Below are positions 1-64,000 of a stretch of DNA of 64,000 nucleotides, in pieces (positions within the stretch are counted from its first letter, which is position 1; each line of letters opens with the position of its first letter). Under the pieces are notes generated by a model, which searched no databases, was not told the DNA's origin, and was given only the letters and a program-made list of their open reading frames with translations. Both the position numbers and the translations under genes were made by a program. The DNA comes from a virus (taxonomy: Duplodnaviria > Caudoviricetes): the IMG/VR virus record IMGVR_UViG_3300001598_000037, positions 1 through 64,000 of that record. One strand, 5' to 3'.

Positions 1-1
1 T

Positions 2-877
2 GATCCAGCTGATATTTATATTAGAGCTGAAAATAAGGCTTATTATAAAAAAGATGCGACAGCTGCCGTGACAGACAGTGACGAATTAGCTGTAAAAGGC
101 GATTTGGCGTCTTATCAACCACTTGTAACAGCTTTAGGATCTACGACAAAACCAATTTATGTAAGTTCAGATGGTACATTCGCTGAATGTTCGACTTATG
201 CAGGCGGTACTAAAGTTACATTGAACGGTACAGATAAAGGTGCCTCAACAGCATCATTCTATGCTCCAACTTCTGCAGTATCTACTTCTACAGCTAAGAG
301 ATATTTAGTTGGTAGTTCTGCAACAAATTCAGTAGCGACTGAAAATACACATGCTAGTGTATATATGCAATCAGGCAAGATTTATGCGGATGGATTCCAA
401 ACAACTGCAGTATCTTCTGAGTATATTATAATTAGTGGAAAGACACTCCGTGTTCAATCATCAACTGGCGGATCTAATCAAGATGTTGTGGTTGACACCG
501 ATGGTTTGACAATTTATCATGATCCAACAATTAATAATTATATAACTAAATATACTGATGGTCAAATTCAATATAAGGGTAAAACCTTTAACCTACCATC
601 TGCTAATGGCACATTAGCACTTACATCACAAATACCAGATGTTTCATATTCAGAATTAGCTTTAACATTCGCAGGTAGTGGTGGAGAATATAGTGAAGTT
701 ATTAAGACAACTGCTCCAATTCAAGTAATTAAAGTTTCCACACATGAACAAGTTGAGTGTAAGATTGTATATTCTTATACTAATGGTAAATTAAGTGGCG
801 CTACAATTACCATGAATGCAGATTCAGCACCAACTGGATATGCAGCTCTTTGTGTTGCAGGCAGTAGTCTTGCATAA
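2..877 (+). CDS. Tail fibre/tail-associated protein, 5' truncated by the window edge
   Basis: Frame is open from nt 2 (upstream of the track's GTG at 68). Ser/Thr/Gly-rich, with the fibre-type motif FNLPSANGTLALTSQIP shared with the 2424..4754 protein. Confidence 0.6.
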   Translation, partial: DPADIYIRAENKAYYKKDATAAVTDSDELAVKGDLASYQPLVTALGSTTKPIYVSSDGTFAECSTYAGGTKVTLNGTDKGASTASFYAPTSAVSTSTAKRYLVGSSATNSVATENTHASVYMQSGKIYADGFQTTAVSSEYIIISGKTLRVQSSTGGSNQDVVVDTDGLTIYHDPTINNYITKYTDGQIQYKGKTFNLPSANGTLALTSQIPDVSYSELALTFAGSGGEYSEVIKTTAPIQVIKVSTHEQVECKIVYSYTNGKLSGATITMNADSAPTGYAALCVAGSSLA

Positions 878-915
878 TAAAATTCACATTTCATTTTAAA
901 TTATAGAGAATTTAT

Positions 916-944
916 TTGACTTTTTAAAACAAGTAAATTATCAT
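916..944 (+). promoter_or_regulatory. Sigma-A/70-type promoter
   Basis: TTGACT (916-921), 17-nt spacer, TATCAT (939-944). Confidence 0.7.
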
Positions 945-949
945 ATAAG

Positions 950-1020
950 TGTAGTGGTTCCGACTAAACAGGAACCTGGTTGGTAAACCAATTCATATAT
1001 GCTAGCGTATATGTATAAGC
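950..1020 (+). ncRNA. Candidate small structured RNA or leader with three tandem hairpins
   Basis: GGTTCC/GGAACC, TGGTT/AACCA and CATATATGC/GCGTATATG stems directly after the predicted start site. Confidence 0.35.
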
Positions 1021-1035
1021 TTCCATTTTCAATAT

Positions 1036-1138
1036 GGCGATGTTCGGAAATGGTAGACGGACTTAATTCTAAGTCAGCGGGAAGGCATATTAATTGAAGT
1101 CAAGATCCCTTGGAGGTTCGATCCCTCCCATCGCGCCA
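1036..1138 (+). tRNA. Atypical tRNA-like RNA (Leu-type D loop, aberrant anticodon arm, long extra arm)
   Basis: GCGATG/CATCGC acceptor pairing, D loop GGAAATGGTAGAC, T arm GGAGG-TTCGATC-CCTCC, encoded 3' GCCA. The anticodon arm GACTTAATTCTAAGTC does not give a standard 5-bp stem with 7-nt loop. Confidence 0.55.
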
Positions 1139-1202
1139 AAATATGTACTTAGTAGAGCCAAAAGCTCATTTAAGAAACCAAAAGTTTAAAGGGGGATAAA
1201 TT

Positions 1203-2039
1203 ATGTCATTTTTAAGTGGTAAATGTGATTTATGTGATTACATTTGGAGTGGAAGAGAAGGAGATTTACTTAAAAATTTTGAAAATTTTAAGGAAAAAAC
1301 CAAAGGTGTTATTTATCAAAATAAAAAAATTAATTTACAAGAGTGGTTTGGAGACCAAGAATATTCTTTTATAAAGTCACACTGCAATACATTTGATTAT
1401 AGAAAAGAAGAATATAGTGTCGTGGATAACAGATGCAATGGTGGCTGTAGAACATGTGAAAAATATATTTTTATATATTGGGGAAAAGAATATAATTTTA
1501 AAGACATGAAGAAAAAAGGTATTTATATTGAAGTGCCCATTTACTTTAATACATTATTAGATCTTCTACCTTATTTTCCATATATTTCGTATGGAACATC
1601 AGAACATATAATAGTTTCTCAAGAAAGTTATGTTAATTCCGTCAGAGATGATTCTATACAAGACTATGCTCACGACAGTTTATTGTTTACAGATTATAAA
1701 AAACAATTAGCTGATTTATATTTAAACGTATGTCAAAATTATTTTTTATATCAACTTCCAGAAAGAACACGAAGAATCTCTTTAATTGGATATAAACCTT
1801 TGCATAATGGATATTATGAGTTATTGGTTGAAGAACCTATCGATTATATGCACGATCCTAAATTCGTGTGGAAAGATGGTAAAAAACATAATCATTGGGA
1901 GTCTCCTAAAATGTATGATAATCGCACATTTTTAATAGCAGAAAGTAATATTGATTACTGGTTAGCTGAAGATATAAAAAATCATCAAGTAGAAATTGAA
2001 TATGTAGTTAAACCTAAGAATGGTTTTCCTACATTTTAA
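1203..2039 (+). CDS. Hypothetical protein (278 aa)
   Basis: Long ORF with purine-rich SD (AAAGGGGG); no recognised motif. Confidence 0.75.
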   Translation: MSFLSGKCDLCDYIWSGREGDLLKNFENFKEKTKGVIYQNKKINLQEWFGDQEYSFIKSHCNTFDYRKEEYSVVDNRCNGGCRTCEKYIFIYWGKEYNFKDMKKKGIYIEVPIYFNTLLDLLPYFPYISYGTSEHIIVSQESYVNSVRDDSIQDYAHDSLLFTDYKKQLADLYLNVCQNYFLYQLPERTRRISLIGYKPLHNGYYELLVEEPIDYMHDPKFVWKDGKKHNHWESPKMYDNRTFLIAESNIDYWLAEDIKNHQVEIEYVVKPKNGFPTF

Positions 2040-2049
2040 TTTAATAAAT

Positions 2050-2084
2050 CGGGCTCGCGTTCTAGCCATAAGTAGAATAGCCCG
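2050..2084 (+). promoter_or_regulatory. Intergenic stem-loop
   Basis: CGGGCT/AGCCCG outer stem and TTCTA/TAGAA inner stem, just upstream of the 2105 start. Confidence 0.4.
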
Positions 2085-2104
2085 TCAGTGCAAAGGAAAA
2101 CGTT

Positions 2105-2350
2105 ATGGAAGAAAAAACTAAAATTTTAAGAGCCGCTGACGCTCGAGCAATGTCAGAAATGTCTAATTTTTTAAAAAACAATGTTTACAAAAATATTAAA
2201 TATTGTGCCAATGAAAACAGAACAAAAATGATGTGGGATCTCGAAGATTGTAGTGCAGCTGCAGTTAAAGACTTAATTGATGATCTTCAATCCAATGGTT
2301 ATACCGTTGATATTGTTGATGACAGAAACATGTTAGTCGTTACATGGTAA
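2105..2350 (+). CDS. Hypothetical protein (81 aa)
   Basis: ORF with AAGGA SD; no motif. Confidence 0.65.
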   Translation: MEEKTKILRAADARAMSEMSNFLKNNVYKNIKYCANENRTKMMWDLEDCSAAAVKDLIDDLQSNGYTVDIVDDRNMLVVTW

Positions 2351-2359
2351 GAATTTCGG

Positions 2360-2390
2360 AGCCCAGGAGCATTATACTCATGGGCTTTCT
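2360..2390 (+). terminator. Probable intrinsic terminator
   Basis: AGCCCA-GAG/CTC-TGGGCT stem followed by TTCT (weak U tract). Confidence 0.45.
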
Positions 2391-2423
2391 GCATAAAAAA
2401 TATAAAGAAGGAGGTAAAATAAC

Positions 2424-4754
2424 ATGGCAGAAAAAAGTATATTAACTGATCTTAAAGTCAGTTCTAAAATAACAACAAACGCATATCATATTAGTTCTGA
2501 TAAATATCAAATTAAGATCGGTACACCAGCATATCCTGGTACAAATAAACCTTCTTCAATTACATGGAATAGTGATGGTGTATCATTGTCACAAGGTCAA
2601 GCAGAGTCATCGGGTATTTATATAGACGGCGATAAAATTGTCATGTGGAGTCCATTTGATGGACCATTTACGTTATATGATGAAGATGATGGTTCTATTA
2701 GATTTCAAGTTGATGGCAGTAGTAATATTTATGAAGGCACTACTAAATTAACGAATAGATATGCAAGATTTGATACAGCACAAAGTTTAAGTGATGCCCA
2801 AAAATTACAAATCACTACTAATATTGGCGCCTTAGAAAAAGTTAAAACTATTACGATTACAGCGGCACAAATTGGTACTATATCTAGTATCCAATATATC
2901 ACAAATTTAACCACAGAACAAAAAGCTATTCTTGAAAATTTAGAATATCCTATTATAAAAGTAGATTTATCTTCAATTTATACAGCATTAGGTATTGATA
3001 GCCCATATGCTTGGTTGGTTAGAAATGCAGTAAAATATATTCCAGATCCAGCTTCACCAAGTACGACAAGCTTAGTGTCTACTGCTTATGAATTTATTTG
3101 TTATAGTAATGATTTGGATTTAAGTAATAGTTTAAAGAAGATGGGTAATTTAGCGTTCTACTATTTTTATGAAGCTAAAGGCACAATAAGTACATACGGT
3201 TTAAGTAAATGTATACTACCTGAATTAGGTAAAATTACTTTAGCTCATTTATCACATTGTGATAATATTGAAAATGGTGGCGCTCAAGCAATACAACAAT
3301 CACCTGTTGGAACATTTAATGCAACACCAAGAGGTTATAGTTTTACTGGTTTATCAGCAGGTGCGCCTGCTAACTACTCAGCCATGTTTAATGGTAATAG
3401 TAAATCAGAGGGCACCTATTCAACATCTTTTGGTTTAAATACATATGCTCTTGGTTATGGTGCACTTACTCAAGGCGATGAAACATATGCTCCTGGCGAT
3501 TTTGCTTTTGCTGGCGGACAAAAATGTTCATCGGTAGGAAATATATCATTTACATATGGTCAAGGTTTAATTGCTAGTGGTGATCTACAAACTATATTTG
3601 GTAAATATAATGCTTCGGATTCTAATAAGGCATTTATTATTGGTTATGGTGATTCATCAATACCTAAAAATATATTAACTGTAGATAAAAACGGTTGGTT
3701 ACAGTGCAGTGGATTTACAGATGGAACAACATCCAAAACGATGACACAAATACTTAGTGGTATTACTCCGTCTAATATGGTAACTACTGATACAGAACAA
3801 ACTATTAGCAGTATTAAGACATTCCAATCATATATTCGTGTGTATGATGATTCTGATTTCTATGGTGGTACTGACAATTTTAACGGACATGATGTCGACG
3901 CTTATTATTATTCAAAAGGAATAACAGTCTCAGATTGTGATGAAGGCGGCGAATACAATATATCATATCCTGCAAAAAGTGGTACTATTGCATTAACCAG
4001 TGATATTCCTAGTGCAATCACTGAAATATCTACTCAATACGTTCGTTTGACAGATTTAACAACGGGAGTTTATAAACTAACATATAGTGGCTATAAATAT
4101 ATATATTATTATGGTAAAACTAGTACCAATACACATACTGTTGCCACTGGAAGTGGACCTTGTATTTTAGAGGTGAATAGATATCAAAATGGTTCTACAT
4201 ATTATTGGGATGCTAACTATTTCTCTTACGATGGATCTTATCGATATTTAAACAATTTATATAGTACTGCTTCTTCAGGCGGTGTAAATTCAGTAAATAT
4301 CGCAAGTATTTTAACGTCGCATGCGTATAGACCGATTAAGATGAATGGCACTCAAATATTGTCGAGTTCATCTTCTACCGCATTGGGACTTACTGCTGGA
4401 TCTGGTATCACCTTAACCAATTCTAGCGGTACTGTGACTATTTCTGCGTCAGGAGGCGGAGGTGGTACATCATTATATTTAGTTGATTTTGGTTATGTAA
4501 GTGGTTATAAATTGCAAATTATTACAGCTAGCTCTACAGCACCATCTTGGGATAGTATATATAACGCTTATTATTTAGAAAAATTTGTTTCCGCTTGGGT
4601 ATATAATAATAATATAGGTGGGTTTGAGACTACGGGGCGTATGATAGATGCTAATATGCACAGTTCATCCTATATGTATTTGAAAGGTTTTTATAATGGA
4701 AGTTCTAGTATATATTTTAACGGAACCGAAACTGTAACCATCACAGCATTATAA
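2424..4754 (+). CDS. Tail fibre / receptor-binding protein
   Basis: YadA-head-like repeats (STSFGLNTYALGYGA...AFAGGQKCSSVGNISFTYGQGL), QTIFGKYN...AFIIGYG...ILTVDKNG, TTDTEQTISSIKTF and YPAKSGTIALTSDIP; AAGGAGG SD. Confidence 0.75.
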   Translation: MAEKSILTDLKVSSKITTNAYHISSDKYQIKIGTPAYPGTNKPSSITWNSDGVSLSQGQAESSGIYIDGDKIVMWSPFDGPFTLYDEDDGSIRFQVDGSSNIYEGTTKLTNRYARFDTAQSLSDAQKLQITTNIGALEKVKTITITAAQIGTISSIQYITNLTTEQKAILENLEYPIIKVDLSSIYTALGIDSPYAWLVRNAVKYIPDPASPSTTSLVSTAYEFICYSNDLDLSNSLKKMGNLAFYYFYEAKGTISTYGLSKCILPELGKITLAHLSHCDNIENGGAQAIQQSPVGTFNATPRGYSFTGLSAGAPANYSAMFNGNSKSEGTYSTSFGLNTYALGYGALTQGDETYAPGDFAFAGGQKCSSVGNISFTYGQGLIASGDLQTIFGKYNASDSNKAFIIGYGDSSIPKNILTVDKNGWLQCSGFTDGTTSKTMTQILSGITPSNMVTTDTEQTISSIKTFQSYIRVYDDSDFYGGTDNFNGHDVDAYYYSKGITVSDCDEGGEYNISYPAKSGTIALTSDIPSAITEISTQYVRLTDLTTGVYKLTYSGYKYIYYYGKTSTNTHTVATGSGPCILEVNRYQNGSTYYWDANYFSYDGSYRYLNNLYSTASSGGVNSVNIASILTSHAYRPIKMNGTQILSSSSSTALGLTAGSGITLTNSSGTVTISASGGGGGTSLYLVDFGYVSGYKLQIITASSTAPSWDSIYNAYYLEKFVSAWVYNNNIGGFETTGRMIDANMHSSSYMYLKGFYNGSSSIYFNGTETVTITAL

Positions 4755-4765
4755 AGGAGATCAGA

Positions 4766-5089
4766 ATGGAAAGATATTATTATAAAGATGAAAAAGGTAA
4801 TTATTATAATTATACTAAAATATATGAAGGTTTAATTCCGATTACAGAAGCAGAATGGAATGAACATGTAAAAACAGAAGAACCTTCGGAAAAGCAAAAA
4901 CAAATCTGGGCTAAAAATAAAGAAATTATTATTTTAAAAGAAAATTTATTAGCTACAGACTATCAAGCTATTAAATACGCTGAGGGCGAAATTACTATTC
5001 AAGACTACGAGGCAATTAAATTACAACGACGTACTTGGCGTATTCAAATTAATGAATTAGAACAACAAATAAAAAATATAGAGAATTAA
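4766..5089 (+). CDS. Tail fibre assembly chaperone-like protein
   Basis: Directly follows the fibre gene. LATDYQAIKYAEG...IKLQRRTWRIQINELE resembles small fibre-associated chaperone proteins. Confidence 0.6.
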   Translation: MERYYYKDEKGNYYNYTKIYEGLIPITEAEWNEHVKTEEPSEKQKQIWAKNKEIIILKENLLATDYQAIKYAEGEITIQDYEAIKLQRRTWRIQINELEQQIKNIEN

Positions 5090-5090
5090 C

Positions 5091-5119
5091 TTGACGTATG
5101 TCAACTAATACTATATAAT
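5091..5119 (+). promoter_or_regulatory. Sigma-A-type promoter with a dyad over the -35 box
   Basis: TTGACG, 17 nt, TATAAT; inverted repeat TTGAC-GTAT-GTCAA at 5091-5104. Confidence 0.8.
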
Positions 5120-5125
5120 AATAAC

Positions 5126-5770
5126 TGTGATAAGGGGAGATCAACCAAATCTCCCCCTCACAATATCTTAATGATATAACTAATGAAATCATTGTATCTG
5201 GGTGCACAACCGTTATTATATGCGGTTCCCAGAGACGAGCACAGTCTAGGAAGATACTTTAATGATAGTTAGAGTATCGAGCCCAGAGCCGAGTAGTGAT
5301 ACTTGGTAAAGAGCCCTCAACATGGGGCGATAATGTGACGTTGTGCGAGGTTATTATCTGTTTAAGCTATCAAATCTTTCGCAGTAGCAATAGACGCCCC
5401 AGTGGGGAATAATCCTAAAGTGGTCGGCTCGGCCGCCGATGCGGGGCTTTAGGAAATGCCAATCAATACTGTGTGCCTTGATGTATGGGAACATAATATA
5501 AGAAAGAGGAGAGTAGGAGTAGTCGTATGGCACATTACAAATAACGAGAAAGCATAAAAAATGGATATATTTTTTTAATGGATATATTTTTTTTCTGAAC
5601 GTTCGATGAAACTTAAAGGTATTATTCCTTTCGGTGATTAAAGCGGCAAGAAGTGTGGGGGTCGCGACCTCATGCTCAGACTTGTTGTATCCGTTAGCTA
5701 ACAAGACATTTAATAATTGAGTAGAGTGAAGGCTCACAATATTTCATTAGTTATGTCATTAAGAATTTTT
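5126..5770 (+). ncRNA. Large structured non-coding RNA (~600 nt), ROOL/GOLLD-class candidate
   Basis: Own promoter; 24-bp closing helix 5166-5189 with 5741-5764 (one G-U); many internal stems, GNRA loops (GTGA, GGAA); raised GC; U-rich 3' end; no credible + strand ORF. Confidence 0.7.
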
Positions 5771-5822
5771 TATATTTATACCTTGACCGAAAAGTCATTA
5801 AACTAATCATGGAGGTATAGAT

Positions 5823-6050
5823 ATGTACAGTAATAATTTTTGCAGTCATCATAACTATAGCTTGTACTTTGAAAAGGCCGATCATAAGAAAATCATTTCT
5901 GAATCTTTTAGTAGCAGATCTGATGCTAATCAAAAAATGTATAACCTTTTAGGTAAATATAGTTTGAAGATCAATAAGATCTATGATGACAAACATGACA
6001 AAACTTACTTTTGTCAAGATGGTTCTGTTTTCCATATAAACAGGGTTTAA
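5823..6050 (+). CDS. Hypothetical protein (75 aa)
   Basis: GGAGG SD with good spacing. Confidence 0.65.
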   Translation: MYSNNFCSHHNYSLYFEKADHKKIISESFSSRSDANQKMYNLLGKYSLKINKIYDDKHDKTYFCQDGSVFHINRV

Positions 6051-6173
6051 TCTTTTCCTTAAAAGATGAAAAAAAGGTATTTGCAGATAAATGCACCTCA
6101 GGTTTATTCTGTTTATATATTTAGTCTGAATAGGATCAGACAAATTTTTATACATTAGGAGGTATTTAAAATT

Positions 6174-6545
6174 ATGAAATATGTATCAGATGATGGTAAA
6201 ATTTATAATTCTTTAGAAGAATGTAAAGAAGCCGATAAACAATATGCAGAAAAAAATAAAGCTGCATTACAATTAAAAGAGCAAAGAATTGCAGATGCAA
6301 AAAAGGTCGAAGAAGCTTTTAAAGTTATTGCTACTTTAGAAGATGAATATAACAAAAAAATTAATGAAGCTATTGATGCTTATTACAAGGAAAGAAATAA
6401 CTTTATTAAAAAATATGGCAGTTATCACATGACATTTAAGAGTGAGAATCCCGCCGATATTCGTTTATTATTTGGCGACGGCAGACGTATTAATTTAAAT
6501 AGTATGTTTGATGAACTCATTAAATTAATGTATAGCATAAGATAA
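6174..6545 (+). CDS. Hypothetical phage protein (123 aa)
   Basis: AGGAGG SD; N-terminal YVSDDGKIYNSLEEC followed by a coiled-coil segment. Confidence 0.7.
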   Translation: MKYVSDDGKIYNSLEECKEADKQYAEKNKAALQLKEQRIADAKKVEEAFKVIATLEDEYNKKINEAIDAYYKERNNFIKKYGSYHMTFKSENPADIRLLFGDGRRINLNSMFDELIKLMYSIR

Positions 6546-6584
6546 AACTTTTATTATAAACTGAGGTATATTATTTAGACAATG

Positions 6585-6609
6585 GATGGGGTATTGCCCC
6601 ATCTTTTTT
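6585..6609 (+). terminator. Intrinsic terminator
   Basis: GATGGGG-TATTG-CCCCATC followed by TTTTTT. Confidence 0.85.
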
Positions 6610-6629
6610 GTTGCAAATTGAGCAATGTA

Positions 6630-6687
6630 AAAAAATGCTAAACTAATAGCATCGCTTAATTGGGGTACTATTAGTTTAGCATTTTTT
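6630..6687. repeat. Perfect 20-bp inverted repeat
   Basis: AAAAAATGCTAAACTAATAG (6630-6649) and CTATTAGTTTAGCATTTTTT (6668-6687), 18-nt spacer. Confidence 0.9.
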
Positions 6688-6744
6688 AAAAAATAAAATA
6701 TCCCTTTTATTCGGGATCATGAAAAATACTGGAGGTATGGTGTA

Positions 6745-6849
6745 ATGCTAAAACAAACAATGAAAAATCTACATAGGAAGAAACAAATAAATATGTTTAA
6801 CCAGAATGGTATGGACTGCAACTTACTCCATACTAACATTATAATTTAA
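6745..6849 (+). CDS. Small ORF (34 aa) immediately upstream of the tape measure gene
   Basis: GGAGG at 6731-6735, ATG at 6745, MLKQTMKNLHRKKQINMFNQNGMDCNLLHTNIII; below the track's length cut-off. Confidence 0.35.
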   Translation: MLKQTMKNLHRKKQINMFNQNGMDCNLLHTNIII

Positions 6850-6865
6850 AAAGGAGGCAAATTGT

Positions 6866-9800
6866 ATGGCTAATGTAATTACTTTAAATTTCAAAGATAA
6901 CACAAATCTTAAAAAAGAAATTAATAAACTTGATGATTTCACAGATGAAATGAAAAAGAGTTTGATCAATTATTTGACTCAAGCTAATGAAGCAATAGTA
7001 GATAAACAAATTGCTTCAGAAAAAACAGTTGAACAAACTATTAGTTATCTTAATAAAGTTATGGGACAATTTAATAAAGAAGTGTCTATGTTTACTAAAA
7101 AAACAGCCCACGGCACAAATTTATATTTAGGTCTACATGAAAAAGGCACTCAAATTGATCCAAGCAAGATTGCAAAAGAAATGACTATGAAATTAGGAGT
7201 CATTGAAAAGGGTGTAGAACAAACATATAAAGGTCTACAACATGACTTGCTCGTAATGACACAAGACGGCGTTATGGGTGCTCAACAAGCTATATTAGAA
7301 ACTATAGGCGGTATGGTAGAAACAATTGATATTGAATCAAAAGAATGGGCAAGCAATTTAAAAGCTGCTCTTACAAAAGGTACTGCTGGTTTTCAAACTT
7401 TACAAAGACGTGCAAAAAAAGAAGTTGAAGCGCAACCTCAATTTATTTCGAAGAGCGATCAAAGTGATTTCAATCGTCAAATGCAAATGGTTGATAATCA
7501 AATAAAAAATGCGATTAATGGAACTAAAACTATAAATATGACTAAATACTTCCATGAAATGATGTATCGTGGTGGTCAAGGTACACAATTTGCTGGTCTT
7601 AGTAAAATAATGAATAAATATCGTCAATTAGACAAAGTTTATAAAATGCAAGGGGCAGGTTTTGATAAATTCAGAGAAGATGCTGCCATGTTAATTTCTC
7701 TAAAACAAGCAGGTTATACTAATAAAGAGTTAGTAGGTAAAAATGGTTTTGAATTATTTAAGGACTGGACCGAAAAAGATCTTAAAAACTTTTTCGATTT
7801 ACAACAAATTGCCAAAGTAATTAAATTACCTGGTAATATTAATAATACATCTCAAAGCTCGTTAAAACATGGACAAATTAGTATTGGAGGAGCTGAACAA
7901 ACTTTTGGTGGTTTAGGCAAAAATTTCTCAAGAAAATTTATGCAAAATTTACAAGAAGCCAAGAATATAGTCGCTCCTACACATGGTATTAAAAAGCGTT
8001 TCGGAACTCAAAATGAAAATTATGATGCTCATGATTATGGAACTTTAACTTCTGACGAAAAAGCAATGTCAGGATTTTTAAGGACATTAGAAGCTGATTT
8101 ACGCAAACAATTAGAATCAGGTTCTGATGCAAATTTTAAGAAGATGTCCGCTGCTCGTCAAAATGAATTAATTAGAAAGAAAATTGTTCAACAATATGGT
8201 GATGTATATAATGCGTTTAGAGAAGGTAAAGTATTTGTCGCAAAAGATCTCCAAGAAGATTTAATTAAAGAAGAAAAAGGATCTATAAGTGTTAGCGGAG
8301 ATAAATGGAAAGCAGAATTAGAAAAACAACTTAAACTTTCTTTAAAAGATAGTAAATATAAGAGTTTAAATTTAAAGAAAGGTACTACTTTTGATTCTAT
8401 TGTATCAGGTGCACAATATAAAGAATTAAGAGAAGAAGTTATGAAAAATGCGCTAGGAGTATTAGATCCTAGAGTTTTAGCTCATAAAAATAGTTTAAAA
8501 ATTAATCCTGCAAATATTATTACAAATGGTATTATGAAGGATATTCAATGGTCTTACAGTGAAGCATTACATAATGGAAGCAAATTAATTGCGCCTGGAC
8601 AAGATGAGCGTGTTACTACCACTCTTGTGGATCGCAAATTTATTGAAAAATTTGCTGAATATGTTTTAGGTAAAGATTACGCAAAATTTAATAAAAATCA
8701 TAAAGTAGACGTATTAAAAGGCCGAGAACATGAAATGGGTTATAAGACTATGGCCAGTGATATTACTGGTATTACAAAGTCTTTAATTCAAGAACGTGTG
8801 GCCGAAGGATCATCGGCTGGTCAAACAGAAGAACAAGTTATTACACAAATTAATAAAGAATTAAATAAATTTTTAAAAGATAACGGATACGGTTCTGTCA
8901 AAGCTGAAAATGGTAAAATATTAGATAATACAGCTGTTTTAGAAACTATTAATAAAATTAAAGATGAGTCTTTACGTATTCAAAAAACTGAAGAATTTTT
9001 AATGGGCTGGTTTAATACTCTAAAAGCGGGTACAGCCGAACATTTTATACAACAAGTAGTTGACAGCGAAGGAAATATTAAATATAAAAAAGACAGTAAA
9101 GGAAATTTTATATTAGATAGTAATAATAATAAAATTCCAGAAATTCGTTCAGGTATTAAATTTAATACTCCTGCTTTTGGTTATAATTCATATGCATTAC
9201 ATAATGCGAGAAGTTATGATGACGTCTTTATTAAAGCACAAAGAAACGGTCAAGGTTGGGGTATTGGTGGTTATAGAGGACGTCAATCTTTAGGACTAAG
9301 TACAGGAATTGCTCGTTCAATTGCTGGCAGTGAAAGAGATTTAGAAAGAATTAAATCATTAGAAATGGTCCTAGACTCTATGTATAGTAATACAACTATG
9401 AGTTCGGAGCAATATGACGACTTAAAAAAAATGGCTCAAAAAATTAATCCACTTAATCAACCAGACCGTTCGAAAATTGGTCAAAATAACATCATTGACC
9501 TTAAAGAACTATATGGTATGAAAGAAATGGAAGAATTAGGGGAAGAAGATTACGTCGGAGGTAAAATTACTCAAGAGGCTTTCTCAAAAACTATTGAAGG
9601 TAAAATTGGTAAAATCATTAATGAACGAAATATCACAGGAGATGTATATGTTCAAACTCCTAATGGCGATTTAATTTATGTACCATCATCTGATAGCCAA
9701 GAGTTGGGCAAAATCGCTGGCGGCACGTCAAAAAAACGTCTTGAACAACTTACAGATGGAGATAAAGTTCAAACTGTAGTTAGTTCAGATATTATGATGC

Positions 9801-11638
9801 AAGGATCTGGCTTTGGTTCTTATATTAATAGTTTACTTAATACATATTTTGATGACGAAGGCAATAGGAAGCAAATCACAGAAAAAACACATGAGTTTGT
9901 ACAAAATGCTCAAGAGACTTACTACAATACAGTTAATACATCCTTCCAAAAAGGTGGAATGATTTATGATGCTGCTTCTCATAGCGCGAGTACGTCAGCT
10001 ACGTATGGAAAATCTGAAAGTTTTAATACACATGAAGTGGAACAATTATATCAAGAATATAAAGACGCAACTGATCCTGAAGACAAGGCATTGTTAAAAC
10101 AAAAAATTTTACAAGCTACAGGCGGTATTACATTATCAAAAGATAATTTAGCAAAAATGCTAACAACTGCACCTGAATTAGATGGTGAAGATAAGAAGAA
10201 ATGGAAAGAAGTTAATAATGCTCGCTTACTTGGAATGTACAAGGCGTTAAGAGATAAATATCAACAAAATTCGGCCTACACATTCGAAGGTGATGAAAAA
10301 ATTGGCAAATGGGATAGCAAAAAGTTGGCCTCTGAAATTGCTAGTATCGTAGACACAGAACGAGAGGGATATAACGGGGAAAGTTTAGCCTCTATTGTTG
10401 GCCGTTATCCATTTTCACATGGTGAAGACTTAAAATTTGCAGGTTTAAGAGTTGCAGGAAATTCTGATGTTGTTAAAATCGGAACAGGATTAGCTAAAGA
10501 AATAAATGCGGACTTCGATGGTGACTCTATTCTTTCAATGTTATTAGGTTTTAATATTAAAGATTTTAGAGAAAAAACAAAAGAACAAATTGCACAAATT
10601 TTCCAAGAAGCTACAACTGCATCTTATAAAATTCAAGAAGTGCATGAAAAAAGAGCTCAAGTAGCTGCGGCTGCTCAAGCTATGGCACAAAAAAAAGATG
10701 AAGAAGAATGGGCTGCTGCTGGATTAACCCTTGATGAACAAAAAGCCCTTAAAGTTGCAGCCGCTGGACAAAGAACCGCTATTGAAGCAGGTATTGCTGA
10801 AAGATTTGGTAAAGAGAAAGTTGGACAATTTTCTAATATTTATCAAAATTTACACAATGGTCTAGTAGGCATGAAAATCAGTTCTGAAGGAAATTTACAA
10901 GGTAAAGACAGTGAAGATGCAATGGCTGCATTGGCAGTGAGCTCGATTTTTGAAGCTGTTACGCAAGAAGCAATTTCATCTAAAAAAATATTAGAGGGTG
11001 GAGTCGAAGGCAAGTTCTTCAAGAATTATATGAATAATATAATGAAACTAACATCCATGTTTGATCCTACTAAAGAAGGAGATTTCCAACAAAAAGATTT
11101 CTTCAAAATTTTAGATGATTTAGGTATTAATGCGGGTTTTAAAAAAGGAGAAGGCTCTTCATTTTTCGCATCAAGAATTGGTACACAAATTGCTACAGAA
11201 ATGTTGCAGTTTGGTAATCGAGCAGAGGCACAAGAAAATTTATGGAATTTAATATCAAGTTCTGGTTATAATGGAACTAAAGACGATTTTCTAAAGATTC
11301 TTCCTCAATTTGATGAAAACGGCGTATTAAATACTGCCGAATATGAAAAAAATAAAGATGCGTTTGAGAACCTATTTACAAAAGATGTTTTATCTGGTAT
11401 GTTTACAAAGTTAAACACTAGTTTAACAGGTAAAAATTGGCAAGATACATGGAATAGAGTTTTCACAGCTGGACAGAATGGTATATTTGACATAGCTACT
11501 CATAAAGCCGATAGACCTGGTACAGAAAAGATGATCGATGTTGACGCTGCTATGGAAGCCCAAATGCAAGGCATGGGAGCTTTCGTTGGTAGTTTAATTG
11601 AGGCAACATCAGCATTAAAAGAATTTACTGGTGCCCTA
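6866..11638 (+). other. Putative virion RNA polymerase region of the tape measure polyprotein
   Basis: RYPFSH (nt 10403-10420) and NADFDGD (nt 10505-10525), spaced like NRxPxLH...NADFDGD of beta-prime; downstream VGQFSN and QEAISSKK resemble the motif order of single-chain two-barrel polymerases. Confidence 0.75.
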
Positions 11639-14600
11639 GGCGGCTCTGGAGGCGGCGGAGGCGGAGGAGGTATCTTCCGTAGTCCATTTGATGTGGCTAA
11701 GCAATTGGGTGAAAATGAAAAAGGATTAATTAATTCATTTAATTCTTGGTCAGCATCTAAAATTACAAATGCTTTAAATCCAACAAATTATGACAATCAA
11801 CAATATCTAGATAAACAAATCAAAGATATTATTGAGGGAAAAGCTAAATATAAAAATGACTTCTTTGGCTATGGTAGCGCTGAAGAATTACAACAAGCAG
11901 TCGGCGGACATTATCTAGCTGCAGATGCTGGTCACGTTTCAGAAGACGTTGCCAACGTATTTATGCAACTAAAGAAAATGGGCTTAGACGGTAAGTATAA
12001 GAGTTTTGATGCAGTATATAATGATGTTCAAAGAGGTGCTTTTAAAGGAGTTAAAGGTGTTTCAACGCTTAAAGGTTTAACAGAAACAGCTTATAGAACT
12101 ATTTATGGCGGTAAAGTTGGTAAAGATCGCGTAATCGGATATAAAGAAAAAGAAGAATTATTACAACAAGCATTGGGCGATTTATATGGTGACTCAACTT
12201 TAGCAAAACAAATAGAAACAGGTATTGGCCAAAGCGACATGTTATCAACCTTATTAAATTTCAGAGGATATGATAAAACTAGTAGCGGCACTGAAACTAT
12301 TTCAGCAGGTTTTTTAGGAAATCAAGGCACTATTACTAGAGCCGACTATTCTACTTTATTAAAAACCGATGCGTTCGGTAATAAGAAAGACACTTTCGCA
12401 TTCTTTGATTTTAAAAATAAAGATAAAAAAGCTGTCGGTGTTAGTGACGTTATTCAAGGTGTTTTAAACTATAATAACCTTGAAACTATGAGACAACTTG
12501 CTCATCAATATGAAAATTTTGAAGATTTTAAAGATTTAGATATCTATAAAAATTTACAATCTTCTTGGGAATATTTTAACCCAGGCGAAAAATTTGATGG
12601 TGCAAATTATTTTAAGAGTTTAAAGAAAGCCGATAAGGTTGAAGGTTACGTAGCTCAAGGTAATAAATTACATAAATTAAATATTGACCAAACTAGCCTT
12701 TCTCGTTATATGAAGATCGTTGATAATTTAATGAATGGCAACGGCACTTTAGATGATTATCGAGATGAAATTGGTCGTTTATATAGTAATATCCCTCTTC
12801 CAGGAACAGTAGATTTACCTGGAAATGAGTATATGGGAAAAGGTATTGGATTGGCCAAGGATTATTTAAATGTTCAAGACAAAATTGATGCATTAAATGA
12901 TCGTAAAGGACAAATTGAAGGCAATTCTGAAGCTGAGGAAAAATATAAAAAAGTACTAGAGGAAGAAATTGCATTACTTCAACAACGTAAGAATTTAATT
13001 GAAGAAGCTATTAAAGCTGACGATAGTAAAGCTGGTATTGATAAAGATATTCAAGACGAATATCAAAAACGTGCAGACAAAGAAGCTGAACGACAAGCGA
13101 AATTAGATGAAGAAGCCAGAAAAGAGGCTGAAAAAGAGCAAAAACAAAAACAATTGCAATTTAATCAAAATCTTAAAGGTTATGATGCATTACTTAAAGA
13201 AAAAGCTAAATTAGATGCTGAATTATATAAAGTTGAACACCAAGGCGGTAATCTAAAAAATCCGCAAGCTACTCAAGATTATATTAAGGAATTAAAGAAT
13301 CAACAACAATCTAAAGAAGCTGAAATTCAAACTTATCTTGCTGAACATGATATGAGTCTTAATCCAGAAGAAGTTGATAAAATTAAAGAAGAGGTAGATA
13401 ATGCTGCTCATTTAAAACAATTAAAAACTGATACTGGTATTAAAGTTAATGAATATTATGGTTTTTTGAGCGATAAACAATTAGTTAGTGCTAGTGGAAA
13501 TGTTCGCGCACAATTGGCCGAAAAAGAAGATCAATTAAAGAGTAGTTCGGTAGTTACGGCAACCTTAACAGAAGCCGAGCAGTTAGAAGCCGAGATATTT
13601 AAAAATGATCTTAAAGAGGAAATTGCTCTTTTAGAAAGAAAGAAAGAGTTAATTGACGATGCGATTGCGGCTATTGATGATCCAAAGAGAAGAGAAGCAA
13701 TCAATGGTGAAGCCGCGATGAAAGAACGAGCTAAACAAGCTCGTTTAGAAGAAGATCATCTAAAAGAATATCAATCATTAATAAAAACACGTACTGTTAC
13801 TAATAAACAGTTTATGGATGCGGCATATAATACAACCTTTGCTAAAGATCCAAAACAACAACAATATTTTGCTCAAAATCAAGCAGAATTAAAAAAACAA
13901 TTAGAAGAGCAAGATCGAATCATTAAACAATTTGAGGAAACTCATGGTTATGATAATAATGATAAGGCGAAGAAAATTCGTGACGATGCAGCCGCTAAAA
14001 GCCAAATTGAGCAAAATAATATTATGGCCCGTGCTGTGCAAGCCGAAAAACAACAAGGCGTTCGTGGATTTATTGGTAGTTTCGGTTCGAATTTCGCAAA
14101 ATCTGCTAAGCAATTCTTAATGTATCAAACTTCATTTAATGCGTTGTTCCAAAAATTAAGACAAGGTCTTAAAACTGTTGAAACACAAGTTAAATCAATG
14201 AATAAATCATTAGTGGATTTACAAATTGTTACAGGTAATACTAAAGAAGAAACAATGAGTTTACTTACATCTTATAGTAAATTAGGTAAACAACTTGGTG
14301 CAACTACTACGGAAGTTGCTAATGCTGCTAACTCTTGGTTAAGACAAGGTTATGAAGCTGCTGATGTTACAGAACTAGTTACATCTTCTTTATATCTAAG
14401 TAAATTGGGTATGATCGACTCTGCTCAAGCTACACAAAATTTAACATCAATGTTAAAAGGTTTTAAACTTGAGGCTAGCGATGCAATTAGTGTTGTAGAT
14501 AAATTAGTTAGTGTTGATATGAAAGCAGCTGCCAGTGCAGGTGGTATTGCTGAAGCATTAAGTCAATTTGCTACAACTGCACAATTATCTGGTTTAGATA

Positions 14601-17600
14601 TGGACAAAGCTATTGCGATGGCGACAACTATTATGGACGTATCACAAGCAGCTCCTTCAAGTGCAGGTAATGCATTAAAAACCATTCTTTCTAGATTTGG
14701 TAATGTTAAAGCTGGTGCTTTTGAAGATATGGGCGAAGGAGAAGACGGCACATCAATAAACGATGTTGAAAGAGTTATTAAAACTTTGGGTATTTCACTC
14801 AAAGATAGTAAGGGCGATCTTCGTGATTTTAGTGATGTGTTGGAAGATATCGCTGAAAAATGGGCAAGTATTGATGAAATTAGTAAAAATGCGTTGGCAA
14901 CAGCTTTTGCTGGTACAAGACAACGTGAATCATTCCTTGTTTTAATGGAAAATATGGATAAATACCATGAATTAATTGAAGTATCGGCTAATTCAGAAGG
15001 TACTGCAATTAAAAAATATAATGCTTATTCTGATAATTTAGAAGCATCTCAAAAGAGAGTTGCGGCAGCATGGGAAGAATTAGGTAATAATGTTAATTTA
15101 CAAAATTTAATGATTAAAATTAATGAAATTATCGAAAAACTGGTAGATATTCTTCCTTCATTAATTAAATGGACTGAGAGAATTGCCTCTTTACGTATCG
15201 GTGCTGGACTCGGCCGTATTCTTGGTACAGGGCTTACTACTGGTCTCGCAGGAGCTGGTAGTCGTTTATCTGGTTTAGGAGTAGTAGGCGGCATTAAAAC
15301 CGTGGCGTCCGACGTTACTTATGGCGGAGTTTCATTACTGGGAAAAGGTCTTAAAGGCATAGGTGGCTTACAAGGTTATAAAATGAATCAATCACAAACA
15401 GTGATTCAAACATTAATATCTAAAGTTACTACCTTACAGCGTGCCATTGAAACGAATACACGTGCTGTTTTAGGAAATACACAAGCCGAACAGCAAGATA
15501 ATCAAAATGGAACAGGTGGATCAACACCAATATTTAATAGTGGTGGATATGTAGCGGCGCAAAATTTAATTAATACTCAAGGAACAACAATTAATGGCAC
15601 TCAAGTATTACAACATACTTATAAAAATAAAACATATCAAATGGACCCTAAAACAGGGAAAATGTATAAAGTTCTTAAGAACGGACAATTATCAAAATGG
15701 GCGGCTCCGTCTAGAGTGACCAAAGATATGGTACAAAAAGATTCTACTGGTACTTATCAAAATTATTTTAATCAAATGAGATTAGATCAAGGTAAGACTT
15801 TAAATAAACAACAAATAAACAATATTAATAGTCAGATTGCTTCTAATAATAAAACCCTTCAAGGTTGGACGAAAAACGACAAAGGTCAATGGATATCAAA
15901 GAAAACAGGAAAAGTAGCGAATAAGAGTTGGACTACACGCTTAAATAATGCCCAAGCTAGTAATGAACAATTACAAGCACAACAACAACAAAGTGAGGCT
16001 AATAAAGCACAAAAAGGTAGTGCGGCTGCTGGAGTTATGATTCAGATGGGCGCAGCGATGGCAATGGGAGGACTTATGGGCTCTCAAAATTATGCTAAAT
16101 CTTCGACTATTACTGATTCGACTGGCCAAGAAATTCAAGCGGCTATGACAAAAGAAGAAGAAGCGACAAGTAGAAAATGGAGTACTGTATCAGGTATTGC
16201 TTCTGGTATTCCAATTTTCGGTCCAGCTTTTTCACATTTATATGATTTAAGTGTAAAAAACAATTGGGGTAACAAATATGGCGTCAGTCGAGGCTTAGCT
16301 CGATCAGAACAAGAAGCAGCCAATAGTAAAAAGACATTGAATGCTATTACAGGAAATCTTGATAAATTTGCCAAAGCTGCAAGTTCGGGCGATTTAGATA
16401 GCGGTAAAAAAGAATTAGATGATATGATCTCGACTTTATATAAACGAGATGAAGAAGGTCGTGATGTAAATAAAACAGGAAGAGAACAGTATGAAAAATA
16501 TTTAAAAAATATTTTAGGTGATAAGTTCGGTTCTAATTTATTAGAAATTACTAAAAATGTTGAAGGTGATGTCGCCGCACAACGCGAATTATCTCAAGCA
16601 ATGTTAATTGCCCAAGAACAGGCAAATAGAGAAAATTTTATTGCTTCAAATGCAAAAGAAAACAATCAACGCGGAAAAGCGGCTGACGAAGCTTGGTTAA
16701 AATATAAAGACAGTGATTATCAAGAAAAAGTTAAGGCGGCTGGTAATAAGGCTGGATGGGAAACTGGCGCTACGGTTGGTGTAGCATCTGCCGCCGCCGT
16801 TATTGGTGTCGGAGCTGCTATTGCAGGCGGCTTGTCTAGTATTCCTGTTGCTGGTTGGATTGCGGCTGGTGCAACTATGGTTGTAACGGGCGTTACTGCT
16901 GGTATTGTGGCAGCCAAGGAAGCAGAGTTAAAGAAACAAGCTGAATTAGAAGCTGCAAATGCCGAACGTGGTAAAACATATGAAGATAAAATAAATGAAG
17001 TTGAAGCGGCCATTGATTTAGCTCGTACTGAAGGTGATACTGCTGCAATTTCTGAACTTCAAGAAATCAAAGATACATTACAACAAATTCAAATTGAACA
17101 AGAGCAATATTACAAGGAATTAGACGAATCATATGCAAAAGAAGCTGTTCTAGGTATGAAGAGTGCTGACGGTACTTTCTTAGCCAACTTCTCAGAAGCT
17201 CAACTAAAACAAAATATTGGTAAAAATGGTATTGAACAAGCATTTGGAGAATATTTAGAATCTATTGGTGGTTTATATAATTCTGATGTATTTAGTACCG
17301 ATGGATCATTGTCTGAATATGCTCAATCATTATTAAAAACTGCCATTAAAGAAAATTCCACATTAAATGCTGTGTATACTGGAAATGCATATACATTATC
17401 AGAAGCTTTACAAAAGAATGATACAGATTTATTACAAAATTTTGCCACTGCTTTAGGAGTTTCGGTTGATGCATTGAGTAATATGGAGGATCAATTTGGA
17501 CGTATTGAACTCGGCGATTTCATGTCGACGATTGATGATTTGAATACTAAGATGAGTAAATTAACTGAAAATATTACTTTCTTAACTGATTCAACTAAAT

Positions 17601-19642
17601 CTCAATATGAAAAAGAAATGATGATTATTAATCAGTATCCTGAATTAATCAATTTAATGGGAGATACTCCAGCCTTATTGTCAGAATTTTGGAAAGATCT
17701 AGGTCAATTAGCAAATGTTCAAGCTGAAAAATTAATCCAAGAAATTTATGATCAAGAAGAATATTATACAAAGACTTTATTACCAGAACTTCAAAAGAAT
17801 GAGCAATTTAGCGCCAAATTTAACACAGTTGGTGATGAATTAAGTTCTGTAACTTCAATTACTGGATTAATGAAATATTTAGCGCGCAATGGTGATTCAG
17901 ATTTTTCATCGACTATTCAAGAACTAGTTGCTGGGCAATTAGAAAATGTGGATGCGGTAGTGGATGTATATCGTGAGTTATTTGATCAAATGGATGAATA
18001 TAAAGTTCATCTATTAGATGAACAGTTAGAAAACTTAAATAGCCAAAAAGAAGCTTTAGAGCAAATTACTGCTCAACGTGAATACGAAAATAAATTATTG
18101 GAAGCTCGTAATAAGTTAGAAACAGCTTTAAATGAGAAAAAACGTGTTTGGCGAGAAGGTGTTGGCTGGGTTTATGAGGCTGATCAAGAAGCAATTGCCG
18201 CAGCAGAAGAAGAACTCGATAGTCTTAGTACAGAAAAACAAATTTCTAATTTGGAAGAAACCATTAAAGAGATCGAGGCTGAAAAACAACGTATTTCAGA
18301 TCGCAAAGATGCTGAAAAATGGAAACAACAACAAGAATTGTTTGAATCTTATTTTGGTAAAGGTGAGGGTTCTGTCAACTCATATATTCAAGCGGTTCAA
18401 ACTGCTGTTGAAGGAATTCAAATTGATGTTGGAGGCACGACAGGTGCAATTAATGAAGATATTGAAAACAAAGAGCTTGCGCGTCAAGAGGCCTTATATG
18501 GCGCTGGTGGATCTAAAGATAATGTAAAAGGTGGTTTAGCTGCTGCTAAATCGAAGTTAGTTGAATTGTCAGCTCAATTAGAAGGCAAAGATAAACTACA
18601 AATTACCAATGAACAAAGATCGGCATATAATGATGCATTAGAAGAATATAGTAATTTAAGAACTCAAGCTCTATCCAACGGTTATATTTCATCGGATGAT
18701 TTAGATTACATGTCAACGACTTCTATGGGTGGCACAGTCACTGATAATCTTTATAATGGTGGTTCAAAAGTTAAGGGACAAGATGTCTTCCTTACAAACG
18801 ACCGTAATGACGGTAGTGGCGCTTATAAGAAATATATGGTTGGTGATATGACAGCGGCCGACTCTCAAGAAGCTAAGTGGGTATATGGCGATATGACAGA
18901 AAAGAAAAAATGGGCTCATGGTTTCTTACCAGATGGCACAGTTATTTATTTCTGGAATGGTATGGCCTATAGTAAACCTGGTGCTAAAGATATGAAAGCT
19001 AAAGAAAGATTAAAATATGAATTAACTCAATATTCAGTTGGCGATGCAACCGATTTATCAAGTTATGCGTCTAAAGTAAAAAATATTCTTTTAATTGGCG
19101 CTCATGGTGATCAAGAAGCTGTTGTTATTAAAGATGGTAATTTATTTACTGCGTCCGTTAATGATATGAGCGAGGAGGAAAAGAAACTACTTGCTGGCAA
19201 AGGTGGAGGTTATTATTTAGATGGATCTGGTACAAGATCTGGCGCATGGGGCGAAAAAGGAGCTATTGTTGGCGCCAATGCTTTGGGTACGCTAAACTTT
19301 GCTGGTGGACCATCTCTAATTAATGAATTAGGAACGGAAGCTATTATTACACCTCATGGAACTATTACTTCTCTACCTTCTGCAACAGGTATTGTTCCTG
19401 CTGATATTACCAAGAACTTATGGCAATTAGGAGAATTAGCTCCTGCTATTGCTCAAGGTCTTATGATGCCTGGATTCGGTTTCAATTCAACATTTGGAAC
19501 TCCAGCTAATCAATCTGCTGTTGATGAATCATTTAATATTACAAATCTTACAATGAATGTTTCAGCTGATGATTCATTTGATGCCGATGCTTTCGTTAGA
19601 GCAATCCGCACAAAAGCTGATCTAAGCCGTAATAGTCGTTAA
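6866..19642 (+). CDS. Giant tail tape measure protein fused to an N-terminal two-barrel RNA polymerase and a putative nuclease domain (4258 aa)
   Basis: AAGGAGG SD; NADFDGD at residues 1214-1220; TP901-type tape measure core at about residues 2410-2740; hydrophobic Gly/Ala segments; C-terminal ANALGTLNFAGGPSLINELGTEAIITP motif typical of tape measure C-termini. Confidence 0.85.
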   Translation: MANVITLNFKDNTNLKKEINKLDDFTDEMKKSLINYLTQANEAIVDKQIASEKTVEQTISYLNKVMGQFNKEVSMFTKKTAHGTNLYLGLHEKGTQIDPSKIAKEMTMKLGVIEKGVEQTYKGLQHDLLVMTQDGVMGAQQAILETIGGMVETIDIESKEWASNLKAALTKGTAGFQTLQRRAKKEVEAQPQFISKSDQSDFNRQMQMVDNQIKNAINGTKTINMTKYFHEMMYRGGQGTQFAGLSKIMNKYRQLDKVYKMQGAGFDKFREDAAMLISLKQAGYTNKELVGKNGFELFKDWTEKDLKNFFDLQQIAKVIKLPGNINNTSQSSLKHGQISIGGAEQTFGGLGKNFSRKFMQNLQEAKNIVAPTHGIKKRFGTQNENYDAHDYGTLTSDEKAMSGFLRTLEADLRKQLESGSDANFKKMSAARQNELIRKKIVQQYGDVYNAFREGKVFVAKDLQEDLIKEEKGSISVSGDKWKAELEKQLKLSLKDSKYKSLNLKKGTTFDSIVSGAQYKELREEVMKNALGVLDPRVLAHKNSLKINPANIITNGIMKDIQWSYSEALHNGSKLIAPGQDERVTTTLVDRKFIEKFAEYVLGKDYAKFNKNHKVDVLKGREHEMGYKTMASDITGITKSLIQERVAEGSSAGQTEEQVITQINKELNKFLKDNGYGSVKAENGKILDNTAVLETINKIKDESLRIQKTEEFLMGWFNTLKAGTAEHFIQQVVDSEGNIKYKKDSKGNFILDSNNNKIPEIRSGIKFNTPAFGYNSYALHNARSYDDVFIKAQRNGQGWGIGGYRGRQSLGLSTGIARSIAGSERDLERIKSLEMVLDSMYSNTTMSSEQYDDLKKMAQKINPLNQPDRSKIGQNNIIDLKELYGMKEMEELGEEDYVGGKITQEAFSKTIEGKIGKIINERNITGDVYVQTPNGDLIYVPSSDSQELGKIAGGTSKKRLEQLTDGDKVQTVVSSDIMMQGSGFGSYINSLLNTYFDDEGNRKQITEKTHEFVQNAQETYYNTVNTSFQKGGMIYDAASHSASTSATYGKSESFNTHEVEQLYQEYKDATDPEDKALLKQKILQATGGITLSKDNLAKMLTTAPELDGEDKKKWKEVNNARLLGMYKALRDKYQQNSAYTFEGDEKIGKWDSKKLASEIASIVDTEREGYNGESLASIVGRYPFSHGEDLKFAGLRVAGNSDVVKIGTGLAKEINADFDGDSILSMLLGFNIKDFREKTKEQIAQIFQEATTASYKIQEVHEKRAQVAAAAQAMAQKKDEEEWAAAGLTLDEQKALKVAAAGQRTAIEAGIAERFGKEKVGQFSNIYQNLHNGLVGMKISSEGNLQGKDSEDAMAALAVSSIFEAVTQEAISSKKILEGGVEGKFFKNYMNNIMKLTSMFDPTKEGDFQQKDFFKILDDLGINAGFKKGEGSSFFASRIGTQIATEMLQFGNRAEAQENLWNLISSSGYNGTKDDFLKILPQFDENGVLNTAEYEKNKDAFENLFTKDVLSGMFTKLNTSLTGKNWQDTWNRVFTAGQNGIFDIATHKADRPGTEKMIDVDAAMEAQMQGMGAFVGSLIEATSALKEFTGALGGSGGGGGGGGIFRSPFDVAKQLGENEKGLINSFNSWSASKITNALNPTNYDNQQYLDKQIKDIIEGKAKYKNDFFGYGSAEELQQAVGGHYLAADAGHVSEDVANVFMQLKKMGLDGKYKSFDAVYNDVQRGAFKGVKGVSTLKGLTETAYRTIYGGKVGKDRVIGYKEKEELLQQALGDLYGDSTLAKQIETGIGQSDMLSTLLNFRGYDKTSSGTETISAGFLGNQGTITRADYSTLLKTDAFGNKKDTFAFFDFKNKDKKAVGVSDVIQGVLNYNNLETMRQLAHQYENFEDFKDLDIYKNLQSSWEYFNPGEKFDGANYFKSLKKADKVEGYVAQGNKLHKLNIDQTSLSRYMKIVDNLMNGNGTLDDYRDEIGRLYSNIPLPGTVDLPGNEYMGKGIGLAKDYLNVQDKIDALNDRKGQIEGNSEAEEKYKKVLEEEIALLQQRKNLIEEAIKADDSKAGIDKDIQDEYQKRADKEAERQAKLDEEARKEAEKEQKQKQLQFNQNLKGYDALLKEKAKLDAELYKVEHQGGNLKNPQATQDYIKELKNQQQSKEAEIQTYLAEHDMSLNPEEVDKIKEEVDNAAHLKQLKTDTGIKVNEYYGFLSDKQLVSASGNVRAQLAEKEDQLKSSSVVTATLTEAEQLEAEIFKNDLKEEIALLERKKELIDDAIAAIDDPKRREAINGEAAMKERAKQARLEEDHLKEYQSLIKTRTVTNKQFMDAAYNTTFAKDPKQQQYFAQNQAELKKQLEEQDRIIKQFEETHGYDNNDKAKKIRDDAAAKSQIEQNNIMARAVQAEKQQGVRGFIGSFGSNFAKSAKQFLMYQTSFNALFQKLRQGLKTVETQVKSMNKSLVDLQIVTGNTKEETMSLLTSYSKLGKQLGATTTEVANAANSWLRQGYEAADVTELVTSSLYLSKLGMIDSAQATQNLTSMLKGFKLEASDAISVVDKLVSVDMKAAASAGGIAEALSQFATTAQLSGLDMDKAIAMATTIMDVSQAAPSSAGNALKTILSRFGNVKAGAFEDMGEGEDGTSINDVERVIKTLGISLKDSKGDLRDFSDVLEDIAEKWASIDEISKNALATAFAGTRQRESFLVLMENMDKYHELIEVSANSEGTAIKKYNAYSDNLEASQKRVAAAWEELGNNVNLQNLMIKINEIIEKLVDILPSLIKWTERIASLRIGAGLGRILGTGLTTGLAGAGSRLSGLGVVGGIKTVASDVTYGGVSLLGKGLKGIGGLQGYKMNQSQTVIQTLISKVTTLQRAIETNTRAVLGNTQAEQQDNQNGTGGSTPIFNSGGYVAAQNLINTQGTTINGTQVLQHTYKNKTYQMDPKTGKMYKVLKNGQLSKWAAPSRVTKDMVQKDSTGTYQNYFNQMRLDQGKTLNKQQINNINSQIASNNKTLQGWTKNDKGQWISKKTGKVANKSWTTRLNNAQASNEQLQAQQQQSEANKAQKGSAAAGVMIQMGAAMAMGGLMGSQNYAKSSTITDSTGQEIQAAMTKEEEATSRKWSTVSGIASGIPIFGPAFSHLYDLSVKNNWGNKYGVSRGLARSEQEAANSKKTLNAITGNLDKFAKAASSGDLDSGKKELDDMISTLYKRDEEGRDVNKTGREQYEKYLKNILGDKFGSNLLEITKNVEGDVAAQRELSQAMLIAQEQANRENFIASNAKENNQRGKAADEAWLKYKDSDYQEKVKAAGNKAGWETGATVGVASAAAVIGVGAAIAGGLSSIPVAGWIAAGATMVVTGVTAGIVAAKEAELKKQAELEAANAERGKTYEDKINEVEAAIDLARTEGDTAAISELQEIKDTLQQIQIEQEQYYKELDESYAKEAVLGMKSADGTFLANFSEAQLKQNIGKNGIEQAFGEYLESIGGLYNSDVFSTDGSLSEYAQSLLKTAIKENSTLNAVYTGNAYTLSEALQKNDTDLLQNFATALGVSVDALSNMEDQFGRIELGDFMSTIDDLNTKMSKLTENITFLTDSTKSQYEKEMMIINQYPELINLMGDTPALLSEFWKDLGQLANVQAEKLIQEIYDQEEYYTKTLLPELQKNEQFSAKFNTVGDELSSVTSITGLMKYLARNGDSDFSSTIQELVAGQLENVDAVVDVYRELFDQMDEYKVHLLDEQLENLNSQKEALEQITAQREYENKLLEARNKLETALNEKKRVWREGVGWVYEADQEAIAAAEEELDSLSTEKQISNLEETIKEIEAEKQRISDRKDAEKWKQQQELFESYFGKGEGSVNSYIQAVQTAVEGIQIDVGGTTGAINEDIENKELARQEALYGAGGSKDNVKGGLAAAKSKLVELSAQLEGKDKLQITNEQRSAYNDALEEYSNLRTQALSNGYISSDDLDYMSTTSMGGTVTDNLYNGGSKVKGQDVFLTNDRNDGSGAYKKYMVGDMTAADSQEAKWVYGDMTEKKKWAHGFLPDGTVIYFWNGMAYSKPGAKDMKAKERLKYELTQYSVGDATDLSSYASKVKNILLIGAHGDQEAVVIKDGNLFTASVNDMSEEEKKLLAGKGGGYYLDGSGTRSGAWGEKGAIVGANALGTLNFAGGPSLINELGTEAIITPHGTITSLPSATGIVPADITKNLWQLGELAPAIAQGLMMPGFGFNSTFGTPANQSAVDESFNITNLTMNVSADDSFDADAFVRAIRTKADLSRNSR
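11740..12480 (+). other. Putative PD-(D/E)XK (RecB/Cas4-like) nuclease domain inside the tape measure polyprotein
   Basis: SWSASKI...AGHVSE...E1810...RAD(1827)...DFK(1848-1850)...Q1864-Y1869, following a poly-Gly linker at 11639-11671. Confidence 0.5.
14100..15100 (+). other. Tape measure core domain (TP901/PhageMin_Tail-like)
   Basis: MNKSLVDLQIVTG...YSKLGKQLGATTTEVANAANSWLRQG...AGNALKTILSRF...ALATAFAGTRQRESFLVLM. Confidence 0.85.
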
Positions 19643-19677
19643 AGATTTATATAATACAATTTAACAATTTTATTTTT

Positions 19678-19709
19678 ATGGGCTGATATTTATTTATCAG
19701 CCCATTCTT
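19678..19709 (+). terminator. Probable terminator after the tape measure gene
   Basis: 11-bp stem ATGGGCTGATA/TATCAGCCCAT followed by TCTT. Confidence 0.65.
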
Positions 19710-19753
19710 GCAAATAAAAGATCGATTTTATTTCAAAATAAACGGAGGTTTTT

Positions 19754-20371
19754 ATGCTGCAATATTGTAAAAAATGCTATAAAGAAAAAGTTGACCCTCA
19801 AGCAAAAGACGAAGACTTAACATACTCCCAAGAAGAAAGTACCTGTGAGTGTTGTGGAGAATTAAAACATTTAGTTATTATAAAAGAAAAAGATCCCAAC
19901 ATAATGACAGTTGCTGAATGCAATGTGGAAACACAAAAGCATATTGAAAAAGTGAGAAAATATATTCGTTTTATGACAGATAAAATGACAGATAGAGGTA
20001 TCAATCATGATGCTAGTAAATTAGAGTCACCAGAGGTGGATCTATTTGCCAAATATACTAAAATTTTATCTAGCTTAGAATATGATAGTGATGAATATAA
20101 AGCAAGTTTAGAAGCATTAAAACCTGCGTTAGATCATCATTATGCGACGAATCGTCATCATCCAGAGCATTTTGCTAATGGAATTAACGATATGACTTTA
20201 ATAGATATTGTTGAGATGTTGTGCGACTGGAAAGCTGCAACGCATCGTATGAACAACGGTAATTTATTGAAAAGTATTGAACAAAATGCTGAAAGATTTC
20301 ATATTGAAGGTCAGCTCAAAGAAATTTTAATTAATACAGCTCGTATGATTGATGAGCATGAATTAAAATAA
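19754..20371 (+). CDS. DUF5662-like HD-motif protein with N-terminal Cys-rich zinc ribbon
   Basis: HIEKV...HDASKLESPE...HHYATNRHHPEHF...EMLCDWKAA; CKKC...CECC at the N-terminus. Confidence 0.65.
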   Translation: MLQYCKKCYKEKVDPQAKDEDLTYSQEESTCECCGELKHLVIIKEKDPNIMTVAECNVETQKHIEKVRKYIRFMTDKMTDRGINHDASKLESPEVDLFAKYTKILSSLEYDSDEYKASLEALKPALDHHYATNRHHPEHFANGINDMTLIDIVEMLCDWKAATHRMNNGNLLKSIEQNAERFHIEGQLKEILINTARMIDEHELK

Positions 20372-20387
20372 AAAATAAGGAATTTGT

Positions 20388-20416
20388 TTTACTTGGACAA
20401 ATTTTCATGTTATAAT
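20388..20416 (+). promoter_or_regulatory. Possible extended -10 promoter
   Basis: TTTACT, 17 nt, TATAAT preceded by TGn. Confidence 0.5.
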
Positions 20417-20428
20417 ATTGACGAAATA

Positions 20429-20556
20429 TTCGCAAAGTGTATATGTTATTTGCGAAAATAAGTCAACAAGCGTAAATACGTGCCTCGGCTCTACTCGGGG
20501 TGCGGGGCACGATAATTTACATGTGTTTTTTGATTTAAATGTGTGCACATGTAAAT
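20429..20556. repeat. Cluster of three inverted repeats
   Basis: TTCGCAAA/TTTGCGAA (20429-20456), CGTGCCTCG/CGGGGCACG (20479-20511), ATTTACATGTG/CACATGTAAAT (20515-20556). Confidence 0.7.
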
Positions 20557-20602
20557 AATACTATATGTATATAGATTTAAATTAAAAAAGGAGGTCATGA
20601 TT

Positions 20603-21235
20603 ATGACAAATGTAGTTAATAATGGTAATATAATACAAAATTTAAGAGCCGATATTATGCGTAAAGCAATGCAACCTAAAGGATTGCTTTCTGATAAAGG
20701 CGGTATTTATGTCGGTACGGGTCAATATGAAGATATTGTAGCGGGTGATGACACATATCGTATATATAAAACAGTGGAATTATACCCAGGTAGTGGAGTT
20801 ATTAATGGTACTCCTTTGGTTACTGACTCAGGAGAAACTTGTGGATTAAAATTTGGGCCAATTTCAGGTTCTTTAATCGATAATTATACATTATCTGTTT
20901 CAAAATTAAGAACATCAGATCCCGCTAATAAAATTTTAGTGAGTAATGGACCAGGGGTAGCACCAACATTTCAAGATTTTAATATTAATTTAATACCAGA
21001 TAACACAATTACCGCAAAGAAATTAACAACAGATGTGTGTGATACCACAACAAGAACAAGTAATGACGGTTTAATTTCTATTAGTTTAAGTCAAGATGCA
21101 ACAACTAATAAAATTAAAGTGAATACAGTAACGATTAATGATTATTCGAAAATTGCTCCATATATTGTATATAGGACAGTGGCGGAGTATTTAAAAAGGT
21201 TTAGCATTCAGAATAATATCTTATATATTTCGTAA
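20603..21235 (+). CDS. Minor tail/fibre-associated structural protein
   Basis: Second ATG fits the AAGGAGG spacing; N-terminal MRKAMQPKGLLSDKGGIYVGTG paralogous to the next gene. Confidence 0.55.
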   Translation: MTNVVNNGNIIQNLRADIMRKAMQPKGLLSDKGGIYVGTGQYEDIVAGDDTYRIYKTVELYPGSGVINGTPLVTDSGETCGLKFGPISGSLIDNYTLSVSKLRTSDPANKILVSNGPGVAPTFQDFNINLIPDNTITAKKLTTDVCDTTTRTSNDGLISISLSQDATTNKIKVNTVTINDYSKIAPYIVYRTVAEYLKRFSIQNNILYIS

Positions 21236-21250
21236 AGAGGGGGGATATTT

Positions 21251-22573
21251 ATGTCAATTAATACAAATAATGAATATATTGCTCAAGGTCTTGCCCTTAA
21301 TACGATGCGTGAAGCTATTTTACCCAAAAATTTGATTAATAAAGGTGATATTTATATGGGTAAAGGCAGCGGCCAAGGTATTGAAATTCTCCCAGCAGAA
21401 ACAGACGGAAAATTATTGGTGGTAAACTTGTCTAGCGCGACTGGTCTGTCATACAGCGATTCACTAAATGGAGAATATATTAATGGACCTGTTTCTATAG
21501 AAAAATTAGTTGGTGATGAAGGATCAGAAAATAAACAATTAATTAGTGCCTCTGGGTACAAAGCACAATGGGGTACAGTTCCTATATCTTTTGAAAATTA
21601 TTTTGTGACAGGAGCAAAATTAAAGGAGTTATTAGGGTCTAATGATTCTTCATTGTTTCAATTTAATGAAAATAAATATAATAATAAATTTTATTTTAGT
21701 CCGCGAATGACGACTGATTATCAAACTTATAATACCGAAGTGACACAAAACATTAAATCTGAAATCTTAAAATTTGATTTATCTTCTGATAATCATTGTT
21801 TGACCGTTACTACTAATTATTTAAGTAATGATTTTTATAATTTCTCGATGCGTCGTATTGTGAACACTCGTAATAATCAATATGAAGCGCGTCTATTTTT
21901 TGACAAAACTTTTATTATAAATACGGTAACTAATTTTCCAGGTGATCCGTCATCATTATATTGTTTAGTACAGTTAAAAGTTCCAAATTTAGAAGCCACT
22001 TCGTTGATAAATGTTTTACCAAACGCTTATCAACATTTTAGCGCGAATGATGATTATATCATGTATAATATTACTGACGCCACATCTTTCCAATTAATAA
22101 ATAATGCTATTAATAATAATTTAAGTTGTGATTTAATCGTTTCAATTTGCAATCATTCTACGGGTGATATTATTCAAAATTATAATAATACTATTAAACT
22201 AGGTGCAGTCCCACTAATTTATTATATTGTAGTAGCTGCTGTGCCACTGGGCGACGACAAATATAAAATTGTTTCAATGGCGAATATCGAGGACGGTTGT
22301 ATTCCAGGATATAGATTTACTACCCATGATGGTGAGATTAGACTATATACAACGGATTGGCAATATGGAGACTGTGAGTGGTATTTAAATGACATTACAT
22401 TAACCGACTATCAAACCTATAGTTACGATCAAACAATTCAAGACAGCCGATTAACAGCATGTATTCAGCATCACGATACATTTTATTTGAGTATCTATGG
22501 TTATGTGGTAAATAAATTAGATGCATCAGATTTTTATCAAAAAAGTTTAACATATAAAGTGGGACTTTTATAG
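21251..22573 (+). CDS. Minor tail/fibre-associated structural protein
   Basis: N-terminal MREAILPKNLINKGDIYMGKG paralogous to the previous gene; tail module context. Confidence 0.55.
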   Translation: MSINTNNEYIAQGLALNTMREAILPKNLINKGDIYMGKGSGQGIEILPAETDGKLLVVNLSSATGLSYSDSLNGEYINGPVSIEKLVGDEGSENKQLISASGYKAQWGTVPISFENYFVTGAKLKELLGSNDSSLFQFNENKYNNKFYFSPRMTTDYQTYNTEVTQNIKSEILKFDLSSDNHCLTVTTNYLSNDFYNFSMRRIVNTRNNQYEARLFFDKTFIINTVTNFPGDPSSLYCLVQLKVPNLEATSLINVLPNAYQHFSANDDYIMYNITDATSFQLINNAINNNLSCDLIVSICNHSTGDIIQNYNNTIKLGAVPLIYYIVVAAVPLGDDKYKIVSMANIEDGCIPGYRFTTHDGEIRLYTTDWQYGDCEWYLNDITLTDYQTYSYDQTIQDSRLTACIQHHDTFYLSIYGYVVNKLDASDFYQKSLTYKVGLL

Positions 22574-22587
22574 GAGGAACAGGATAA

Positions 22588-23769
22588 ATGAGTATAATAC
22601 AAGGAAAATATAAAATAAATCTCGATGGTGAAGAAAGAGAAATTTATTCGTTAAAATCAAAAAAACTTTTAGATACTGAATCACAAAGACTCCAGGCGTG
22701 GGTTACGGAAAATTGGGACGTTCAAGTCACAGGTGACTTGACAGTCGGTGAAAAATATTTTATTCGTGTTCCAGCACATACCACAGGGGTGTTCATCCCC
22801 ACATTAACAGGCGCTGTGCTAATCTCATCAATTACGAATATTAATACCAAAAATATTATTGCTTCTAGGACGACAGTAGCAACAATAAATCCTCTGTGTT
22901 TTGGTTTTTCTAATGGCATGAGAGAATGTCGAGGGTTTTTATTTAGATCAACAGGAACAAAAGATGATTTTTATGAACTTAATGATGCTAATGAAGATTT
23001 TGAAGCATTTATCGTTTGCGCGGGTATAAGTGGCAATATTAGTACATTAAAACAGTTTATGTACAAAAAAAATACATCAATACCTAATAAATATTTATGG
23101 TTAAAACCATATAATGTTTCTATATCTTTAAATGCTGAAATGTTAATGAACGGAATGTACGCCGCTGATAATCCTACAGTTAGTGCTGTATTAACTCCTA
23201 GTATAGCGGTATCGGCTTTTATGTTAAAGAAACGAGGTGGACTAGATGAAACTGATCCCATCAACGCAATTAGTAATTTTACATCTTTTCGTAATGAAGG
23301 AAGTACAAGAATATTTAGTGGTGCTTTAGGTTCTTATAGAGATATTTATAATATTGCGGCGGATTCTTCGGATAATCCAACAATCGGTTATCTTGTAAAA
23401 AATTCACAAAATATAGGCAATCTTTATGCCACTGATGTTGACATCATAGATACAATTTGCCCTACGGGTATCGGATCTGCAGATAATACAATGGATACTT
23501 ATAATGAAACAGGTATAAATGTGGTTTTTGCAGGTTTTGCGAAGCATATTAGTATTCGTAAGACTGGTACTAATAATTATTCAATATCTAATCTTAGTAT
23601 GAGTCGAAGTTTTTATATCTCTTATGGGCCATCATATTCGACTACGGAAGAATTACATATTGGAGATTCTTTACAGGTGACAACTTCTCAACCATACATA
23701 CTTTTAGCACGAAAACAAAATGGCGCTCGAGCCGCTGATTACGAAAGAGTTTTATTACCAACATCATAA
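22588..23769 (+). CDS. Tail-associated protein sharing a ~110-aa module with the 1481-aa protein
   Basis: VPAHTTGVF...FGFSNG...CRGF...YELNDANEDFEA also found in 23786..28231. Confidence 0.55.
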   Translation: MSIIQGKYKINLDGEEREIYSLKSKKLLDTESQRLQAWVTENWDVQVTGDLTVGEKYFIRVPAHTTGVFIPTLTGAVLISSITNINTKNIIASRTTVATINPLCFGFSNGMRECRGFLFRSTGTKDDFYELNDANEDFEAFIVCAGISGNISTLKQFMYKKNTSIPNKYLWLKPYNVSISLNAEMLMNGMYAADNPTVSAVLTPSIAVSAFMLKKRGGLDETDPINAISNFTSFRNEGSTRIFSGALGSYRDIYNIAADSSDNPTIGYLVKNSQNIGNLYATDVDIIDTICPTGIGSADNTMDTYNETGINVVFAGFAKHISIRKTGTNNYSISNLSMSRSFYISYGPSYSTTEELHIGDSLQVTTSQPYILLARKQNGARAADYERVLLPTS

Positions 23770-23785
23770 AAAGGAGGCTTAATTT

Positions 23786-26700
23786 ATGGCAGTATACAAA
23801 GCAACATACTGTTATCCGTTTTTAAATACGTTTGATCCCAGAGTTGTGGCAACGAAAACCAATAAGTTTCCTGCTCAATATTTGAAGTGTAAAGTAGATA
23901 CTTCAAATAAAACCGTTACAGGGTATCAAATTATTATACGCGATAACGAAAATAATATTGTCTTTCCAGTAGACAAAGATCAAAATAACTGGAAAATTAG
24001 TCCAATTCAAGAATTGGAACAAAATCTAGACTTAAATGGATATACAAATAGCGGTATTAATGGGTCTTATCTTAATATTGCTTTTATTCAAAATTTATAT
24101 CAAAATAATATTTTTAATCCGCATGTAAATGGTCGAATTTATAGATCTTATAATGCAGTATATTTTAAAGGCGCTTATATGGCTCAATATATTATTTCTG
24201 ATTCCACCGCTGACTCTGATCCAGCGGGAGATATATCGAATTGGACTTATATGGCTGACCCAGGTGGGGACCCTCGTAAAGATAGTTTAACTTGTAATAT
24301 ATCAAATTGGAATAATATTTTGAATGGAGAACTTGTCTCTGAAGGGGATATTATCTTTGTGAAGGTTAATGATGCCGATAAAGGTGGTCTTTGGTCTGTT
24401 TACAGTAAGACTTCTCTTAGACGATATAGAGATTATGATGGCAATTTTATTAATAATAGTGTAGTGACAAATACTGCTGTGAAACCTAAAATTTGTATTA
24501 CACAAGGAAAGGCTCCCAGAGAAAACAACAAACATTATTATTATTATTATGATGGCTCGCAGTTTATAAGATTTATTAATCAACAATCTAATGCGGCAGA
24601 TAAGCAGTTATGGGTATGTCAAAAAGACACGGGTATCGATCATACTTATATGGTGGATTTAACAATTCAAGGCGGATCCTATAAATGGGAAATAATTCTT
24701 TATCAAGGGGTAGGAGAAGTTTATGACATAAACGGTAATAGAGCTGATGTAAATCAGCTTGATACAGCTAATAATGTATATTATATTACCTATAAAAATA
24801 TGTCTTATGAATATTATGACATGACATTAACTAGTGGCCAAATTTTAGGTTCCACATTAACTAGATTTCAATTAGCAAATAAACCTACAGCAGAACTAAT
24901 TAATCAGGATAATGAAATAGTTGGTGTATTACCTGGTGAAAATTCTTCGACGCCATTGGTTTTATTAAATAAATATGCCCAATTATTAGGAGATAACGGT
25001 CAATCATCCCTATCCAACAGAGTGGTAGTAAATGCTTTCGACGCAACTTATGGACATGTTTATTTTAAAGAAGGCGCGATTACTCAAGATATTTTTGATA
25101 AAACTGCGAAGGTAGAATTTTATAAATACTCAAATGTGATTGAAGATATCCTCGAAGGTGATATAGTTGATGTGGCTACGGTGGATACTGTTACTATTGG
25201 GTCCAGTTATAAAATTGTAAAATCTATGTTTGGTAGTCAAATTGACGGCATCACTCTTACTCAAGGTATGAAAGTTTTAATTAAAAACGCGAGTGATCCT
25301 CGATTTAATGGAGTATATATAGCCGAAACTGGTGAAGTCGACGGCCAAGAAGTCGCATGGAGCCGAGCAGGTTCGTATAATACATGGGGATCATTTATTG
25401 GTAAAATTTTATGTGTTCGTCAAGGTAATCAAAATCGTGGAAAGAATTTTCAATCGCAAGCGAAAGCTGGTGGAACATTATTAATACCAGACGGCACGGA
25501 TCAAGGCGGGGCTGGATCTTATCTATATTTTAATGCGGAACAACCTATTATTTTATTTGATACACTTCCAGATATCAATATTTATCAAGCTGACTTATTT
25601 ACCACAGGTGCCTTTACTACTGTTGTGGACGGCTATAATGTGGCCACTGGCGATCGTGTAGTCGCTCAAGAAGATGGTCAATACAAAATTAAAACTCGCA
25701 CCACAACTGGTTGGTCAACTGACCCAATTATTTTAACAAATAATGATTATATTAAAATTGCGCTAGGTCAAACATATGGCAACAAGGTTATTAAGGCAGG
25801 ATCGCTTACATCAGATTTAACATCTGCTTATATCTTAAAAAATAGTAATTTATATACCTTTGTTAGTCCATTTATCGGTATGACTAAAAATAATGCATTG
25901 TTCTTTTATAATAAAAATAAAATCGATTATAATACATCTGCAGCAGATCATCCAGAGACACCATCTTATTGGTTAAAACTTCAAGATGTTTATGAAAAAT
26001 TTTGGTTAATTAAACATTATAAACTCAACAAGGTATTAGATAGTATAGACCCTTATAAATATGAATTAAGATCGTTTTTTAAAGCCAGCGATGAAAATCC
26101 TTTCTTTACATACGAAGATCCATATTTAAAATTAACCCCAAATAACAGTTTTACTATTAGTGCTACATCAGGTGTTTTTGAAATACAAACTAATGGTAGA
26201 TTTATTACATTACAAGGCGAATATTATCAACCTCAACAAGCGTCTTGGTCGACATATAGATGGGTGTTAAAAGATCAGGATGATAATATTGTCCAAGATA
26301 CAGGTAAGAAATATGATAAAGATCTATTAACTACTTTTTATGGTTTAAATAACGAAGAAGGTAAAAATATTTATTTTGCTACTTTATATGTTGAAGACAG
26401 CCTAAATAATTCATTAAGTTTAACAATCAAAATTAATGTTGATACAACAACCGCTGAGATTGGAGTGCCATTTGTGGCCGAATATGATTGTGATACTCAA
26501 TCTGTAATATTATTTTACGATGATGTTCCGTTCGTAAAGCCAACGGTCACAGGACCTATTTATTCAGAAGTTTATATTGCGGAACACCAGTCGGATATTG
26601 AGGCCAAAACAAGTGCAAAATGGGATAATTCTATCATTTATTCAAACAACTCACTCAATATTAAGGGGAATAATGCAAGTTTTGGTGCTGAATGGGGTGA

Positions 26701-28231
26701 TAATAATCTATCAGAATATACAGAACTCGAGTCATCGTTGATATTGAGATCTGCTAATGCACAAGAAACATATAAAGATGAATCCTATTCAGTTAATAAT
26801 GGTGTACAATATAAACATTTCTTTTCTGAAGATGGTCTAGAGGTTGAAAATGATCAAAATTTGTTAAAATTATATTCTACGGATCCTGAAGGTATTTCAC
26901 AAACTGATGAATTTACTTTTAAAACAGATTTGGTTTTGGATAATAATTACTGTGGACAGATTTTACGATTAGAAATGGATGGTACTGAACCTGGCGCTGG
27001 TGAACAACAAAACAAAGTTATATTTACTTTAACGATTCCAAATAATTTTATCAACACAGACCGCACCGTGTTGAATCCTTATAGAAATCAAATACAATTT
27101 GATATTTTAACGAAAATTTCCGAGGATACCAATCAAGAAGATAGCAAATTTAATATTAGTCAATATTTACTAAAAAAACAACAGGCTTCTCCTCAACAAT
27201 TAAGTGATTTAATTCAAGGGCGTGCTTATCATATTCATGTGCCAGCACATACTACTGGAGTATTTACGTCAAGCTCGATCGGAATGTCTAAGCTGGTTAT
27301 GAGTGAGTGTTCAAACATTGTGACAGATATTCAACCAACAGATCGTGGTAGTTCAGGTGAAACGACCACAGGGTTTGGATGTTCCAACGGCGCACCTATT
27401 TGTTATGGTTTTACTGACTGTACTGATACATTACATCAAAAATGTTATAATTTGGATGATGCTTATTATGATTTTGATGCCGATATTGTATATTATGATT
27501 ATCATGGATCTTCAGAGCAGGTGGAAAAACTATTACCATTTATCACGAGTGACGAATTAGTAGATGCTCCAGTAAAAACTTTTGATCTTGATAATAACCC
27601 ATATTTTTATTTACAATTTGAAGATTCTCCATATCAAGAGGGGGAATATTTACATTATCAATATTTAGATAATAATAATTCTAAAAAGATTAAAATTTAT
27701 TTTTTAAAAAATAATAATAACAAATATGAGCCATATGGCATTAACCATGAATATTCTAGTAGTTGTTTAGTGCATGCAGCTGCTAGTAACTCGGCGTTGA
27801 ATTATTGGGTTGATAATAAAACCTATTCATCATCTTCCGATAAGATGTTAAATATATTTACAGGAGTTTATGATGGTTCAAGTCCAAGTTGGCCTTCAAC
27901 AGATAGTGAAGAACAAGATTTATATTGGAAAGAAAATTCTTCTTTTAATAGTAATATTGTGGGAGACGAAAGTCAAATTAATTATTCTAACTTTGATGCA
28001 CAATATTCCGATTGCGGTTTTATTAAGTTAATTAGTTATAAACGTCATCCAGAGTGGGATCAAAGACATTATAAAATAGAATTAATAGCGAAAGATATAG
28101 CTGCTCTTTATACAGAAACAGATTTAACAGTTGAAGCTGGAAATAATACAGCGGATGGATATTATATTACTCATGTTAAAAAAGATGACGTAATTTTATT
28201 TACAATTCGAATTAAAAATATTATAGATTAG
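23786..28231 (+). CDS. Large baseplate/tail fibre protein (1481 aa)
   Basis: VDVAT...IDGITLTQGMKVLIKNASDPRFNGVY...WSRA motif typical of fibre/baseplate proteins; beta-rich Ig/Fn3-like stretches; tail context. Confidence 0.65.
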   Translation: MAVYKATYCYPFLNTFDPRVVATKTNKFPAQYLKCKVDTSNKTVTGYQIIIRDNENNIVFPVDKDQNNWKISPIQELEQNLDLNGYTNSGINGSYLNIAFIQNLYQNNIFNPHVNGRIYRSYNAVYFKGAYMAQYIISDSTADSDPAGDISNWTYMADPGGDPRKDSLTCNISNWNNILNGELVSEGDIIFVKVNDADKGGLWSVYSKTSLRRYRDYDGNFINNSVVTNTAVKPKICITQGKAPRENNKHYYYYYDGSQFIRFINQQSNAADKQLWVCQKDTGIDHTYMVDLTIQGGSYKWEIILYQGVGEVYDINGNRADVNQLDTANNVYYITYKNMSYEYYDMTLTSGQILGSTLTRFQLANKPTAELINQDNEIVGVLPGENSSTPLVLLNKYAQLLGDNGQSSLSNRVVVNAFDATYGHVYFKEGAITQDIFDKTAKVEFYKYSNVIEDILEGDIVDVATVDTVTIGSSYKIVKSMFGSQIDGITLTQGMKVLIKNASDPRFNGVYIAETGEVDGQEVAWSRAGSYNTWGSFIGKILCVRQGNQNRGKNFQSQAKAGGTLLIPDGTDQGGAGSYLYFNAEQPIILFDTLPDINIYQADLFTTGAFTTVVDGYNVATGDRVVAQEDGQYKIKTRTTTGWSTDPIILTNNDYIKIALGQTYGNKVIKAGSLTSDLTSAYILKNSNLYTFVSPFIGMTKNNALFFYNKNKIDYNTSAADHPETPSYWLKLQDVYEKFWLIKHYKLNKVLDSIDPYKYELRSFFKASDENPFFTYEDPYLKLTPNNSFTISATSGVFEIQTNGRFITLQGEYYQPQQASWSTYRWVLKDQDDNIVQDTGKKYDKDLLTTFYGLNNEEGKNIYFATLYVEDSLNNSLSLTIKINVDTTTAEIGVPFVAEYDCDTQSVILFYDDVPFVKPTVTGPIYSEVYIAEHQSDIEAKTSAKWDNSIIYSNNSLNIKGNNASFGAEWGDNNLSEYTELESSLILRSANAQETYKDESYSVNNGVQYKHFFSEDGLEVENDQNLLKLYSTDPEGISQTDEFTFKTDLVLDNNYCGQILRLEMDGTEPGAGEQQNKVIFTLTIPNNFINTDRTVLNPYRNQIQFDILTKISEDTNQEDSKFNISQYLLKKQQASPQQLSDLIQGRAYHIHVPAHTTGVFTSSSIGMSKLVMSECSNIVTDIQPTDRGSSGETTTGFGCSNGAPICYGFTDCTDTLHQKCYNLDDAYYDFDADIVYYDYHGSSEQVEKLLPFITSDELVDAPVKTFDLDNNPYFYLQFEDSPYQEGEYLHYQYLDNNNSKKIKIYFLKNNNNKYEPYGINHEYSSSCLVHAAASNSALNYWVDNKTYSSSSDKMLNIFTGVYDGSSPSWPSTDSEEQDLYWKENSSFNSNIVGDESQINYSNFDAQYSDCGFIKLISYKRHPEWDQRHYKIELIAKDIAALYTETDLTVEAGNNTADGYYITHVKKDDVILFTIRIKNIID

Positions 28232-28242
28232 GAGGAAAATAT

Positions 28243-29403
28243 ATGAATAGAAAAGTGAAAATTATTTTCTCTGGTGTAAATGGCACTTCTAATAATAATA
28301 TACATGATGGTAAAATGACTGTAAACTATTTTTATTTATTTAATGTGGATGATGCAAATACTCAAGCTATCACCAGTAAAACTGATTATGCCGAATTGAT
28401 TGAGAGAGCAGATTCTTTTGTTTCTCCAGTTTTAATGAATTATCAAGCCAATACTAAGTATCGAATTCATCGGGACCGTCCATATGCTGGTCTATATCCG
28501 ACATCTGAAGAAGGTAGTGAATTTTCTTTTTATAGAAGAGAATATCAAAAGGTTTCTAAATTTTTAGGTATGGAAATGGATGAACACGGTCATGCTCAAC
28601 CGTTATATGATAATTATACTATTATTGGCGAGTGGGAACCTGTGGCTTTACATTTTAAAAATGGTGTTTTCAGAGATTTTAATATTAAAAATAATATGTC
28701 TTATCAATATATTATGTATCCTGTAGAAAATTCTAATCAACAGGCGTTTGCCAATGGTAAAACAGGAGAAACGCACATCGATGGCGATCCTGTAAAAGTT
28801 TTTTGGAAAGACTGGAGTATTACAGAGTTAATTCCTGTAGAAACTGCTTTAGATGCTCCGATTATTCAAAAAACATATAAAGCCGACATTGATAACATTT
28901 GGCTATTTAAATATAATTTAGAGGTAGGATCTCAAACTCAAAATATTACCAAGAATGAGGTACAAACTTTGGGACAATATTCACGAATAGCCTATACGCC
29001 TTATAATGTAATCTCTGGCGATGTTTCTTGTATGCTTGGAAGTGAAATTATTCCTTATGGGGAAGGATATATTGAAAGAATGTATCAAAGTATTAATAAA
29101 CCTTTAACAGTCAATGAAAAGACACTAATGTTGAAAAAATGGCGAGCATTGGTTGCCTCTAAAAATCCTAAATTATTAAAAGATAGTAAGGGTCAAAGTT
29201 GGATTGTTCAAATATTTGGCGGATCAAACACGCCAAATAATGGAGTTAAAAATCAACCAGATTCAATTAGCTTCTCCTGGAAAGAAATAGGATCAACGGA
29301 CAATGTTGTTATTTACGGTGATGGGGATAATATTAATAGAACAGGCGGATGTAATTCTAAATGGATTCCGACTGAAGAGGTGAAAAAGCCATGGCTGAAA
29401 TAA
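28243..29403 (+). CDS. Distal tail (Dit)-like / minor tail protein
   Basis: NVISGDVSCMLG...KKWRALVASKNPKLLKDSKG...ISFSWKEIG; sits before the hub-like gene. Confidence 0.5.
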   Translation: MNRKVKIIFSGVNGTSNNNIHDGKMTVNYFYLFNVDDANTQAITSKTDYAELIERADSFVSPVLMNYQANTKYRIHRDRPYAGLYPTSEEGSEFSFYRREYQKVSKFLGMEMDEHGHAQPLYDNYTIIGEWEPVALHFKNGVFRDFNIKNNMSYQYIMYPVENSNQQAFANGKTGETHIDGDPVKVFWKDWSITELIPVETALDAPIIQKTYKADIDNIWLFKYNLEVGSQTQNITKNEVQTLGQYSRIAYTPYNVISGDVSCMLGSEIIPYGEGYIERMYQSINKPLTVNEKTLMLKKWRALVASKNPKLLKDSKGQSWIVQIFGGSNTPNNGVKNQPDSISFSWKEIGSTDNVVIYGDGDNINRTGGCNSKWIPTEEVKKPWLK

Positions 29404-30686
29404 TTAAATATATTGGTGTATCCAGTGGAGATTTACTAGCAATCTCCATCACTAACGGAGATATTTATCTAAACGCAGATTGTGATATTGAAGATATTAT
29501 CAATTTAATTGGTGATCAGGTTATTGCTTCGCATGCGAAGATTCTGGTATTATATCCCGATGAAACTATTAACTATGAGATTCCTCAAGAAGATCTAAAA
29601 TCTGGGGGATCTTATAGTGAAAACTATCAAAATGGTCAACGCCGCTCACTATCTTTTTCTTTATATAATGAAGATGGAAAATATACACCTAATATTAATA
29701 CATTATGGGCAGGCACTAGACTACGTTTGGATTTAGGATTAGAAAGAAACGATGGTAGTATTATCTGGTTTAAAAAAGGTGTCTTTGTGATCTCTTCTTC
29801 TTCTGTAGATGAAACGTCTAGCGGAAAATTCGTGAATATTCAAGCTGGTGACAAATTTAGTATTTTTGAAAATAAAACAGGTACATTAGAAGATACTTAT
29901 GAAATTCCAGTCGGCTCAGATATTCAATCCGTGATTCAAGATATTCTGTGGAAAAATCAGGGAGATGGACATTGTTTTGATATAAAACCTATCATTTATC
30001 ATTCCAGTTTTTATGGTAAAAAAACACAAGCAACAATTTCCAAAACTGCTGGTGATTCACTAGGATCTTTACTACTCGAATTAGCAACACAACTATCTGC
30101 CGAGATTTTTTATAATTCCGAGGGAAATTTAACATTGGTTCCAAGTATTGAAACCACACTAGACGTGGACAAACCTTTAATTTATGAATTTACTACGGAT
30201 AAGGGCGATCTTGGTGGATTAGATTTATCTTTTGATATGAATTCAATCATCAATCGTATTATTGTGATGGGAACTTCGGGCAATAATGGATTCCATAAGG
30301 CAGTTGCGATTAATGATGATCCAGGTTCGCCATTGTGTTATCAAAAAATTGGCTATAGAACAGGTGGAGTTATAAATGATAGTAATATAACTAGTGATTA
30401 TTTAGCCGAAGAACGTGCTAAATATGAGTTGCGTAAACAATTAATTATCAAAAGCTCTACAAGTGTAAATATTATTTTTAATCCATTATTAACAGTTAAT
30501 AATTTAATTGCCATTAACGATGATTTTTTCAATTTTAATCATGAAAAATTTTTATTACAAGGAATTTCTTGTAGTTTAGATTATTCAGGACAAATGTCTA
30601 TGACCATCAGCAATATTGCTAATTTCGCTTTCTTAAGTGGTGGTCGTGCAATTGCTGGTTCATATGCAGAAGTTCTGTCCGAATAA
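29391..30686 (+). CDS. Baseplate hub / Tal-like protein
   Basis: RRSLSFSL...KKGVFVI...LATQLSAEIFYNSEGNL...INRIIVMG...ERAKYEL...FNPLLTVNNLIAI pattern of hub proteins. Confidence 0.6.
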   Translation: MAEIIKYIGVSSGDLLAISITNGDIYLNADCDIEDIINLIGDQVIASHAKILVLYPDETINYEIPQEDLKSGGSYSENYQNGQRRSLSFSLYNEDGKYTPNINTLWAGTRLRLDLGLERNDGSIIWFKKGVFVISSSSVDETSSGKFVNIQAGDKFSIFENKTGTLEDTYEIPVGSDIQSVIQDILWKNQGDGHCFDIKPIIYHSSFYGKKTQATISKTAGDSLGSLLLELATQLSAEIFYNSEGNLTLVPSIETTLDVDKPLIYEFTTDKGDLGGLDLSFDMNSIINRIIVMGTSGNNGFHKAVAINDDPGSPLCYQKIGYRTGGVINDSNITSDYLAEERAKYELRKQLIIKSSTSVNIIFNPLLTVNNLIAINDDFFNFNHEKFLLQGISCSLDYSGQMSMTISNIANFAFLSGGRAIAGSYAEVLSE

Positions 30687-30695
30687 TCATGTCGT

Positions 30696-30726
30696 AAAAA
30701 ACGGGGGTTAATTCCCTCGTTTTTTT
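30696..30726 (+). terminator. Intrinsic (possibly bidirectional) terminator ending the tail module
   Basis: A-tract, ACGGGGG-TTAATT-CCCTCGT, T-tract. Confidence 0.85.
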
Positions 30727-30764
30727 ATCGCTCAAAAAAATTTTAAATAAAATAAGGATTTCAT

Positions 30765-30793
30765 TTGACAAACCGAAATCCATCCTTTATAAT
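30765..30793 (+). promoter_or_regulatory. Sigma-A promoter with flanking dyad
   Basis: TTGACA, 17 nt, TATAAT; GGATTTC/GAAATCC inverted repeat brackets the -35 box. Confidence 0.85.
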
Positions 30794-30823
30794 AAGTATA
30801 GTAACACATAGGAGGTGTAAAAA

Positions 30824-31090
30824 ATGGACAAATACTATACGGTAGTTTATCTTTCAGATGGTACAATTCACATGTGGCCTGGAGATACTCAAGATGAGTG
30901 TCTTGCAACTGCTGCTCGTGTTAGAGATAAAAATTCTCCAACATTAAAAGACGGCAGCTTTATTGTTGCCACCACAGTAATTAAAAGAGATCTTGATAGT
31001 TTTAAGACTGTAAAAGATGTACCAATGATATTTGGATCGCCTAAAACTTTAGATGCGATGCAATCAGATTTCAAATATAAGAAAAAATAA
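30824..31090 (+). CDS. Hypothetical protein (88 aa)
   Basis: AGGAGG SD, directly after a promoter. Confidence 0.7.
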   Translation: MDKYYTVVYLSDGTIHMWPGDTQDECLATAARVRDKNSPTLKDGSFIVATTVIKRDLDSFKTVKDVPMIFGSPKTLDAMQSDFKYKKK

Positions 31091-31102
31091 TAGAGAAAAT
31101 GT

Positions 31103-31131
31103 TTGACTTCTGTATTTTTTTCATTTATAAT
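31103..31131 (+). promoter_or_regulatory. Sigma-A promoter for the replication operon
   Basis: TTGACT, 17 nt, TATAAT. Confidence 0.8.
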
Positions 31132-31199
31132 AATAATGCAGGCTAGCAATAGAACTGTATATTTATAAAAAATTTATTTTAAAAAGGAGAATTTTATTT

Positions 31200-32231
31200 A
31201 TGGCTGAAGAAAAAAAGAAAGTATTTAGAAAAAATTTAGTTCGCGTAGAAGGTTATTTAAAAGAAAATAACTTAAAGATCGTTCATGATTCTAAAGGAAA
31301 CGAAGCGATCAGCGGATCAGTAATTGTGGCTTTAGATTCAACAAAAGCTCACAAGGTTCAAGTTTATGTAAATAGACTTAAAAAGGACGGCACTGCTAAC
31401 AAAGATTATGAAGGTTTTGCTAGTATCCTTCCAACAAACACAATTTCAGTAGCTGCCTATATTCAAAGTAATGGTGAAGCTACAGCAGAAGCTGCTTATG
31501 CTCAAGCAACAAAAGTATGGATGACTTCTGAATTAGAAGAATTCGTTACAAAAAATGACGAAGGTAATGATATTGGTTATATTACATTAAAAGGTAAGAA
31601 AGCTGGTATTAAGTCTGCTACTGACAAAGTTCCATTCACTCCTCAAGCAAGATTTGATATTGATATGTATATTAAGTCTATTAGAAGAGAAGTTAAAGGC
31701 GACGACGAAACTGGACGTTTAGATTTAGTTGGTCTTATCCCACATTGGTCTGGAACTATGCAAGAAGTATCATTTAAAGTTAGTGGAGAAAAGATTAAAA
31801 ATCCTGCTACAGGCGAAGAACTTGTAATTAGTGATTATATTGAATCAAATTACTCTGAAGGACAAACTGCTAACTTTACAGGATCTATTATTAATTTAGA
31901 AGTAGAATCTCAAACTGCTTCTACTGGTTGGGGAGATGCTCCAGTATCTAACTCAACTACATTTGTTAGAGAAAGAGTTATTACTGGTGGACATGGTGCT
32001 GGTTTAGACGAAGATAATCCAGGCGCTATCCATGAAGAAGAAGTTAGAGAAGGTCTTATCAACCGTGCAGCTAAACGTGAAGAAAACTATAAAAAGTCAC
32101 TAGAACGTAAGAGTGCTGCTGATAACGGCTCTGCTGTCGGCTTCGACACTGGTTTTACAGGATTTGCACCTGCTCCTGCAGCTCCTGCAGCAGCTGGCGA
32201 AGGATTCTCATTTGATGAATCAGATTTCTAG
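31200..32231 (+). CDS. ssb: Single-stranded DNA-binding protein
   Basis: Two OB-fold-like beta-rich halves, Ala/Pro linker and acidic-aromatic tail FSFDESDF; first gene of the replication cluster. Confidence 0.65.
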   Translation: MAEEKKKVFRKNLVRVEGYLKENNLKIVHDSKGNEAISGSVIVALDSTKAHKVQVYVNRLKKDGTANKDYEGFASILPTNTISVAAYIQSNGEATAEAAYAQATKVWMTSELEEFVTKNDEGNDIGYITLKGKKAGIKSATDKVPFTPQARFDIDMYIKSIRREVKGDDETGRLDLVGLIPHWSGTMQEVSFKVSGEKIKNPATGEELVISDYIESNYSEGQTANFTGSIINLEVESQTASTGWGDAPVSNSTTFVRERVITGGHGAGLDEDNPGAIHEEEVREGLINRAAKREENYKKSLERKSAADNGSAVGFDTGFTGFAPAPAAPAAAGEGFSFDESDF

Positions 32232-32274
32232 GAATAGAATTTGAAATATATATTATATAAAGGAGAATAGAATT

Positions 32275-33363
32275 ATGGCATATGACATTTTTAATCCAGA
32301 ATATTCCCAAGTTGTAAAGGGTATGGCTGGAAAAGCATTTTTATTGTATGGTGGCAATGGTGTTGGTAAAACTCTTAATGCTGCCAAAGCTCCAAAACCT
32401 TATTTCATTTGTTTTGAAAAAGGTTTAGGTGCAATCAGTGGTGTAGCTCATGCTAACATTAAAAAGTGGACTGAATTTACTAGTATTGTAAAACAATTTA
32501 CTTCTAAAGGCACAATGGAAAAAGCCAAAGAAATGTATCAAACTATCGTTTTAGATGGTATTGAAAACTTAGGTTTATTAGCTGATCCATTTGTTGCAGG
32601 TAAATACGGAGTAACTTCTGTATCCGAAGGTAAAAAAGGTTATGGTCTTTGGAAAGAATTTGAAGACGAATTAAGATGGCCTATCAAAGAATTATGTGAT
32701 GCAGGATATACTGTATTATTCTTAGGTCATGCTGCAGACAGAGATGTTCCTTCTCTTAAACCAAATGAAAAAGGCGAATATAAAGCAAAGAAGCAATTCC
32801 CTAAAGGTGAAAAGAGAGCTATTGATGTTATTATGAACGAATGTGACGTTATTGGTTATATTCAAGCTCAACCATCAGATGTAAGTGGAAACGAAGTATT
32901 ATCAAAGATTTATTTTGCTAACAACATCGCTTTCCAAGCAAAAACAAGATTTAAATATCTTCCTAGAACTTTAGATGCTTGGTCTTATGAAAAATTAGAA
33001 GCAGCATTAAAGTGGGCTATTGAAAAGGAAGAATCTGAATCTGGTAAGAAAGCAATTTCTCTTCAAGAATCTTTAGACAAGATCGCTGAAGAAAAAGCAG
33101 CAGAAGCTGAAGATATTATTCCTCTAGACTTATTAGTAGAACGTATCGGTTTAATGTTAATGGATATGAAAGATAAGAAGGGAAATGTATCTGAATTTAA
33201 AGAAATCAAAGAAAAATTAGGATTACCTGATGATTTCAAATGTAATCAAGCGACTGAAGCTCAAAGAGAACATGTTGAAGAAATCTTTGTAGAATTAACT
33301 CAACGTGGATATTCTTTCGAACCAAAAGCAGACACAACAACTGCTGAAGAAACAAGTAAGTAG
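32275..33363 (+). CDS. AAA_24 / Sak4-like ATPase (single-strand annealing recombinase)
   Basis: Walker A LYGGNGVGKT, Walker B TIVLDG, VLFLGHA; next to SSB. Confidence 0.75.
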   Translation: MAYDIFNPEYSQVVKGMAGKAFLLYGGNGVGKTLNAAKAPKPYFICFEKGLGAISGVAHANIKKWTEFTSIVKQFTSKGTMEKAKEMYQTIVLDGIENLGLLADPFVAGKYGVTSVSEGKKGYGLWKEFEDELRWPIKELCDAGYTVLFLGHAADRDVPSLKPNEKGEYKAKKQFPKGEKRAIDVIMNECDVIGYIQAQPSDVSGNEVLSKIYFANNIAFQAKTRFKYLPRTLDAWSYEKLEAALKWAIEKEESESGKKAISLQESLDKIAEEKAAEAEDIIPLDLLVERIGLMLMDMKDKKGNVSEFKEIKEKLGLPDDFKCNQATEAQREHVEEIFVELTQRGYSFEPKADTTTAEETSK

Positions 33364-33380
33364 TCGGGAGTTAAAATCCT

Positions 33381-33872
33381 ATGGCTAAACAAATGCTTTG
33401 TTGTCAATGTGGACAATCATTAGTAGGACAAAAATCTACTAATTACAAGGGTAAATCATATTGTTTAGCTTGCTATAATAAACTTATAGAACAACAGACA
33501 CTTTTAGAAAAATCCGAAGAGGAATTATATATTTATATCAAAAAACTCTTCGGATTATCTGAATGTCCGTCCGAAGTTACTAATGCAGTTGATTATTTAA
33601 TTAAACAGGGCAAGACCGTAAATGGTATTCGCGCAACTATACATTATTATTATGAAATTAAAGGTAATGAAGCCACTTCTGATAATATTATGTATTTAAG
33701 TAAAAATATAAAAGAGCAGTATGATAATGCTCGTGAGTATTGGAAGGAACAAAAAATATTAAGACAAAAAAATATGCAAATTGATCTTAATGTTCCTCCT
33801 AAGACAGTCGTTATAAAAAAGACACCTAAGACTCACAAAAAACAAACGAAATATAAAATGGAGGATTTATAA
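33381..33872 (+). CDS. Zinc-finger replication protein (possible helicase loader)
   Basis: CCQC...CLAC; lies directly before the helicase. Confidence 0.5.
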   Translation: MAKQMLCCQCGQSLVGQKSTNYKGKSYCLACYNKLIEQQTLLEKSEEELYIYIKKLFGLSECPSEVTNAVDYLIKQGKTVNGIRATIHYYYEIKGNEATSDNIMYLSKNIKEQYDNAREYWKEQKILRQKNMQIDLNVPPKTVVIKKTPKTHKKQTKYKMEDL

Positions 33873-33875
33873 TTA

Positions 33876-35462
33876 ATGGCTGATAATACAAGTTTTGCAC
33901 ATTCAAATAAAATAGCTGTCATGCATGTATTAGCTGGATTAATTAAGAATCCTCTTTTATTTAGTAGTGACGAATACAAATTCGATGTTAATGACTTCCC
34001 AGAGCAATTCCATAGAATTGTTTTTGGCGCAGTTGAACATTTAGCTATTAATGGAATGGAAAAGATTGATTATATTGATATCGATCAATTCTTGAAACAA
34101 TATCCAGTTCAATATAAAGTCTTTACGGGGAATGACGGCTCTGGGTATATTAGCAGAATATTAAAACTTTTTGACGAAAAGAAGTTTGATTATTATTATC
34201 AAACAGTCAAAAAACACAGTTTATTAAATAAATTAAATACACAAGGTATTTCAACTAAGGAAATCTTAGATCCTGAGGAAATTGATCCAACAAAGATCGC
34301 AGTGGCTCAAGAAAAGTTTGATGCCTTATCAGTTAATGATATATTAGATACTGTAGAAAGCAAAATGATTCTTATCAAAGAACAATTCGGCACAAATAGT
34401 GATTTAGTAGAAGATCAAGCTGGTAATGGAATTCTTGAATTAATTGAGAGATATAAAGAAGTTCCTGAAATTGGTCTACCATATGTCAGTCCCAAATTAA
34501 CAACTATTTTTAGAGGTTTAAGATTAGGAACATTATATATGGAGAGCTCGGCTCAAGGTGTCGGTAAATCAAGACGTCAAGCTTCTGAATCAGCTCATCT
34601 TGCGGTTCCTGAATATTATGATCTCGAAAAAAAGCAATGGATTAAGACAGGATTTAATGAAAAAGTTTTATTAATTTCAACAGAATTAGAACTTTCTGAA
34701 ACACAAACAATGTGGTTAGCGTATGTTTCAGGTGTTCCAGAAGAACATATTATAGACGGTAAATACCTAGCAGGAGAAGAAGAAAGAGTTATCTATGCTG
34801 GTAAATTAATTAAACAAGCAGATTTACATTTTGTTAGTATCACTAATTATAACATTGATGATATTATCAATTTAATAAAAAAATACCATCAGTTGAATGG
34901 TGTTAATTATATATTTTATGACTACCTTTCTACCACTATTAAAATAATGGCTGAAGGTGCTCGTAAAACTAAAATGACAGGTCTTAGAGAAGACCAAATC
35001 TTATTGACTTTCGTTACCGAATTAAAAGACTTAGCGAAAAAGCTTCAATTATGTATATTTACAGCCACACAATTATCAGGTAACTGGAAAACACAAGAAG
35101 CTGACGCACAGTTATTAAGAGGTGCAAAAGCCCTTTCAGATAAACCAGATGGATGTTCAATATTATTACCTATCAGAGAAAGTGATAAAGAAATTATTGA
35201 TACATATACGTCAAAAGGATTTAATTTAATTCCTACACACGTTATCCATGTATTTAAAGTAAGAAGATCACATTATAATAATTTAAAGTTATATGTATAT
35301 TTTGATAGAGCAACTTGTCGATTAGTAGATTGTTTCGCTGCCGATAGCAATGGCAATTTATTAGCAATTGAAGATACAAATATTGAATTAATTTTAGACA
35401 ATACTAAAGAAACAAAGATCGAAGATGCGATCGGCGATACTTTCGATATTAATGATTTCTAG
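33876..35462 (+). CDS. dnaB: DnaB-like replicative helicase
   Basis: N-terminal FPEQFHRIVFGAV, Walker A SSAQGVGKS, LISTEL, FYDYL, ATQLS, RGAKAL. Confidence 0.85.
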   Translation: MADNTSFAHSNKIAVMHVLAGLIKNPLLFSSDEYKFDVNDFPEQFHRIVFGAVEHLAINGMEKIDYIDIDQFLKQYPVQYKVFTGNDGSGYISRILKLFDEKKFDYYYQTVKKHSLLNKLNTQGISTKEILDPEEIDPTKIAVAQEKFDALSVNDILDTVESKMILIKEQFGTNSDLVEDQAGNGILELIERYKEVPEIGLPYVSPKLTTIFRGLRLGTLYMESSAQGVGKSRRQASESAHLAVPEYYDLEKKQWIKTGFNEKVLLISTELELSETQTMWLAYVSGVPEEHIIDGKYLAGEEERVIYAGKLIKQADLHFVSITNYNIDDIINLIKKYHQLNGVNYIFYDYLSTTIKIMAEGARKTKMTGLREDQILLTFVTELKDLAKKLQLCIFTATQLSGNWKTQEADAQLLRGAKALSDKPDGCSILLPIRESDKEIIDTYTSKGFNLIPTHVIHVFKVRRSHYNNLKLYVYFDRATCRLVDCFAADSNGNLLAIEDTNIELILDNTKETKIEDAIGDTFDINDF

Positions 35463-35473
35463 GAGATACGCTT

Positions 35474-36607
35474 ATGATTTCAGCAGAACAAGTAAAAGAA
35501 AAGCTAACAACCGAAGATATTATTAAAATTGTATGTAACGATTTCGGATCTCCAGAACCAATCTATGATAGAGAAGACAATCCTATATTTAATACATGTG
35601 TTTGTCATGGTGGAGATTCATACAAACTTTGGTACTATAAAGAATCAAAAACATTTTATTGTTATAGTCACTGTGGACCAATAGGAGATATATTTAATTT
35701 AACACAACATGTAAAGCATTTTGATACATTCCAAGAGGCTTTTAAGTATGTAATTGCATATTTCCATATTGATACAGGAACTGGATTTAATACGCATCAA
35801 GAATTAATTTCTGACTGGGATATTCTACAACAAGTTGATGACTATGATAAATACAACGACAAACCATCTGAAGAACAAAAAATAATTAATGAAAATATAC
35901 TAGAATACTTTGATCCAATATCTGCTCCTAAAGAATGGCAGGCAGATTATATAACACCAGAAATCATGCGTTATTTTGGTATTAGAGTTGATGGTGCATT
36001 ATCTAAAATTATTATTCCTCATAGAAACATAGATGGTAGATTATTAGGCATTAGAGGTAGAACTTATAATCCTATAGAATTGCTTAAAAAGCAAAAATAT
36101 ATGCCAGTGTTTGTTGAGGGAATAATGTATAACCATAAATTAGGAAGTAATTTATATGGTCTATATGAAAATAAAGAAACAATAACAAGATTAAAGAAAG
36201 TATTAGTTTGTGAGTCAGAAAAATCTGTCTTACAATGTGGAAGTTATTTCGGTCCAGCTAACAATTTTGCAGTAGCTGTATGCGGGTCAACATTCTCACA
36301 AGAACAATTACAATTATTACTTTCACTAGGCGTTGAAGAAATTATATTCGGCTTTGATCATGATGTCGAATTAAAATCGGGAACACCAGAAACAGAAGAG
36401 TGGGAAAATAAAATCTATAAGCAGATTGAAAAGGCATTACCTTATGTTAATGTATATGTAATCGGCGATTATGATAATATTACACCACTAAAAGCCAGTC
36501 CTACAGACTGTGGAAAAGATATATTAATAACGCTAATGAAAAAGAAGATATATATTCCTTCTGTTCACACAAAAAGTGTTAATAAAATAAGAAAAAAATC
36601 AATTTAA
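35474..36607 (+). CDS. dnaG: DNA primase (zinc-binding + Toprim)
   Basis: CVCHGG...FYCYSHCG zinc site, IIIPHRN...GIRGR, Toprim VCESEKSV...FGFDHD. Confidence 0.85.
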   Translation: MISAEQVKEKLTTEDIIKIVCNDFGSPEPIYDREDNPIFNTCVCHGGDSYKLWYYKESKTFYCYSHCGPIGDIFNLTQHVKHFDTFQEAFKYVIAYFHIDTGTGFNTHQELISDWDILQQVDDYDKYNDKPSEEQKIINENILEYFDPISAPKEWQADYITPEIMRYFGIRVDGALSKIIIPHRNIDGRLLGIRGRTYNPIELLKKQKYMPVFVEGIMYNHKLGSNLYGLYENKETITRLKKVLVCESEKSVLQCGSYFGPANNFAVAVCGSTFSQEQLQLLLSLGVEEIIFGFDHDVELKSGTPETEEWENKIYKQIEKALPYVNVYVIGDYDNITPLKASPTDCGKDILITLMKKKIYIPSVHTKSVNKIRKKSI

Positions 36608-36622
36608 AAGGAGAAAAAGTTT

Positions 36623-37621
36623 ATGGCAACAGGTAAAGTTACAAAATTTTCATACTCAAGGCTTAATACCTATCACAATTGTCCTTTTCATTATTGGTTA
36701 AAGTATGATCAAAGACATTATGTTTACTCGGACAGCTTAGCTGCTGAAATGGGAACTTTGATCCACCATATTGAAGAAACAATTGCGTTAAATATTATTT
36801 CTGGTTTTAGTCCTGATTATGAAGCATTAAAGAAAGAATTTAGAAGCATTAACATTCCTAAGTCTTCTCCAACAGATACTGAAGGTGGTATCTTTGGAAT
36901 CGATATACTTAAGAAAAAATATGCTGATGAGTTCTTTGAAATGAATGATAAAGGTGAATCTTATTTCACAAAAGCTCAAGAATATTTAAACTCAGGAATT
37001 TATCGTCTTGAAAATTATTTAAAAGAAAATCCAAAATTACGTTTAGTTGATGTTGAAAAAGGATTTGAAGTAGAGTATAATGGTGTTGTATTCTTTGGAT
37101 TTATTGACCGTATTTTACAAAATACCGAAACAGGTGAGTATATTATTGAAGATATTAAAACCAAAGATCATCCATTTAAAGATTCTGAATTAGCTACTCC
37201 ACTTCAATTTGTGATCTACTCTATGGCGCTTAAAAAAGCTTATGATTTAGATTACTATCCTTCAACTTGTTATTATGATCTACCTGTTTGTGGTGTTCGT
37301 CAAAAAGCGGGCACTCGTGGATTTGTAGAAAAAGGCCTAAAAGAAATTGGAACTATGCTTAATAATATCCAAAGTAAAGTTTGGGATCCAAAGCCAACTC
37401 CATTATGTCATTGGTGTGAATTCTGTCCTACTAATCCTAAACAAACTGAAGAAGGCAAAAATTTATGCTGTTATTATTCAATGTGGACACGTGAAAATCA
37501 AAAACATGATGTCGCTATGCCTTGGAAAGGTATTGATCAACATGATAAGATCATGGCAAAATTTCTTCAAGATACTAGCAGCCCAGAGGCTGTATATAAA
37601 GTATTTGATTTCGATTTTTAG
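36623..37621 (+). CDS. PD-(D/E)XK nuclease, Cas4/AddB-like with probable 4Fe-4S cysteines
   Basis: FSYSRLNTYHNCP, GTLIH, GFIDRI, IEDIKT, QFVIY, CHWCEFCP...LCC. Confidence 0.85.
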   Translation: MATGKVTKFSYSRLNTYHNCPFHYWLKYDQRHYVYSDSLAAEMGTLIHHIEETIALNIISGFSPDYEALKKEFRSINIPKSSPTDTEGGIFGIDILKKKYADEFFEMNDKGESYFTKAQEYLNSGIYRLENYLKENPKLRLVDVEKGFEVEYNGVVFFGFIDRILQNTETGEYIIEDIKTKDHPFKDSELATPLQFVIYSMALKKAYDLDYYPSTCYYDLPVCGVRQKAGTRGFVEKGLKEIGTMLNNIQSKVWDPKPTPLCHWCEFCPTNPKQTEEGKNLCCYYSMWTRENQKHDVAMPWKGIDQHDKIMAKFLQDTSSPEAVYKVFDFDF

Positions 37622-37632
37622 GGGGTATAAAC

Positions 37633-38106
37633 ATGGTTATTGAAACAAAAAAACTTAACTTTAATGATATAAAAGCTTGGTCAAACATTGATGGCTTTCC
37701 AGCTATTTCTTTCTTATCTGTATACGCTGCAGCTGGATTAATTGATGCTATCCAAAAATATGTAGATGAGAACCCTGGTACAGGAGTTGTAGCTGTACAA
37801 CAAATATTCTGCAATTTCTATACCTTCCAAAAGATCCGTAATTTAATTAAAGATTCTTGGGAACGTTATAATATTAAACTATCAGGAGATAATAAAGTTG
37901 AATGGATCTCTGGCAAGAGTCATGATAGACTTAATTATGCTAGAACATTGAACAAGAAAATTACAGTAGCCATTACCTATGATGCTGCTAATTACGCTTG
38001 TGGAGTTGATGATACTCTTGAAGATGATGTAATTATATTTACTGATGGAAAGGATGAAGAAATTCATGAAGACAGCGGAACAGAAGAAGAATTACAAGTT
38101 AATTAA
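37633..38106 (+). CDS. Hypothetical protein (157 aa)
   Basis: GGGGT SD; acidic tail. Confidence 0.7.
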   Translation: MVIETKKLNFNDIKAWSNIDGFPAISFLSVYAAAGLIDAIQKYVDENPGTGVVAVQQIFCNFYTFQKIRNLIKDSWERYNIKLSGDNKVEWISGKSHDRLNYARTLNKKITVAITYDAANYACGVDDTLEDDVIIFTDGKDEEIHEDSGTEEELQVN

Positions 38107-38662
38107 AAAATTTCCTTTTTTGGAAATTCAAGGATATTATCCAAAAAGATTACCATATAAAAAAAGATATGACTCTACTTGGCTGGACTATTTACCAGCT
38201 GGGTGGAGAGATGTCTTCGGACTAGAATTCTGCGACAATCTTAAGTCTATATTAAAAAGGGGCCATTGTTTAAGAAAATTTCGTTTTTTAGATATTAAAG
38301 AAAAATATGGATTATTAAGAGTAGAATATAGCGCAATTCCAAGTAAAATTGCAGACGAAGTATATGACTGGGAAAATTATTACGAAGATATGTCATCGAT
38401 GGTTTGTCCTAATTGTGGACAATTCACAAGCTTTATGACTACTGGCTGGGTTTCTTATTTATGTTGGTCATGTGCAGAAAAAAAGACTGCTAAAATTCGA
38501 CTAACATGGAAAGATATTCCTAGTAGAACTTTATATCGAAATGGAACCACAATCAAAAAACCAAGTCCATTAACAGATGCAATGCAAATAATTTGGCCTG
38601 AACAAAATGAGGATTGGCCTGAACAAAATGAGGAGGAGCAAACTAATTATGACACAAAATAA
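38045..38662 (+). CDS. Conserved phage hypothetical protein (start may be 38054 or 38066)
   Basis: PAGWRD...DIKEKYGLLR...SSMVCPNCG...LCWSC pattern common in phage proteins. Confidence 0.65.
   Translation: MERMKKFMKTAEQKKNYKLIKKFPFLEIQGYYPKRLPYKKRYDSTWLDYLPAGWRDVFGLEFCDNLKSILKRGHCLRKFRFLDIKEKYGLLRVEYSAIPSKIADEVYDWENYYEDMSSMVCPNCGQFTSFMTTGWVSYLCWSCAEKKTAKIRLTWKDIPSRTLYRNGTTIKKPSPLTDAMQIIWPEQNEDWPEQNEEEQTNYDTK
38593..38634 (+). repeat. Exact 21-bp tandem duplication
   Basis: TTGGCCTGAACAAAATGAGGA x2, encoding WPEQNED/WPEQNEE. Confidence 0.9.
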
Positions 38663-39269
38663 AAAGAAACCTCTAGGATATTTGGGTGGAGATATTATGA
38701 CAAAAGGATCTAATTTAGCTCGTCAGCAAGAATATGATACATTTATTAAATTAGATCTAGACGTAGATGTTTATTCGCCTATTATGAATAAATCAATTAA
38801 TGATAAAGCGTCCATGACAGAGGAAGAAAACAATCACTTAGCGGAAAAAATTACTGATGCCGATATCGAAAGATTATGGAACAGTGAATTTGTAGTTATG
38901 TGTCCAGAACAATCAGCCATTGGTTCTATGTGTGAAACAGGAACTTTATATGGTTGGAAATATATGGCAAAAAAATTATGTAATATTATTTATAGCGGAT
39001 TAATTGCCAAAAAAGATCATACGGCTATTTTAGGAGAGTTGATTGACGAAATAGAGCGTATTGAAGAAAAAGATATTCATTATCATTATTTTGATATTAG
39101 AACAAATCATCTAAATGAAAAGGATTGGCGAAGAAGTTTTAGTATAAATCAACTTTTATACGGTATGATTCTATATTCTTCATCAGCAGGTGATTTTGAG
39201 GAATTTGATCAAATAATGAAACATTTAAATAAAAAGTATGGAAAGAAGGAGGAAGAAACACATGAATAA
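38649..39269 (+). CDS. Nucleoside 2-deoxyribosyltransferase-like / nucleotide N-glycosidase protein
   Basis: GYLGG...VYSP...DIERLWNSEFVV...IGSMCETG follows the NDT family motif order; start moved to the ATG after GAGGAGGAG. Confidence 0.6.
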   Translation: MTQNKKKPLGYLGGDIMTKGSNLARQQEYDTFIKLDLDVDVYSPIMNKSINDKASMTEEENNHLAEKITDADIERLWNSEFVVMCPEQSAIGSMCETGTLYGWKYMAKKLCNIIYSGLIAKKDHTAILGELIDEIERIEEKDIHYHYFDIRTNHLNEKDWRRSFSINQLLYGMILYSSSAGDFEEFDQIMKHLNKKYGKKEEETHE

Positions 39270-39468
39270 AACATTAGATATTATTCTTAATATTTTATTA
39301 CCAATTGCCACAGTATTCTGTTTTGTTGGTTTAATTCTAGATTCATTTGGAATTTTCCCAATGTGGATGGGTATTGTTTGTGCAGTATTATTATTTGCAA
39401 CTATGGTTGTGTTAGCAATTAAACAAGTAGTTACATATAAGGCAAAGAAAGACACAAAAAGTAAGTAA
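39262..39468 (+). CDS. Small membrane protein (two hydrophobic segments)
   Basis: AAGGAGG SD; hydrophobic ILNILLPIATVFCFVGLI and MWMGIVCAVLLFATMVVLAI. Confidence 0.65.
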   Translation: MNKTLDIILNILLPIATVFCFVGLILDSFGIFPMWMGIVCAVLLFATMVVLAIKQVVTYKAKKDTKSK

Positions 39469-39483
39469 TAGGGGGATCGGTCA

Positions 39484-40752
39484 ATGAGTAAACTTAATTA
39501 TGGCATTAACGATAAACCTAAAAAATGGTATGAGTGGGTAGTGTTCAGTTTACAGCAATTATTGTCTGTATTTGTCGCTACCGTACTTATTGCCAATATT
39601 TGTGGAACCCCAGTAAGTTCCTGTTTGCTAGGAGCATGTTTAGGAACTTTAATATATCAAATTATTACAAAATTTAAGTCACCAATGTTTATTTCCAGCT
39701 GTGGTGCAACAGTCTCAGCTGTATGTGGAGCCTTGAGCTTAAATGCAGCTGGAAACAATTACTTAATGGTCTTCTGTGGTGGGCTGATTATTCTAGCTAT
39801 TTATGGATTATTTGCATTAATTACCCACTTTACAGGAACTAATTGGATCAACAAGATTTTTCCGCCAATTGTAATTGGGCCAGTAACTATGGTTATTGGA
39901 TTAAACTTGGCAACCTTTATTTTTAGTTATGTCGGAGGAACTGATAATTATGTTCCTTGGTTACAGGTGCTTGTGGCAATCATTACAATGATGATCGTAG
40001 CGATAACCTCACATTATGGTCACAAATTTTTAAAACAAATACCATTCTTAATTGGATTAACTGGTGGATATCTAGTTGCATTATGTTTTGGTTTAGTTGA
40101 CTTTTCTGCGTTTAGTCAAATGCAGTGGTACCCTGATTTAACTTTCTTAAAATGGTCTGCGAGCGATTTTTCATGGATTAATTTAGGAAAGACTGTATTA
40201 TATTTTGTTCCTGTCGGGATTTGTGCTTTGTTAGAACATATTTCTGATCATAAAACATTATCTAATATAATTGGGACAGATCTAATCACAGAGCCAGGGC
40301 TTGATAGAACTTTATTGGGCGACGGCGTAGCAAGTGCGGTCGGCACGGCTGTCTGCGGACTACCTAATACATCTTATGGAGAAAGTATTGCAACGACAGG
40401 TTTTAGCAGAGTAGCTTCGACATATATTATAACCGTAGCTGCTTGTGTATTAGGTTTAATGAGTTTCTGCGGACCAATTACTGCGTTTATTCAAACTATT
40501 CCATCATGTGTATTTGGTGGATGTGCAATGATTCTTTATGGATACATCAGCTTGTCTGGTTTAAACACTTTAAAGAATAGCGGATTAGACTTAACACATA
40601 ATAAAAATATGATTATTATTTCAGTTATTTTAACAACTGGAGTATCTGGTATTTATTTATTTGATGCAGCATTTAGCGGTGTTGCGTTAGCAATGATTTT
40701 AGGAGTTATTTTAAATATAGCTCTTAAAGATAAAAAATCAAAGGAGAATTGA
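39484..40752 (+). CDS. uraA: Uracil/xanthine permease (NCS2 family, UraA/PyrP-like)
   Basis: Multi-pass hydrophobic; SLQQLLSVF, EHISD, GDGVAS, signature PNTSYGESIATTGFSRVAS. Confidence 0.9.
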   Translation: MSKLNYGINDKPKKWYEWVVFSLQQLLSVFVATVLIANICGTPVSSCLLGACLGTLIYQIITKFKSPMFISSCGATVSAVCGALSLNAAGNNYLMVFCGGLIILAIYGLFALITHFTGTNWINKIFPPIVIGPVTMVIGLNLATFIFSYVGGTDNYVPWLQVLVAIITMMIVAITSHYGHKFLKQIPFLIGLTGGYLVALCFGLVDFSAFSQMQWYPDLTFLKWSASDFSWINLGKTVLYFVPVGICALLEHISDHKTLSNIIGTDLITEPGLDRTLLGDGVASAVGTAVCGLPNTSYGESIATTGFSRVASTYIITVAACVLGLMSFCGPITAFIQTIPSCVFGGCAMILYGYISLSGLNTLKNSGLDLTHNKNMIIISVILTTGVSGIYLFDAAFSGVALAMILGVILNIALKDKKSKEN

Positions 40753-40753
40753 A

Positions 40754-41602
40754 ATGGAAATATTACAGAGTAGTATTTCTATAACTACAAAATTATTAGA
40801 TTTAGGACTTGTGATAAATAATGAATATTTAATAAAATATAGTGATTTGATGGAAAATAATTTACAAACAAAAGCGGAAAAATTTAAGACTCAAAAACAT
40901 CATATAATCCCTAAATATTATTATAAAGATAAAAAAATTTCAATTGACAATAGTGTAAATAATTTAATAAATTTATCTTATAAAGATCATATTTTGGCAC
41001 ATTACTATTTGGCGTTGTGTTCTATCGAGCGATTTAAATATGCAAATGAAATGGCAATTAAATTTATGGTTGACACAGATATATGTGATACCTCATTTTT
41101 ATATAATTTAGATCATTTTCAAGAATTATATACAGATTCTAAAATAAAATTTTCTAAAATGGCATCATGTTTTAATACAGGTAAAATACGTTCCCAAAGC
41201 GTAAAAGAAAAATGCCGTCAGAGAAAATTGGGAATAAAATTGTCTGACGAGACCAAATTAAAAATGAGTGATACTCAAACACAACGTTGGAAATATATGT
41301 CATTAGAAAACAAAATGAATTTTAATAACAAATTGAAGGGTTTAAACAAAGGTAAAATACATAGTCTTGAGCAAAACTTACAACATAGCAAGATGATGCA
41401 AGGCAGAATTGAGACAACAAGTCATAAGCAAAAAATAAAAACCACTATGGAAACATATTGGGCTGCTCATCAAAATCAAATATATATTTTTAAAGATAAT
41501 ATAATGAAAAGAATATCTGAATCTGATTTAGATAAGTATACAAAGGAGGGCTGGAATCGTGGAAGAAAAAAAAGAAACTGTAAATCATCCGTTTCACTAT
41601 AA
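40754..41602 (+). mobile_element. Free-standing HNH homing endonuclease with NUMOD3-like repeats
   Basis: KHHIIPK...NLINLSYKDHILAHYYL; repeats such as LSDETKLKMS and HSLEQNLQHS; C-terminal EGWNRGRK. Confidence 0.8.
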
Positions 41603-41789
41603 CGTTGGTGGTATAGAAGTCATTGATGCAATTGAAGCATGGCAACTAGGATTTTGTTTAGGTAATGCAGTTAAATATATAGCTAGAGCTGGACATAAAG
41701 ATGCTGACAAAACAGTTGAAGATCTTAATAAAGCAATTTGGTATATTAATAGATATATTGAAGAAATTCAACGTGATAAAAAGAAATAA
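41559..41789 (+). CDS. DUF3310 family protein
   Basis: VNHPFHY...IEVIDAI...FCLGNAVKYIARAGHK...EDLNKAIWY; GTG start with GGAGG inside the HNH gene. Confidence 0.85.
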   Translation: MEEKKETVNHPFHYNVGGIEVIDAIEAWQLGFCLGNAVKYIARAGHKDADKTVEDLNKAIWYINRYIEEIQRDKKK

Positions 41790-41814
41790 AAAATTAATTA
41801 TATAAAGATTCTGC

Positions 41815-41843
41815 TTGACAGGCAGATTCTTTTTTGCTAAAAT
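41815..41843 (+). promoter_or_regulatory. Sigma-A promoter for the DNA polymerase gene, with dyad
   Basis: TTGACA, 17 nt, TG-n-TAAAAT; near-dyad AGATTCTGC/GCAGATTCT around the -35 box. Confidence 0.75.
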
Positions 41844-41878
41844 TATTATGAAATATAAAATGGAAAGGAGATTATTGT

Positions 41879-44800
41879 ATGTACGTATCACTTCATAATC
41901 ACACAACGGCTAGTAATATTAAATTTTTAGATTGTATAAATAGACCAAAGGACATGGTAAAGAAAGCAATTAGTTTGGGCTTCAAAGGAATTGCTGTAAC
42001 AGACCATGAATCTTTGTCGTCTCATGTTGATTTTCTTAAGATCAAGGATTCAATAAAAGACTGTAATCCTGATTTTAAGATTATTTTTGGTAATGAGATA
42101 TATTTAATTGATGATGGTCAATATAAAAATACAAATGATTTCTACCATTTTATTTTATTAGCAAAAGATAGGGTTGGATATAATCAAATTCGTGAATTAT
42201 CATCACGAGCATGGGCACGAAGCTATGTCTATAAAGGTATTCGTCGAACACCTACTTTTTATACAGATATTGAAGAAATTCTTGGCAAAGATCCTGGGCA
42301 TATTGTGGCATCCACTGCATGTTTGGGCGGCGAATTAGCAAAAGCTATATTATCAAAAGATGCAGATAAATTAAATAAATTTATTACTTGGTGCATTAAA
42401 GTCTTTGGTCGTGATTCATTCTTCTTAGAAATGCAAGTATCTGACTCTGAAGAACAAGTTAAATGTAACAAATATATCATTAAAGTTTCAGAACACTTTG
42501 GACTTAAATATATTGTTACAACTGACTCGCACTATTTAGACAAGGAAGATTTTAAGTTATTTACATCTTTCTTAAATAGTAAAAGTAGCAGCGATCGTGA
42601 AACTGAATATTTCTATAAATATACTTATATGATGTCTGAACAAGAAATGTCAGACATTCTAGCTACTACGGGAATTACATATGAACAAACCGCAGCAGCG
42701 ATTAATAATACTTATCTTATTTATAATATGATTGAAGATTTTGATTTTAGACATGGGACTATTGTTCCTACTATTAAAATTCCTGAATTTCAATCATTAG
42801 GTGTTTTAAAACCTTATTATGAAAAATATCCTATTATTAAATATATGGATGAAAGCGAATACGATCAAGATCGTTATATGATGTATTTAATTGAAAAAGG
42901 ATTAGTAGATAAACATATTATTATTAATGATAAAATTGCCGCTAGAATCACGGAAGAGATTGATGTAGTCAAATATATCAGTGAGCAATTAAATCAACGA
43001 ATTAGCGCCTATTTAAACCTTGTAAAAGTTATTGTAGATATCTGTTGGACTATTAGTCCTGTGGGTGTATCTAGAGGATCAGCTGGATGTTTCTATATTA
43101 ATTATCTTATGGATATTGTTCAAATGAATCCACTAGATTATGATTTACCTTCTTTTAGATTCTTAAATAAAGCTAGAGCCGATGCTCTACCTGATGTAGA
43201 TATCGATATTGATCCAAATAAAAATGATGCTGTTGTTGCAGCCTTAAAAGAATATTTTGGTCATGATAATGTAATTAATTGCGCTACTTTTAAAACTGAA
43301 AAACTTAAATCAGCAGTGCTTAATTCAGCAAGAGCATTAGGATATAATAACGATGAAGCGCAAGCTATTGCAGCACTTGTTCCACAACAACGTGGAATCA
43401 TGTATAGTCTTAAAGATTGTTTAGAAGGCGATGAAGAAAAAGGATTGGTTCCTGTTCCAGCATTTATTGATAAACTTAAATCTTATGAGGGATTATATGA
43501 GATGGTGGAAAAAGTGGAAGGTCTTCCTACCAACGCTTCTATACATGCGAGTGCATTATATATCTTTAATAATGGATATGATGCTCAAAACTCTCTTATG
43601 AAAGCTCCGAATGGTACTAACATTACTGCATTAAATATGCACGATAGTGATGATTGTGGAGCCTTAAAAATGGACTTATTAAAAACCGACGCTGAAACCA
43701 AAATAGGTAAAGCTATGGATTTATTGTTAAGAGATAATTTAATTGAATGGAAAGGTAGTTTAAGAGATACTTATAATTATTATTTACACCCAGATAAATT
43801 AGATTATAATAATGTCACTATGTGGGAATTAGCAGCTGATGGAAAAATTCCAAATTTATTCCAAATGGAAACATCTGTTGGCCAATCCGCTATTAAAAAA
43901 ATGAGACCAAAAACAGCTGAAGAATTAGCAACAGTTAATGGTTTAATTCGTTTAACAGGCGGTGAAGGAGAATCTCCTGTCGATCGTTATACAAGATTTA
44001 AACAAGACATTAATTTATGGTATAAAGAAATGAAAGAATATGGTCTAACTGATCATGAGCAAGAACTATTACGTAAACATTTAGATTTTACATATGGTCT
44101 ATGTTATAATCAAGAAGCCTTTATGTTAATTTTAATGGATCCTGAAATTGGTGGATTTACTCTAAAAGATGCTGATAAAGGACGTAAGATCTTAGCGAAG
44201 AAAAAGGTTGATGATATTGCCGCTTTCAAAGAAAAATTCTTAACCAATACAGCTTCTACTCACGAAGAGTTTAAACAATATGTGTGGGACAAAATGATTG
44301 CGCCTCAAATGCAATATTCATTTAATAGAGGACACGGTGTTGGATACAGTCTTATTGGACTTCAAGAAATGAATTTAGCAACACGTTGGAATCCATTATA
44401 TTGGGCTTGTGCTTGTCTATGTGTTAATAGTGGAAACTCAGATACCAACTTTGAAGATAGTGATGAAGACTATGATGAAAGTACTTCTGTAGAAGTAGTT
44501 GAAGAGGCATCTGATGATAAAAAAGAAAAATCATCTGCGCCAAACTATATTAAAATTGGCAAGGCATTATGTGATGCTCAACATGAAGGAATTAAAATCG
44601 GTTTACCAGATATAAATAAATCGGAAAGTGATTTTTTACCAGATGTATCGAGTAATTCAATTCTTTATAGTCTTAAAGCAATTACAAATGTTAATGATGA
44701 TCTTTATGAACGAATTGTTGCAAACAGACCTTATTATAAAGTTTCGGAATTTATTGAAAAGGTACAGCCTACTACAGCGCAAATGGTAAGTTTAATTAAG

Positions 44801-45745
44801 TCTGGAGCATTTGATAATTTAATGCAAAAGCCAAGAAATTATATCTTAAGATCTTACTTTGTGTATTGTGCTAAACAATCAATTCAAAAGAAAGAAAAAA
44901 TGACGGCGACACAATTAAAACAAGCCATTGAATTAGGTATGGATTTGGAAAAATATCAAAAGAATTTAAGAGTATATAAATTCCAAAAATATATTGAAAA
45001 AAATCAACACGATGTAGCCAATAAGAGATATTTATTAAACGAGGAAGATTGTGTTAAATTCTTTAAGGTTATTATTTTACCTAATCTAAAAACTGATGAT
45101 TATAATGTTCTTCCTGGCGGAGATATTGCAGTTAAATGTACAGTATTAAATAAAATTATTTCAACATTAACTGCTCCTATTATGGAATATCTATCATCTC
45201 CAGAGGGAATTGATGCATTTTACAACGCTCAAATTGAAAATTATGTTAAAGGTATGGAAGAAAAATACTCTATTGGTAATCAATCAGCTTGGGAATTCCA
45301 AACAATGTCATTTTATCATGGACCTCACGAATTAGAGGGTGTTAAATTATTAACTGATCCTATTTTACATTTTCATAATTTACCAGACAATTCTGATAAA
45401 TGTTGTTATATTGCAGGTACTGTCATTGGTGCTGAAAATGGGAAACATTTAGTTTATTTAAATACCACATCTGGAGTGGTCGCAGCTAAGTTTTATGCAA
45501 GTAACTACATATTATATAATAAGAAAATTAGTGTAGTTGATCCTGATACAAAGAAGAAAACTGTATTAGATGACTCTTGGTTTAAAAAAGGTAATAAAGT
45601 TGTTATTTATGGTCAACGTAAAGAAAATATTTTTGCGACTAAAACCGATCGTAGTAGTGGCTATAATAGAACAGTAGGTTTAATTAAAGCCGTAGGATCA
45701 AATGGCGTTATGGATATTGCTTGGACAAGACAAAAACAAAAATAA
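41879..45745 (+). CDS. dnaE: DNA polymerase III alpha subunit (family C, DnaE-like with PHP domain)
   Basis: PHP HNHT, TDHE, STACLGG, TTDSHY; SRGSAAG-like VSRGSAG; catalytic LPDVDIDID and LKMDLL; FNRGHGVGYS; C-terminal OB fold. Confidence 0.95.
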   Translation: MYVSLHNHTTASNIKFLDCINRPKDMVKKAISLGFKGIAVTDHESLSSHVDFLKIKDSIKDCNPDFKIIFGNEIYLIDDGQYKNTNDFYHFILLAKDRVGYNQIRELSSRAWARSYVYKGIRRTPTFYTDIEEILGKDPGHIVASTACLGGELAKAILSKDADKLNKFITWCIKVFGRDSFFLEMQVSDSEEQVKCNKYIIKVSEHFGLKYIVTTDSHYLDKEDFKLFTSFLNSKSSSDRETEYFYKYTYMMSEQEMSDILATTGITYEQTAAAINNTYLIYNMIEDFDFRHGTIVPTIKIPEFQSLGVLKPYYEKYPIIKYMDESEYDQDRYMMYLIEKGLVDKHIIINDKIAARITEEIDVVKYISEQLNQRISAYLNLVKVIVDICWTISPVGVSRGSAGCFYINYLMDIVQMNPLDYDLPSFRFLNKARADALPDVDIDIDPNKNDAVVAALKEYFGHDNVINCATFKTEKLKSAVLNSARALGYNNDEAQAIAALVPQQRGIMYSLKDCLEGDEEKGLVPVPAFIDKLKSYEGLYEMVEKVEGLPTNASIHASALYIFNNGYDAQNSLMKAPNGTNITALNMHDSDDCGALKMDLLKTDAETKIGKAMDLLLRDNLIEWKGSLRDTYNYYLHPDKLDYNNVTMWELAADGKIPNLFQMETSVGQSAIKKMRPKTAEELATVNGLIRLTGGEGESPVDRYTRFKQDINLWYKEMKEYGLTDHEQELLRKHLDFTYGLCYNQEAFMLILMDPEIGGFTLKDADKGRKILAKKKVDDIAAFKEKFLTNTASTHEEFKQYVWDKMIAPQMQYSFNRGHGVGYSLIGLQEMNLATRWNPLYWACACLCVNSGNSDTNFEDSDEDYDESTSVEVVEEASDDKKEKSSAPNYIKIGKALCDAQHEGIKIGLPDINKSESDFLPDVSSNSILYSLKAITNVNDDLYERIVANRPYYKVSEFIEKVQPTTAQMVSLIKSGAFDNLMQKPRNYILRSYFVYCAKQSIQKKEKMTATQLKQAIELGMDLEKYQKNLRVYKFQKYIEKNQHDVANKRYLLNEEDCVKFFKVIILPNLKTDDYNVLPGGDIAVKCTVLNKIISTLTAPIMEYLSSPEGIDAFYNAQIENYVKGMEEKYSIGNQSAWEFQTMSFYHGPHELEGVKLLTDPILHFHNLPDNSDKCCYIAGTVIGAENGKHLVYLNTTSGVVAAKFYASNYILYNKKISVVDPDTKKKTVLDDSWFKKGNKVVIYGQRKENIFATKTDRSSGYNRTVGLIKAVGSNGVMDIAWTRQKQK

Positions 45746-45813
45746 AAATCAGTTAAAAAAAGTGAAATCATTTTAAAACAGCCAATACGGCCAAAGGGGG
45801 ATACGACTTAATT

Positions 45814-46071
45814 ATGAATTCAGTTAAAGATTTAGTAGTTTACGAAGTAGTGGTTACGACAGTTACAGAAGCCTATGTTCCAGATACAGAGGATATAGAA
45901 GGATTTAGTAATTTTGATGGGTATTTTGAAACATATTATTCAGATGTTAGTCATGGATTCTTTATCAGTCCCGAACTAGCTCAAAATTATATTGATACAT
46001 ATTTAAATCCACCAAAACTTAATGATAATGATGAAGTAGCCATTGTTCCACACAAAGTGGTAACAAAATAA
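45814..46071 (+). CDS. Hypothetical protein (85 aa)
   Basis: ORF with GGGGG SD. Confidence 0.6.
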   Translation: MNSVKDLVVYEVVVTTVTEAYVPDTEDIEGFSNFDGYFETYYSDVSHGFFISPELAQNYIDTYLNPPKLNDNDEVAIVPHKVVTK

Positions 46072-46092
46072 AAAAAAATATAAAGAAAACAG

Positions 46093-46121
46093 TTGACTTA
46101 TATATTGTTATGATATATAAT
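46093..46121 (+). promoter_or_regulatory. Sigma-A promoter
   Basis: TTGACT, 17 nt, TATAAT. Confidence 0.8.
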
Positions 46122-46128
46122 TGAAAAT

Positions 46129-46198
46129 GAGGAGAGGGCAAAGATCGACTGTGCACGGTCTGAAACGGGAATGAACCCCCTAAGATCCTCCTCTCCTC
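46129..46198 (+). ncRNA. Structured 5' leader (three-way junction) of the recD2 operon
   Basis: GAGGAGAGG/CCTCTCCTC, GATC/GATC, GACTG-TGCA-CGGTC and GGG-AATGAA-CCC; begins at the predicted start site. Confidence 0.55.
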
Positions 46199-46225
46199 AA
46201 AACTTTTATGAAAGGATTTATACTA

Positions 46226-48655
46226 ATGAAAGCAAGTGAAATTAAAAACAAAACAATCAAAGTGAAAGTAACTCCAAATAATATGACTTATCCTAGATCT
46301 GGTTTCAAATCTGGCGATTTTGCGATTATTAAGTTTAGAGTGGATCAAGTCATCGAAGGCGAGATCCCTGACGAATGTTGTGCAAGTATTGTCTTTGGAG
46401 ATTCAAACGAGAATGCTCATAGAGAATATATTATCTGCGTTAAAGGCAATTTCCCTTCAATCTCTTTCATTAGTCAGTATATATTAACAGGGGAACTTGT
46501 GATTGATAAAACATGGGGGCCTCAATATAATCTTACTGCGATTAGATTAGACTATAATCTACAAGATGCAAATGAACAAAAGAAGTTCTTTAGTTTCTTC
46601 ATGACAGAAAATCAAGTAAATGCATTATTTGAATCGGTTGAAAATCCAATTTCTTTACTAGAAAACAAAGATATTGGTGAATTATGTAAAGTAAAGGGTA
46701 TCGGTCCATCTATTGCTCAAAAGCTTTGTGAACGTTATGAAGGATGTAAAGATAATTCAACAGCTTATATAGGATTAAAAGATTTAGGTCTAACAAAAAA
46801 TGCCATTGATAAATTGGTTAAGTTTTATGGATCGCCTGATATTGTTATCTCTAAGATAGACGCAAATCCATATATCTTAGCAACTGAAGTATCTGGTTAT
46901 GGTTGGTTAAAGACAGATGCGATTGCTATGAAAAAAGGTTTCGCGAAAGACTGTCGCTTCAGAGTTGAAGCATATACTAAATACTTCTTAGAACAACAAG
47001 CAGATCAAGCTGGGAATAGCTGGGTAAAGATCAACGATCTTCTATCTGCCGTTGCCACTGAATGTTATCCTGTTACAAACGAAAACTTAAATCAATGGTT
47101 AAAAGAAATTATGATTGGTCCAAAAGACTTTGAAAAATATTATGCGAAAATGCTTGCAGGAGAAGAAGTAAAACCATTAAATGAAATGCCACTTTTATTT
47201 TACGATCCAGAGCAACAAAAGGTCGGTTTATTCTCTCTTCGTTTTATGGAAAAAGAAATTGCCAGACATTTAAAGAGAATTAAATCAGCTCCATGTGTAA
47301 GATCTTTTAGCCAATCAACAATTGAAATGTGTATTGAAGAAGCCGAAAATCAACAAGGTTTTAAATACACAGATGAACAAAAACAAACTATATTTAATAT
47401 AGTAAATAATAATGTATCTATTCTTACTGGTTCAGCGGGAACAGGTAAGACAACGACTTTAACAGCAGTAGTTAAAGTATTTAAAAGATATGGTTTACAA
47501 ATCCAACAATGTGCTTTATCAGGCAGAGCTGCTTCTAAATTAAAAGAAGTAACTAAAATTGATGGTAAAACAATACATAGAACACTATGTTATATTCCTG
47601 ATAAAGAATCATTCAAATATAATGAGAGATGCAAAATGCCTCATGATGTAATTATTCTTGATGAAACATCTATGGTAGGTGGAGATATTTTCTTATCATT
47701 AATTCAAGCTATCAGAGATGGTGCTAAATTAATTATGGTTGGAGATATTAAACAGCTCGAAGCAATCGGGTTAGCCAATGTTCTAAAAGATTGTATGGGT
47801 TCAGCTTATATACCTACTTCTATGTTAAGTAAGATCCATCGTCAAGCAGCAGCTTCTGGTATCATTACACAATCTATTAATATGAGTAATGGTATGCAGA
47901 TGTGTAAAAATGATTTTGTGGGAGAAGAAATTCGAGGGGAATTAAAAGACTTTAAATTAGTCGCTTCATATAAACCAGAAGCAGTATCTTATAATATCAT
48001 TAGAGAGTTTAGAAGATTATATAATGAGCAACACATTCCTGCGGATCAAATTCAAGTAATTGTTCCAATGAGAGTAAGGGGAAATATTTCTTGTAATAAT
48101 TTGAATTCTCAAATACAAGAGATTGTTAATCCAGGTGTGCATCCAAGACAAGTATTCCAACAATATACTGAAAATGGTACGACATATCAAGTATGTTATA
48201 AACCAGGAGATCGTATTATTGTGGTTAAGAACAATTATCATGCTAAAACTCCAGAAGGTAAAGAAGTCGCTATCTTCAATGGAAACTTAGGCGTCATTAA
48301 AGATATATATAATAACTCAATGATAGTCGAAGTTGATGGAGTTGATAAAGTGGTTTTATCTAAGGATGAATGGTATGATATTAACTTAGCTTATGCAATT
48401 ACTTGTCATAAATTACAAGGTTCGCAAGCGCCTTATTGTATTGTTGGTTTGAATACAAGTTGTTATGCTTTGTATTCAAAAGAGTGGCTATACACAGCCG
48501 TAACAAGAGCCACAAAGTTCTGTGCACTGGTTGTACAAACAAGTTCATTGAACCAAGCAGTTCGTATTAGTCATGTTAAGACTAAACAAACGTGGTTGTG
48601 TAAAGATTTAGTAGAGTTTTATTTAGCAGAGCATGCTGGAGAGGGGTTTAATTAA
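46226..48655 (+). CDS. recD2: RecD2-like SF1 helicase
   Basis: N-terminal OB and HhH (KVKGIGPS) domains, Walker A TGSAGTGKTT, ILDETSM, GDIKQL, YAITCHKLQGSQ, LYTAVTRA; start moved to fit the AAAGGA SD. Confidence 0.9.
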   Translation: MKASEIKNKTIKVKVTPNNMTYPRSGFKSGDFAIIKFRVDQVIEGEIPDECCASIVFGDSNENAHREYIICVKGNFPSISFISQYILTGELVIDKTWGPQYNLTAIRLDYNLQDANEQKKFFSFFMTENQVNALFESVENPISLLENKDIGELCKVKGIGPSIAQKLCERYEGCKDNSTAYIGLKDLGLTKNAIDKLVKFYGSPDIVISKIDANPYILATEVSGYGWLKTDAIAMKKGFAKDCRFRVEAYTKYFLEQQADQAGNSWVKINDLLSAVATECYPVTNENLNQWLKEIMIGPKDFEKYYAKMLAGEEVKPLNEMPLLFYDPEQQKVGLFSLRFMEKEIARHLKRIKSAPCVRSFSQSTIEMCIEEAENQQGFKYTDEQKQTIFNIVNNNVSILTGSAGTGKTTTLTAVVKVFKRYGLQIQQCALSGRAASKLKEVTKIDGKTIHRTLCYIPDKESFKYNERCKMPHDVIILDETSMVGGDIFLSLIQAIRDGAKLIMVGDIKQLEAIGLANVLKDCMGSAYIPTSMLSKIHRQAAASGIITQSINMSNGMQMCKNDFVGEEIRGELKDFKLVASYKPEAVSYNIIREFRRLYNEQHIPADQIQVIVPMRVRGNISCNNLNSQIQEIVNPGVHPRQVFQQYTENGTTYQVCYKPGDRIIVVKNNYHAKTPEGKEVAIFNGNLGVIKDIYNNSMIVEVDGVDKVVLSKDEWYDINLAYAITCHKLQGSQAPYCIVGLNTSCYALYSKEWLYTAVTRATKFCALVVQTSSLNQAVRISHVKTKQTWLCKDLVEFYLAEHAGEGFN

Positions 48656-48656
48656 T

Positions 48657-49238
48657 ATGGCAGTATATGTAATTTCAGATCTACATTTTAACCATCCTGG
48701 TATATTAAAAATGGAACGAAAACAGTTTAGTTTAGTCGATGATCATAATGAATATGTCATACGACAATACAACTCTGTGGTCGGCCCTAATGACACCTGC
48801 TATATATTAGGAGACATCGGATTCTATAATGTATACGACTTAGCTCCGCTCTGCCGTAGGCTCAACGGTCATAAAATTATGATTAGAGGTAATCATGATA
48901 GATTTACTGATCGTGAAGCTAAAGAACTCTTAGGTTTTGAGGAAGTAATTAATCATCCATATTATTATGATGATCATACAATACTTTCTCATGAACCAGT
49001 TAGAGAAGCATTGGATAATCCATATGTGATTAACATACACGGACATATCCATAAGACAGAATTAGTCAAAGACAGATGCAAAAATTACATTAATGTAAAC
49101 TGTCATATGATTCATTATCTGCCTATTAATATTGAATTATTGCATAAAAAATATCAAAATATATGCAATAAATCCAGACAAGAAACTTATGGCAAAGAAT
49201 GGTACTATGATTTCTATGCTGTTAAGGATAAAAATTAA
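48657..49238 (+). CDS. Calcineurin-like metallophosphoesterase
   Basis: ISDLHFNH, ILGDIG, RGNHD, SHEP, HGHIH. Confidence 0.85.
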   Translation: MAVYVISDLHFNHPGILKMERKQFSLVDDHNEYVIRQYNSVVGPNDTCYILGDIGFYNVYDLAPLCRRLNGHKIMIRGNHDRFTDREAKELLGFEEVINHPYYYDDHTILSHEPVREALDNPYVINIHGHIHKTELVKDRCKNYINVNCHMIHYLPINIELLHKKYQNICNKSRQETYGKEWYYDFYAVKDKN

Positions 49239-49258
49239 TTAAAAAAGGAGAAAAAAAC

Positions 49259-49537
49259 ATGAAAGAAACTTTATTAAATGCATTTGTTGAAATGCAAACA
49301 AACTATTTTAAGGAAATTCAAAAAGAAAATCTTAAGGATGAACCAAGCAGAGAAGCTTTAATTGCAAAACAAACTATTATTGACACTTTATCTTGGGCTA
49401 TCAATGTTGTTAAGAGTGTTGCTGCTGCTGAAGCCGCTGAAGCTGCTGCTAAGACAGAAGAAACTTCTGAGGAAAAAGTAGAACCAGTTGAAGAAGTTCC
49501 TGAAACAAAACCTGAAACAGACAAAGAAGTTGCTTAA
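49259..49537 (+). CDS. Hypothetical protein with Ala/Glu-rich tail
   Basis: AAGGAG SD. Confidence 0.7.
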   Translation: MKETLLNAFVEMQTNYFKEIQKENLKDEPSREALIAKQTIIDTLSWAINVVKSVAAAEAAEAAAKTEETSEEKVEPVEEVPETKPETDKEVA

Positions 49538-49557
49538 TTAAATTAGTTTGAAGATAG

Positions 49558-49582
49558 TCCGTATGTTTCATACGGATTTTCT
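49558..49582 (+). terminator. Intrinsic terminator
   Basis: TCCGTATG-TTT-CATACGGA followed by TTTTCT. Confidence 0.75.
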
Positions 49583-49602
49583 ATTCTAGGGAGGATTTTA
49601 AT

Positions 49603-50304
49603 ATGTCAAACAATAAAATTATTTTTTCACCAGAGGATAAACGAGATTACTCTGCCGTAGATTTTTTAAACTTTGAAACAGTACTCCCCGAGGAGTATAA
49701 AGCACCAGCTACAAATGTCAGATTTCAATGGTTATCTGGTCAATGTGTTTGTTTCGCCATTACTCAAGCAATGAGTCAATACGAAAAAGCTACAACAGGA
49801 TCTTATAATACATATTCACCTGGATTGTTATACGCCAACAGAGAATCTAATGATTATCAAGGAGAAGGATGGTATGTACGAAAAGGTCTAAAACAAGCGT
49901 ATAAATATGGTACATGTCTAGAGTCAGATTTTCCATTTCCTGAAAGTTATGAAAAAGAAAGAAAACAATTTTTAGCCGATCAAGAACACTTATTAAAATT
50001 GGCTGAAAATAATAAAATTACATCCTATTTTAGATGTAAAACAGAAGAAGAAATTAAAAGATGTATTATGCAATGCGGATCTGTTATTGTAAGCAGTAGT
50101 TCAAATATTAAGTTCTTCTGGTCTGCAAATATCACCAATGAAACGATAGAAGGCGCCAAAGGTGGACACGCATATATCCTAGTAGGATGGGATAAAAATG
50201 GATGGATCGCTCAAGACAGCTATACAATTTTTAGACCAATTTTAGGTCGCCCGCATATTGCGTATGATTTCAAATTTGATGAAGCGTGGGGTATTTTAAA
50301 ATAA
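49603..50304 (+). CDS. Papain-like (C1) cysteine peptidase
   Basis: QWLSGQCVCFA (Gln + catalytic Cys), GGHAYILVGW (His), AQDSY in place of the usual NSW. Confidence 0.75.
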   Translation: MSNNKIIFSPEDKRDYSAVDFLNFETVLPEEYKAPATNVRFQWLSGQCVCFAITQAMSQYEKATTGSYNTYSPGLLYANRESNDYQGEGWYVRKGLKQAYKYGTCLESDFPFPESYEKERKQFLADQEHLLKLAENNKITSYFRCKTEEEIKRCIMQCGSVIVSSSSNIKFFWSANITNETIEGAKGGHAYILVGWDKNGWIAQDSYTIFRPILGRPHIAYDFKFDEAWGILK

Positions 50305-50329
50305 AAATAAATTTTTTTAATTTAATGTG

Positions 50330-50358
50330 TTGACATTATATTCTTCTTTTGCTATAAT
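50330..50358 (+). promoter_or_regulatory. Sigma-A promoter
   Basis: TTGACA, 17 nt, TG-n-TATAAT. Confidence 0.85.
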
Positions 50359-50409
50359 AATATTGATCTTAGAAATAGATCAAAAAAATATAGAAAAGGA
50401 GAATATAAT

Positions 50410-50691
50410 ATGACATTAAATCATGTAGATGCTATTGTCACACAAGCATTAAAAAAGAGTGGCTATACTAGTGAAAGGAGAGAATCTGTTAGTACTAATT
50501 CAATTTATTATAAAATTTACAGCTCAAGTGGTTGCGATCTTATGTTCAGAGTTGCTGATCACTCTACTAAGAGCGATGTAATTACGTTAAGAGTAGATAA
50601 AAAACTAACAGAACAATCTATTAAGAATTTTGTAAGTAATAGAGTGGCCGATCTAGGACACAGAGCCTTAAAAAAATTCTTTGGAGAATAA
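50410..50691 (+). CDS. Hypothetical protein (93 aa)
   Basis: AAGGAG SD after the promoter. Confidence 0.7.
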   Translation: MTLNHVDAIVTQALKKSGYTSERRESVSTNSIYYKIYSSSGCDLMFRVADHSTKSDVITLRVDKKLTEQSIKNFVSNRVADLGHRALKKFFGE

Positions 50692-50707
50692 AAACGGAGG
50701 GGAAAAT

Positions 50708-51895
50708 ATGAAGAAAAAATACAATCGTATCTATTTAGATGGCGCAGCTAATACTCCCTTAGATAAAAAAGTATTTAGAGCTATGAAACCTTATTTTAAA
50801 GATAATTTTGTAGGCAACTCACATGCGATCCATGAACAAGGCATCAAGGTAATGACAGCTATTGAGGACAGCAGAGCCGAGTGCGAAAAAGCATTAGGAT
50901 GCGGAGATCATCATCAGGTTTTCTTTACTTCTGGCGCAACAGAGGGTAATAACTGGGTAATTAAATCTCTAGCTTATCATGCAAGATCTGATTCTGGCAG
51001 CAAACGCAATACAATAGTCTGCTCGGCTGTCGAACACAGCTCTGTGCTCAATACTTGTAAACAACTTGAAACAGAAGGATTTAATGTAATATATGTTAAT
51101 CCTCGTCCATCAGGTAGAATATTTATTAAAGATATTGAAAAAGTAATTAATAATGATACAATTTTAGTATGTTTAATGGCAGTGAATAATGAAACAGGGG
51201 TAACTAATCATATCAATCAAGTCGCTAAATATGCCCATTTATATAGAGCTTATTTACTTACAGACTGCACTCAAGCGTTAACTTATGGCGGTGCATATAC
51301 TAAAATTGCATCTATCTATTCATCTGCTGATTATTTAACTTTTTCTGGCCATAAAATCTATGGACCAACAGGTACAGGCATTTTAGTTAAACGCAATGCA
51401 GCTCCACTATATCCTTTAATTACAGGAGGATCTCAGGAGTTGGGTTTAAGAGGTGGAACACATAATACGGCTGGTATTGTTGGTATCGCTGCGGCTCTTA
51501 AATTAATGGCACAAAATAGTTATTCTGATCATTTTAATCAATTATATGAATATTTTACTGAACAAATAGATGCTTTTAATAAAGAATATAAAACTAAAAT
51601 TCACATTAACGGAACATTGGGACACAAAAATATTATAAACCTTAATTGTAGTTCAATATATAGGTTTAGTTCATTAGCAAGTTTATTAGATGGGTTTGGA
51701 TTATCAGTATCAGCGGGATCTGCGTGTGATGCTAATGCTGTATCAATTCCATCTCATGTATTATTGGCGATGGGTATCCCATTGGACGATATAGGCAGTT
51801 GTATTAGAATTTCTTTTACAAAAGACACTACCAAGAAAGATATTCAACAATTTTTCACAATTTTAAAGAAATTATTTGCATTATGGGGAAAATAA
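50708..51895 (+). CDS. iscS: Cysteine desulfurase (IscS/NifS class V PLP enzyme)
   Basis: YLDGAANTP, FTSGATE, VEHSSV, PLP lysine SGHKIYGP, RGGTHN, catalytic SAGSAC; start moved to fit the GGAGG SD. Confidence 0.92.
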   Translation: MKKKYNRIYLDGAANTPLDKKVFRAMKPYFKDNFVGNSHAIHEQGIKVMTAIEDSRAECEKALGCGDHHQVFFTSGATEGNNWVIKSLAYHARSDSGSKRNTIVCSAVEHSSVLNTCKQLETEGFNVIYVNPRPSGRIFIKDIEKVINNDTILVCLMAVNNETGVTNHINQVAKYAHLYRAYLLTDCTQALTYGGAYTKIASIYSSADYLTFSGHKIYGPTGTGILVKRNAAPLYPLITGGSQELGLRGGTHNTAGIVGIAAALKLMAQNSYSDHFNQLYEYFTEQIDAFNKEYKTKIHINGTLGHKNIINLNCSSIYRFSSLASLLDGFGLSVSAGSACDANAVSIPSHVLLAMGIPLDDIGSCIRISFTKDTTKKDIQQFFTILKKLFALWGK

Positions 51896-51935
51896 TGCTA
51901 TAATATATACAGGTAACATATGGAGGGACAAAATT

Positions 51936-52550
51936 ATGGAAAACACAGATAATCGTTACGAAGGAAGAAAATTAAGATCAAAAATTTACAAGGAATTGGA
52001 TGAACATTTATCCATCGCACGTCTACAAGAAATATTAGGATGTGGGTATAATGATACAGAAAGAGCCATGAAAAAACTCGAAAATGACGGATATGTAGAA
52101 GGTAATCCAGTCGATACGGCTCTTTGCTGGGGTTGCAGATGGGTTTATGGACAACCAGATCAAAATGGTAATCGTTGTTCATGGGCACATTCTCTAACAC
52201 CAAGATCTGAGTGGGTCGAAAATGTAAATTATTTAGTTACTATCAGAGAACCTAAAACAGGAGAAAAAGGCCTATGCGTTCAAAAATGTAAAGGATTTGA
52301 TCTAAATTGCTACAAACTTGAAAAGAAATATATCATTGCAATCTTACTTAAATTCTATCAAAAAATAGATCCAGAAGCTTTTACTAAGACATTTTTTGTA
52401 AAAGCTAAATCATCAGTCTTTGATACATGGTTACAATTATTCAATGATTTTAGAGATTTGATTGATTTTCCACCATTATCAATTGAAGAACCTGAAACGT
52501 ATGACGATCTTACAGAAGAAGATTATGAAGTAACAGGATTAGTAAGCTAA
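51936..52550 (+). CDS. Hypothetical protein (HTH-like N-terminus, Cys-containing middle)
   Basis: GGAGG SD before ATG 51936; LSIARLQEILGCGYNDTERAMKKL; CWGC...C...C. Confidence 0.6.
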   Translation: MENTDNRYEGRKLRSKIYKELDEHLSIARLQEILGCGYNDTERAMKKLENDGYVEGNPVDTALCWGCRWVYGQPDQNGNRCSWAHSLTPRSEWVENVNYLVTIREPKTGEKGLCVQKCKGFDLNCYKLEKKYIIAILLKFYQKIDPEAFTKTFFVKAKSSVFDTWLQLFNDFRDLIDFPPLSIEEPETYDDLTEEDYEVTGLVS

Positions 52551-52563
52551 AAGGGGTGTAAAT

Positions 52564-53046
52564 ATGAAAATAAAAATTAATAAATTAAATGATCAATTAA
52601 TTATGCCAACAAGAGGCCATTATAATGATGCGGGTATTGATTGCTATGCATTAGAGGATATTACTTTAAAATGTTTAGAACCACAACATCTTATGCAACA
52701 AGAAAATGGGTATTTAATTGGAGAAAAAAGTGTATGTCAATCATATCCAACTATGATTTCATTAGGGTTTGGCATTGAATTACCAGATGGTTATATGGCA
52801 GTGTTAAAACCAAGATCTAGCATGAATTCCAAAGGTATTATTACACAAATTGGAACGATTGATTCTGGATATCATGGAGAAATTAAAGCAGTTTTGATCA
52901 ATTTAACTGGATCAGATTATCAAATTAAACGTGGTGATCGTATATGTCAGTTAGTTATAGAACCAGTAATTTATGCTGATTTTGTAGAAACATTAGAAGA
53001 AAAGGAGGCTCGCGGAAATGGCGGATTTGGTAGTACAGGAAAATAA
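52564..53046 (+). CDS. dut: Trimeric dUTPase
   Basis: All five motifs: AGIDC, PRSS, GTIDSGYHGEI, RICQLV, RGNGGFGSTG. Confidence 0.95.
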   Translation: MKIKINKLNDQLIMPTRGHYNDAGIDCYALEDITLKCLEPQHLMQQENGYLIGEKSVCQSYPTMISLGFGIELPDGYMAVLKPRSSMNSKGIITQIGTIDSGYHGEIKAVLINLTGSDYQIKRGDRICQLVIEPVIYADFVETLEEKEARGNGGFGSTGK

Positions 53047-53293
53047 GGAAACTTTCCAAGTAGGTAAAGAAAAGATCAACGTAGTTGATTCAATTCCAGT
53101 GGTTTATGTAGTCTTACGTAACCAAACAATTTATAATAAAAAAACAAAACAAACAGACGAAGTCACAAACATCCTTAGAGTTTTTGTTAATGAGGATAAG
53201 GCAAAAGCGTATGTAATTAAGAAGACAGAGGAAAGAGGCAAAGATAAATCAATTCAATATTACTCTGTTCCGACAGTATTTGGAGATATTTAA
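53018..53293 (+). CDS. Hypothetical protein (91 aa)
   Basis: GGAGG SD inside the dut 3' end. Confidence 0.55.
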   Translation: MADLVVQENKETFQVGKEKINVVDSIPVVYVVLRNQTIYNKKTKQTDEVTNILRVFVNEDKAKAYVIKKTEERGKDKSIQYYSVPTVFGDI

Positions 53294-53307
53294 AAGGAGA
53301 TCAACAC

Positions 53308-53931
53308 ATGAATGGTAATGTAGAAATTACAGCTAAAGATTTATATCAATTTTTAATTGTAGAATGTCGTTATGGTTATGCAAGAAACAATCATTTAATG
53401 CCTGGCGGAGCATATGATCATGTTAAAAAATATTTACCTCTATTACTTAACACAGATAGTGATTGGGCGATAGATACAGCTAGACAATTATGCGAAGAAT
53501 GTATTGGCCATCAATTAACACTTTGGAATGAGCCTGATGACGACGATAAATATAATAATCGTCATGAAGCCTTAGAGTTTGTGGAATATTTATTAGATTT
53601 TATTCATTCTAATAGTACTTATTTTGATTGGACACCTTTCAATTATTCGATTTATGTAAAGAATAAAGGTTTTGATGATCAACCAATCTATAATATATAT
53701 GAAATTAATTATGAAACCATCATTGCTGATGATGTCTCAAAAATCAGACCATTGAAACAGGTTAATAATGAATTATTATCTAGAAATGATTTACCAGAAT
53801 TTTTTGCTAACAATATTATAAAAAAGAAGGAATATTCATATAGAAAATATAAAGTTGGTAATAAACTTGTTTATATTTTCGATGATATCCAAAAAGCATA
53901 CATCATTCAACAAGGAGGAGAAACAGCATGA
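53308..53931 (+). CDS. Hypothetical protein (207 aa)
   Basis: AAGGAG SD. Confidence 0.7.
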   Translation: MNGNVEITAKDLYQFLIVECRYGYARNNHLMPGGAYDHVKKYLPLLLNTDSDWAIDTARQLCEECIGHQLTLWNEPDDDDKYNNRHEALEFVEYLLDFIHSNSTYFDWTPFNYSIYVKNKGFDDQPIYNIYEINYETIIADDVSKIRPLKQVNNELLSRNDLPEFFANNIIKKKEYSYRKYKVGNKLVYIFDDIQKAYIIQQGGETA

Positions 53932-54470
53932 GTTGCTATATATACTTTTATTTAAAGAGAAAAGATACACCTGCTAAAGATTGGCATTTAACTTTAGCAC
54001 ATTTATGTACTTCAGACGCGAGAGAACTTTCTGACGAATTAAGCGATTTTAAATCAGGAGTTACTTATAATGTCAATTACGATCGCAAAGAAGAAGATGA
54101 TCCAAATTATGGATACTACACTCCATTAACACCTGAATTATTATCAAATACTATTGAATATTACAGATCTAAAGTGCAAGAATATAAAGATAGTAAACAT
54201 AAATATGAGGATGAATTAGAACGTGCTCAAGCTTTATATGTAATAGCTAAGACAGAACTTGCATTAGAAGATATTAAAAAGACAATGGATGATGCGATAG
54301 AAATGATTTCATGGTGTAATGAAGAAATTGCAAAAAATGAAGCTTATGCTTATTATATTGAAAATGCTGTTGCAGGTGTTTTGGAAGAAAATGAAAGATA
54401 TGACTATAATAAAGAAACCAATACACATAATGCAGTGAATGATTACGAATTAATTTATTATATGGGGTAG
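53928..54470 (+). CDS. Hypothetical protein (180 aa)
   Basis: ATGA overlap with the previous stop; AGGAGG SD. Confidence 0.7.
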   Translation: MSCYIYFYLKRKDTPAKDWHLTLAHLCTSDARELSDELSDFKSGVTYNVNYDRKEEDDPNYGYYTPLTPELLSNTIEYYRSKVQEYKDSKHKYEDELERAQALYVIAKTELALEDIKKTMDDAIEMISWCNEEIAKNEAYAYYIENAVAGVLEENERYDYNKETNTHNAVNDYELIYYMG

Positions 54471-54476
54471 AACAAA

Positions 54477-54827
54477 ATGGTTAATCAAAAAATTAGAGAA
54501 TATTTTGCAGAATTAAGTAAGGAAGTAGAAGAAGAAATCTACTTCTTAGATAACCAAGCATATGATAATAGCATTATTGGATATACTGAAGATTATCGTT
54601 TAATCTATAGTTACGAACGTATGGTAGAAGAATTATCTCAAGAATATTTAGACTCTGATCCTGAACTATCTCAAAGCGAAGATGAGTTAGTTCGTGAAGA
54701 AGCTTGCGATAATGCATATACAGATGCAATTGAATGGATTGACTATAATACTATGGCTTTACCTTATTTAGGCGATCGAGCTCCAATTGTTATACATGAA
54801 CTAAATAAAGGAGAATTTGATGAGTAA
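54477..54827 (+). CDS. Hypothetical protein (116 aa)
   Basis: Acidic ORF; AIEWIDYN...PIVI. Confidence 0.7.
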   Translation: MVNQKIREYFAELSKEVEEEIYFLDNQAYDNSIIGYTEDYRLIYSYERMVEELSQEYLDSDPELSQSEDELVREEACDNAYTDAIEWIDYNTMALPYLGDRAPIVIHELNKGEFDE

Positions 54828-55392
54828 GAGTTATAGAAATATGAATTTAGACGATTTCGATGAATATGGAGAATATGACGATGTCGTTACATTTGAAAAA
54901 TTACGCGGAGGATCTAAAAAGAAAAAAAGTAAAGGTCATCAATCTCGACATCAAAAAAATAAATATGATGAATATGATAGTTATGACGAAATAGTGTCAG
55001 AATTGCCAACAGTACCTGTTATTCCTCAAACTGTGGTGCAAAATCCTGTGGATACGGAGAGGGGTACGTCACCAGACGCATCGAAAACTGTCCAGACAGG
55101 TAATCATGCATCTCATTTGACTACAGAGCGCCATGAATTGGTTAAAAAACCATTTGAATTCGGGCCAAACACTCATGAATTGATGGGAAACAAAATTGAC
55201 TATGATCGAGTAGCTAATTTAGAAACTATCGAATCTGAATATAAAGGAAAACAAACTTTTGGTATTAAGTTTACTTTTAAAGGTAAAAATGCTAGTACTC
55301 GTGTAATCTGGTATAATCAACATCAAAGAGAACGTGATATGATTTTTGCTCAGGAATATAAATTCTGGTTATCTGTGAGAACTGCTAATTAG
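54817..55392 (+). CDS. Hypothetical protein (191 aa)
   Basis: AAGGAG SD; charged low-complexity N-terminus. Confidence 0.65.
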   Translation: MMSKSYRNMNLDDFDEYGEYDDVVTFEKLRGGSKKKKSKGHQSRHQKNKYDEYDSYDEIVSELPTVPVIPQTVVQNPVDTERGTSPDASKTVQTGNHASHLTTERHELVKKPFEFGPNTHELMGNKIDYDRVANLETIESEYKGKQTFGIKFTFKGKNASTRVIWYNQHQRERDMIFAQEYKFWLSVRTAN

Positions 55393-55401
55393 AGATTTTA
55401 A

Positions 55402-55430
55402 TTGACAAAGCAGTTTATATCATTTATAAT
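55402..55430 (+). promoter_or_regulatory. Sigma-A promoter driving a non-coding transcript
   Basis: TTGACA, 17 nt, TATAAT. Confidence 0.85.
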
Positions 55431-55436
55431 AATTAT

Positions 55437-55800
55437 AGGGTAGCAATCCCTTGCTGAGTGATCAGCCTATGTGCGCAGTAGAAAAACCACTTAGGCACGG
55501 AGTGAAGATATCGTGCACCTGATTTGTTTATTACAGGAGATGCTAGCATTACTCCTGTATGTGAGGGCACAGGTTATGCTTGTGTTCTCTTCTCTGTCCA
55601 CAATGTCGGATAAACTCCACTATATGGAATGTTAGTAGGTTCGACTCCTACTGTGGGCACAATCTTCTGAATAAACCGCTTAGCAAGTGGAACTAGAAGA
55701 AAAAGGAGTGAGACCCCTCCGATAAGCGTGGTCGAAAAATAGGAGCGACAAGGTTGCTGGATAGCAGTAGACGAAAGTCGAGAATCCTGTCGCTCTTACG
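55437..55800 (+). ncRNA. Multi-hairpin structured RNA (~360 nt) containing a tRNA-like module
   Basis: GCTGA-GTGA-TCAGC, TACAGGAG/CTCCTGTA, GAGGGCACAGG/CTTGTGTTCTC, TAGGAGCGACA/TGTCGCTCTTA, GAC-GAAA-GTC; raised GC; no ORF. Confidence 0.65.
55596..55659 (+). tRNA. Minimal tRNA-like element (acceptor + T arm, no canonical D or anticodon arm)
   Basis: GTCCACA/TGTGGGC acceptor, GTAGG-TTCGACT-CCTAC T arm; only 64 nt. Confidence 0.45.
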
Positions 55801-55855
55801 CATTTTATATACCTTAAATAAAATGGTGATTTTATTTAAAGAATTTGGGGGTTAA

Positions 55856-56047
55856 ATGATTAATATGAATTACTATATTCAATGTGCACGACAAAGTGGC
55901 AAAACTTATATGATTCTTAAAATCCATGAAATTCAATTGGAGCTTATGAAAGATCTTGATCACAAGCCAACCATAGACGAATATATTTATTATTATAATT
56001 TAGCTATCGAAAAATATTTTAATCCAGAAAATAAAAATAAGAGGTGA
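55856..56047 (+). CDS. Hypothetical protein (63 aa) with a Walker-A-like ARQSGKT
   Basis: GGGGG SD; the motif resembles a terminase P-loop but the protein is far too short to be an ATPase. Confidence 0.55.
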   Translation: MINMNYYIQCARQSGKTYMILKIHEIQLELMKDLDHKPTIDEYIYYYNLAIEKYFNPENKNKR

Positions 56048-56051
56048 AAAC

Positions 56052-56219
56052 ATGACAGAGCAAATTCTAGGAATTATATGTATCATAATACTTAGTCTAA
56101 TAATGTTGATCTCTTTATTTGCGTTAATACTGTCGATCGTCATTACATGTTCGGAAGATCCAGTTATTAGTGTTTATAAAAAGAAATTAAAAGAATTAAC
56201 CAAGGAGGACAAAAAATGA
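56052..56219 (+). CDS. Small membrane protein (55 aa), not in the ORF track
   Basis: GAGGTG SD; MTEQILGIICIIILSLIMLISLFALILSIVITC...; stop overlaps the next ATG. Confidence 0.65.
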   Translation: MTEQILGIICIIILSLIMLISLFALILSIVITCSEDPVISVYKKKLKELTKEDKK

Positions 56220-56524
56220 GAAGATCATTTTTACAAAACAGTTTTAAAACTCAAGAATATTTAAAGACGCTCCCAAAAATCTATTTAATTGCTTGTTGGG
56301 CACATTATGGTATAAAAGAATTCCCACTACATAGTTGGAAGCAGGACGGAGCTGAAATGATCCCTATGGTTTATGACTATGATGATTTCAACGGCACTCA
56401 AGATTTATATATACTTAGAGACATCCGAAATACCACGAGCGGTGGCAAAGTAATGTGGACTATGCACAAAGAGATCGCTGAGAATATTGTAGCGGCATTA
56501 AATAAACAACATGAGGTGAATTAA
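56216..56524 (+). CDS. Hypothetical protein (102 aa)
   Basis: AAGGAGG SD. Confidence 0.7.
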   Translation: MRRSFLQNSFKTQEYLKTLPKIYLIACWAHYGIKEFPLHSWKQDGAEMIPMVYDYDDFNGTQDLYILRDIRNTTSGGKVMWTMHKEIAENIVAALNKQHEVN

Positions 56525-56525
56525 T

Positions 56526-56723
56526 ATGAAATCAGTTAAAAGAAAACTTTTTAGATATTTCTGGTGTTATATTATGATTTGGTTGTTATTATTCTTACCA
56601 GGAAGCAATTTAATTTATAAAAATCCAAAAGAATTTGATGTCAAGACTTATTTGGCTTATAATACTAATAAGTCCAATAAAAAAACAAATAATAAATATA
56701 AATATAGATATGGAGGCTTATAA
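56526..56723 (+). CDS. Hypothetical protein (65 aa)
   Basis: GAGGTG SD; hydrophobic N-terminus. Confidence 0.55.
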   Translation: MKSVKRKLFRYFWCYIMIWLLLFLPGSNLIYKNPKEFDVKTYLAYNTNKSNKKTNNKYKYRYGGL

Positions 56724-56726
56724 GAT

Positions 56727-57053
56727 ATGGTAGATAATATGGTAGATAATATGGTAGATACTCAACGTTTTCTGTCTACATGGAATCTTTATTTTGGATT
56801 AGATCAACACATTACAGCGCCTGAAATGTTTAATTATATACCAGGTGACTATTATGTTATAAGCGGCTCGGCTCGTGAGAGTGATGAATCAAATATTTAT
56901 ATCACTCTACCGTGTGGCGACCATTATCCTGAACAAGAAAAGATCGGCCCATTTAGTAAAGTAGAACATCAATGTTTTTATTATATTTATCAAGGCAATA
57001 AAACTTGGGTAAAAAAACCTGTACCTGATTTCAAGGGTATAGCAATGTTTTAA
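56727..57053 (+). CDS. Hypothetical protein (108 aa) with tandem-repeated start
   Basis: GGAGG SD; ATGGTAGATAAT repeated ~2.8 times (56727-56760). Confidence 0.65.
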   Translation: MVDNMVDNMVDTQRFLSTWNLYFGLDQHITAPEMFNYIPGDYYVISGSARESDESNIYITLPCGDHYPEQEKIGPFSKVEHQCFYYIYQGNKTWVKKPVPDFKGIAMF

Positions 57054-57069
57054 TTAAGGGGGTAAAAAT

Positions 57070-57399
57070 ATGGGAAAATCAATTAAAAAAAATCCAATCA
57101 TTAAAGATGGCGGCGACAGTAAAAAGGAAGCTAAAAAATTAGCTAATCATACTGTAAGACAAAAATTAAAATCATTAGACGATGAAAATACTATTGCGAG
57201 CGGTAATGCTTACAAAAAGGTGTATAATTCATGGAATATAACAGATTTTAAGAGTCGTTGGACAGAACAAGATGCAATTGACTATTATAATAATCAAGTC
57301 ACTCGCTCTGGAGGACCTATGAGAGATTTATTCTTAAAGAAGTATCCTACTCTTGAAAAATGGTTAAATCATTGGAAAAAAACCATGCTTAGAAAATAA
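57070..57399 (+). CDS. Basic conserved phage hypothetical protein
   Basis: MGKSIKKNP...KKLANHTVR...YKKVYNSWNITDF. Confidence 0.7.
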   Translation: MGKSIKKNPIIKDGGDSKKEAKKLANHTVRQKLKSLDDENTIASGNAYKKVYNSWNITDFKSRWTEQDAIDYYNNQVTRSGGPMRDLFLKKYPTLEKWLNHWKKTMLRK

Positions 57400-57423
57400 T
57401 TTTAAAAAAATATTAAAAAATAG

Positions 57424-57452
57424 TTGTATTTAATTTATTATGGTGGTATAAT
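57424..57452 (+). promoter_or_regulatory. Sigma-A promoter (extended -10)
   Basis: TTGTAT, 17 nt, TG-n-TATAAT. Confidence 0.7.
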
Positions 57453-57484
57453 AATAATAGGAAATATAAGGAGGTAAAAAACTT

Positions 57485-57772
57485 ATGAAGCTAGTATTAA
57501 ATAAATATTATGGAGGATTCAGTCTATCAAAAAAGGCCTATAAATACATGGGTAGATCAGATTGGGACGAAGATAGGGGCTATGGATATTCAGAATTATC
57601 AGTAGAAGTCAGATCTGATCCTAAACTCGTAAAATGTGTTGAAAAATTAGGCGCAGAAGCAAATGGCCTCTTTGCTAGTCTTAAAGTTGTGGAAATTCCT
57701 GACGGTGTAGAAGTTGAAATCGAGGAATATGATGGCTGGGAATCAGCTCATGAGAAACACAGATCTTGGTAG
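57485..57772 (+). CDS. Conserved phage hypothetical protein (95 aa)
   Basis: LNKYYGGFSLS...RSDPKLV...VVEIPDGV...EEYDGWE. Confidence 0.75.
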   Translation: MKLVLNKYYGGFSLSKKAYKYMGRSDWDEDRGYGYSELSVEVRSDPKLVKCVEKLGAEANGLFASLKVVEIPDGVEVEIEEYDGWESAHEKHRSW

Positions 57773-57786
57773 AAAGGAGATCTTTA

Positions 57787-58518
57787 ATGAGTAAAACATT
57801 TCACTTATATAAAACAGATTACTATTATGAACATCAAAAACTTTATAATAAAGATATTCTAACTTTAGAAGAAAATAATATCTATTGTATTGTAGGCTGT
57901 AATGGTGTCGGCAAATCTACTGCATTATTTCAAATAAAAACACTTTTAAATAAAGACTGTTTTGATTTAAAAGATAAATTATCATTCAGTTTAAGAGGTA
58001 TCTTTAGTGATGCAAAAGCTCCTGAAGAATATAATGAATATTTCTTAATTGGGGATTTACATACTAAATTAGGTTTTAAAGAAGAAGATTTCTTAATGCA
58101 AGATATATTTAATGCTCAAAGCTCGACAGGAGAACAAACTATAAATAAATTAGTTCCTATACTAGGCAGTCTGCAAAAAACGCTTGATTTAATTAAAAAT
58201 AAAACCGTTTATTTATTAGTAGATGATCTTGATGTAGGAGTTAGTATTGATGTTCTTCGTGAAGTTAATGCCATCTTTGATCGAATTATTACTTTCTTAA
58301 AAAAGAACAATATTACTTATTATATTATTATAACTGCCAACAGTTATGAACTTACTAAAAACAAAACATGTATTGACATTATCAACATGGCTCCAATTCA
58401 ATTTGAAGATTATGAAGATTATTCAAATTATATTGCTGCTACTAGAAAACATAAAAATAAATGTCTAGCATATGCTGATAAAAAAATAGCCGAAGCAAAG
58501 GGCAAGGAGGATAAATAA
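57787..58518 (+). CDS. Stand-alone ABC/AAA-type ATPase
   Basis: Walker A VGCNGVGKST, signature-like SSTGEQ, Walker B LLVDDLD. Confidence 0.7.
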   Translation: MSKTFHLYKTDYYYEHQKLYNKDILTLEENNIYCIVGCNGVGKSTALFQIKTLLNKDCFDLKDKLSFSLRGIFSDAKAPEEYNEYFLIGDLHTKLGFKEEDFLMQDIFNAQSSTGEQTINKLVPILGSLQKTLDLIKNKTVYLLVDDLDVGVSIDVLREVNAIFDRIITFLKKNNITYYIIITANSYELTKNKTCIDIINMAPIQFEDYEDYSNYIAATRKHKNKCLAYADKKIAEAKGKEDK

Positions 58519-58637
58519 TGAGTCCGTTAACATGTGCAATCTTAGCTTTAATTCTCAGTATTTTAGCTCTTGGATTATCTATTGCAAACGCAATATTAAA
58601 TCATAAATTAAACCACAGAAAAAGGAGAGTGAAATAA
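58518..58637 (+). CDS. Small membrane peptide (39 aa), not in the ORF track
   Basis: AAGGAGG SD; MSPLTCAILALILSILALGLSIANAILNHKLNHRKRRVK. Confidence 0.55.
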   Translation: MSPLTCAILALILSILALGLSIANAILNHKLNHRKRRVK

Positions 58638-58638
58638 T

Positions 58639-58860
58639 ATGAATAAGGAATTAAAAGTAGTCCTTAAAACTGATGGAAATTATGCTTTATATCTTTATGT
58701 AGAAGATCTAGCAGACGTTCATCAACTAGCCAAATTTGTCGTTGCTACTGTTAAATCTAGCACTGAAAGATCTGGCCAAATCGTAGATTCATGGTATTCT
58801 GGGCACTACTTCTTCTCATTAGAAGAGGCCGAAAAATACTATGATAAATTAACACAATAG
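58639..58860 (+). CDS. Hypothetical protein (73 aa)
   Basis: AAGGAG SD. Confidence 0.65.
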   Translation: MNKELKVVLKTDGNYALYLYVEDLADVHQLAKFVVATVKSSTERSGQIVDSWYSGHYFFSLEEAEKYYDKLTQ

Positions 58861-58875
58861 TACTTACCACCTATT

Positions 58876-59014
58876 ACCGCCCTCTTTTTCCAATATTACA
58901 GGGCGGTGCTAGGATCGCAAAAAACATCAAAATGATGGAAAATTGCGTTAAAATCCATTAAAAATGATGGATTTCTTACAAAAAAGATTAAAATTCGCGG
59001 ATTACCGCGGTAAT
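58876..59014. repeat. Intergenic cluster of dyads including a perfect 14-bp palindrome
   Basis: ACCGCCCT/AGGGCGGT, CATCA/TGATG, AAATCCAT/ATGGATTT, and ATTACCGCGGTAAT (59001-59014). Confidence 0.75.
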
Positions 59015-59030
59015 TACGGAGGTAAAAGAT

Positions 59031-59522
59031 ATGGAAGAAATTTTAAACAATTTAGTCGTTATTGAAAACGGTGCTTTAACAGCTCCAGAAAAGGTAGATG
59101 CTTTTCTTGATCAATTTTATGATTATAAAAAGAAAGCAGAAGAATTTGAAAAACAATTTAGAGCAGCAGCTTTAGAAGCTATGCTAAACTCAAGCACTTT
59201 AAGTGTAAAAACTGATAAGTATGTAATCAGTCAAGTCGTTCCAAAAGACACAGTAATATTTGATACTGAAAGATTCAATGCGGAAGCAGATCCATTCATC
59301 GTTGATGAATATACTTCTTACAAAAAGGAAAACAAATTTGATATTGATGCTTTATTAGCAGACAATCCAGACCTTGTTGCTAAGTACACAAAAGCTGTCA
59401 TGGTTCCAACAGTTGATCTTAAGAAACTTGAAAAGAACGAACCAGAAATCTACAACCAATTCGTTACTATTATCCCTTCTGAAAAAGCCGTTACTCTAAG
59501 AATCGCAGAAAATAAAAAGTAA
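59031..59522 (+). CDS. Hypothetical protein (163 aa)
   Basis: GGAGG SD. Confidence 0.75.
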   Translation: MEEILNNLVVIENGALTAPEKVDAFLDQFYDYKKKAEEFEKQFRAAALEAMLNSSTLSVKTDKYVISQVVPKDTVIFDTERFNAEADPFIVDEYTSYKKENKFDIDALLADNPDLVAKYTKAVMVPTVDLKKLEKNEPEIYNQFVTIIPSEKAVTLRIAENKK

Positions 59523-59830
59523 TGCGATACTTCAGAGTGACTGTATTAAGAGGTCATTCACATTATCATCATTCCTTTAAAAAGGGAAAGAAAAAACAAC
59601 ATGCCGCAACTCTAGGAGATACTATTACATTTAATATTGCAGCTAATTCTCTCCTAGAGGCGTGTGATATAGCCCGCCGAAAACCGTCAGTAAAACATGA
59701 TAGTCCACAAGCAGTAAGAAAAGCATGGGAGATCACTTACGACGAATTCGTAGCTGGGCTCGGCTCAAATGCCTACGAGGCTGCGCTCGGGGCTGAATAT
59801 AAAAAGAAAGGAAAGAATCAATATGATTGA
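59522..59830 (+). CDS. Hypothetical protein (102 aa)
   Basis: TAATG coupling with the previous gene. Confidence 0.65.
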   Translation: MRYFRVTVLRGHSHYHHSFKKGKKKQHAATLGDTITFNIAANSLLEACDIARRKPSVKHDSPQAVRKAWEITYDEFVAGLGSNAYEAALGAEYKKKGKNQYD

Positions 59831-60350
59831 AATTATTAAACCAGGAGCTAACGAGGTTCCACATTATCAATATCAAATCAGTTGTGTAGTTTGCGGCTGT
59901 GAATTTACTTTTCATGAAGAAGATTTTATGAAAACAGAATCAGCGCCATTTAATGACTATAGATTTATCAAATGTCCTCATTGCGGCGCAACATTACAAT
60001 TTATTCCAAGAGAAAAACAAATCTATCCAAAAGTTTCTAACGAAGCTGCCACTATCCCTCTTCAAGGAGATTATGACGGCGATCGTTGGGTTCATAATCT
60101 TATTGAGCAATGGGCAAAAGAAAATCTACCTGAATGGTTATTCTATAAAGATGGCGTAACAGATTTACAAAGAGTTACTACTGTAACACCATACACTTCA
60201 TCAGTATTAGATTTTTGTGAAAGTTGTCCTAACAATCCAGGCAAAGTACTCACAGTTGGTGACAGCCTTTGTCAATGGTGCTCACATAATCCAAGGAAGT
60301 TAACTTGCGAAACTGTATCATCCTCAACTGAAACAAAGGAGACTAAATAA
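59823..60350 (+). CDS. Zinc-ribbon-containing hypothetical protein
   Basis: CVVC...CPHC and CESC...CQWC; start moved to the ATG after AAAGGA. Confidence 0.65.
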   Translation: MIEIIKPGANEVPHYQYQISCVVCGCEFTFHEEDFMKTESAPFNDYRFIKCPHCGATLQFIPREKQIYPKVSNEAATIPLQGDYDGDRWVHNLIEQWAKENLPEWLFYKDGVTDLQRVTTVTPYTSSVLDFCESCPNNPGKVLTVGDSLCQWCSHNPRKLTCETVSSSTETKETK

Positions 60351-60351
60351 T

Positions 60352-60540
60352 ATGTTAGCTTTAGCAATTATCAGTACAATTTTATTAGCATTCAATATTA
60401 TATCTTATATTATTAGAGTATTCAAGGCGGACGCTGATAATGATGTTTCAGTACCTGCGCTTATTATAGGTATTATGATTGGGATCGTTATTAGAACATT
60501 CCCAATTGTAACTATTTGGATACTATATAATAATATTTAA
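60352..60540 (+). CDS. Small membrane protein
   Basis: Two hydrophobic segments; AAGGAG SD. Confidence 0.6.
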   Translation: MLALAIISTILLAFNIISYIIRVFKADADNDVSVPALIIGIMIGIVIRTFPIVTIWILYNNI

Positions 60541-60555
60541 TAAGGAGGGCTCCAA

Positions 60556-60711
60556 ATGTCAGGACAAAGTTATGTATGGGTTGTATATTATGGAAATGTA
60601 AGTGCCTATGAACATGAAAAAGTATTTACTAGCAAAGTAGCAGCTCTAAAATTTAAATACAAAATGTGGGATCAAGGTTATCAAGCTTTCGTTGAAAAAC
60701 GTTACGACTAG
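60556..60711 (+). CDS. Hypothetical protein (51 aa), not in the ORF track
   Basis: AAGGAGG SD; MSGQSYVWVVYYG...KRYD. Confidence 0.6.
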   Translation: MSGQSYVWVVYYGNVSAYEHEKVFTSKVAALKFKYKMWDQGYQAFVEKRYD

Positions 60712-60723
60712 GAGAATGAAGTT

Positions 60724-60861
60724 ATGCAAAATCGCCAAACAATAGATCGTTCTAGTCTATTACTTGAAACTATTAAAGATCAAAAAAAGAAAGCTCGTAA
60801 AAACGATCTTGCAAATCAACCACAAAACAAAACTAAAAAAGCGAAAGGTAAAAAGTCATGA
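60724..60861 (+). CDS. Small basic protein (45 aa), not in the ORF track
   Basis: AGGAG SD; MQNRQTIDRSSLLLETIKDQKKKARK...; ATGA overlap with the next gene. Confidence 0.5.
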   Translation: MQNRQTIDRSSLLLETIKDQKKKARKNDLANQPQNKTKKAKGKKS

Positions 60862-61064
60862 TTCAGTTCATACTTTTTATCCTTGTCGCTGGATCTACAA
60901 TTAATACAGGAATTATATTAGGGGCATCGCAATTTTTGCGACAACCAGATACAGAGATGGCGGCGATCGATAAAAAACTCTTAACCACATTTCTCTTAAT
61001 TACTTTATTTACAAGTATCCTGCAATTAATTATCGGAATGATTTTCTTATACTTGGAGGTGTAG
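60858..61064 (+). CDS. Small membrane protein (68 aa)
   Basis: Two hydrophobic segments. Confidence 0.55.
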   Translation: MIQFILFILVAGSTINTGIILGASQFLRQPDTEMAAIDKKLLTTFLLITLFTSILQLIIGMIFLYLEV

Positions 61065-61071
61065 AAAAATA

Positions 61072-62130
61072 ATGAAAATAGAAAAAGAAATTTGCAACTA
61101 TGATGTCGCAATAATTGGCGCAGGCCCAGCTGGGCTCTCTGCTGCACTCTATGCGGCTCGTGCCAATAAAACTGTCATTTTATTTGACAAAGATATGCCA
61201 GGTGGACAATTAAATCATGCTACACATATTGAGAACTATCCTGGTTTCAATAAAGCCGACTGTCTTAACAGTGGAGCAGATTTAGTAAACGAAATGGTCG
61301 ATCAACTTCATCCATATGAAGATAAGATTACCATGAAGTGGTTTACTCCTGTTACACATATTGAAATACCTCAAACAGCAGATCCTATTTATAGATTTTC
61401 AATTATGACAGATACTGAATATTATCGTGCTCGTGGTTTAATTATTGCCACAGGGTTAACTCATCGTTATTTATTTGAAGATCATGCGATGGAAGATGCT
61501 CTTGTTGAAAAAGGCGGAATTAGTCACTGCGTCTTATGTGATGGTGTTTTCAACAAAGGAAAATTATCAGCAATTATCGGTGATGGCAACTCGGCACTAC
61601 AAGCTTTTATTACTTTAGCTGAAATTAATAAAACAAGTCATGAAGGCGGTGTAACTCTGATCTCAAATGCGCGAGACTTCCCACCATATGTAGATAAAAC
61701 TTTAGTAGCTAAGGTTAAACAAATCATGGCCGATCCTGAATATAAATGTAGAACCAATGTATTATTTAATTTTACTACATTTAAAGTTGGACAAGTTGAT
61801 AATGGTGCTGGTTGTATCAATTATATAACTGGCTACACTTGTCAAGATGCAATGGCAGATTGTTTATATTTTACAGGTCAAATCTTTATCATGGTTGGTC
61901 AAGAACCAACAGACATTGTCACAAAAGTATTCCCAGATCTTGCAACCTTTACTCCATCTGGCTACATCAATGCTGGGGTCGACTGTCGTGTTTCGGGAAT
62001 CAATTATGTTTATGCGGTTGGTGATTGTCGTGACGGTCGTAGTAGAATTCGTCAAGCAATTACTGCATCAGCTGAAGGAGCCACAGCAGCAACTTATCTT
62101 TGCTCGGCTCTTGATGCGGAGGGTAATTAA
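61072..62130 (+). CDS. trxB: Thioredoxin reductase-like flavoprotein
   Basis: FAD motif IIGAGPAGLSAALYAARA, GGQL...IENYPG, redox SHCVLCDG, IGDGNSA, VYAVGDC...QAITASAEG. Confidence 0.85.
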   Translation: MKIEKEICNYDVAIIGAGPAGLSAALYAARANKTVILFDKDMPGGQLNHATHIENYPGFNKADCLNSGADLVNEMVDQLHPYEDKITMKWFTPVTHIEIPQTADPIYRFSIMTDTEYYRARGLIIATGLTHRYLFEDHAMEDALVEKGGISHCVLCDGVFNKGKLSAIIGDGNSALQAFITLAEINKTSHEGGVTLISNARDFPPYVDKTLVAKVKQIMADPEYKCRTNVLFNFTTFKVGQVDNGAGCINYITGYTCQDAMADCLYFTGQIFIMVGQEPTDIVTKVFPDLATFTPSGYINAGVDCRVSGINYVYAVGDCRDGRSRIRQAITASAEGATAATYLCSALDAEGN

Positions 62131-62131
62131 A

Positions 62132-62707
62132 ATGGAAAGAACAGATCCAAGAGTTCAATCAGCTCTAGCAAACGGCTGCTATATTCGAAACCGAATGACA
62201 GGCGAAATTAAATTCAGACGCGTTCATGGTGTCGATCTACTTGGCATCGATTGGCTAGAACCTGATGATGTTGATATTGATAAAGATACTTATACTTCAT
62301 TAGATAGTTACGGTAAAGATTGGGCACTCACACTCGAAGAATTTGAAGGACTTAATTTACCTGAACATAACAAATATTATTTGGAACTAGATGGCGAAAA
62401 AGTCTTAGAATTAACGCCAACCGAAATACCAGAACCAAATACAGAAATTGAAGAAGCAGTATTTAAGAGTATACTTATTCAAGAAGTAAAAGATGAGTTC
62501 GTGAACCTGGTTACTAATCTAAATTATCAAACAGGATTAGTCCCATTAAAACCTGAAGAGTTAAATGAACTATTAACAGGTCGCGCTCCTAACAATCATC
62601 ATCTTTATTGTTGGGGCTCAGATCTTACTAAGATTTATTTAGGACTTCAGACGGCAGCTGAAGTGCTAGACAAAATAATAAAAAATAAAAATCAAAATAA
62701 GAAGTAA
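62132..62707 (+). CDS. Hypothetical protein
   Basis: GGAGGG SD before ATG 62132; the track's upstream extension overlaps trxB. Confidence 0.65.
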   Translation: MERTDPRVQSALANGCYIRNRMTGEIKFRRVHGVDLLGIDWLEPDDVDIDKDTYTSLDSYGKDWALTLEEFEGLNLPEHNKYYLELDGEKVLELTPTEIPEPNTEIEEAVFKSILIQEVKDEFVNLVTNLNYQTGLVPLKPEELNELLTGRAPNNHHLYCWGSDLTKIYLGLQTAAEVLDKIIKNKNQNKK

Positions 62708-62723
62708 AAGGAGGCCATCAAAA

Positions 62724-63098
62724 ATGGAAGAACAAAACAAAGTCATCATGAGTCTAGAAGAATATACTAAACTCGTAATCGAAAACAACAATTTAAAAAA
62801 CACACTTCGCGGAATCCGCAATCAAGTAATTTCTAAAATCTGCGACAAGATTTCTGAAGCTCGTATCCACGCCATGACTCGCGATCAACTTATTGCCCTT
62901 ATTGATCAAAAGGATGTAAGTAAAATCTGCGACGCCGTTGGTACCTACACTTACTCTCTTGAGTATATTGACACATTTGGTGTCTTCTCAGTAGATGAAG
63001 TAAAAGTCATGTTTGTTGAAGAAGTTAAGAAGATCGCCAACGATCACTTACAATATCTTTTAGATCACGCCCAAAAAGACAGCTCCGACGCTGACTAA
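62724..63098 (+). CDS. Hypothetical protein (124 aa)
   Basis: AAGGAGG SD; VIMSLEEYTKL. Confidence 0.7.
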   Translation: MEEQNKVIMSLEEYTKLVIENNNLKNTLRGIRNQVISKICDKISEARIHAMTRDQLIALIDQKDVSKICDAVGTYTYSLEYIDTFGVFSVDEVKVMFVEEVKKIANDHLQYLLDHAQKDSSDAD

Positions 63099-63131
63099 TA
63101 TATCAAACAACAGCAAACAACAACAAACATT

Positions 63132-63161
63132 AAGAAGGATCTTAAAAGTCCTTCTTTTTTT
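63132..63161 (+). terminator. Intrinsic terminator
   Basis: AAGAAGGA-TCTTAAAAG-TCCTTCTT followed by a T-tract. Confidence 0.75.
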
Positions 63162-64000
63162 ATCGCCTCCCCCCTCCGCCTCCAAAAAGAACTCTCTTCT
63201 TTTCTTTCTTTATATATTTCTTTCTTATTCTTCTCTGAATTACATATTATATATTATAGTCTGCCATATAATATAAAATAATACAGTTAGCTGTTTTAGC
63301 TTGCTGCTAAGCAAGGTACAACGCCGACCACCGATCGTCCTAAAAAACACCTCAACTCTACTCGGCGGTCGTCGGCTGTCGCCTCCTGGCTATACGCTCG
63401 CCCACCAGACTGCCGTTCCAGTTCCTTATCCAGTTCCAATTTAATTGTAATACAACGCTTCGCTCATTTTGGCAGTTCGCTTCGCAAACCGCCGTTCAAG
63501 TATATGACTCGCCTCTCGGCTCGTAATATAGTGTTAGATTATTTTTGCTTTATAAATTTGGTATCATATTTTTTGATCTTATAAATTTGATACCATATCG
63601 GACAACCGATATAACTGGCAACCGTTATACTATACGGCGCTGGGCTGGGCTGGGCACAGTCGAGTCCAGGATAGCGAGCTGGGTTGCTTTGTAACATTAC
63701 ATCATGATTTTTGTAACACGCGTTACGCTACATGCTCGTACCTGCGCTGACACCTTATTTTATTACTTATTATTTATGCGCGGGCACACATATACGGCAC
63801 GGCCCTGTTTTGGGCCCTAGGAAGCCCGTAGAGCCGTTTTAAGGGCCGAGCCGATAAATTATACCTATTTATATATTACGAGCGTTTTAGGGTCATTTAA
63901 ATGCGAATTTGAAGGGGGTGTAATTTAGACGAAAGGCGAAGCCGCAGGCGAAGACGATAGTCGGCTCGCGCGCGTGCGCGGGCGCGTGTATTGAGAAGCT
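63162..64000. other. Gene-free, GC-enriched, repeat- and dyad-rich region (possible terminus, packaging site or origin)
   Basis: No ORF of 60 aa or more; pyrimidine tract, GCCGAC/GTCGGC dyad, 29-nt-period direct repeat, (CTGGG)3, CG-alternating run near 63965-63989. Confidence 0.55.

Follow-up and report, generated by a model that had tools for sequence, protein, structure and literature searches.

A full-length ROOL family match in the tail gene module of a probable SPbeta-like phage record without tRNA genes

The DNA analysed here (the window) comprises the first 64 kb of a 90,810-base IMG/VR virus record, estimated by CheckV to be 66% complete, and positions 5166 to 5764 of its plus strand almost certainly encode a member of the ROOL RNA family (RF03087). 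When the 64-kb window was scanned against 4227 Rfam families, ROOL was the sole family to reach its gathering score, matching 5174-5753 (+) at 263.4 bits versus a gathering score of 99.1 (E 5e-59) and spanning model positions 1-574 of 574; no match at gathering score was obtained in the window for the GOLLD, OLE, RNase P, or group I/II intron models. An earlier note had described an ornate non-coding RNA of about 600 nt at this place, either ROOL-like or a new large RNA class, and had called for this covariance-model search. What the search returned is a complete ROOL copy, which begins with the 5' strand of the closing helix P1 and ends with its 3' strand; the ROOL-like reading was correct, and a full-length match at this score removes the novelty of the other. 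The best explanation, which we regard as very probable, is that 5166-5764 (+) is the ROOL gene of an uncultured, distantly SPbeta-like phage of a low-GC Gram-positive host. The copy is an ordinary family member; the unusual part is its setting among tail genes without tRNA genes, and this context and a variant of the L18 loop are modest additions to what is known of ROOL.

All of the conserved blocks of the family were aligned (CAAUAGACGC, GAAUAAUCC, GGAAAUGCCAA, AGUAG, UUCUGAA, GUGAAA, GCUCAGAC, and GAAGG), with GUGAAA present as AUGAAA in the window copy. Every defining ROOL feature that could be tested was found; the tRNA neighborhood, which is frequent in the family but not defining, was not. 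With solved and typical ROOLs the copy shares the consensus architecture, the conserved blocks, a pseudoknot, a linker, a self-complementary L18 loop, a phage as carrier, a length of ~600 nt, and a low-GC Gram-positive-type genome. It differs from typical ROOLs in lying in a tail gene module rather than a tRNA island, in carrying an extra 37-nt 5' hairpin, in lacking a small hairpin at model positions ~446-462, in having the L18 loop GUCGCGA instead of UCGCU, in a linker with a 17-nt tandem duplication, and in its score, which is 263 bits compared with ~400 bits for ROOLs in tRNA islands. Since the small hairpin is lacking, the stoichiometry of the window ROOL could differ. A new large RNA class that merely resembles ROOL would suit the score below that of typical ROOLs, the missing small hairpin, the extra 5' hairpin, and the want of a tRNA context, but the match takes in all 574 model positions with 2.7 times the score required for gathering, and the conserved blocks are all there together with a family-specific pseudoknot, leaving this alternative very improbable. 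We rejected it on the full-length Rfam match, the covariation, and the pseudoknot.

The closing helix described in the earlier note is real: 5166-5189 and 5741-5764 form 23 Watson-Crick pairs and one G-U pair with no mismatch, and this helix is present in both the minimum free energy (MFE) fold and the centroid fold. Its proposed extension is likewise seen in the MFE fold, where, beyond a bulged C5190, ATTGT (5191-5195) is paired with ACAAT (5736-5740). The MFE of the whole region is -206 kcal/mol, compared with -161.7 ± 5.1 kcal/mol for dinucleotide-preserving shuffles (z = -8.6), and most ROOL hairpins appear in the MFE fold together with the closing helix. The eight internal motif pairs listed beforehand were all located, and seven of them fit the ROOL consensus structure or covariation; the exception is CTTGTT/AACAAG. 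As a hairpin this last pair was rejected as not a family pairing: in the P17 stem, CUUG (5681-5684) has CAAG (5647-5650) as its partner, and AACAAG takes part in a long-range helix of the ROOL consensus structure.

Comparison ROOLs were gathered from IMG/VR by conserved motifs, with 21 confirmed by Rfam. The window RNA and ten IMG/VR ROOLs (n = 11, five lineages) were examined for covariation by RNAalifold, independently of the Rfam model. Compensatory changes on both sides were present in 49 of the 76 consensus pairs among these 11 ROOLs, those of P1 included; covariation, whose absence had been named beforehand as counting against the RNA, was thus found. The TGTGCC/GGCACA helix was also borne out, as a pseudoknot spanning 5472-5534 (+): UGUGCC (5472-5477) pairs with GGCACA (5529-5534), and the pairing is a pseudoknot because it crosses both the long-range helix 5369-5380/5503-5514 and stem P14. 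Both of its strands are unpaired in the Rfam consensus line, and it covaries in five of five lineages (UGUGCC/GGCACA, UGCGC/GCGCA, AGCGG/CCGCU, UUGCAC/GUGCAA, and CUGUC/GACAG). It probably corresponds to P10 or P13 of PMC12286853. A further pairing, a proposal of earlier work that PMC12286853 cites, joins UCUGA to UCAGA; on the plus strand of the window, UCUGA in the linker flank (5594-5598) is complementary to UCAGA in the internal loop J17/18 (5676-5680). Both blocks are nearly invariant across ROOLs, and for that reason no covariation can be read for this pairing.

The minus strand of the same region holds an open frame of 127 aa with a GTG start (5354-5737), which raises the alternative that the region encodes an antisense protein and that the RNA structure is incidental. 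Beyond the frame itself, open for 127 codons from its GTG, the evidence runs the other way. The ORF has no Pfam or PHROG family match, and 14 other ROOLs stay stop-free on the antisense strand for no more than 47-96 codons. Between relatives, substitutions follow the compensatory pattern of RNA pairing and not a codon-wise one, and all other ORFs of at least 100 aa in the window are on the plus strand. The earlier note had held that a conserved, translated antisense product would speak against the RNA; the ORF is not kept in relatives and matches no Pfam or PHROG protein family, grounds on which it was rejected as a real gene. We consider an antisense protein scarcely credible, and, as judged from the sequence comparison, the ORF is an accident of the RNA sequence.

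Stem P14 (5522-5527 with 5602-5607) encloses a loop of 74 nt (5528-5601, +) that falls on the model's long unconserved loop in the alignment, and ~59 nt of it (~5535-5593) are A/U-rich, unaligned to other ROOLs, and constitute the variable linker. Within the linker is a perfect tandem duplication of 17 nt at 5560-5593, in which AATGGATATATTTTTTT occurs twice with a 100% match; the duplication suggests recent slippage or a bivalent site. Elsewhere in the window the 17-mer has only three further sites with three mismatches each, which is chance level, and nothing in the window pointed to an antisense target or to a repeated binding site for it. The linker is disordered in the env-120 structure, in which it occupies the cage interior (PMC12286853), and a linker placed there can carry a duplicated motif.

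The P18 hairpin (5653-5675, +) has a 7-nt loop, GUCGCGA (5661-5667), that contains the six-base palindrome UCGCGA. The L18 loop of other loci is UCGCU (n = 16) or, in L002, L004, and L005, which form one lineage of stand-alone IMG/VR ROOLs, UAGCU; GUCGCGA recurs in two metagenome ROOL fragments, L049 and L057, with altered stem bases. These two were the real ROOLs among 28 metagenome matches to a pattern for this type of L18, the other 26 being GC-rich chance matches, and both matches to the pattern in viral sequences were chance matches without ROOL. A self-complementary core is kept in all three L18 forms (CG or GC, AGCU, and UCGCGA). In the solved ROOLs, L18 is a symmetric Watson-Crick kissing loop that joins half-shells (PMC12286853, PMC12990946); PMC12286853 names it bridge B6 and PMC12990946 describes it as the 4-bp L15-L15'' contact, and in the alignment of PMC12286853 L18 was too conserved for covariation analysis. 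The variants are consistent with the half-shell kissing contact, which by analogy would form in the window copy as well. An L18 that varies by lineage among self-complementary sequences is the type of covariation that the structural papers lacked for this contact.

ROOL is among the few natural RNAs known to build a closed cage without protein. The solved ROOLs have a flat monomer and assemble into a protein-free, dihedral closed cage ~28 nm across, with assembly persisting down to ~12.5 nM RNA (PMC12286853, PMC12990946); they comprise the env-120 octamer, the Enterococcus faecalis tetramer and octamer, and the Ligilactobacillus salivarius hexamer (PMC12286853, PMC12990946). By analogy with these structures, the window ROOL probably forms a cage too. 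An ultrashort apical stem accompanies the L. salivarius hexamer (PMC12990946), and because the apical stem of the window copy (5414-5453) is full-length, an octamer may be likelier than a hexamer here, an assignment to which we attach low confidence. GOLLD is similarly a large, ornate RNA of phages and prophages that makes an RNA-only cage with a disordered internal linker and, like ROOL, has no known function (PMC12286853), but it differs from the window ROOL in having an unrelated sequence and fold, and the window holds no gathering-level GOLLD match.

The ORF upstream of the ROOL gene ends at 5089 and is directly followed by a sigma-70/SigA-type promoter, TTGACG-17-TATAAT (5091-5119, +). 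This promoter had been pointed out earlier; it matches 11 of 12 consensus positions and is one of only 10 TTGACN-N16-18-TANAAT sites found by a regular-expression scan of the 90.8-kb record. Its -35 box lies within a short inverted repeat, TTGAC-GTAT-GTCAA (5091-5104), which could be a small operator or chance; the repeat also yields a minus-strand promoter-like site (5104-5075) with no minus-strand gene nearby. The region ~55400-55805 (+) holds another strong promoter, TTGACA-17-TATAAT, which ends at 55430 and has a structured leader (-10.7 kcal/mol) behind it; ARAGORN called no tRNA in that region.

We infer that the ROOL transcript starts at ~5126, at the base of the leader hairpin and 7 bases past the -10 box. 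The hairpin (5126-5162, +) is 37 nt long and lies outside the ROOL model. Its core is the one already proposed, GGGGAGAT with ATCTCCCC (5134-5141 with 5149-5156, eight Watson-Crick pairs), extended by five Watson-Crick pairs between TGTGA (5126-5130) and TCACA (5158-5162). Among the leaders of the 10 strong promoters in the 90.8-kb record it ranks first in stability, and its folding energy of -18.4 kcal/mol lies beyond the 1st percentile (-14.0 kcal/mol) of random 45-nt genome windows. Effects of 5' stem-loops and of RNase J1/Y are established in Bacillus subtilis, and on the strength of that work the hairpin is probably a 5' stabilizer against the 5'-dependent RNases of Bacillota.

At the other end, the U-rich stretch described earlier is present right behind the closing helix as a run of six U (5766-5771, +) that begins one base after P1 and is a possible non-canonical termination point. 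A pattern scan found no canonical terminator after P1, and for this reason the RNA may belong to a longer transcript, with read-through into the tail genes. In our reading, P1 and the U run give at least partial termination, and ROOL is likely expressed as a discrete, stable RNA with a predicted start, end, and abundance. In the competing view, ROOL is no free RNA but belongs to the downstream mRNA (genes at 5823-6050 and 6174-6545 and the tape measure gene), either as its very long, structured 5' leader or as a part of a precursor that is processed, with the promoter at 5091 serving mainly the tail genes. It draws on the presence of only the six-U run, with no terminator-like site, between P1 and the next start codon, on a same-strand ORF that starts 59 nt past P1, and on the co-transcription of most other ROOL loci with neighboring tRNAs, from which they need excision. 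Against this, a 24-bp helix and six U can by themselves halt the polymerase or make it pause; the next gene (start 5823, with a GGAGG before it) is preceded by a weak promoter-like site (TTGACC-16-AATCAT, 5783-5810); discrete ROOL at rRNA-like levels occurs in L. salivarius (cited in PMC12286853); and the ROOLs of L002, L004, and L005 have their own promoter and a strong terminator, which shows that the family works as a free RNA. We therefore regard the mRNA-leader reading as unlikely and favor a discrete RNA.

The lineage of L002, L004, and L005, for which stretches of 5.8 to 14.2 kb were fetched, resembles the window copy in having no tRNA in the fetched stretch, in its own promoter (TTGACT-17-TATAAT), in its scores (245-258 bits), and in the missing hairpin at ~446-462. 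It differs in that the promoter runs straight into P1 without a leader hairpin and in having a strong intrinsic terminator and the L18 loop UAGCU, and the sequences are otherwise divergent. A further difference is that the ROOLs of G001 (the record of L002) and G004 (that of L005) lie at the record end, within 272 and 1380 bases, respectively. G004 and the 5.8-kb L004 record are classed as provirus.

We propose that the host-type promoter at 5091-5119 would start the transcript at ~5126, the first 37 nt of which would fold into a stable, 5'-protecting hairpin and the following ~600 nt into a flat ROOL monomer. Such monomers would join themselves into a closed, dihedral, homo-oligomeric RNA-only cage, with the A/U-rich linker (~5535-5593) placed inside it and the UCGCGA of the P18 loop zipping two half-shells together. 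The RNA would probably be an abundant, trans-acting accessory factor of the phage, and its cage may hold or sequester a cell component, perhaps one that belongs to the translation or tRNA machinery. In the published ideas on ROOL, the cage encapsulates or sequesters tRNAs, ribosomal subunits, or macromolecules of other kinds; to our knowledge, no cargo is known for any ROOL. That ROOL acts by encapsulation or sequestration is a tentative and rather doubtful proposition.

The ROOL gene lies within the tail module, 1.1 kb upstream of a tape measure gene of 4258 aa (6866-19642, +) in which PF10145 matches only residues 2472-2682. The protein is far longer than usual tape measure proteins, and tblastn with its first 1591 aa gave no match in five SPbeta-like phages. 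A tail protein ORF lies at 29391-30686, and Sak4-like and DnaB-like genes come after it; the helicase shares 38% identity with SPbeta YorI, which makes the phage a distant SPbeta-like one. The virus record, the tape measure, tail, Sak4-like, and DnaB-like genes, and the likeness to YorI all mark it as a Bacillota phage or prophage. ROOL is absent from SPBc2, Staphylococcus SPbeta-like 2, Enterococcus EF5, Mammaliicoccus phi6255, and PhiSepi-HH3, in a search that does find it in G000, G001, G002, and G004; ROOL is therefore not a fixed part of SPbeta-like genomes.

Two small plus-strand ORFs of 75 aa and 123 aa (5823-6545) stand between ROOL and the tape measure gene, followed by a 320-nt gap (6546-6865). 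Siphophages usually keep their tail assembly chaperones in the region before the tape measure gene. Neither small ORF received a Pfam name; the 75-aa ORF has a faint PHROGs match to phrog_13805 (function unknown; E 0.0029) and the 123-aa ORF none. No ORF between 2 and 6545 was named by Pfam or PHROGs, a search of IMG/VR with the upstream 776-aa protein gave no close relatives, and neither the ROOL region (blastn) nor the first 20 kb (megablast) found a match among 50,697 phage records.

ARAGORN found no tRNA gene anywhere in the 90.8-kb record, the window included, and the remark in the earlier note that ROOL is found near tRNAs does not apply to this locus. Elsewhere it does: of the 21 other ROOL loci sampled, 18 are situated within tRNA/tmRNA arrays, and a tRNA ends ~22 nt before ROOL in 18 loci, so that ROOL there must be cut from a tRNA precursor. 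The tRNA setting that underlies tRNA-related ideas of ROOL function is absent in the window phage, and a phage that keeps ROOL without any tRNA gene implies that a cis-linked tRNA is not required. The retention of ROOL in a large tRNA-less phage, in a structural-gene operon and with its own promoter, weighs against models of the cage that depend on a cis tRNA. If the placement among tail genes is functional, the cage would act with the late or virion machinery and not with tRNAs, for example in transcription by the phage's own polymerase or in timing with virion assembly; this would, if true, narrow the question of what ROOL does. We hold as a long shot the combined proposal that ROOL was cut loose from tRNA islands and moved to the virion/tail module upstream of the tape measure gene in this SPbeta-like lineage, that this placement is functional, and that the L18 change from UCGCU to UCGCGA or UAGCU is the first natural covariation for the half-shell kissing loop.

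Other RNA genes accompany ROOL at several of the sampled loci. In ten loci (L010, L011-L013, L016-L019, L021, and L022) the tRNA arrays that hold ROOL also contain a phage-borne tmRNA gene, which lies ~1.2 kb downstream of ROOL in L010, L012, L013, L016-L019, L021, and L022. In the metagenome fragment L049, a drum RNA (RF02958, 65 bits) and a tRNA are situated just downstream of the ROOL fragment, at 215-323 (-) and 492-565 (-).

Follow-up and report, generated by a model that had tools for sequence, protein, structure and literature searches.

A candidate two-barrel RNA polymerase fused to the tape measure protein of an SPbeta-like phage

The giant tape measure protein (TMP) encoded in the window analysed here (64,000 nucleotides of the IMG/VR record IMGVR_UViG_3300001598_000037) carries in its N-terminal part the active-site motifs of two-barrel RNA polymerases (RNAPs). 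These motifs are conserved across a family of seven TMP-linked proteins and, in this protein (P0001), are fused to a tape measure core. Because the active-site signature lies in the N-terminus of a tape measure, the phage probably brings along an RNA polymerase of its own when it delivers its DNA. The reading that we favour, with some confidence although by no means with full conviction, is that aa 1-1590 of P0001 are a very divergent two-barrel RNAP that is carried in the virion, injected and transcribes the first phage genes, with a separate YonO-type polymerase acting later. We infer the fold, catalytic activity, virion presence, timing and target genes of this module; its packaging, injection and pre-early transcription are proposed by analogy with phage P23-45 (PMC10770324).

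Layout of the giant tape measure gene

The gene and its parts, all on the plus strand, are the following.

6174..6545, plus strand: small ORF of 123 aa immediately 5' of P0001, kept beside the homologous TMP (33% identity to L002 4425-4883)
6866..19642, plus strand: giant tape measure ORF (P0001), 4,258 aa, an unbroken frame without stops, with a ribosome-binding site
6866..11638, plus strand: N-terminal region, aa 1-1591, candidate single-chain two-barrel RNAP (from motifs and homologue)
11639..11671, plus strand: GGS-poly-Gly linker GGSGGGGGGGG, aa 1592-1602, read from the sequence
14003..15301, plus strand: tape measure core, aa 2380-2812 (Pfam PF10145; PHROG 4211/28)
16715..16942, plus strand: Gly/Ala-rich hydrophobic stretch, aa 3284-3359, read from the translation

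The P0001 ATG is preceded by AGGAGG 8 nt upstream, and tail proteins are encoded downstream, the locus being syntenic with that of the homologue gene in L002. The clear tape measure core that an earlier note on this DNA had recognised in the same ORF is readily identified: PF10145 (PhageMin_Tail) matches aa 2472-2682 (E 2.7e-28; 99.6 bits, the cut-off being 33.2), and PHROG tape-measure families match aa 2380-2812 (PHROG 4211, E 7.8e-51). This core shares 55% identity with that of the homologue P0002. The poly-Gly linker by which the same note delimited the N-terminal region is likewise present, just past nt 11638, and P0002 is devoid of it. The Gly/Ala-rich stretch, which gives a weak holin-like Pfam match (E 0.02, under the cut-off), is probably membrane-inserting. 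The 123-aa ORF has no family match and, from its position, may encode a tail assembly chaperone. The other TMP segments and the upstream ORFs yielded no domains in the family libraries.

The catalytic signature and the downstream motifs

Four motifs make up the polymerase-like signature.

10403..10420, plus strand: RYPFSH, with the Arg-x-Pro (R1180, P1182) of a beta-prime-type barrel; RxP in 7/7 family members
10505..10525, plus strand: NADFDGD, aa 1214-1220, with the predicted Mg-binding triad D1216, D1218, D1220; invariant in 7/7
10820..10837, plus strand: VGQFSN, aa 1319-1324, G1320 invariant; colinear with YonO-family [IV]Gx[IY][ST]N
10964..10987, plus strand: QEAISSKK, aa 1367-1374, Q1367, I1370 and K1373 invariant; candidate bridge-helix-like element (from conservation)

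All these motifs, as well as KGREHEMGYK (618-627), lie exactly where the earlier note had put them. The spacing of 33 residues between the arginine and NADFDGD that it quoted for E. coli beta-prime is also accurate (R425 to N458 on NC_000913 rpoC); the corresponding distance in P0001, R1180 to N1214, is 34. Measured from the arginine to the first aspartate, the distance is 36 in P0001, 35 in E. coli, 43 in YonO and 45 in QDE-1, and the arginine-to-triad spacing ranges from 33 to 45 in known two-barrel polymerases (PMC2919709). The Arg-x-Pro is an invariant feature of barrel A (R446/P448 in Rpb1, R962/P964 in QDE-1; PMC2919709). P0001 matches 5 of the 8 positions that are invariant across two-barrel polymerases (list from PMC2919709), with a spacing within the known range.

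The best-conserved blocks of the N-terminal region cluster at aa 1029-1378, and the QEAISSKK region is the top-conserved 15-aa window of the entire N-terminus (12/15). By itself, DxDGD turns up in 15% of shuffles at such protein length by chance; for comparison, a colinear motif pattern derived from YonO, which was written after the query was seen, was found in none of 3,000 shuffles of the protein. By these sequence measures, the motif set in P0001 is more than chance, since the motifs are kept in a 30%-identical homologue, fall in top-conserved windows and are never reproduced together by shuffling.

A family of tape-measure-linked homologues

P0002, the only full-length homologue among 1.84 billion representative proteins, shares 30% identity with P0001, is also fused to a TMP, and retains RYPxS, NxDFDGD, GxFSN and TQxAISSKKIL. 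A related TMP core occurs in five additional IMG/VR phages that also encode RxP and, 36-47 aa later, DxDGD, the pair preceding the core by 0.8-1.4 thousand residues. The signature and the core reside in one polypeptide in P0001, P0002, L025, L030 and L029 (the latter read with TAG=Q).

The alignment of the seven proteins (14-32% identity, 1,183 columns) contains only ten invariant columns: G1031, P1182, D1216, D1218, G1219, D1220, G1320, Q1367, I1370 and K1373. R1180 is kept in 7/7 as well, though mis-columned in the alignment, so that RxP is present in all seven. Conservation of the motif in homologues, on which the earlier note had made its proposal depend, thus extends to both the aspartate triad (7/7) and RxP (7/7) in TMP-linked proteins.

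Wider searches did not enlarge this family. Nothing new came from tblastn of the N-terminus against 50,697 phage records, and a word-index search of 5.8 billion proteins returned P0001 alone. Contigs from IMG/VR, metagenomes and genomes, scanned with patterns and profiles, yielded chance matches only, and 401 Bacillota genomes searched with a profile gave a single marginal match of 45 aa, as expected by chance.

Similarity to known RNA polymerases

When the 76-aa catalytic segment was compared with the whole PDB (phmmer), the sole match was vaccinia Rpo147 (whole-protein E 5.4e-4; E 0.016 over the aligned stretch); the profile version of the segment gave E 4.7e-3, with NADFDGD aligned to the Rpo147 catalytic loop. 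In E. coli beta-prime, the best match of the family profile is to residues 425-466, i.e. RxP..NADFDGD (p 0.075, not significant), and outside the heptad the catalytic segment is unlike beta-prime (p 0.5). In the YonO family, the best match is the DxDGD loop (hhalign p 0.07-0.12, not significant); the global hhalign alignment to YonO is colinear through RxP, DxDGD and GxxSN, also with a non-significant p, and the local alignment of the VGQFSN/AISSKK stretch to the YonO motifs [IV]Gxx[ST]N and IDxAK has p 0.016. Conversely, a YonO-family HMM built from seven sequences gives 0.7 and -5.5 bits for the two N-termini, with the best domains on the DFDGD loop. The comparison with gp96 of P23-45 is off-target both by hhalign (Prob 0.16%) and with the seven-sequence profile (p 0.024).

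Apart from the catalytic segment, the whole N-terminus and its sub-segments match nothing in Pfam, PHROG or the PDB sequences; the beta-prime family PF00623 has no match anywhere in the genome, YonO itself has no Pfam match either, and the protein atlas gave no usable match for the N-terminal region. The similarity to YonO and gp96 that the earlier note had suggested looking for did not emerge at a significant level in the profile comparisons, nor did one to beta-prime (hhalign p 0.02-0.12). Its central proposal, a tape-measure-fused RNAP, stands with respect to the signature, which is encoded in one ORF with the TMP core and is conserved in seven proteins, and falls short with respect to a significant profile match. 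AlphaFold2 models have a pLDDT of 34 (aa 700-1591) and 37 (aa 1140-1400), values too low for a usable model, so that the two double-psi beta-barrels of the superfamily are not confirmed; the input was a two-sequence alignment without the five distant homologues, and YonO sequences were left out because their inclusion would be circular.

Candidates for the second barrel

Barrel B of two-barrel polymerases has one invariant aspartate and two invariant basic residues (D837, K979 and K987 in Rpb2; D709, R738 and K743 in QDE-1; PMC2919709). The suggestion that KGREHEMGYK provides the beta-barrel lysines was dropped, given that this motif is not conserved in P0002, where only G619, E621 and K627 are kept. 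Two other regions are candidates.

9254..9283, plus strand: GWGIGGYRGR, aa 797-806, another possible basic motif for the second barrel (GW.LGGYKGR in P0002)
9950..10165, plus strand: conserved blocks, aa 1029-1100 (KGG..DAA..YGK; GITLSK..KMLT), candidate part of the second barrel (from conservation)

The five distant family members do not conserve the first of these. The blocks at aa 1029-1100 are the second and fifth top-conserved windows and include G1031, invariant in 7/7; they may belong to barrel B. One set of residues that could fill the roles comprises D785/786, R/K804 and R806; the other pairs D1035 with K1029/K1049 or K1092/K1097. Both are conserved between P0001 and P0002 and not consistently across the seven-member alignment. 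The hhalign comparison of the region with barrel B of YonO gives p 0.33.

The inconsistent conservation of these candidates, together with the low AlphaFold2 confidence, the insignificance of the profile comparisons with every RNAP family tried and the chance frequency of DxDGD, leaves a minor but real probability that, instead of being a polymerase, the N-terminal region is another ejected or structural domain or a Mg-dependent enzyme that acquired DxDGD and RxP by convergence. The evidence that weighs against such convergence is the exact NADFDGD with RxP at the canonical spacing, the fact that this signature and the two downstream motifs paralleled in YonO account for nearly all invariant positions in seven proteins, the PDB-wide search that matches the RNAP catalytic loop alone, and the failure of 3,000 shuffles to reproduce the combined colinear pattern.

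Phage lineage and a second polymerase

The phage DNA polymerase is closest to YorL (36% identity), the nearest isolated phages by the TMP core are Perkons and the SPbeta group, and the phage carries a ROOL RNA. On these three features, the phage is assigned to the SPbeta-like group of Firmicutes phages, which narrows the earlier description of an AT-rich, probably Firmicutes/Mollicutes phage.

A YonO-type RNAP (E <= 1e-120) is encoded in 4 of the 5 relative genomes examined (85-100% complete; G402, G403, G404 and G406), and G405 has no YonO match. The TMP-linked module and YonO are both present in G402, G403 and G404; in G406, the TMP comes without the module. By analogy, the relatives with both polymerases suggest a two-polymerase programme as in P23-45. 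No YonO homologue was found by tblastn or HMM in the 90.8-kb contig; this absence is uninformative because the contig is 66% complete and is without the head module that adjoins yonO in SPbeta.

The likely early block, on the minus strand, contains 101 sigma-70-like promoters, compared with the expected 78 +/- 10, and many terminators, in agreement with the host-type promoters that the earlier note had reported. Given these promoters, an injected polymerase is not obviously required for the early block, and the host polymerase may suffice. A search for a repeated candidate promoter motif for the phage polymerase detected none beyond ribosome-binding sites.

These observations bear on a different role for a genuine two-barrel polymerase, namely that it acts in the producing cell (for example, after cleavage of the linker), replaces or backs up YonO in late gene expression, or synthesises a primer or short RNA while the DNA enters, and is not an injected pre-early enzyme. 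Besides the promoters and terminators of the early block and the lack of a distinct repeated promoter motif, such a role would fit the location of the module within the late tail operon, the late operon being what YonO transcribes in SPbeta (PMC5467207), and the poly-Gly linker could be a processing site. Nevertheless, we consider this role quite unlikely. Retention of the TMP fusion in five proteins (P0001, P0002, L025, L030 and L029) speaks for the importance of joint delivery with the tail; gp96, the one case that has been studied, is present in virions and transcribes pre-early genes (PMC10770324); and the complete relatives keep a separate YonO, so that a second intracellular enzyme seems redundant.

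It is highly improbable that the module is a decayed, catalytically dead polymerase relic kept as tail bulk or a plug: extreme divergence and a second barrel without a recognisable basic motif would fit such decay, whereas the catalytic residues, which dead relics lose first, are those kept family-wide.

Proposed mechanism and implications

In the favoured scheme of a virion-carried RNAP, R1180 and P1182 would position the substrate and D1216, D1218 and D1220 would bind the catalytic Mg2+, with VGQFSN and QEAISSKK coming after the catalytic loop as in YonO-type enzymes. The poly-Gly linker and a long coiled region would connect the polymerase module to an otherwise normal SPbeta-type tape measure. 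The tape measure forms part of the assembled tail and is ejected into the cell envelope on infection, so that the polymerase would ride in the virion, enter just before the DNA and transcribe an initial group of phage genes. The later role would fall to a distinct YonO-type enzyme, which complete relatives encode and whose gene in this phage probably lies in the missing third (about 45 kb).

More generally, and only tentatively, SPbeta-like phages of gut/rumen Firmicutes, TAG-recoded ones included, might hold an undescribed family of TMP-fused RNAPs beside free YonO, as a programme of virion and non-virion polymerases that arose independently of that of P23-45; carrying a polymerase in on the tail ruler would then be a recurrent strategy of long-tailed phages. 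If the module is active, the TMP-fused polymerase strategy exists also in a sequence-unrelated family of mesophilic Firmicutes phages, whose relatedness to the model phage SPbeta offers tractable genetics. The proposal would bear on how a polymerase domain of an estimated ~180 kDa could fit in and travel through the tail tube, a point that counts against the favoured scheme, on the coupling of DNA entry to the first transcription and on the diversification of YonO-type enzymes. Current family libraries miss these enzymes entirely, and since neither the P0001 N-terminus nor YonO matches Pfam, further polymerases may lie behind giant 'tape measure' annotations.

Comparison with known systems

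In the literature searched, gp96 of P23-45 is the only TMP-fused virion RNAP described and tested; this biochemically proven enzyme transcribes pre-early genes (Chaban et al. 2024, PMC10770324). Like P0001, gp96 (found also in P74-26, G20c and TSP4) is a giant TMP (5,002 versus 4,258 aa) with RxP...DFDGD in the N-terminal part and tape-measure and membrane parts downstream. Moreover, a second, free two-barrel polymerase accompanies both, gp64 in P23-45 and YonO in the complete relatives of the P0001 phage. The two proteins differ in the position of the motif (residue 1216 in P0001, 779 in gp96), in the metallopeptidase domain, which was not found in P0001, and in sequence, with no detectable similarity. 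The hosts differ as well, P23-45 being a Thermus oshimavirus and the P0001 phage an AT-rich SPbeta-like phage of Firmicutes. For gp96, there is proof of activity, of presence in virions and of structure, whereas P0001 is known from sequence alone.

YonO, which transcribes the late operon of SPbeta (Forrest et al. 2017, PMC5467207), resembles P0001 in the order of motifs: RxP(H), DxDGD, [IV]Gxx[ST]N and then an I..K element. Compared with G592 and N596, which are invariant in the YonO family, and with D624/K627 of IDxAK, the lysine in P0001 is offset by one residue and the aspartate is replaced by Ser/Asn; P0001 offers no clear counterpart to the barrel-B invariants of YonO (D248/G249, R265, K270/G271). 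YonO is a free protein of 839 aa made in the cell, whereas the P0001 module is fused to the tape measure and is about twice as long, and by sequence the P0001 N-terminus is not a member of the YonO family.

The largest subunits of multisubunit RNAPs (E. coli beta-prime, vaccinia Rpo147) have a NADFDGD heptad identical to that of P0001, which differs from beta-prime in consisting of one chain joined to a tail protein, with no other beta-prime or beta domain detectable. Finally, gp66 of phi14:2, a crAss-like phage, and the vRNAP of N4 are virion polymerases within very large ejected proteins (PMC10770324). They resemble P0001 in concept, that is, a packaged polymerase in a giant protein (gp66 being compared by description only). 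However, both are capsid or internal cargo of podoviruses, and the N4 enzyme is T7-like rather than two-barrel, whereas P0001 is the tape measure of a siphovirus.

The N-terminal module of the tape measure protein

The ORF at 6866-19642 (+) is a single open frame of 4,258 amino acids with a good ribosome-binding site and tail genes downstream. The motifs for which the earlier note claimed a two-barrel RNA polymerase fused to the N-terminus of the tape measure are in place: RYPFSH from R1180, NADFDGD at 1214-1220, VGQFSN at 1319, QEAISSKK at 1367 and a GGS-poly-Gly run at 1592-1602. The spacing from the arginine to NADFDGD is 34 residues, compared with 33 in E. coli beta-prime (checked on rpoC). 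The tape-measure core in the same ORF is genuine, with matches to Pfam PF10145 (amino acids 2472-2682, 99.6 bits) and to PHROG tape-measure families (2380-2812). The stretch that separates the poly-Gly linker from the core (amino acids 1603-2379, window 11672-14002) has no family match and no BLAST alignment to P0002, the homologue described next; part of it is a long Lys/Glu-rich, coiled-coil-like segment.

The N-terminal region has no full-length match in Pfam, PHROG or PDB and no tblastn match among 50,697 phage records. An exhaustive phmmer search with amino acids 400-1591 against 1.84 billion representative proteins yields P0002 as the sole homologue (3,998 amino acids, 30% identical; 4,009 amino acids from an upstream start in its locus, L002), likewise tape-measure-fused. 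Its contig, 25.9 kb long, carries a tail module syntenic with the one here. RYPLSSGQD, INEDFDGD, GRFSN and TQKAISSKKIL are kept in P0002, and the best-conserved 15-residue windows between the two proteins are the putative catalytic elements (1364-1378, 1180-1194, 1206-1220 and 1313-1327) as well as the blocks 1035-1049 and 1087-1101. KGREHEMGYK, previously put forward as a weaker candidate for the beta-barrel lysines, is not conserved.

Because the polymerase-like part is too divergent for direct detection, the wider family was sought in IMG/VR with an alignment (A5) of the tape-measure core, which is better conserved. In 5 distinct loci among the 11 found, DxDGD follows RxP after 36-47 residues, and the pair precedes the related core by 0.8-1.4 thousand residues.

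Motifs upstream of the tape-measure core in IMG/VR loci
L025: RDP...DMDGD
L030: RNP...DMDGD
L029: RYPLSNAED...DFDGD
L027 (= L028, L035): RYP...DFDGD
L033: RNP...DFDGD

In the seven-sequence alignment (pairwise identity 14-32% over ~700 aligned positions per pair), only 10 columns are invariant: G1031, P1182, D1216, D1218, G1219, D1220, G1320, Q1367, I1370 and K1373. Given these columns and the RxP arginine, found in 7/7 family members, selection has kept almost exactly the beta-prime-type catalytic signature and two downstream elements. The module is wholly absent from two related tape measures, L026 and MT835936, and is thus a cargo domain that was gained or lost.

The tape-measure/polymerase-like genes at L027 3953-10498 and L029 3662-10597 are readable only with TAG as a sense codon. 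Since the in-frame stops are exclusively TAG (14/14 and 26/26, respectively), stop-codon recoding is in use in part of this phage group, in its late genes at any rate. Some relatives have a polymerase-like ORF that stops 1-1.7 kb short of the core, with the core continuing in another frame or ORF (1853-8836 and 10602-14870 in L033; similarly in L027 and L034). A frameshift, a gene that is truly split, or the insertion of an intron or homing endonuclease could account for this.

Comparison with known polymerases

Eight residues are invariant in all two-barrel polymerases, namely Arg, Pro and three Asp in barrel A (beta-prime-type), and one Asp and two basic residues in barrel B (beta-type) (Ruprich-Robert and Thuriaux, PMC2919709). 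All five barrel-A residues are present here with canonical spacing. The catalytic segment of 76 residues has one PDB match, the catalytic loop of vaccinia Rpo147 (whole-protein E 5.4e-4, aligned-stretch E 0.016; 4.7e-3 with a profile version of the segment).

The YonO-family alignment (SPbeta, D-1873, Perkons, PMBT24, BUCT082, TR-TP1 and one faecal contig) has as invariants D248/G249, R265, K270/G271, R491, P493, D534/536/538, G592/N596 and D624/K627. The tape-measure-linked family shares with YonO the motif order RxP, DxDGD, Gxx[SG][ND], then I..K. The YonO-motif pattern, composed after the query had been seen, matches at 1180-1374 and in 0 of 3,000 shuffles. The hhalign comparison with YonO is colinear across RxP, DxDGD and the downstream motifs, and the best matches of the family profile are correctly placed, at beta-prime 425-466 and the YonO DxDGD loop. 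None of the profile comparisons with known polymerases is statistically significant (p 0.02-0.12), and the YonO HMM scores about zero bits on the N-terminal region. Two-barrel families generally share little outside the DxDxD region, according to the P23-45 authors (PMC10770324); YonO itself has no Pfam match.

For barrel B, the candidate GGY[RK]GR at 801-806, which resembles the GGYKG motif of eukaryotic RdRPs, is absent from distant family members, and the candidate blocks K1029-G-G...D1035...K1049 and K1092/K1097 are conserved only in part. Two AlphaFold2 runs with the two-sequence alignment gave pLDDT of 34 and 37. Overall, what the earlier note observed holds, and its reading has partial support: the motifs, their spacing, the family conservation and the tape-measure core speak for the fused polymerase, whereas its candidate for the barrel lysines falls away and the profile comparisons with known polymerases are not significant. 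On balance, we lean towards a candidate two-barrel polymerase that is borne on the tape measure and delivered at infection, with residual doubt stemming from the low-confidence folds and the unplaced barrel-B residues.

The phage and its transcription

Within the 90.8-kb IMG/VR record (66% complete by CheckV), the window spans the initial 64 kb. Several features make the phage a distant SPbeta-like siphophage of Firmicutes: SPbeta YorL is the nearest match to its DnaE-type DNA polymerase (41879-45745; 36% identity, full length), the isolated phages nearest to it in the tape-measure core are Psychrobacillus phage Perkons and those of the SPbeta group, its GC content is ~32%, and it encodes a ROOL RNA. 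This RNA lies inside the tail module, just 5' of the tape measure gene, flanked by ORFs 4766-5089 and 6174-6545.

Features upstream of the tape measure gene
5091-5119: near-consensus promoter TTGACG-17-TATAAT, upstream of the ROOL RNA
5174-5753, +: full-length ROOL RNA (Rfam RF03087, 263 bits, E 5e-59)
6584-6604, +: strong intrinsic-terminator-like hairpin, 9-bp stem and T run

This hairpin separates the conserved small ORF at 6174-6545 from the start of the tape measure gene (6866), so the giant gene may be transcribed as a unit by itself.

The contig begins within the tail module and thus lacks the head genes; yonO adjoins the corresponding region of SPbeta. Beyond the window, a 186-amino-acid ORF (genome 70847-71407, -), too short for a polymerase, gives a weak YonO-family HMM match, with E 0.0013 in a set of 247 ORFs.

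Small ORFs on the minus strand between 65.6 and 90.4 kb form a block that resembles an early region. It has 101 sigma-70-like promoters (78 +/- 10 expected), several with an extended -10, and 35 terminator-like hairpins (8.6 expected) are seen on the minus strand of L020 (genome 64001-84000); a repeated alternative promoter was sought and not found, so the host polymerase may start the phage programme. Where the gene blocks change from plus to minus strand, at least three tandem copies of a 10-bp unit, GCTTCGCATC, are present (L020 51-90, genome 64051-64090).

Proposed delivery and two-polymerase arrangement

In lambda-like tails, the C-terminus of the tape measure is located at the tail tip, so an N-terminal polymerase would be head-proximal and exit last, directly before the DNA. 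By analogy with gp96, the tape-measure-fused virion polymerase of P23-45, the candidate would travel with the tape measure and be delivered into the cell during infection (PMC10770324).

A bona fide YonO-type polymerase is encoded in 4 of the 5 relative genomes searched (G402, G403, G404 and G406; near-complete, 117-155 kb, 85-100% complete; E <= 1e-120). The tape-measure-linked DxDGD module is present alongside YonO in G402, G403 and G404; in G406, the tape measure (L026) lacks it. The tape-measure-fused polymerases in the searchable literature are those of P23-45 and its three relatives only, and the present family appears to be unrelated to that type in sequence, belonging to another phage lineage and including a TAG-recoded branch. 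With YonO and the module together, G402, G403 and G404 would have two enzymes, one virion and one non-virion, and would share this arrangement with P23-45.

Follow-up and report, generated by a model that had tools for sequence, protein, structure and literature searches.

Tape measure proteins were long regarded as passive rulers or channel formers, until phage P23-45 showed that an injected polymerase can ride on one. In the window, by which we mean the whole 64,000-nt stretch of a Caudoviricetes record from IMG/VR that was analysed, a giant tape measure protein (Table 1) raises the question of whether such a ruler may carry a second enzyme. An earlier note, made from the sequence alone, had proposed a PD-(D/E)XK nuclease domain behind the glycine-rich linker of this protein, as a second injected cargo besides a polymerase, and had put this three-part architecture forward as apparently undescribed. 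The fusion of a polymerase to a tape measure has in fact been published for P23-45 (Chaban et al. 2024, PMC10770324), but our literature search found no description of a nuclease added to a tape-measure-fused polymerase.

Table 1. Features of the tape measure gene and of the stand-alone nuclease gene, in coordinates of the window
Feature	Position (nt)	Strand	Basis or remark
Giant tail tape measure protein, single ORF, 4,258 aa	6866..19642	+	PF10145, 99.6 bits; phrog_4211, E 7.8e-51
NADFDGD, aa 1214-1220, two-barrel RNA polymerase metal-binding signature in the N-terminal polymerase-like module	10505..10525	+	
GGSGGGGGGGG linker, aa 1592-1602, joining the polymerase-like and nuclease-like modules	11639..11671	+	
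Diverged PD-(D/E)XK-like domain, aa ~1650-1990	11813..12835	+	Collinear with the embedded nuclease of relatives; centre alone confidently aligned
GLTETAY, aa 1737-1743, probable counterpart of the family GTxxH, His apparently replaced by T1741	12074..12094	+	MAFFT and HMM alignment
TRADY with D1827, rival motif II candidate	12335-12349	+	E-INS-i and hmmalign, low posterior
KTDA, aa 1833-1836, candidate motif II	12362..12373	+	D1835 lies 13 residues N-terminal of D1848
Confidently aligned core, G1838-Y1869	12377..12472	+	hmmalign posteriors, hhalign register, AF2 hairpin and helix
DxK, D1848-F-K1850	12407-12415	+	Inside strand TFAFFD, ahead of the Q1864/Y1869 helix
Tape-measure core, aa 2472-2682	14279..14911	+	PF10145
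Stand-alone PDDEXK_1 nuclease, replication module, outside the tape-measure feature	36623..37621	+	85 bits

A single ORF holds both the polymerase signature and the PF10145 core. All the strings on which the proposal was built occur in frame in it (SWSASKI at residue 1627, AGHVSE at 1688, ETISAGF at 1810, TRADY at 1824, FFDFKN at 1846 and IQGVLNY at 1863, with the GGS-poly-Gly stretch starting at residue 1592, nt 11639), and the residue numbers given for E1810, D1827, D1848 and K1850 are right. The linker is encoded by mixed GGN codons, which rules out a homopolymer. As the earlier note had remarked, Fe-S cysteines are absent: the protein has no cysteine at all, the giant tape-measure ORFs of relatives have 0-1 each, and the remark is true for the entire family of tape-measure-embedded domains described below. 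The protein is rich in Lys, Asp and Glu and contains 54 [DE]xK triplets; the pattern hhh[DE]hK occurs just once across its 4,258 residues, at FFDFKN. Its core is 35-45% identical to those of the related phages G010, G013, G035, G032 and G036 (E 1e-59 to 1e-92). Upstream, residues 1172-1442 align with the G035 and G032 tape-measure proteins, which carry NADYDGD (E 2e-11), and in the G036 homolog the Pfam models for LEF-9 and Rpb1 domain 2 match at the polymerase motif below threshold.

Direct searches with the segment behind the linker returned nothing of use. There was no Pfam match at E<=1, the PF12705 model included, and no match in PHROG, NCBIfam or a PDB sequence search; tblastn against 50,697 phage records, a scan of IMG/VR and a search of 41 related phage genomes at E<=1 were equally empty, and the ESM Atlas gave no significant or usable match. 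An exhaustive phmmer search of 1.84 billion representative proteins and a word-indexed search of long proteins each recovered the segment itself and nothing else, and no close relatives of it were found for a test of purifying selection. The segment is highly diverged and is therefore missed by database searches. The proposal had been based on a parallel, motif by motif, with the gene at 36623. That gene does encode a genuine PDDEXK_1 nuclease, and its family has four invariant cysteines (C20, C262, C265 and C282), the Cas4/AddB-type Fe-S set that the tape-measure domain lacks. The parallel itself is statistically undetectable: BLASTP gave E 0.14 on unrelated stretches, and hhalign of the 56-member stand-alone family against the segment gave a probability of 0.3%.

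Evidence of a different kind came from relatives. Nine related contigs of SPbeta-like gut phages in IMG/VR (G036, G010, G013, G011, G027, G047, G009, G035 and G032) have giant tape-measure ORFs with a layout like that of the window's protein and a conserved domain of ~300 residues, located 565-635 aa past D[FY]DGD. Across seven sequences of 22-27% identity the elements GTxxH, GxxDA, DxK and QxxxY are invariant, and three copies, those of G009, G035 and G032, pass the 22-bit cut-off of PF12705 (PDDEXK_1) with 27.5, 40.7 and 41.3 bits, respectively. The copies of G009, G035 and G032 also match the exonuclease family phrog_69 (E 1.8e-11 and 1.2e-7) and, weakly, Cas4, AddB and RecB. When the profile of the embedded family is aligned with that of the stand-alone nucleases, motifs II and III and QxxxY fall in register. 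We have thus shown that the embedded domain in the relatives is a PDDEXK_1-type exonuclease domain in which all RecB-type motifs are invariant. In G009 a linker, GGSSGGAGGSG, sits at the polymerase-nuclease junction, as the glycine linker does in the window. The module is accessory, being carried by ~10 of 64 related genomes. The family alignment, used as the query of a PDB profile search, retrieved no nuclease; enlarging it (A4) made it too heterogeneous for pattern searches, and scans of IMG/VR, metagenomes and genomes with A5 and A6 added near-duplicates only.

When the profile of this family is run along the window's protein, its best-scoring place is the FFDFKN...QGVLNY segment. The hmmsearch scores were 10.8 and 8.9 bits, values that only 2 and 1, respectively, of 1000 shuffled sequences attained, and the segment came top of 163 natural 416-aa stretches, the runners-up reaching 2.8 and 5.0 bits. 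By hhalign, FFDFKN...QGVLNY aligns with the embedded family in register at E 0.0085, with a probability of only 4.7%; a second comparison was again in register, with a probability of 0.4%. The stretch aligned with confidence covers only ~35 residues, and the window's copy is 16-23% identical to the embedded relatives. Because the family profile aligns FFDFKN...QGVLNY in register, D1848, K1850, Q1864 and Y1869 are supported as counterparts of the invariant residues. DxK follows D[FY]DGD at 634 aa in the window, against 635 aa in G035. With the same position and the same layout, the domain of the relatives settles the identity of the window's domain: residues ~1650-1990 are most likely a badly eroded RecB/Cas4-like PD-(D/E)XK module between the polymerase module and the coiled-coil/tape-measure core. 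The end of the domain proposed earlier, 12480, falls short, as the alignment to relatives extends to about residue 1990 (nt 12835).

Structure prediction gave no fold for the segment itself. With AlphaFold2 (AF2) the pLDDT was 37 when the sequence was modelled alone and rose to 48 with an eight-row alignment, too low for fold assignment, and Foldseek searches of these low-confidence models against PDB and VIA-wide returned helical-hairpin noise and no nuclease fold (rows for RecU and PA-N, weak and with E>1, were disregarded). The N-terminal half of the domain was poorly modelled. Near DxK the model does contain a hairpin (1836-1840/1843-1848) and a helix (1859-1881) with pLDDT 60-80, and the first strand begins at 1836, beside D1835. 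Overall, homology of the domain to the nuclease family, with the corresponding fold, seems likely to us.

The motifs of the window's copy have fared unequally. Motif III is kept, AFFD1848-F-K1850 aligning to the invariant DxK of the family with the top hmmalign posterior, and the posteriors of G1838, D1848, K1850 and Q1864 are all this top grade or 9. Q1864 and Y1869 (posteriors 9 and 6) align to the invariant QxxxY, the window's QGVLNY being one residue longer. Of the residues whose conservation the earlier note had offered as a check, D1848 and K1850 are supported; the equivalences proposed for SWSASKI, AGHVSE, ETISAGF and TRADY are unsupported or ambiguous, and E1810 is unconfirmed. The motif-I His appears not to be retained: GTxxH aligns to G1737-LTET-AY in MAFFT alignment A7 and in the HMM alignment, and T1741 takes the place of the His in all three MAFFT modes applied to 365-aa segments cut round DxK. 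An alternative MAFFT run (A3) puts G1689-H1690 at GTxxH, with the wrong spacing. With the invariant His apparently replaced by T1741, the window's copy may therefore be inactive, an option that the earlier note had already raised and against which the retained DxK can be set. For motif II, A7 places D1835 and A1836 on the invariant D-A of the family, E-INS-i and hmmalign favour the neighbourhood of D1827 (posterior 3-4), and L-INS-i and G-INS-i align no Asp; D1827 is thus ambiguous against D1835. KTDA equals the family consensus K-T-D-A, and its spacing is that of G009 and G035, members with a short hairpin; from these alignments D1835 would be a candidate at least as good as D1827. F49 and R53 of the family are not conserved. 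A second candidate site, VEGYVAQGNKLHKLNID, taken from a BLAST fragment, was rejected because the C-terminal hairpin of the family, and not motif II, aligns there.

By analogy with P23-45, the nuclease module is probably delivered along with the tape measure. As in that phage, the tape measure would exit the tail before the DNA, and its N-terminal enzymes would come to lie where the entry channel opens into the cytoplasm. There the nuclease module could meet whichever end of the linear phage genome enters first, and hold or resect it. Possible purposes are the exposure of single strands for terminal-repeat annealing, help in loading the fused polymerase, or shielding of the end from host exonucleases; the G010 genome has direct terminal repeats. 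Given the apparent loss of the motif-I His and the doubt over motif II, catalysis in the window's copy may be weakened or lost, its role being reduced to binding of the DNA end; persisting nuclease activity is, on balance, slightly doubtful. As a whole, the explanation that combines a diverged exonuclease module with a role at the entry end seems to us reasonably probable. If it is true, a second enzyme, a recombination-type exonuclease, rides on the ruler in several gut-phage lineages, which would make the ruler a general vehicle for "first-minute" enzymes and would draw attention to how the incoming DNA end is handled, a step so far unstudied. A broader reading, that a lineage of SPbeta-like gut phages delivers a RecB-like exonuclease along with a virion RNA polymerase on one ruler, coupling end resection to pre-early transcription or to terminal-repeat circularisation, with the window's copy keeping end binding and its catalysis reduced or altered, appears rather unlikely as a package; were it true, a virion structural protein would process the DNA end before any phage gene expression. 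The well-conserved copies of the relatives are direct targets for expression and assay, and the eroded copy in the window shows how quickly cargo of this kind drifts and why routine annotation fails to find it.

The most credible alternative, if a doubtful one, is that the segment is a catalytically dead nuclease relic, kept as a spacer or adaptor for length and flexibility or as a non-catalytic clamp on the DNA end. The alignment of the invariant His to Thr, the lack of conservation of F49 and R53, the ambiguity of motif II, the altered Q..Y spacing, a divergence beyond database detection and the poor modelling of the N-terminal half are all what such a relic would look like; the exact retention of D1848-x-K1850, Q1864, Y1869 and G1838, and the fit of KTDA to the family in consensus and spacing, are not. 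Moreover, many PD-(D/E)XK enzymes function without the RecB-type His. It is improbable that the module serves instead for offence or anti-defence, entering the cell to cut host DNA or the nucleic acid of a host defence system, even though its arrival would precede all phage gene expression, phages are known to inject enzymes that attack the host, and the accessory distribution among the related genomes would suit it. The covalent tether to a membrane-channel protein and a polymerase would keep it from any DNA but that which passes the entry site, the families closest to it are exonucleases of the recombination type (phrog_69, Cas4/AddB/RecB), and no targeting or regulatory domains were seen near the module by Pfam. 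Least probable of all is that there is no nuclease-related domain here, only chance motifs in a linker or unknown domain that evolves fast and is specific to its lineage, as might be thought from the empty direct searches, the non-significant BLAST and hhalign results against the stand-alone nuclease, the abundance of [DE]xK in a protein rich in charged residues, hhalign probabilities below 5% and the lack of a fold match, but which sits badly with a profile optimum that outscores 998-999 of 1000 shuffles and every other natural stretch, four invariant residues in register, a unique hhh[DE]hK and a distance from the polymerase motif equal to that in homologous proteins.

Returning to the diverged exonuclease module, its closest counterparts are the embedded domains of G035, G032, G009, G010, G013, G011 and G036, which share with it the architecture, the position, the G, the DxK and, with one residue more in the window, the Q..Y; unlike the window's copy, they retain every RecB-type motif. 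The motif order of RecB/AddB/Cas4-type enzymes (PF12705), GxxxH, GxxD, hhhDxK and QxxxY, is common to the embedded family, and like these exonucleases the window's domain has a DxK strand, followed by a helix with a candidate Q..Y. It differs from them in having neither Fe-S cysteines nor a helicase or recombinase in cis, and in sitting within a virion structural protein. The tape-measure-fused virion RNA polymerase gp96 of the Thermus phage P23-45 is, like the window's protein, giant and cysteine-free, and in both an N-terminal two-barrel polymerase module with DFDGD precedes the ruler and membrane parts; a role for gp96 has been proposed at the entry pore, where it would act on whichever genome end comes in first (PMC10770324). 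The resemblance of the window's protein, which comes from an uncultured phage known from a metagenome only, to the gp96-type class consists of DxDGD and a tape-measure core, without detectable sequence homology: BLASTP gives E 0.5 at the DFDGD neighbourhood and no similarity beyond it, and a PDB sequence search with residues 1-1591 found no match. By Pfam, the M23 peptidase of gp96 is absent from the window's protein; conversely, neither Pfam nor the embedded-family profiles reveal a PD-(D/E)XK domain in gp96, and the paper describing it does not mention a nuclease (PMC10770324). The N4 vRNAP and the crAss-like gp66 are likewise injected virion polymerases fused to large proteins (discussed in PMC10770324). 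What they have in common with the window's protein is the idea that an enzyme for transcription travels into the cell with the genome; they belong to podovirus-type virions and do not lie within a tape measure. Judged by its tape-measure core, the nearest relative of the window is L002/G014, in which the N-terminal half of the protein is unrelated.

The candidate nuclease segment (aa 1603-2018) lies within a single uninterrupted ORF of 4,258 aa (6866-19642, + strand) of a phage that is distantly SPbeta-like, its DnaE being 36% identical to SPbeta YorL, and whose record in IMG/VR spans 90.8 kb at ~66% completeness. The strings on which an earlier note based its proposal of a PD-(D/E)XK nuclease are all present where it placed them, with correct residue numbering, and the lack of Fe-S cysteines it described extends to the entire protein, which has 0 Cys. 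By itself, the segment is an orphan that nothing recognises directly. No match was found in Pfam, PHROGs, NCBIfam, PDB sequences, 50,697 phage records, IMG/VR, the ESM Atlas or 41 long related phage contigs, and in an exhaustive phmmer search of 1.84 billion representative proteins the query matched nothing but itself; an AlphaFold2 model of the single sequence had a pLDDT of 37. It was relatives with a domain at the same position that allowed the identity of the segment to be resolved.

Features of the tape measure ORF and of related tape-measure genes
Feature	Position	Details
Tape-measure core	aa 2472-2682	PF10145, 99.6 bits; phrog_4211, E 7.8e-51 (phrog match to ORF)
NADFDGD	aa 1214	in polymerase-like region of ORF 6866-19642
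Gly run / linker	aa 1592-1602; window 11639-11671	mixed GGN codons
Group I introns in relatives' tape-measure genes	L112:10431-10699 and 10758-11096; L113:9859-10150; L114:10229-10588	Rfam RF00028

The relatives' tape measures share a conserved module, an exonuclease domain of the recombination type. Using the family of the stand-alone nuclease as bait, 80 related phage contigs were gathered and searched as whole records. The polymerase-like region of the window matches a 3,701-aa ORF in the related contig G036, which combines NGDYDGD, with sub-threshold Pfam matches to LEF-9 and Rpb1 at that site, and a PF10145 core, and which at the equivalent position reads GTAAH ... GQIDA ... VVDYKN ... 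QVLTY. With this domain, and then its alignment, as the query, the same domain was found in giant tape-measure ORFs of G010, G013, G011, G027, G047, G009, G035, and G032. Residues invariant among seven family sequences (22-27% identity) include G-T-x-x-H, G-x-x-D-A, D-x-K, and Q-x-x-x-Y, which are the motifs of RecB-type PD-(D/E)XK nucleases. The copies in G009, G035, and G032 pass Pfam PF12705 (27.5, 40.7, and 41.3 bits, respectively, vs a gathering score of 22), match phage exonuclease families in PHROGs (phrog_69, E 1.8e-11 and 1.2e-7), and give weak Cas4, AddB, and RecB-like matches. The family profile aligns motifs II, III, and QxxxY in register with the stand-alone nuclease family. Distinct rows in the family alignment number only ~8.

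Similarity on both sides of this domain shows the relatives' tape measures to be homologs of the window's protein. Upstream, aa 1172-1442 match aa 1015-1290 of G035 and G032 (E 2e-11) and, more weakly, G010, G013, and G009; downstream, E-values are 1e-59 to 1e-92 for the tape-measure cores and 1e-20 to 1e-27 for the C-termini. Every member carries xxD[FY]DGD 565-635 aa upstream of DxK; the window (634 aa) and G035 (635 aa) differ by a single residue in this distance. The interruptions splitting the tape-measure genes of G035, G009, and G032, inside or near the PF10145 core, are group I introns (54-84 bits), so that each gene encodes one tape measure once spliced. A same-frame interruption of ~340 nt (L002:10253-10594), with no Rfam match at the gathering score, is present at the same core in G014, whose tape-measure core, at 61% identity, is the closest to that of the window. 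The N-terminal half of the G014 protein (L002:5657-10252, ~1,430 aa) shows no similarity to the polymerase and nuclease modules of the window and no Pfam match; these tape measures appear to exchange their N-terminal cargo region between lineages. A Gly/Ser-rich flexible linker, which could be a hinge or processing site, marks the polymerase/nuclease junction in the window and in G009 (L113, aa ~1670-1686), two distant members of the family, and is absent from the other members.

We consider it probable, with moderate confidence, that the window's segment is a diverged copy of the family's domain. In hhalign with a six-member profile, its FGNKKDTFAFFDFKN...VIQGVLNY...MRQL falls in register on the DxK and QxxxY block of the family, with an E of 0.0085 for one comparison. 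With filters off, the family profile places its top-scoring match in the whole 4,258 aa at 1705-1882. As a 416-aa target, the segment scores 10.8 and 8.9 bits with the family profiles A2 and A4, respectively, a level reached by 2/1000 and 1/1000 composition-preserving shuffles, and it ranks first of 163 natural 416-aa windows drawn from the window phage, L002, and the P23-45 tail region (next unrelated window, 2.8 and 5.0 bits). Posteriors in hmmalign are maximal at G1838, D1848, and K1850, 9 at Q1864, and 6 at Y1869, and 1845 is the only site in the protein with the strand-type pattern hhh[DE]hK. The AlphaFold2 model built with the 8-row alignment A7 is unreliable overall (pLDDT 48) and gave no match in a fold search; its only moderately confident part, a hairpin (1836-1840/1843-1848) with D1848 at its end and, after it, a helix (1859-1881) bearing Q1864 and Y1869, is the local topology expected in such a domain. 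The assignment of D1848/K1850 in the earlier note, aligned to the family's DxK, therefore holds, and that of the Q/Y pair, aligned to QxxxY but with the spacing one residue longer, is supported.

Other motifs are less well kept. The family's GTxxH falls on G1737-LTET-AY, with T1741 in place of His, in the HMM and in every MAFFT mode tried on 365-aa segments cut around DxK; one earlier alignment placed G1689-H1690 there, with the wrong G-to-H spacing. Motif II is ambiguous from the alignments: A7 sets KTD1835A over the family's K-T-D-A with the 13-14 residue spacing of short-hairpin members, E-INS-i and hmmalign settle beside D1827 at low posterior, and two further MAFFT modes align no Asp. E1810, proposed as a conserved acidic residue, has no secure counterpart in the family, and the equivalences suggested for SWSASKI, AGHVSE, ETISAGF, and TRADY fail or are ambiguous against the family alignments. 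Catalytic activity of the window's copy is about a toss-up.

The stand-alone gene at 36623 does encode a PDDEXK_1 nuclease, from a large family with four invariant Cys. The direct parallel drawn between it and the segment is statistically undetectable: BLASTP aligned unrelated fragments only (E 0.14), and hhalign of its 56-member family against the segment gave 0.3% probability. A homolog of this nuclease (36623-37621), P0042, lies on a 145-kb contig labelled by NCBI as a Methanobrevibacter sp. MAG; this may reflect the binning of a phage contig with an archaeon, or it may point to the host.

In Thermus phage P23-45, a virion polymerase forms the N-terminal part of the tape measure and transcribes genes beside the first-entering genome end, probably without detaching from the tape-measure pore (PMC10770324). 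If the parallel holds, the nuclease module would lie where the channel opens into the cytoplasm and would meet the incoming DNA end. Since the nearest families are end-resecting exonucleases and direct terminal repeats are present in at least one family member, G010, the most economical role would be to hold or resect the end of the genome, a reading we adopt with less confidence than the identity of the domain; resection could serve repeat annealing, polymerase loading, or protection from host exonucleases. A polymerase within a tape measure is already published for P23-45; that paper makes no mention of a nuclease there (PMC10770324), and full-text searches yielded no account of a tape measure containing a PD-(D/E)XK domain. 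In the P23-45 protein, gp96, neither Pfam nor the family profiles show a nuclease domain of this kind.

The polymerase- and nuclease-bearing ORFs of 2,300-4,300 aa (window 6866-19642; L111, L115, L084, L112, L114, and L113 in relatives) contain 0-1 Cys each, gp96 (L116:8288-23296, 5,002 aa) contains 0, and the downstream exon ORF of G009 contains 2. This near-absence fits a need of giant polymerase-bearing tape measures to travel unfolded, and because these proteins are essentially cysteine-free, the embedded nuclease is without an Fe-S cluster. Elsewhere in the window, an ORF of 1,481 aa that follows the tape measure (23786-28231) has no Pfam match, contains a DxDxD-like string (YYDFDADIVYY) and probably encodes a tail or fibre protein, and a full-length gene of the xanthine/uracil permease family (39484-40752; PF00860, E 2e-63) lies amid phage replication genes.
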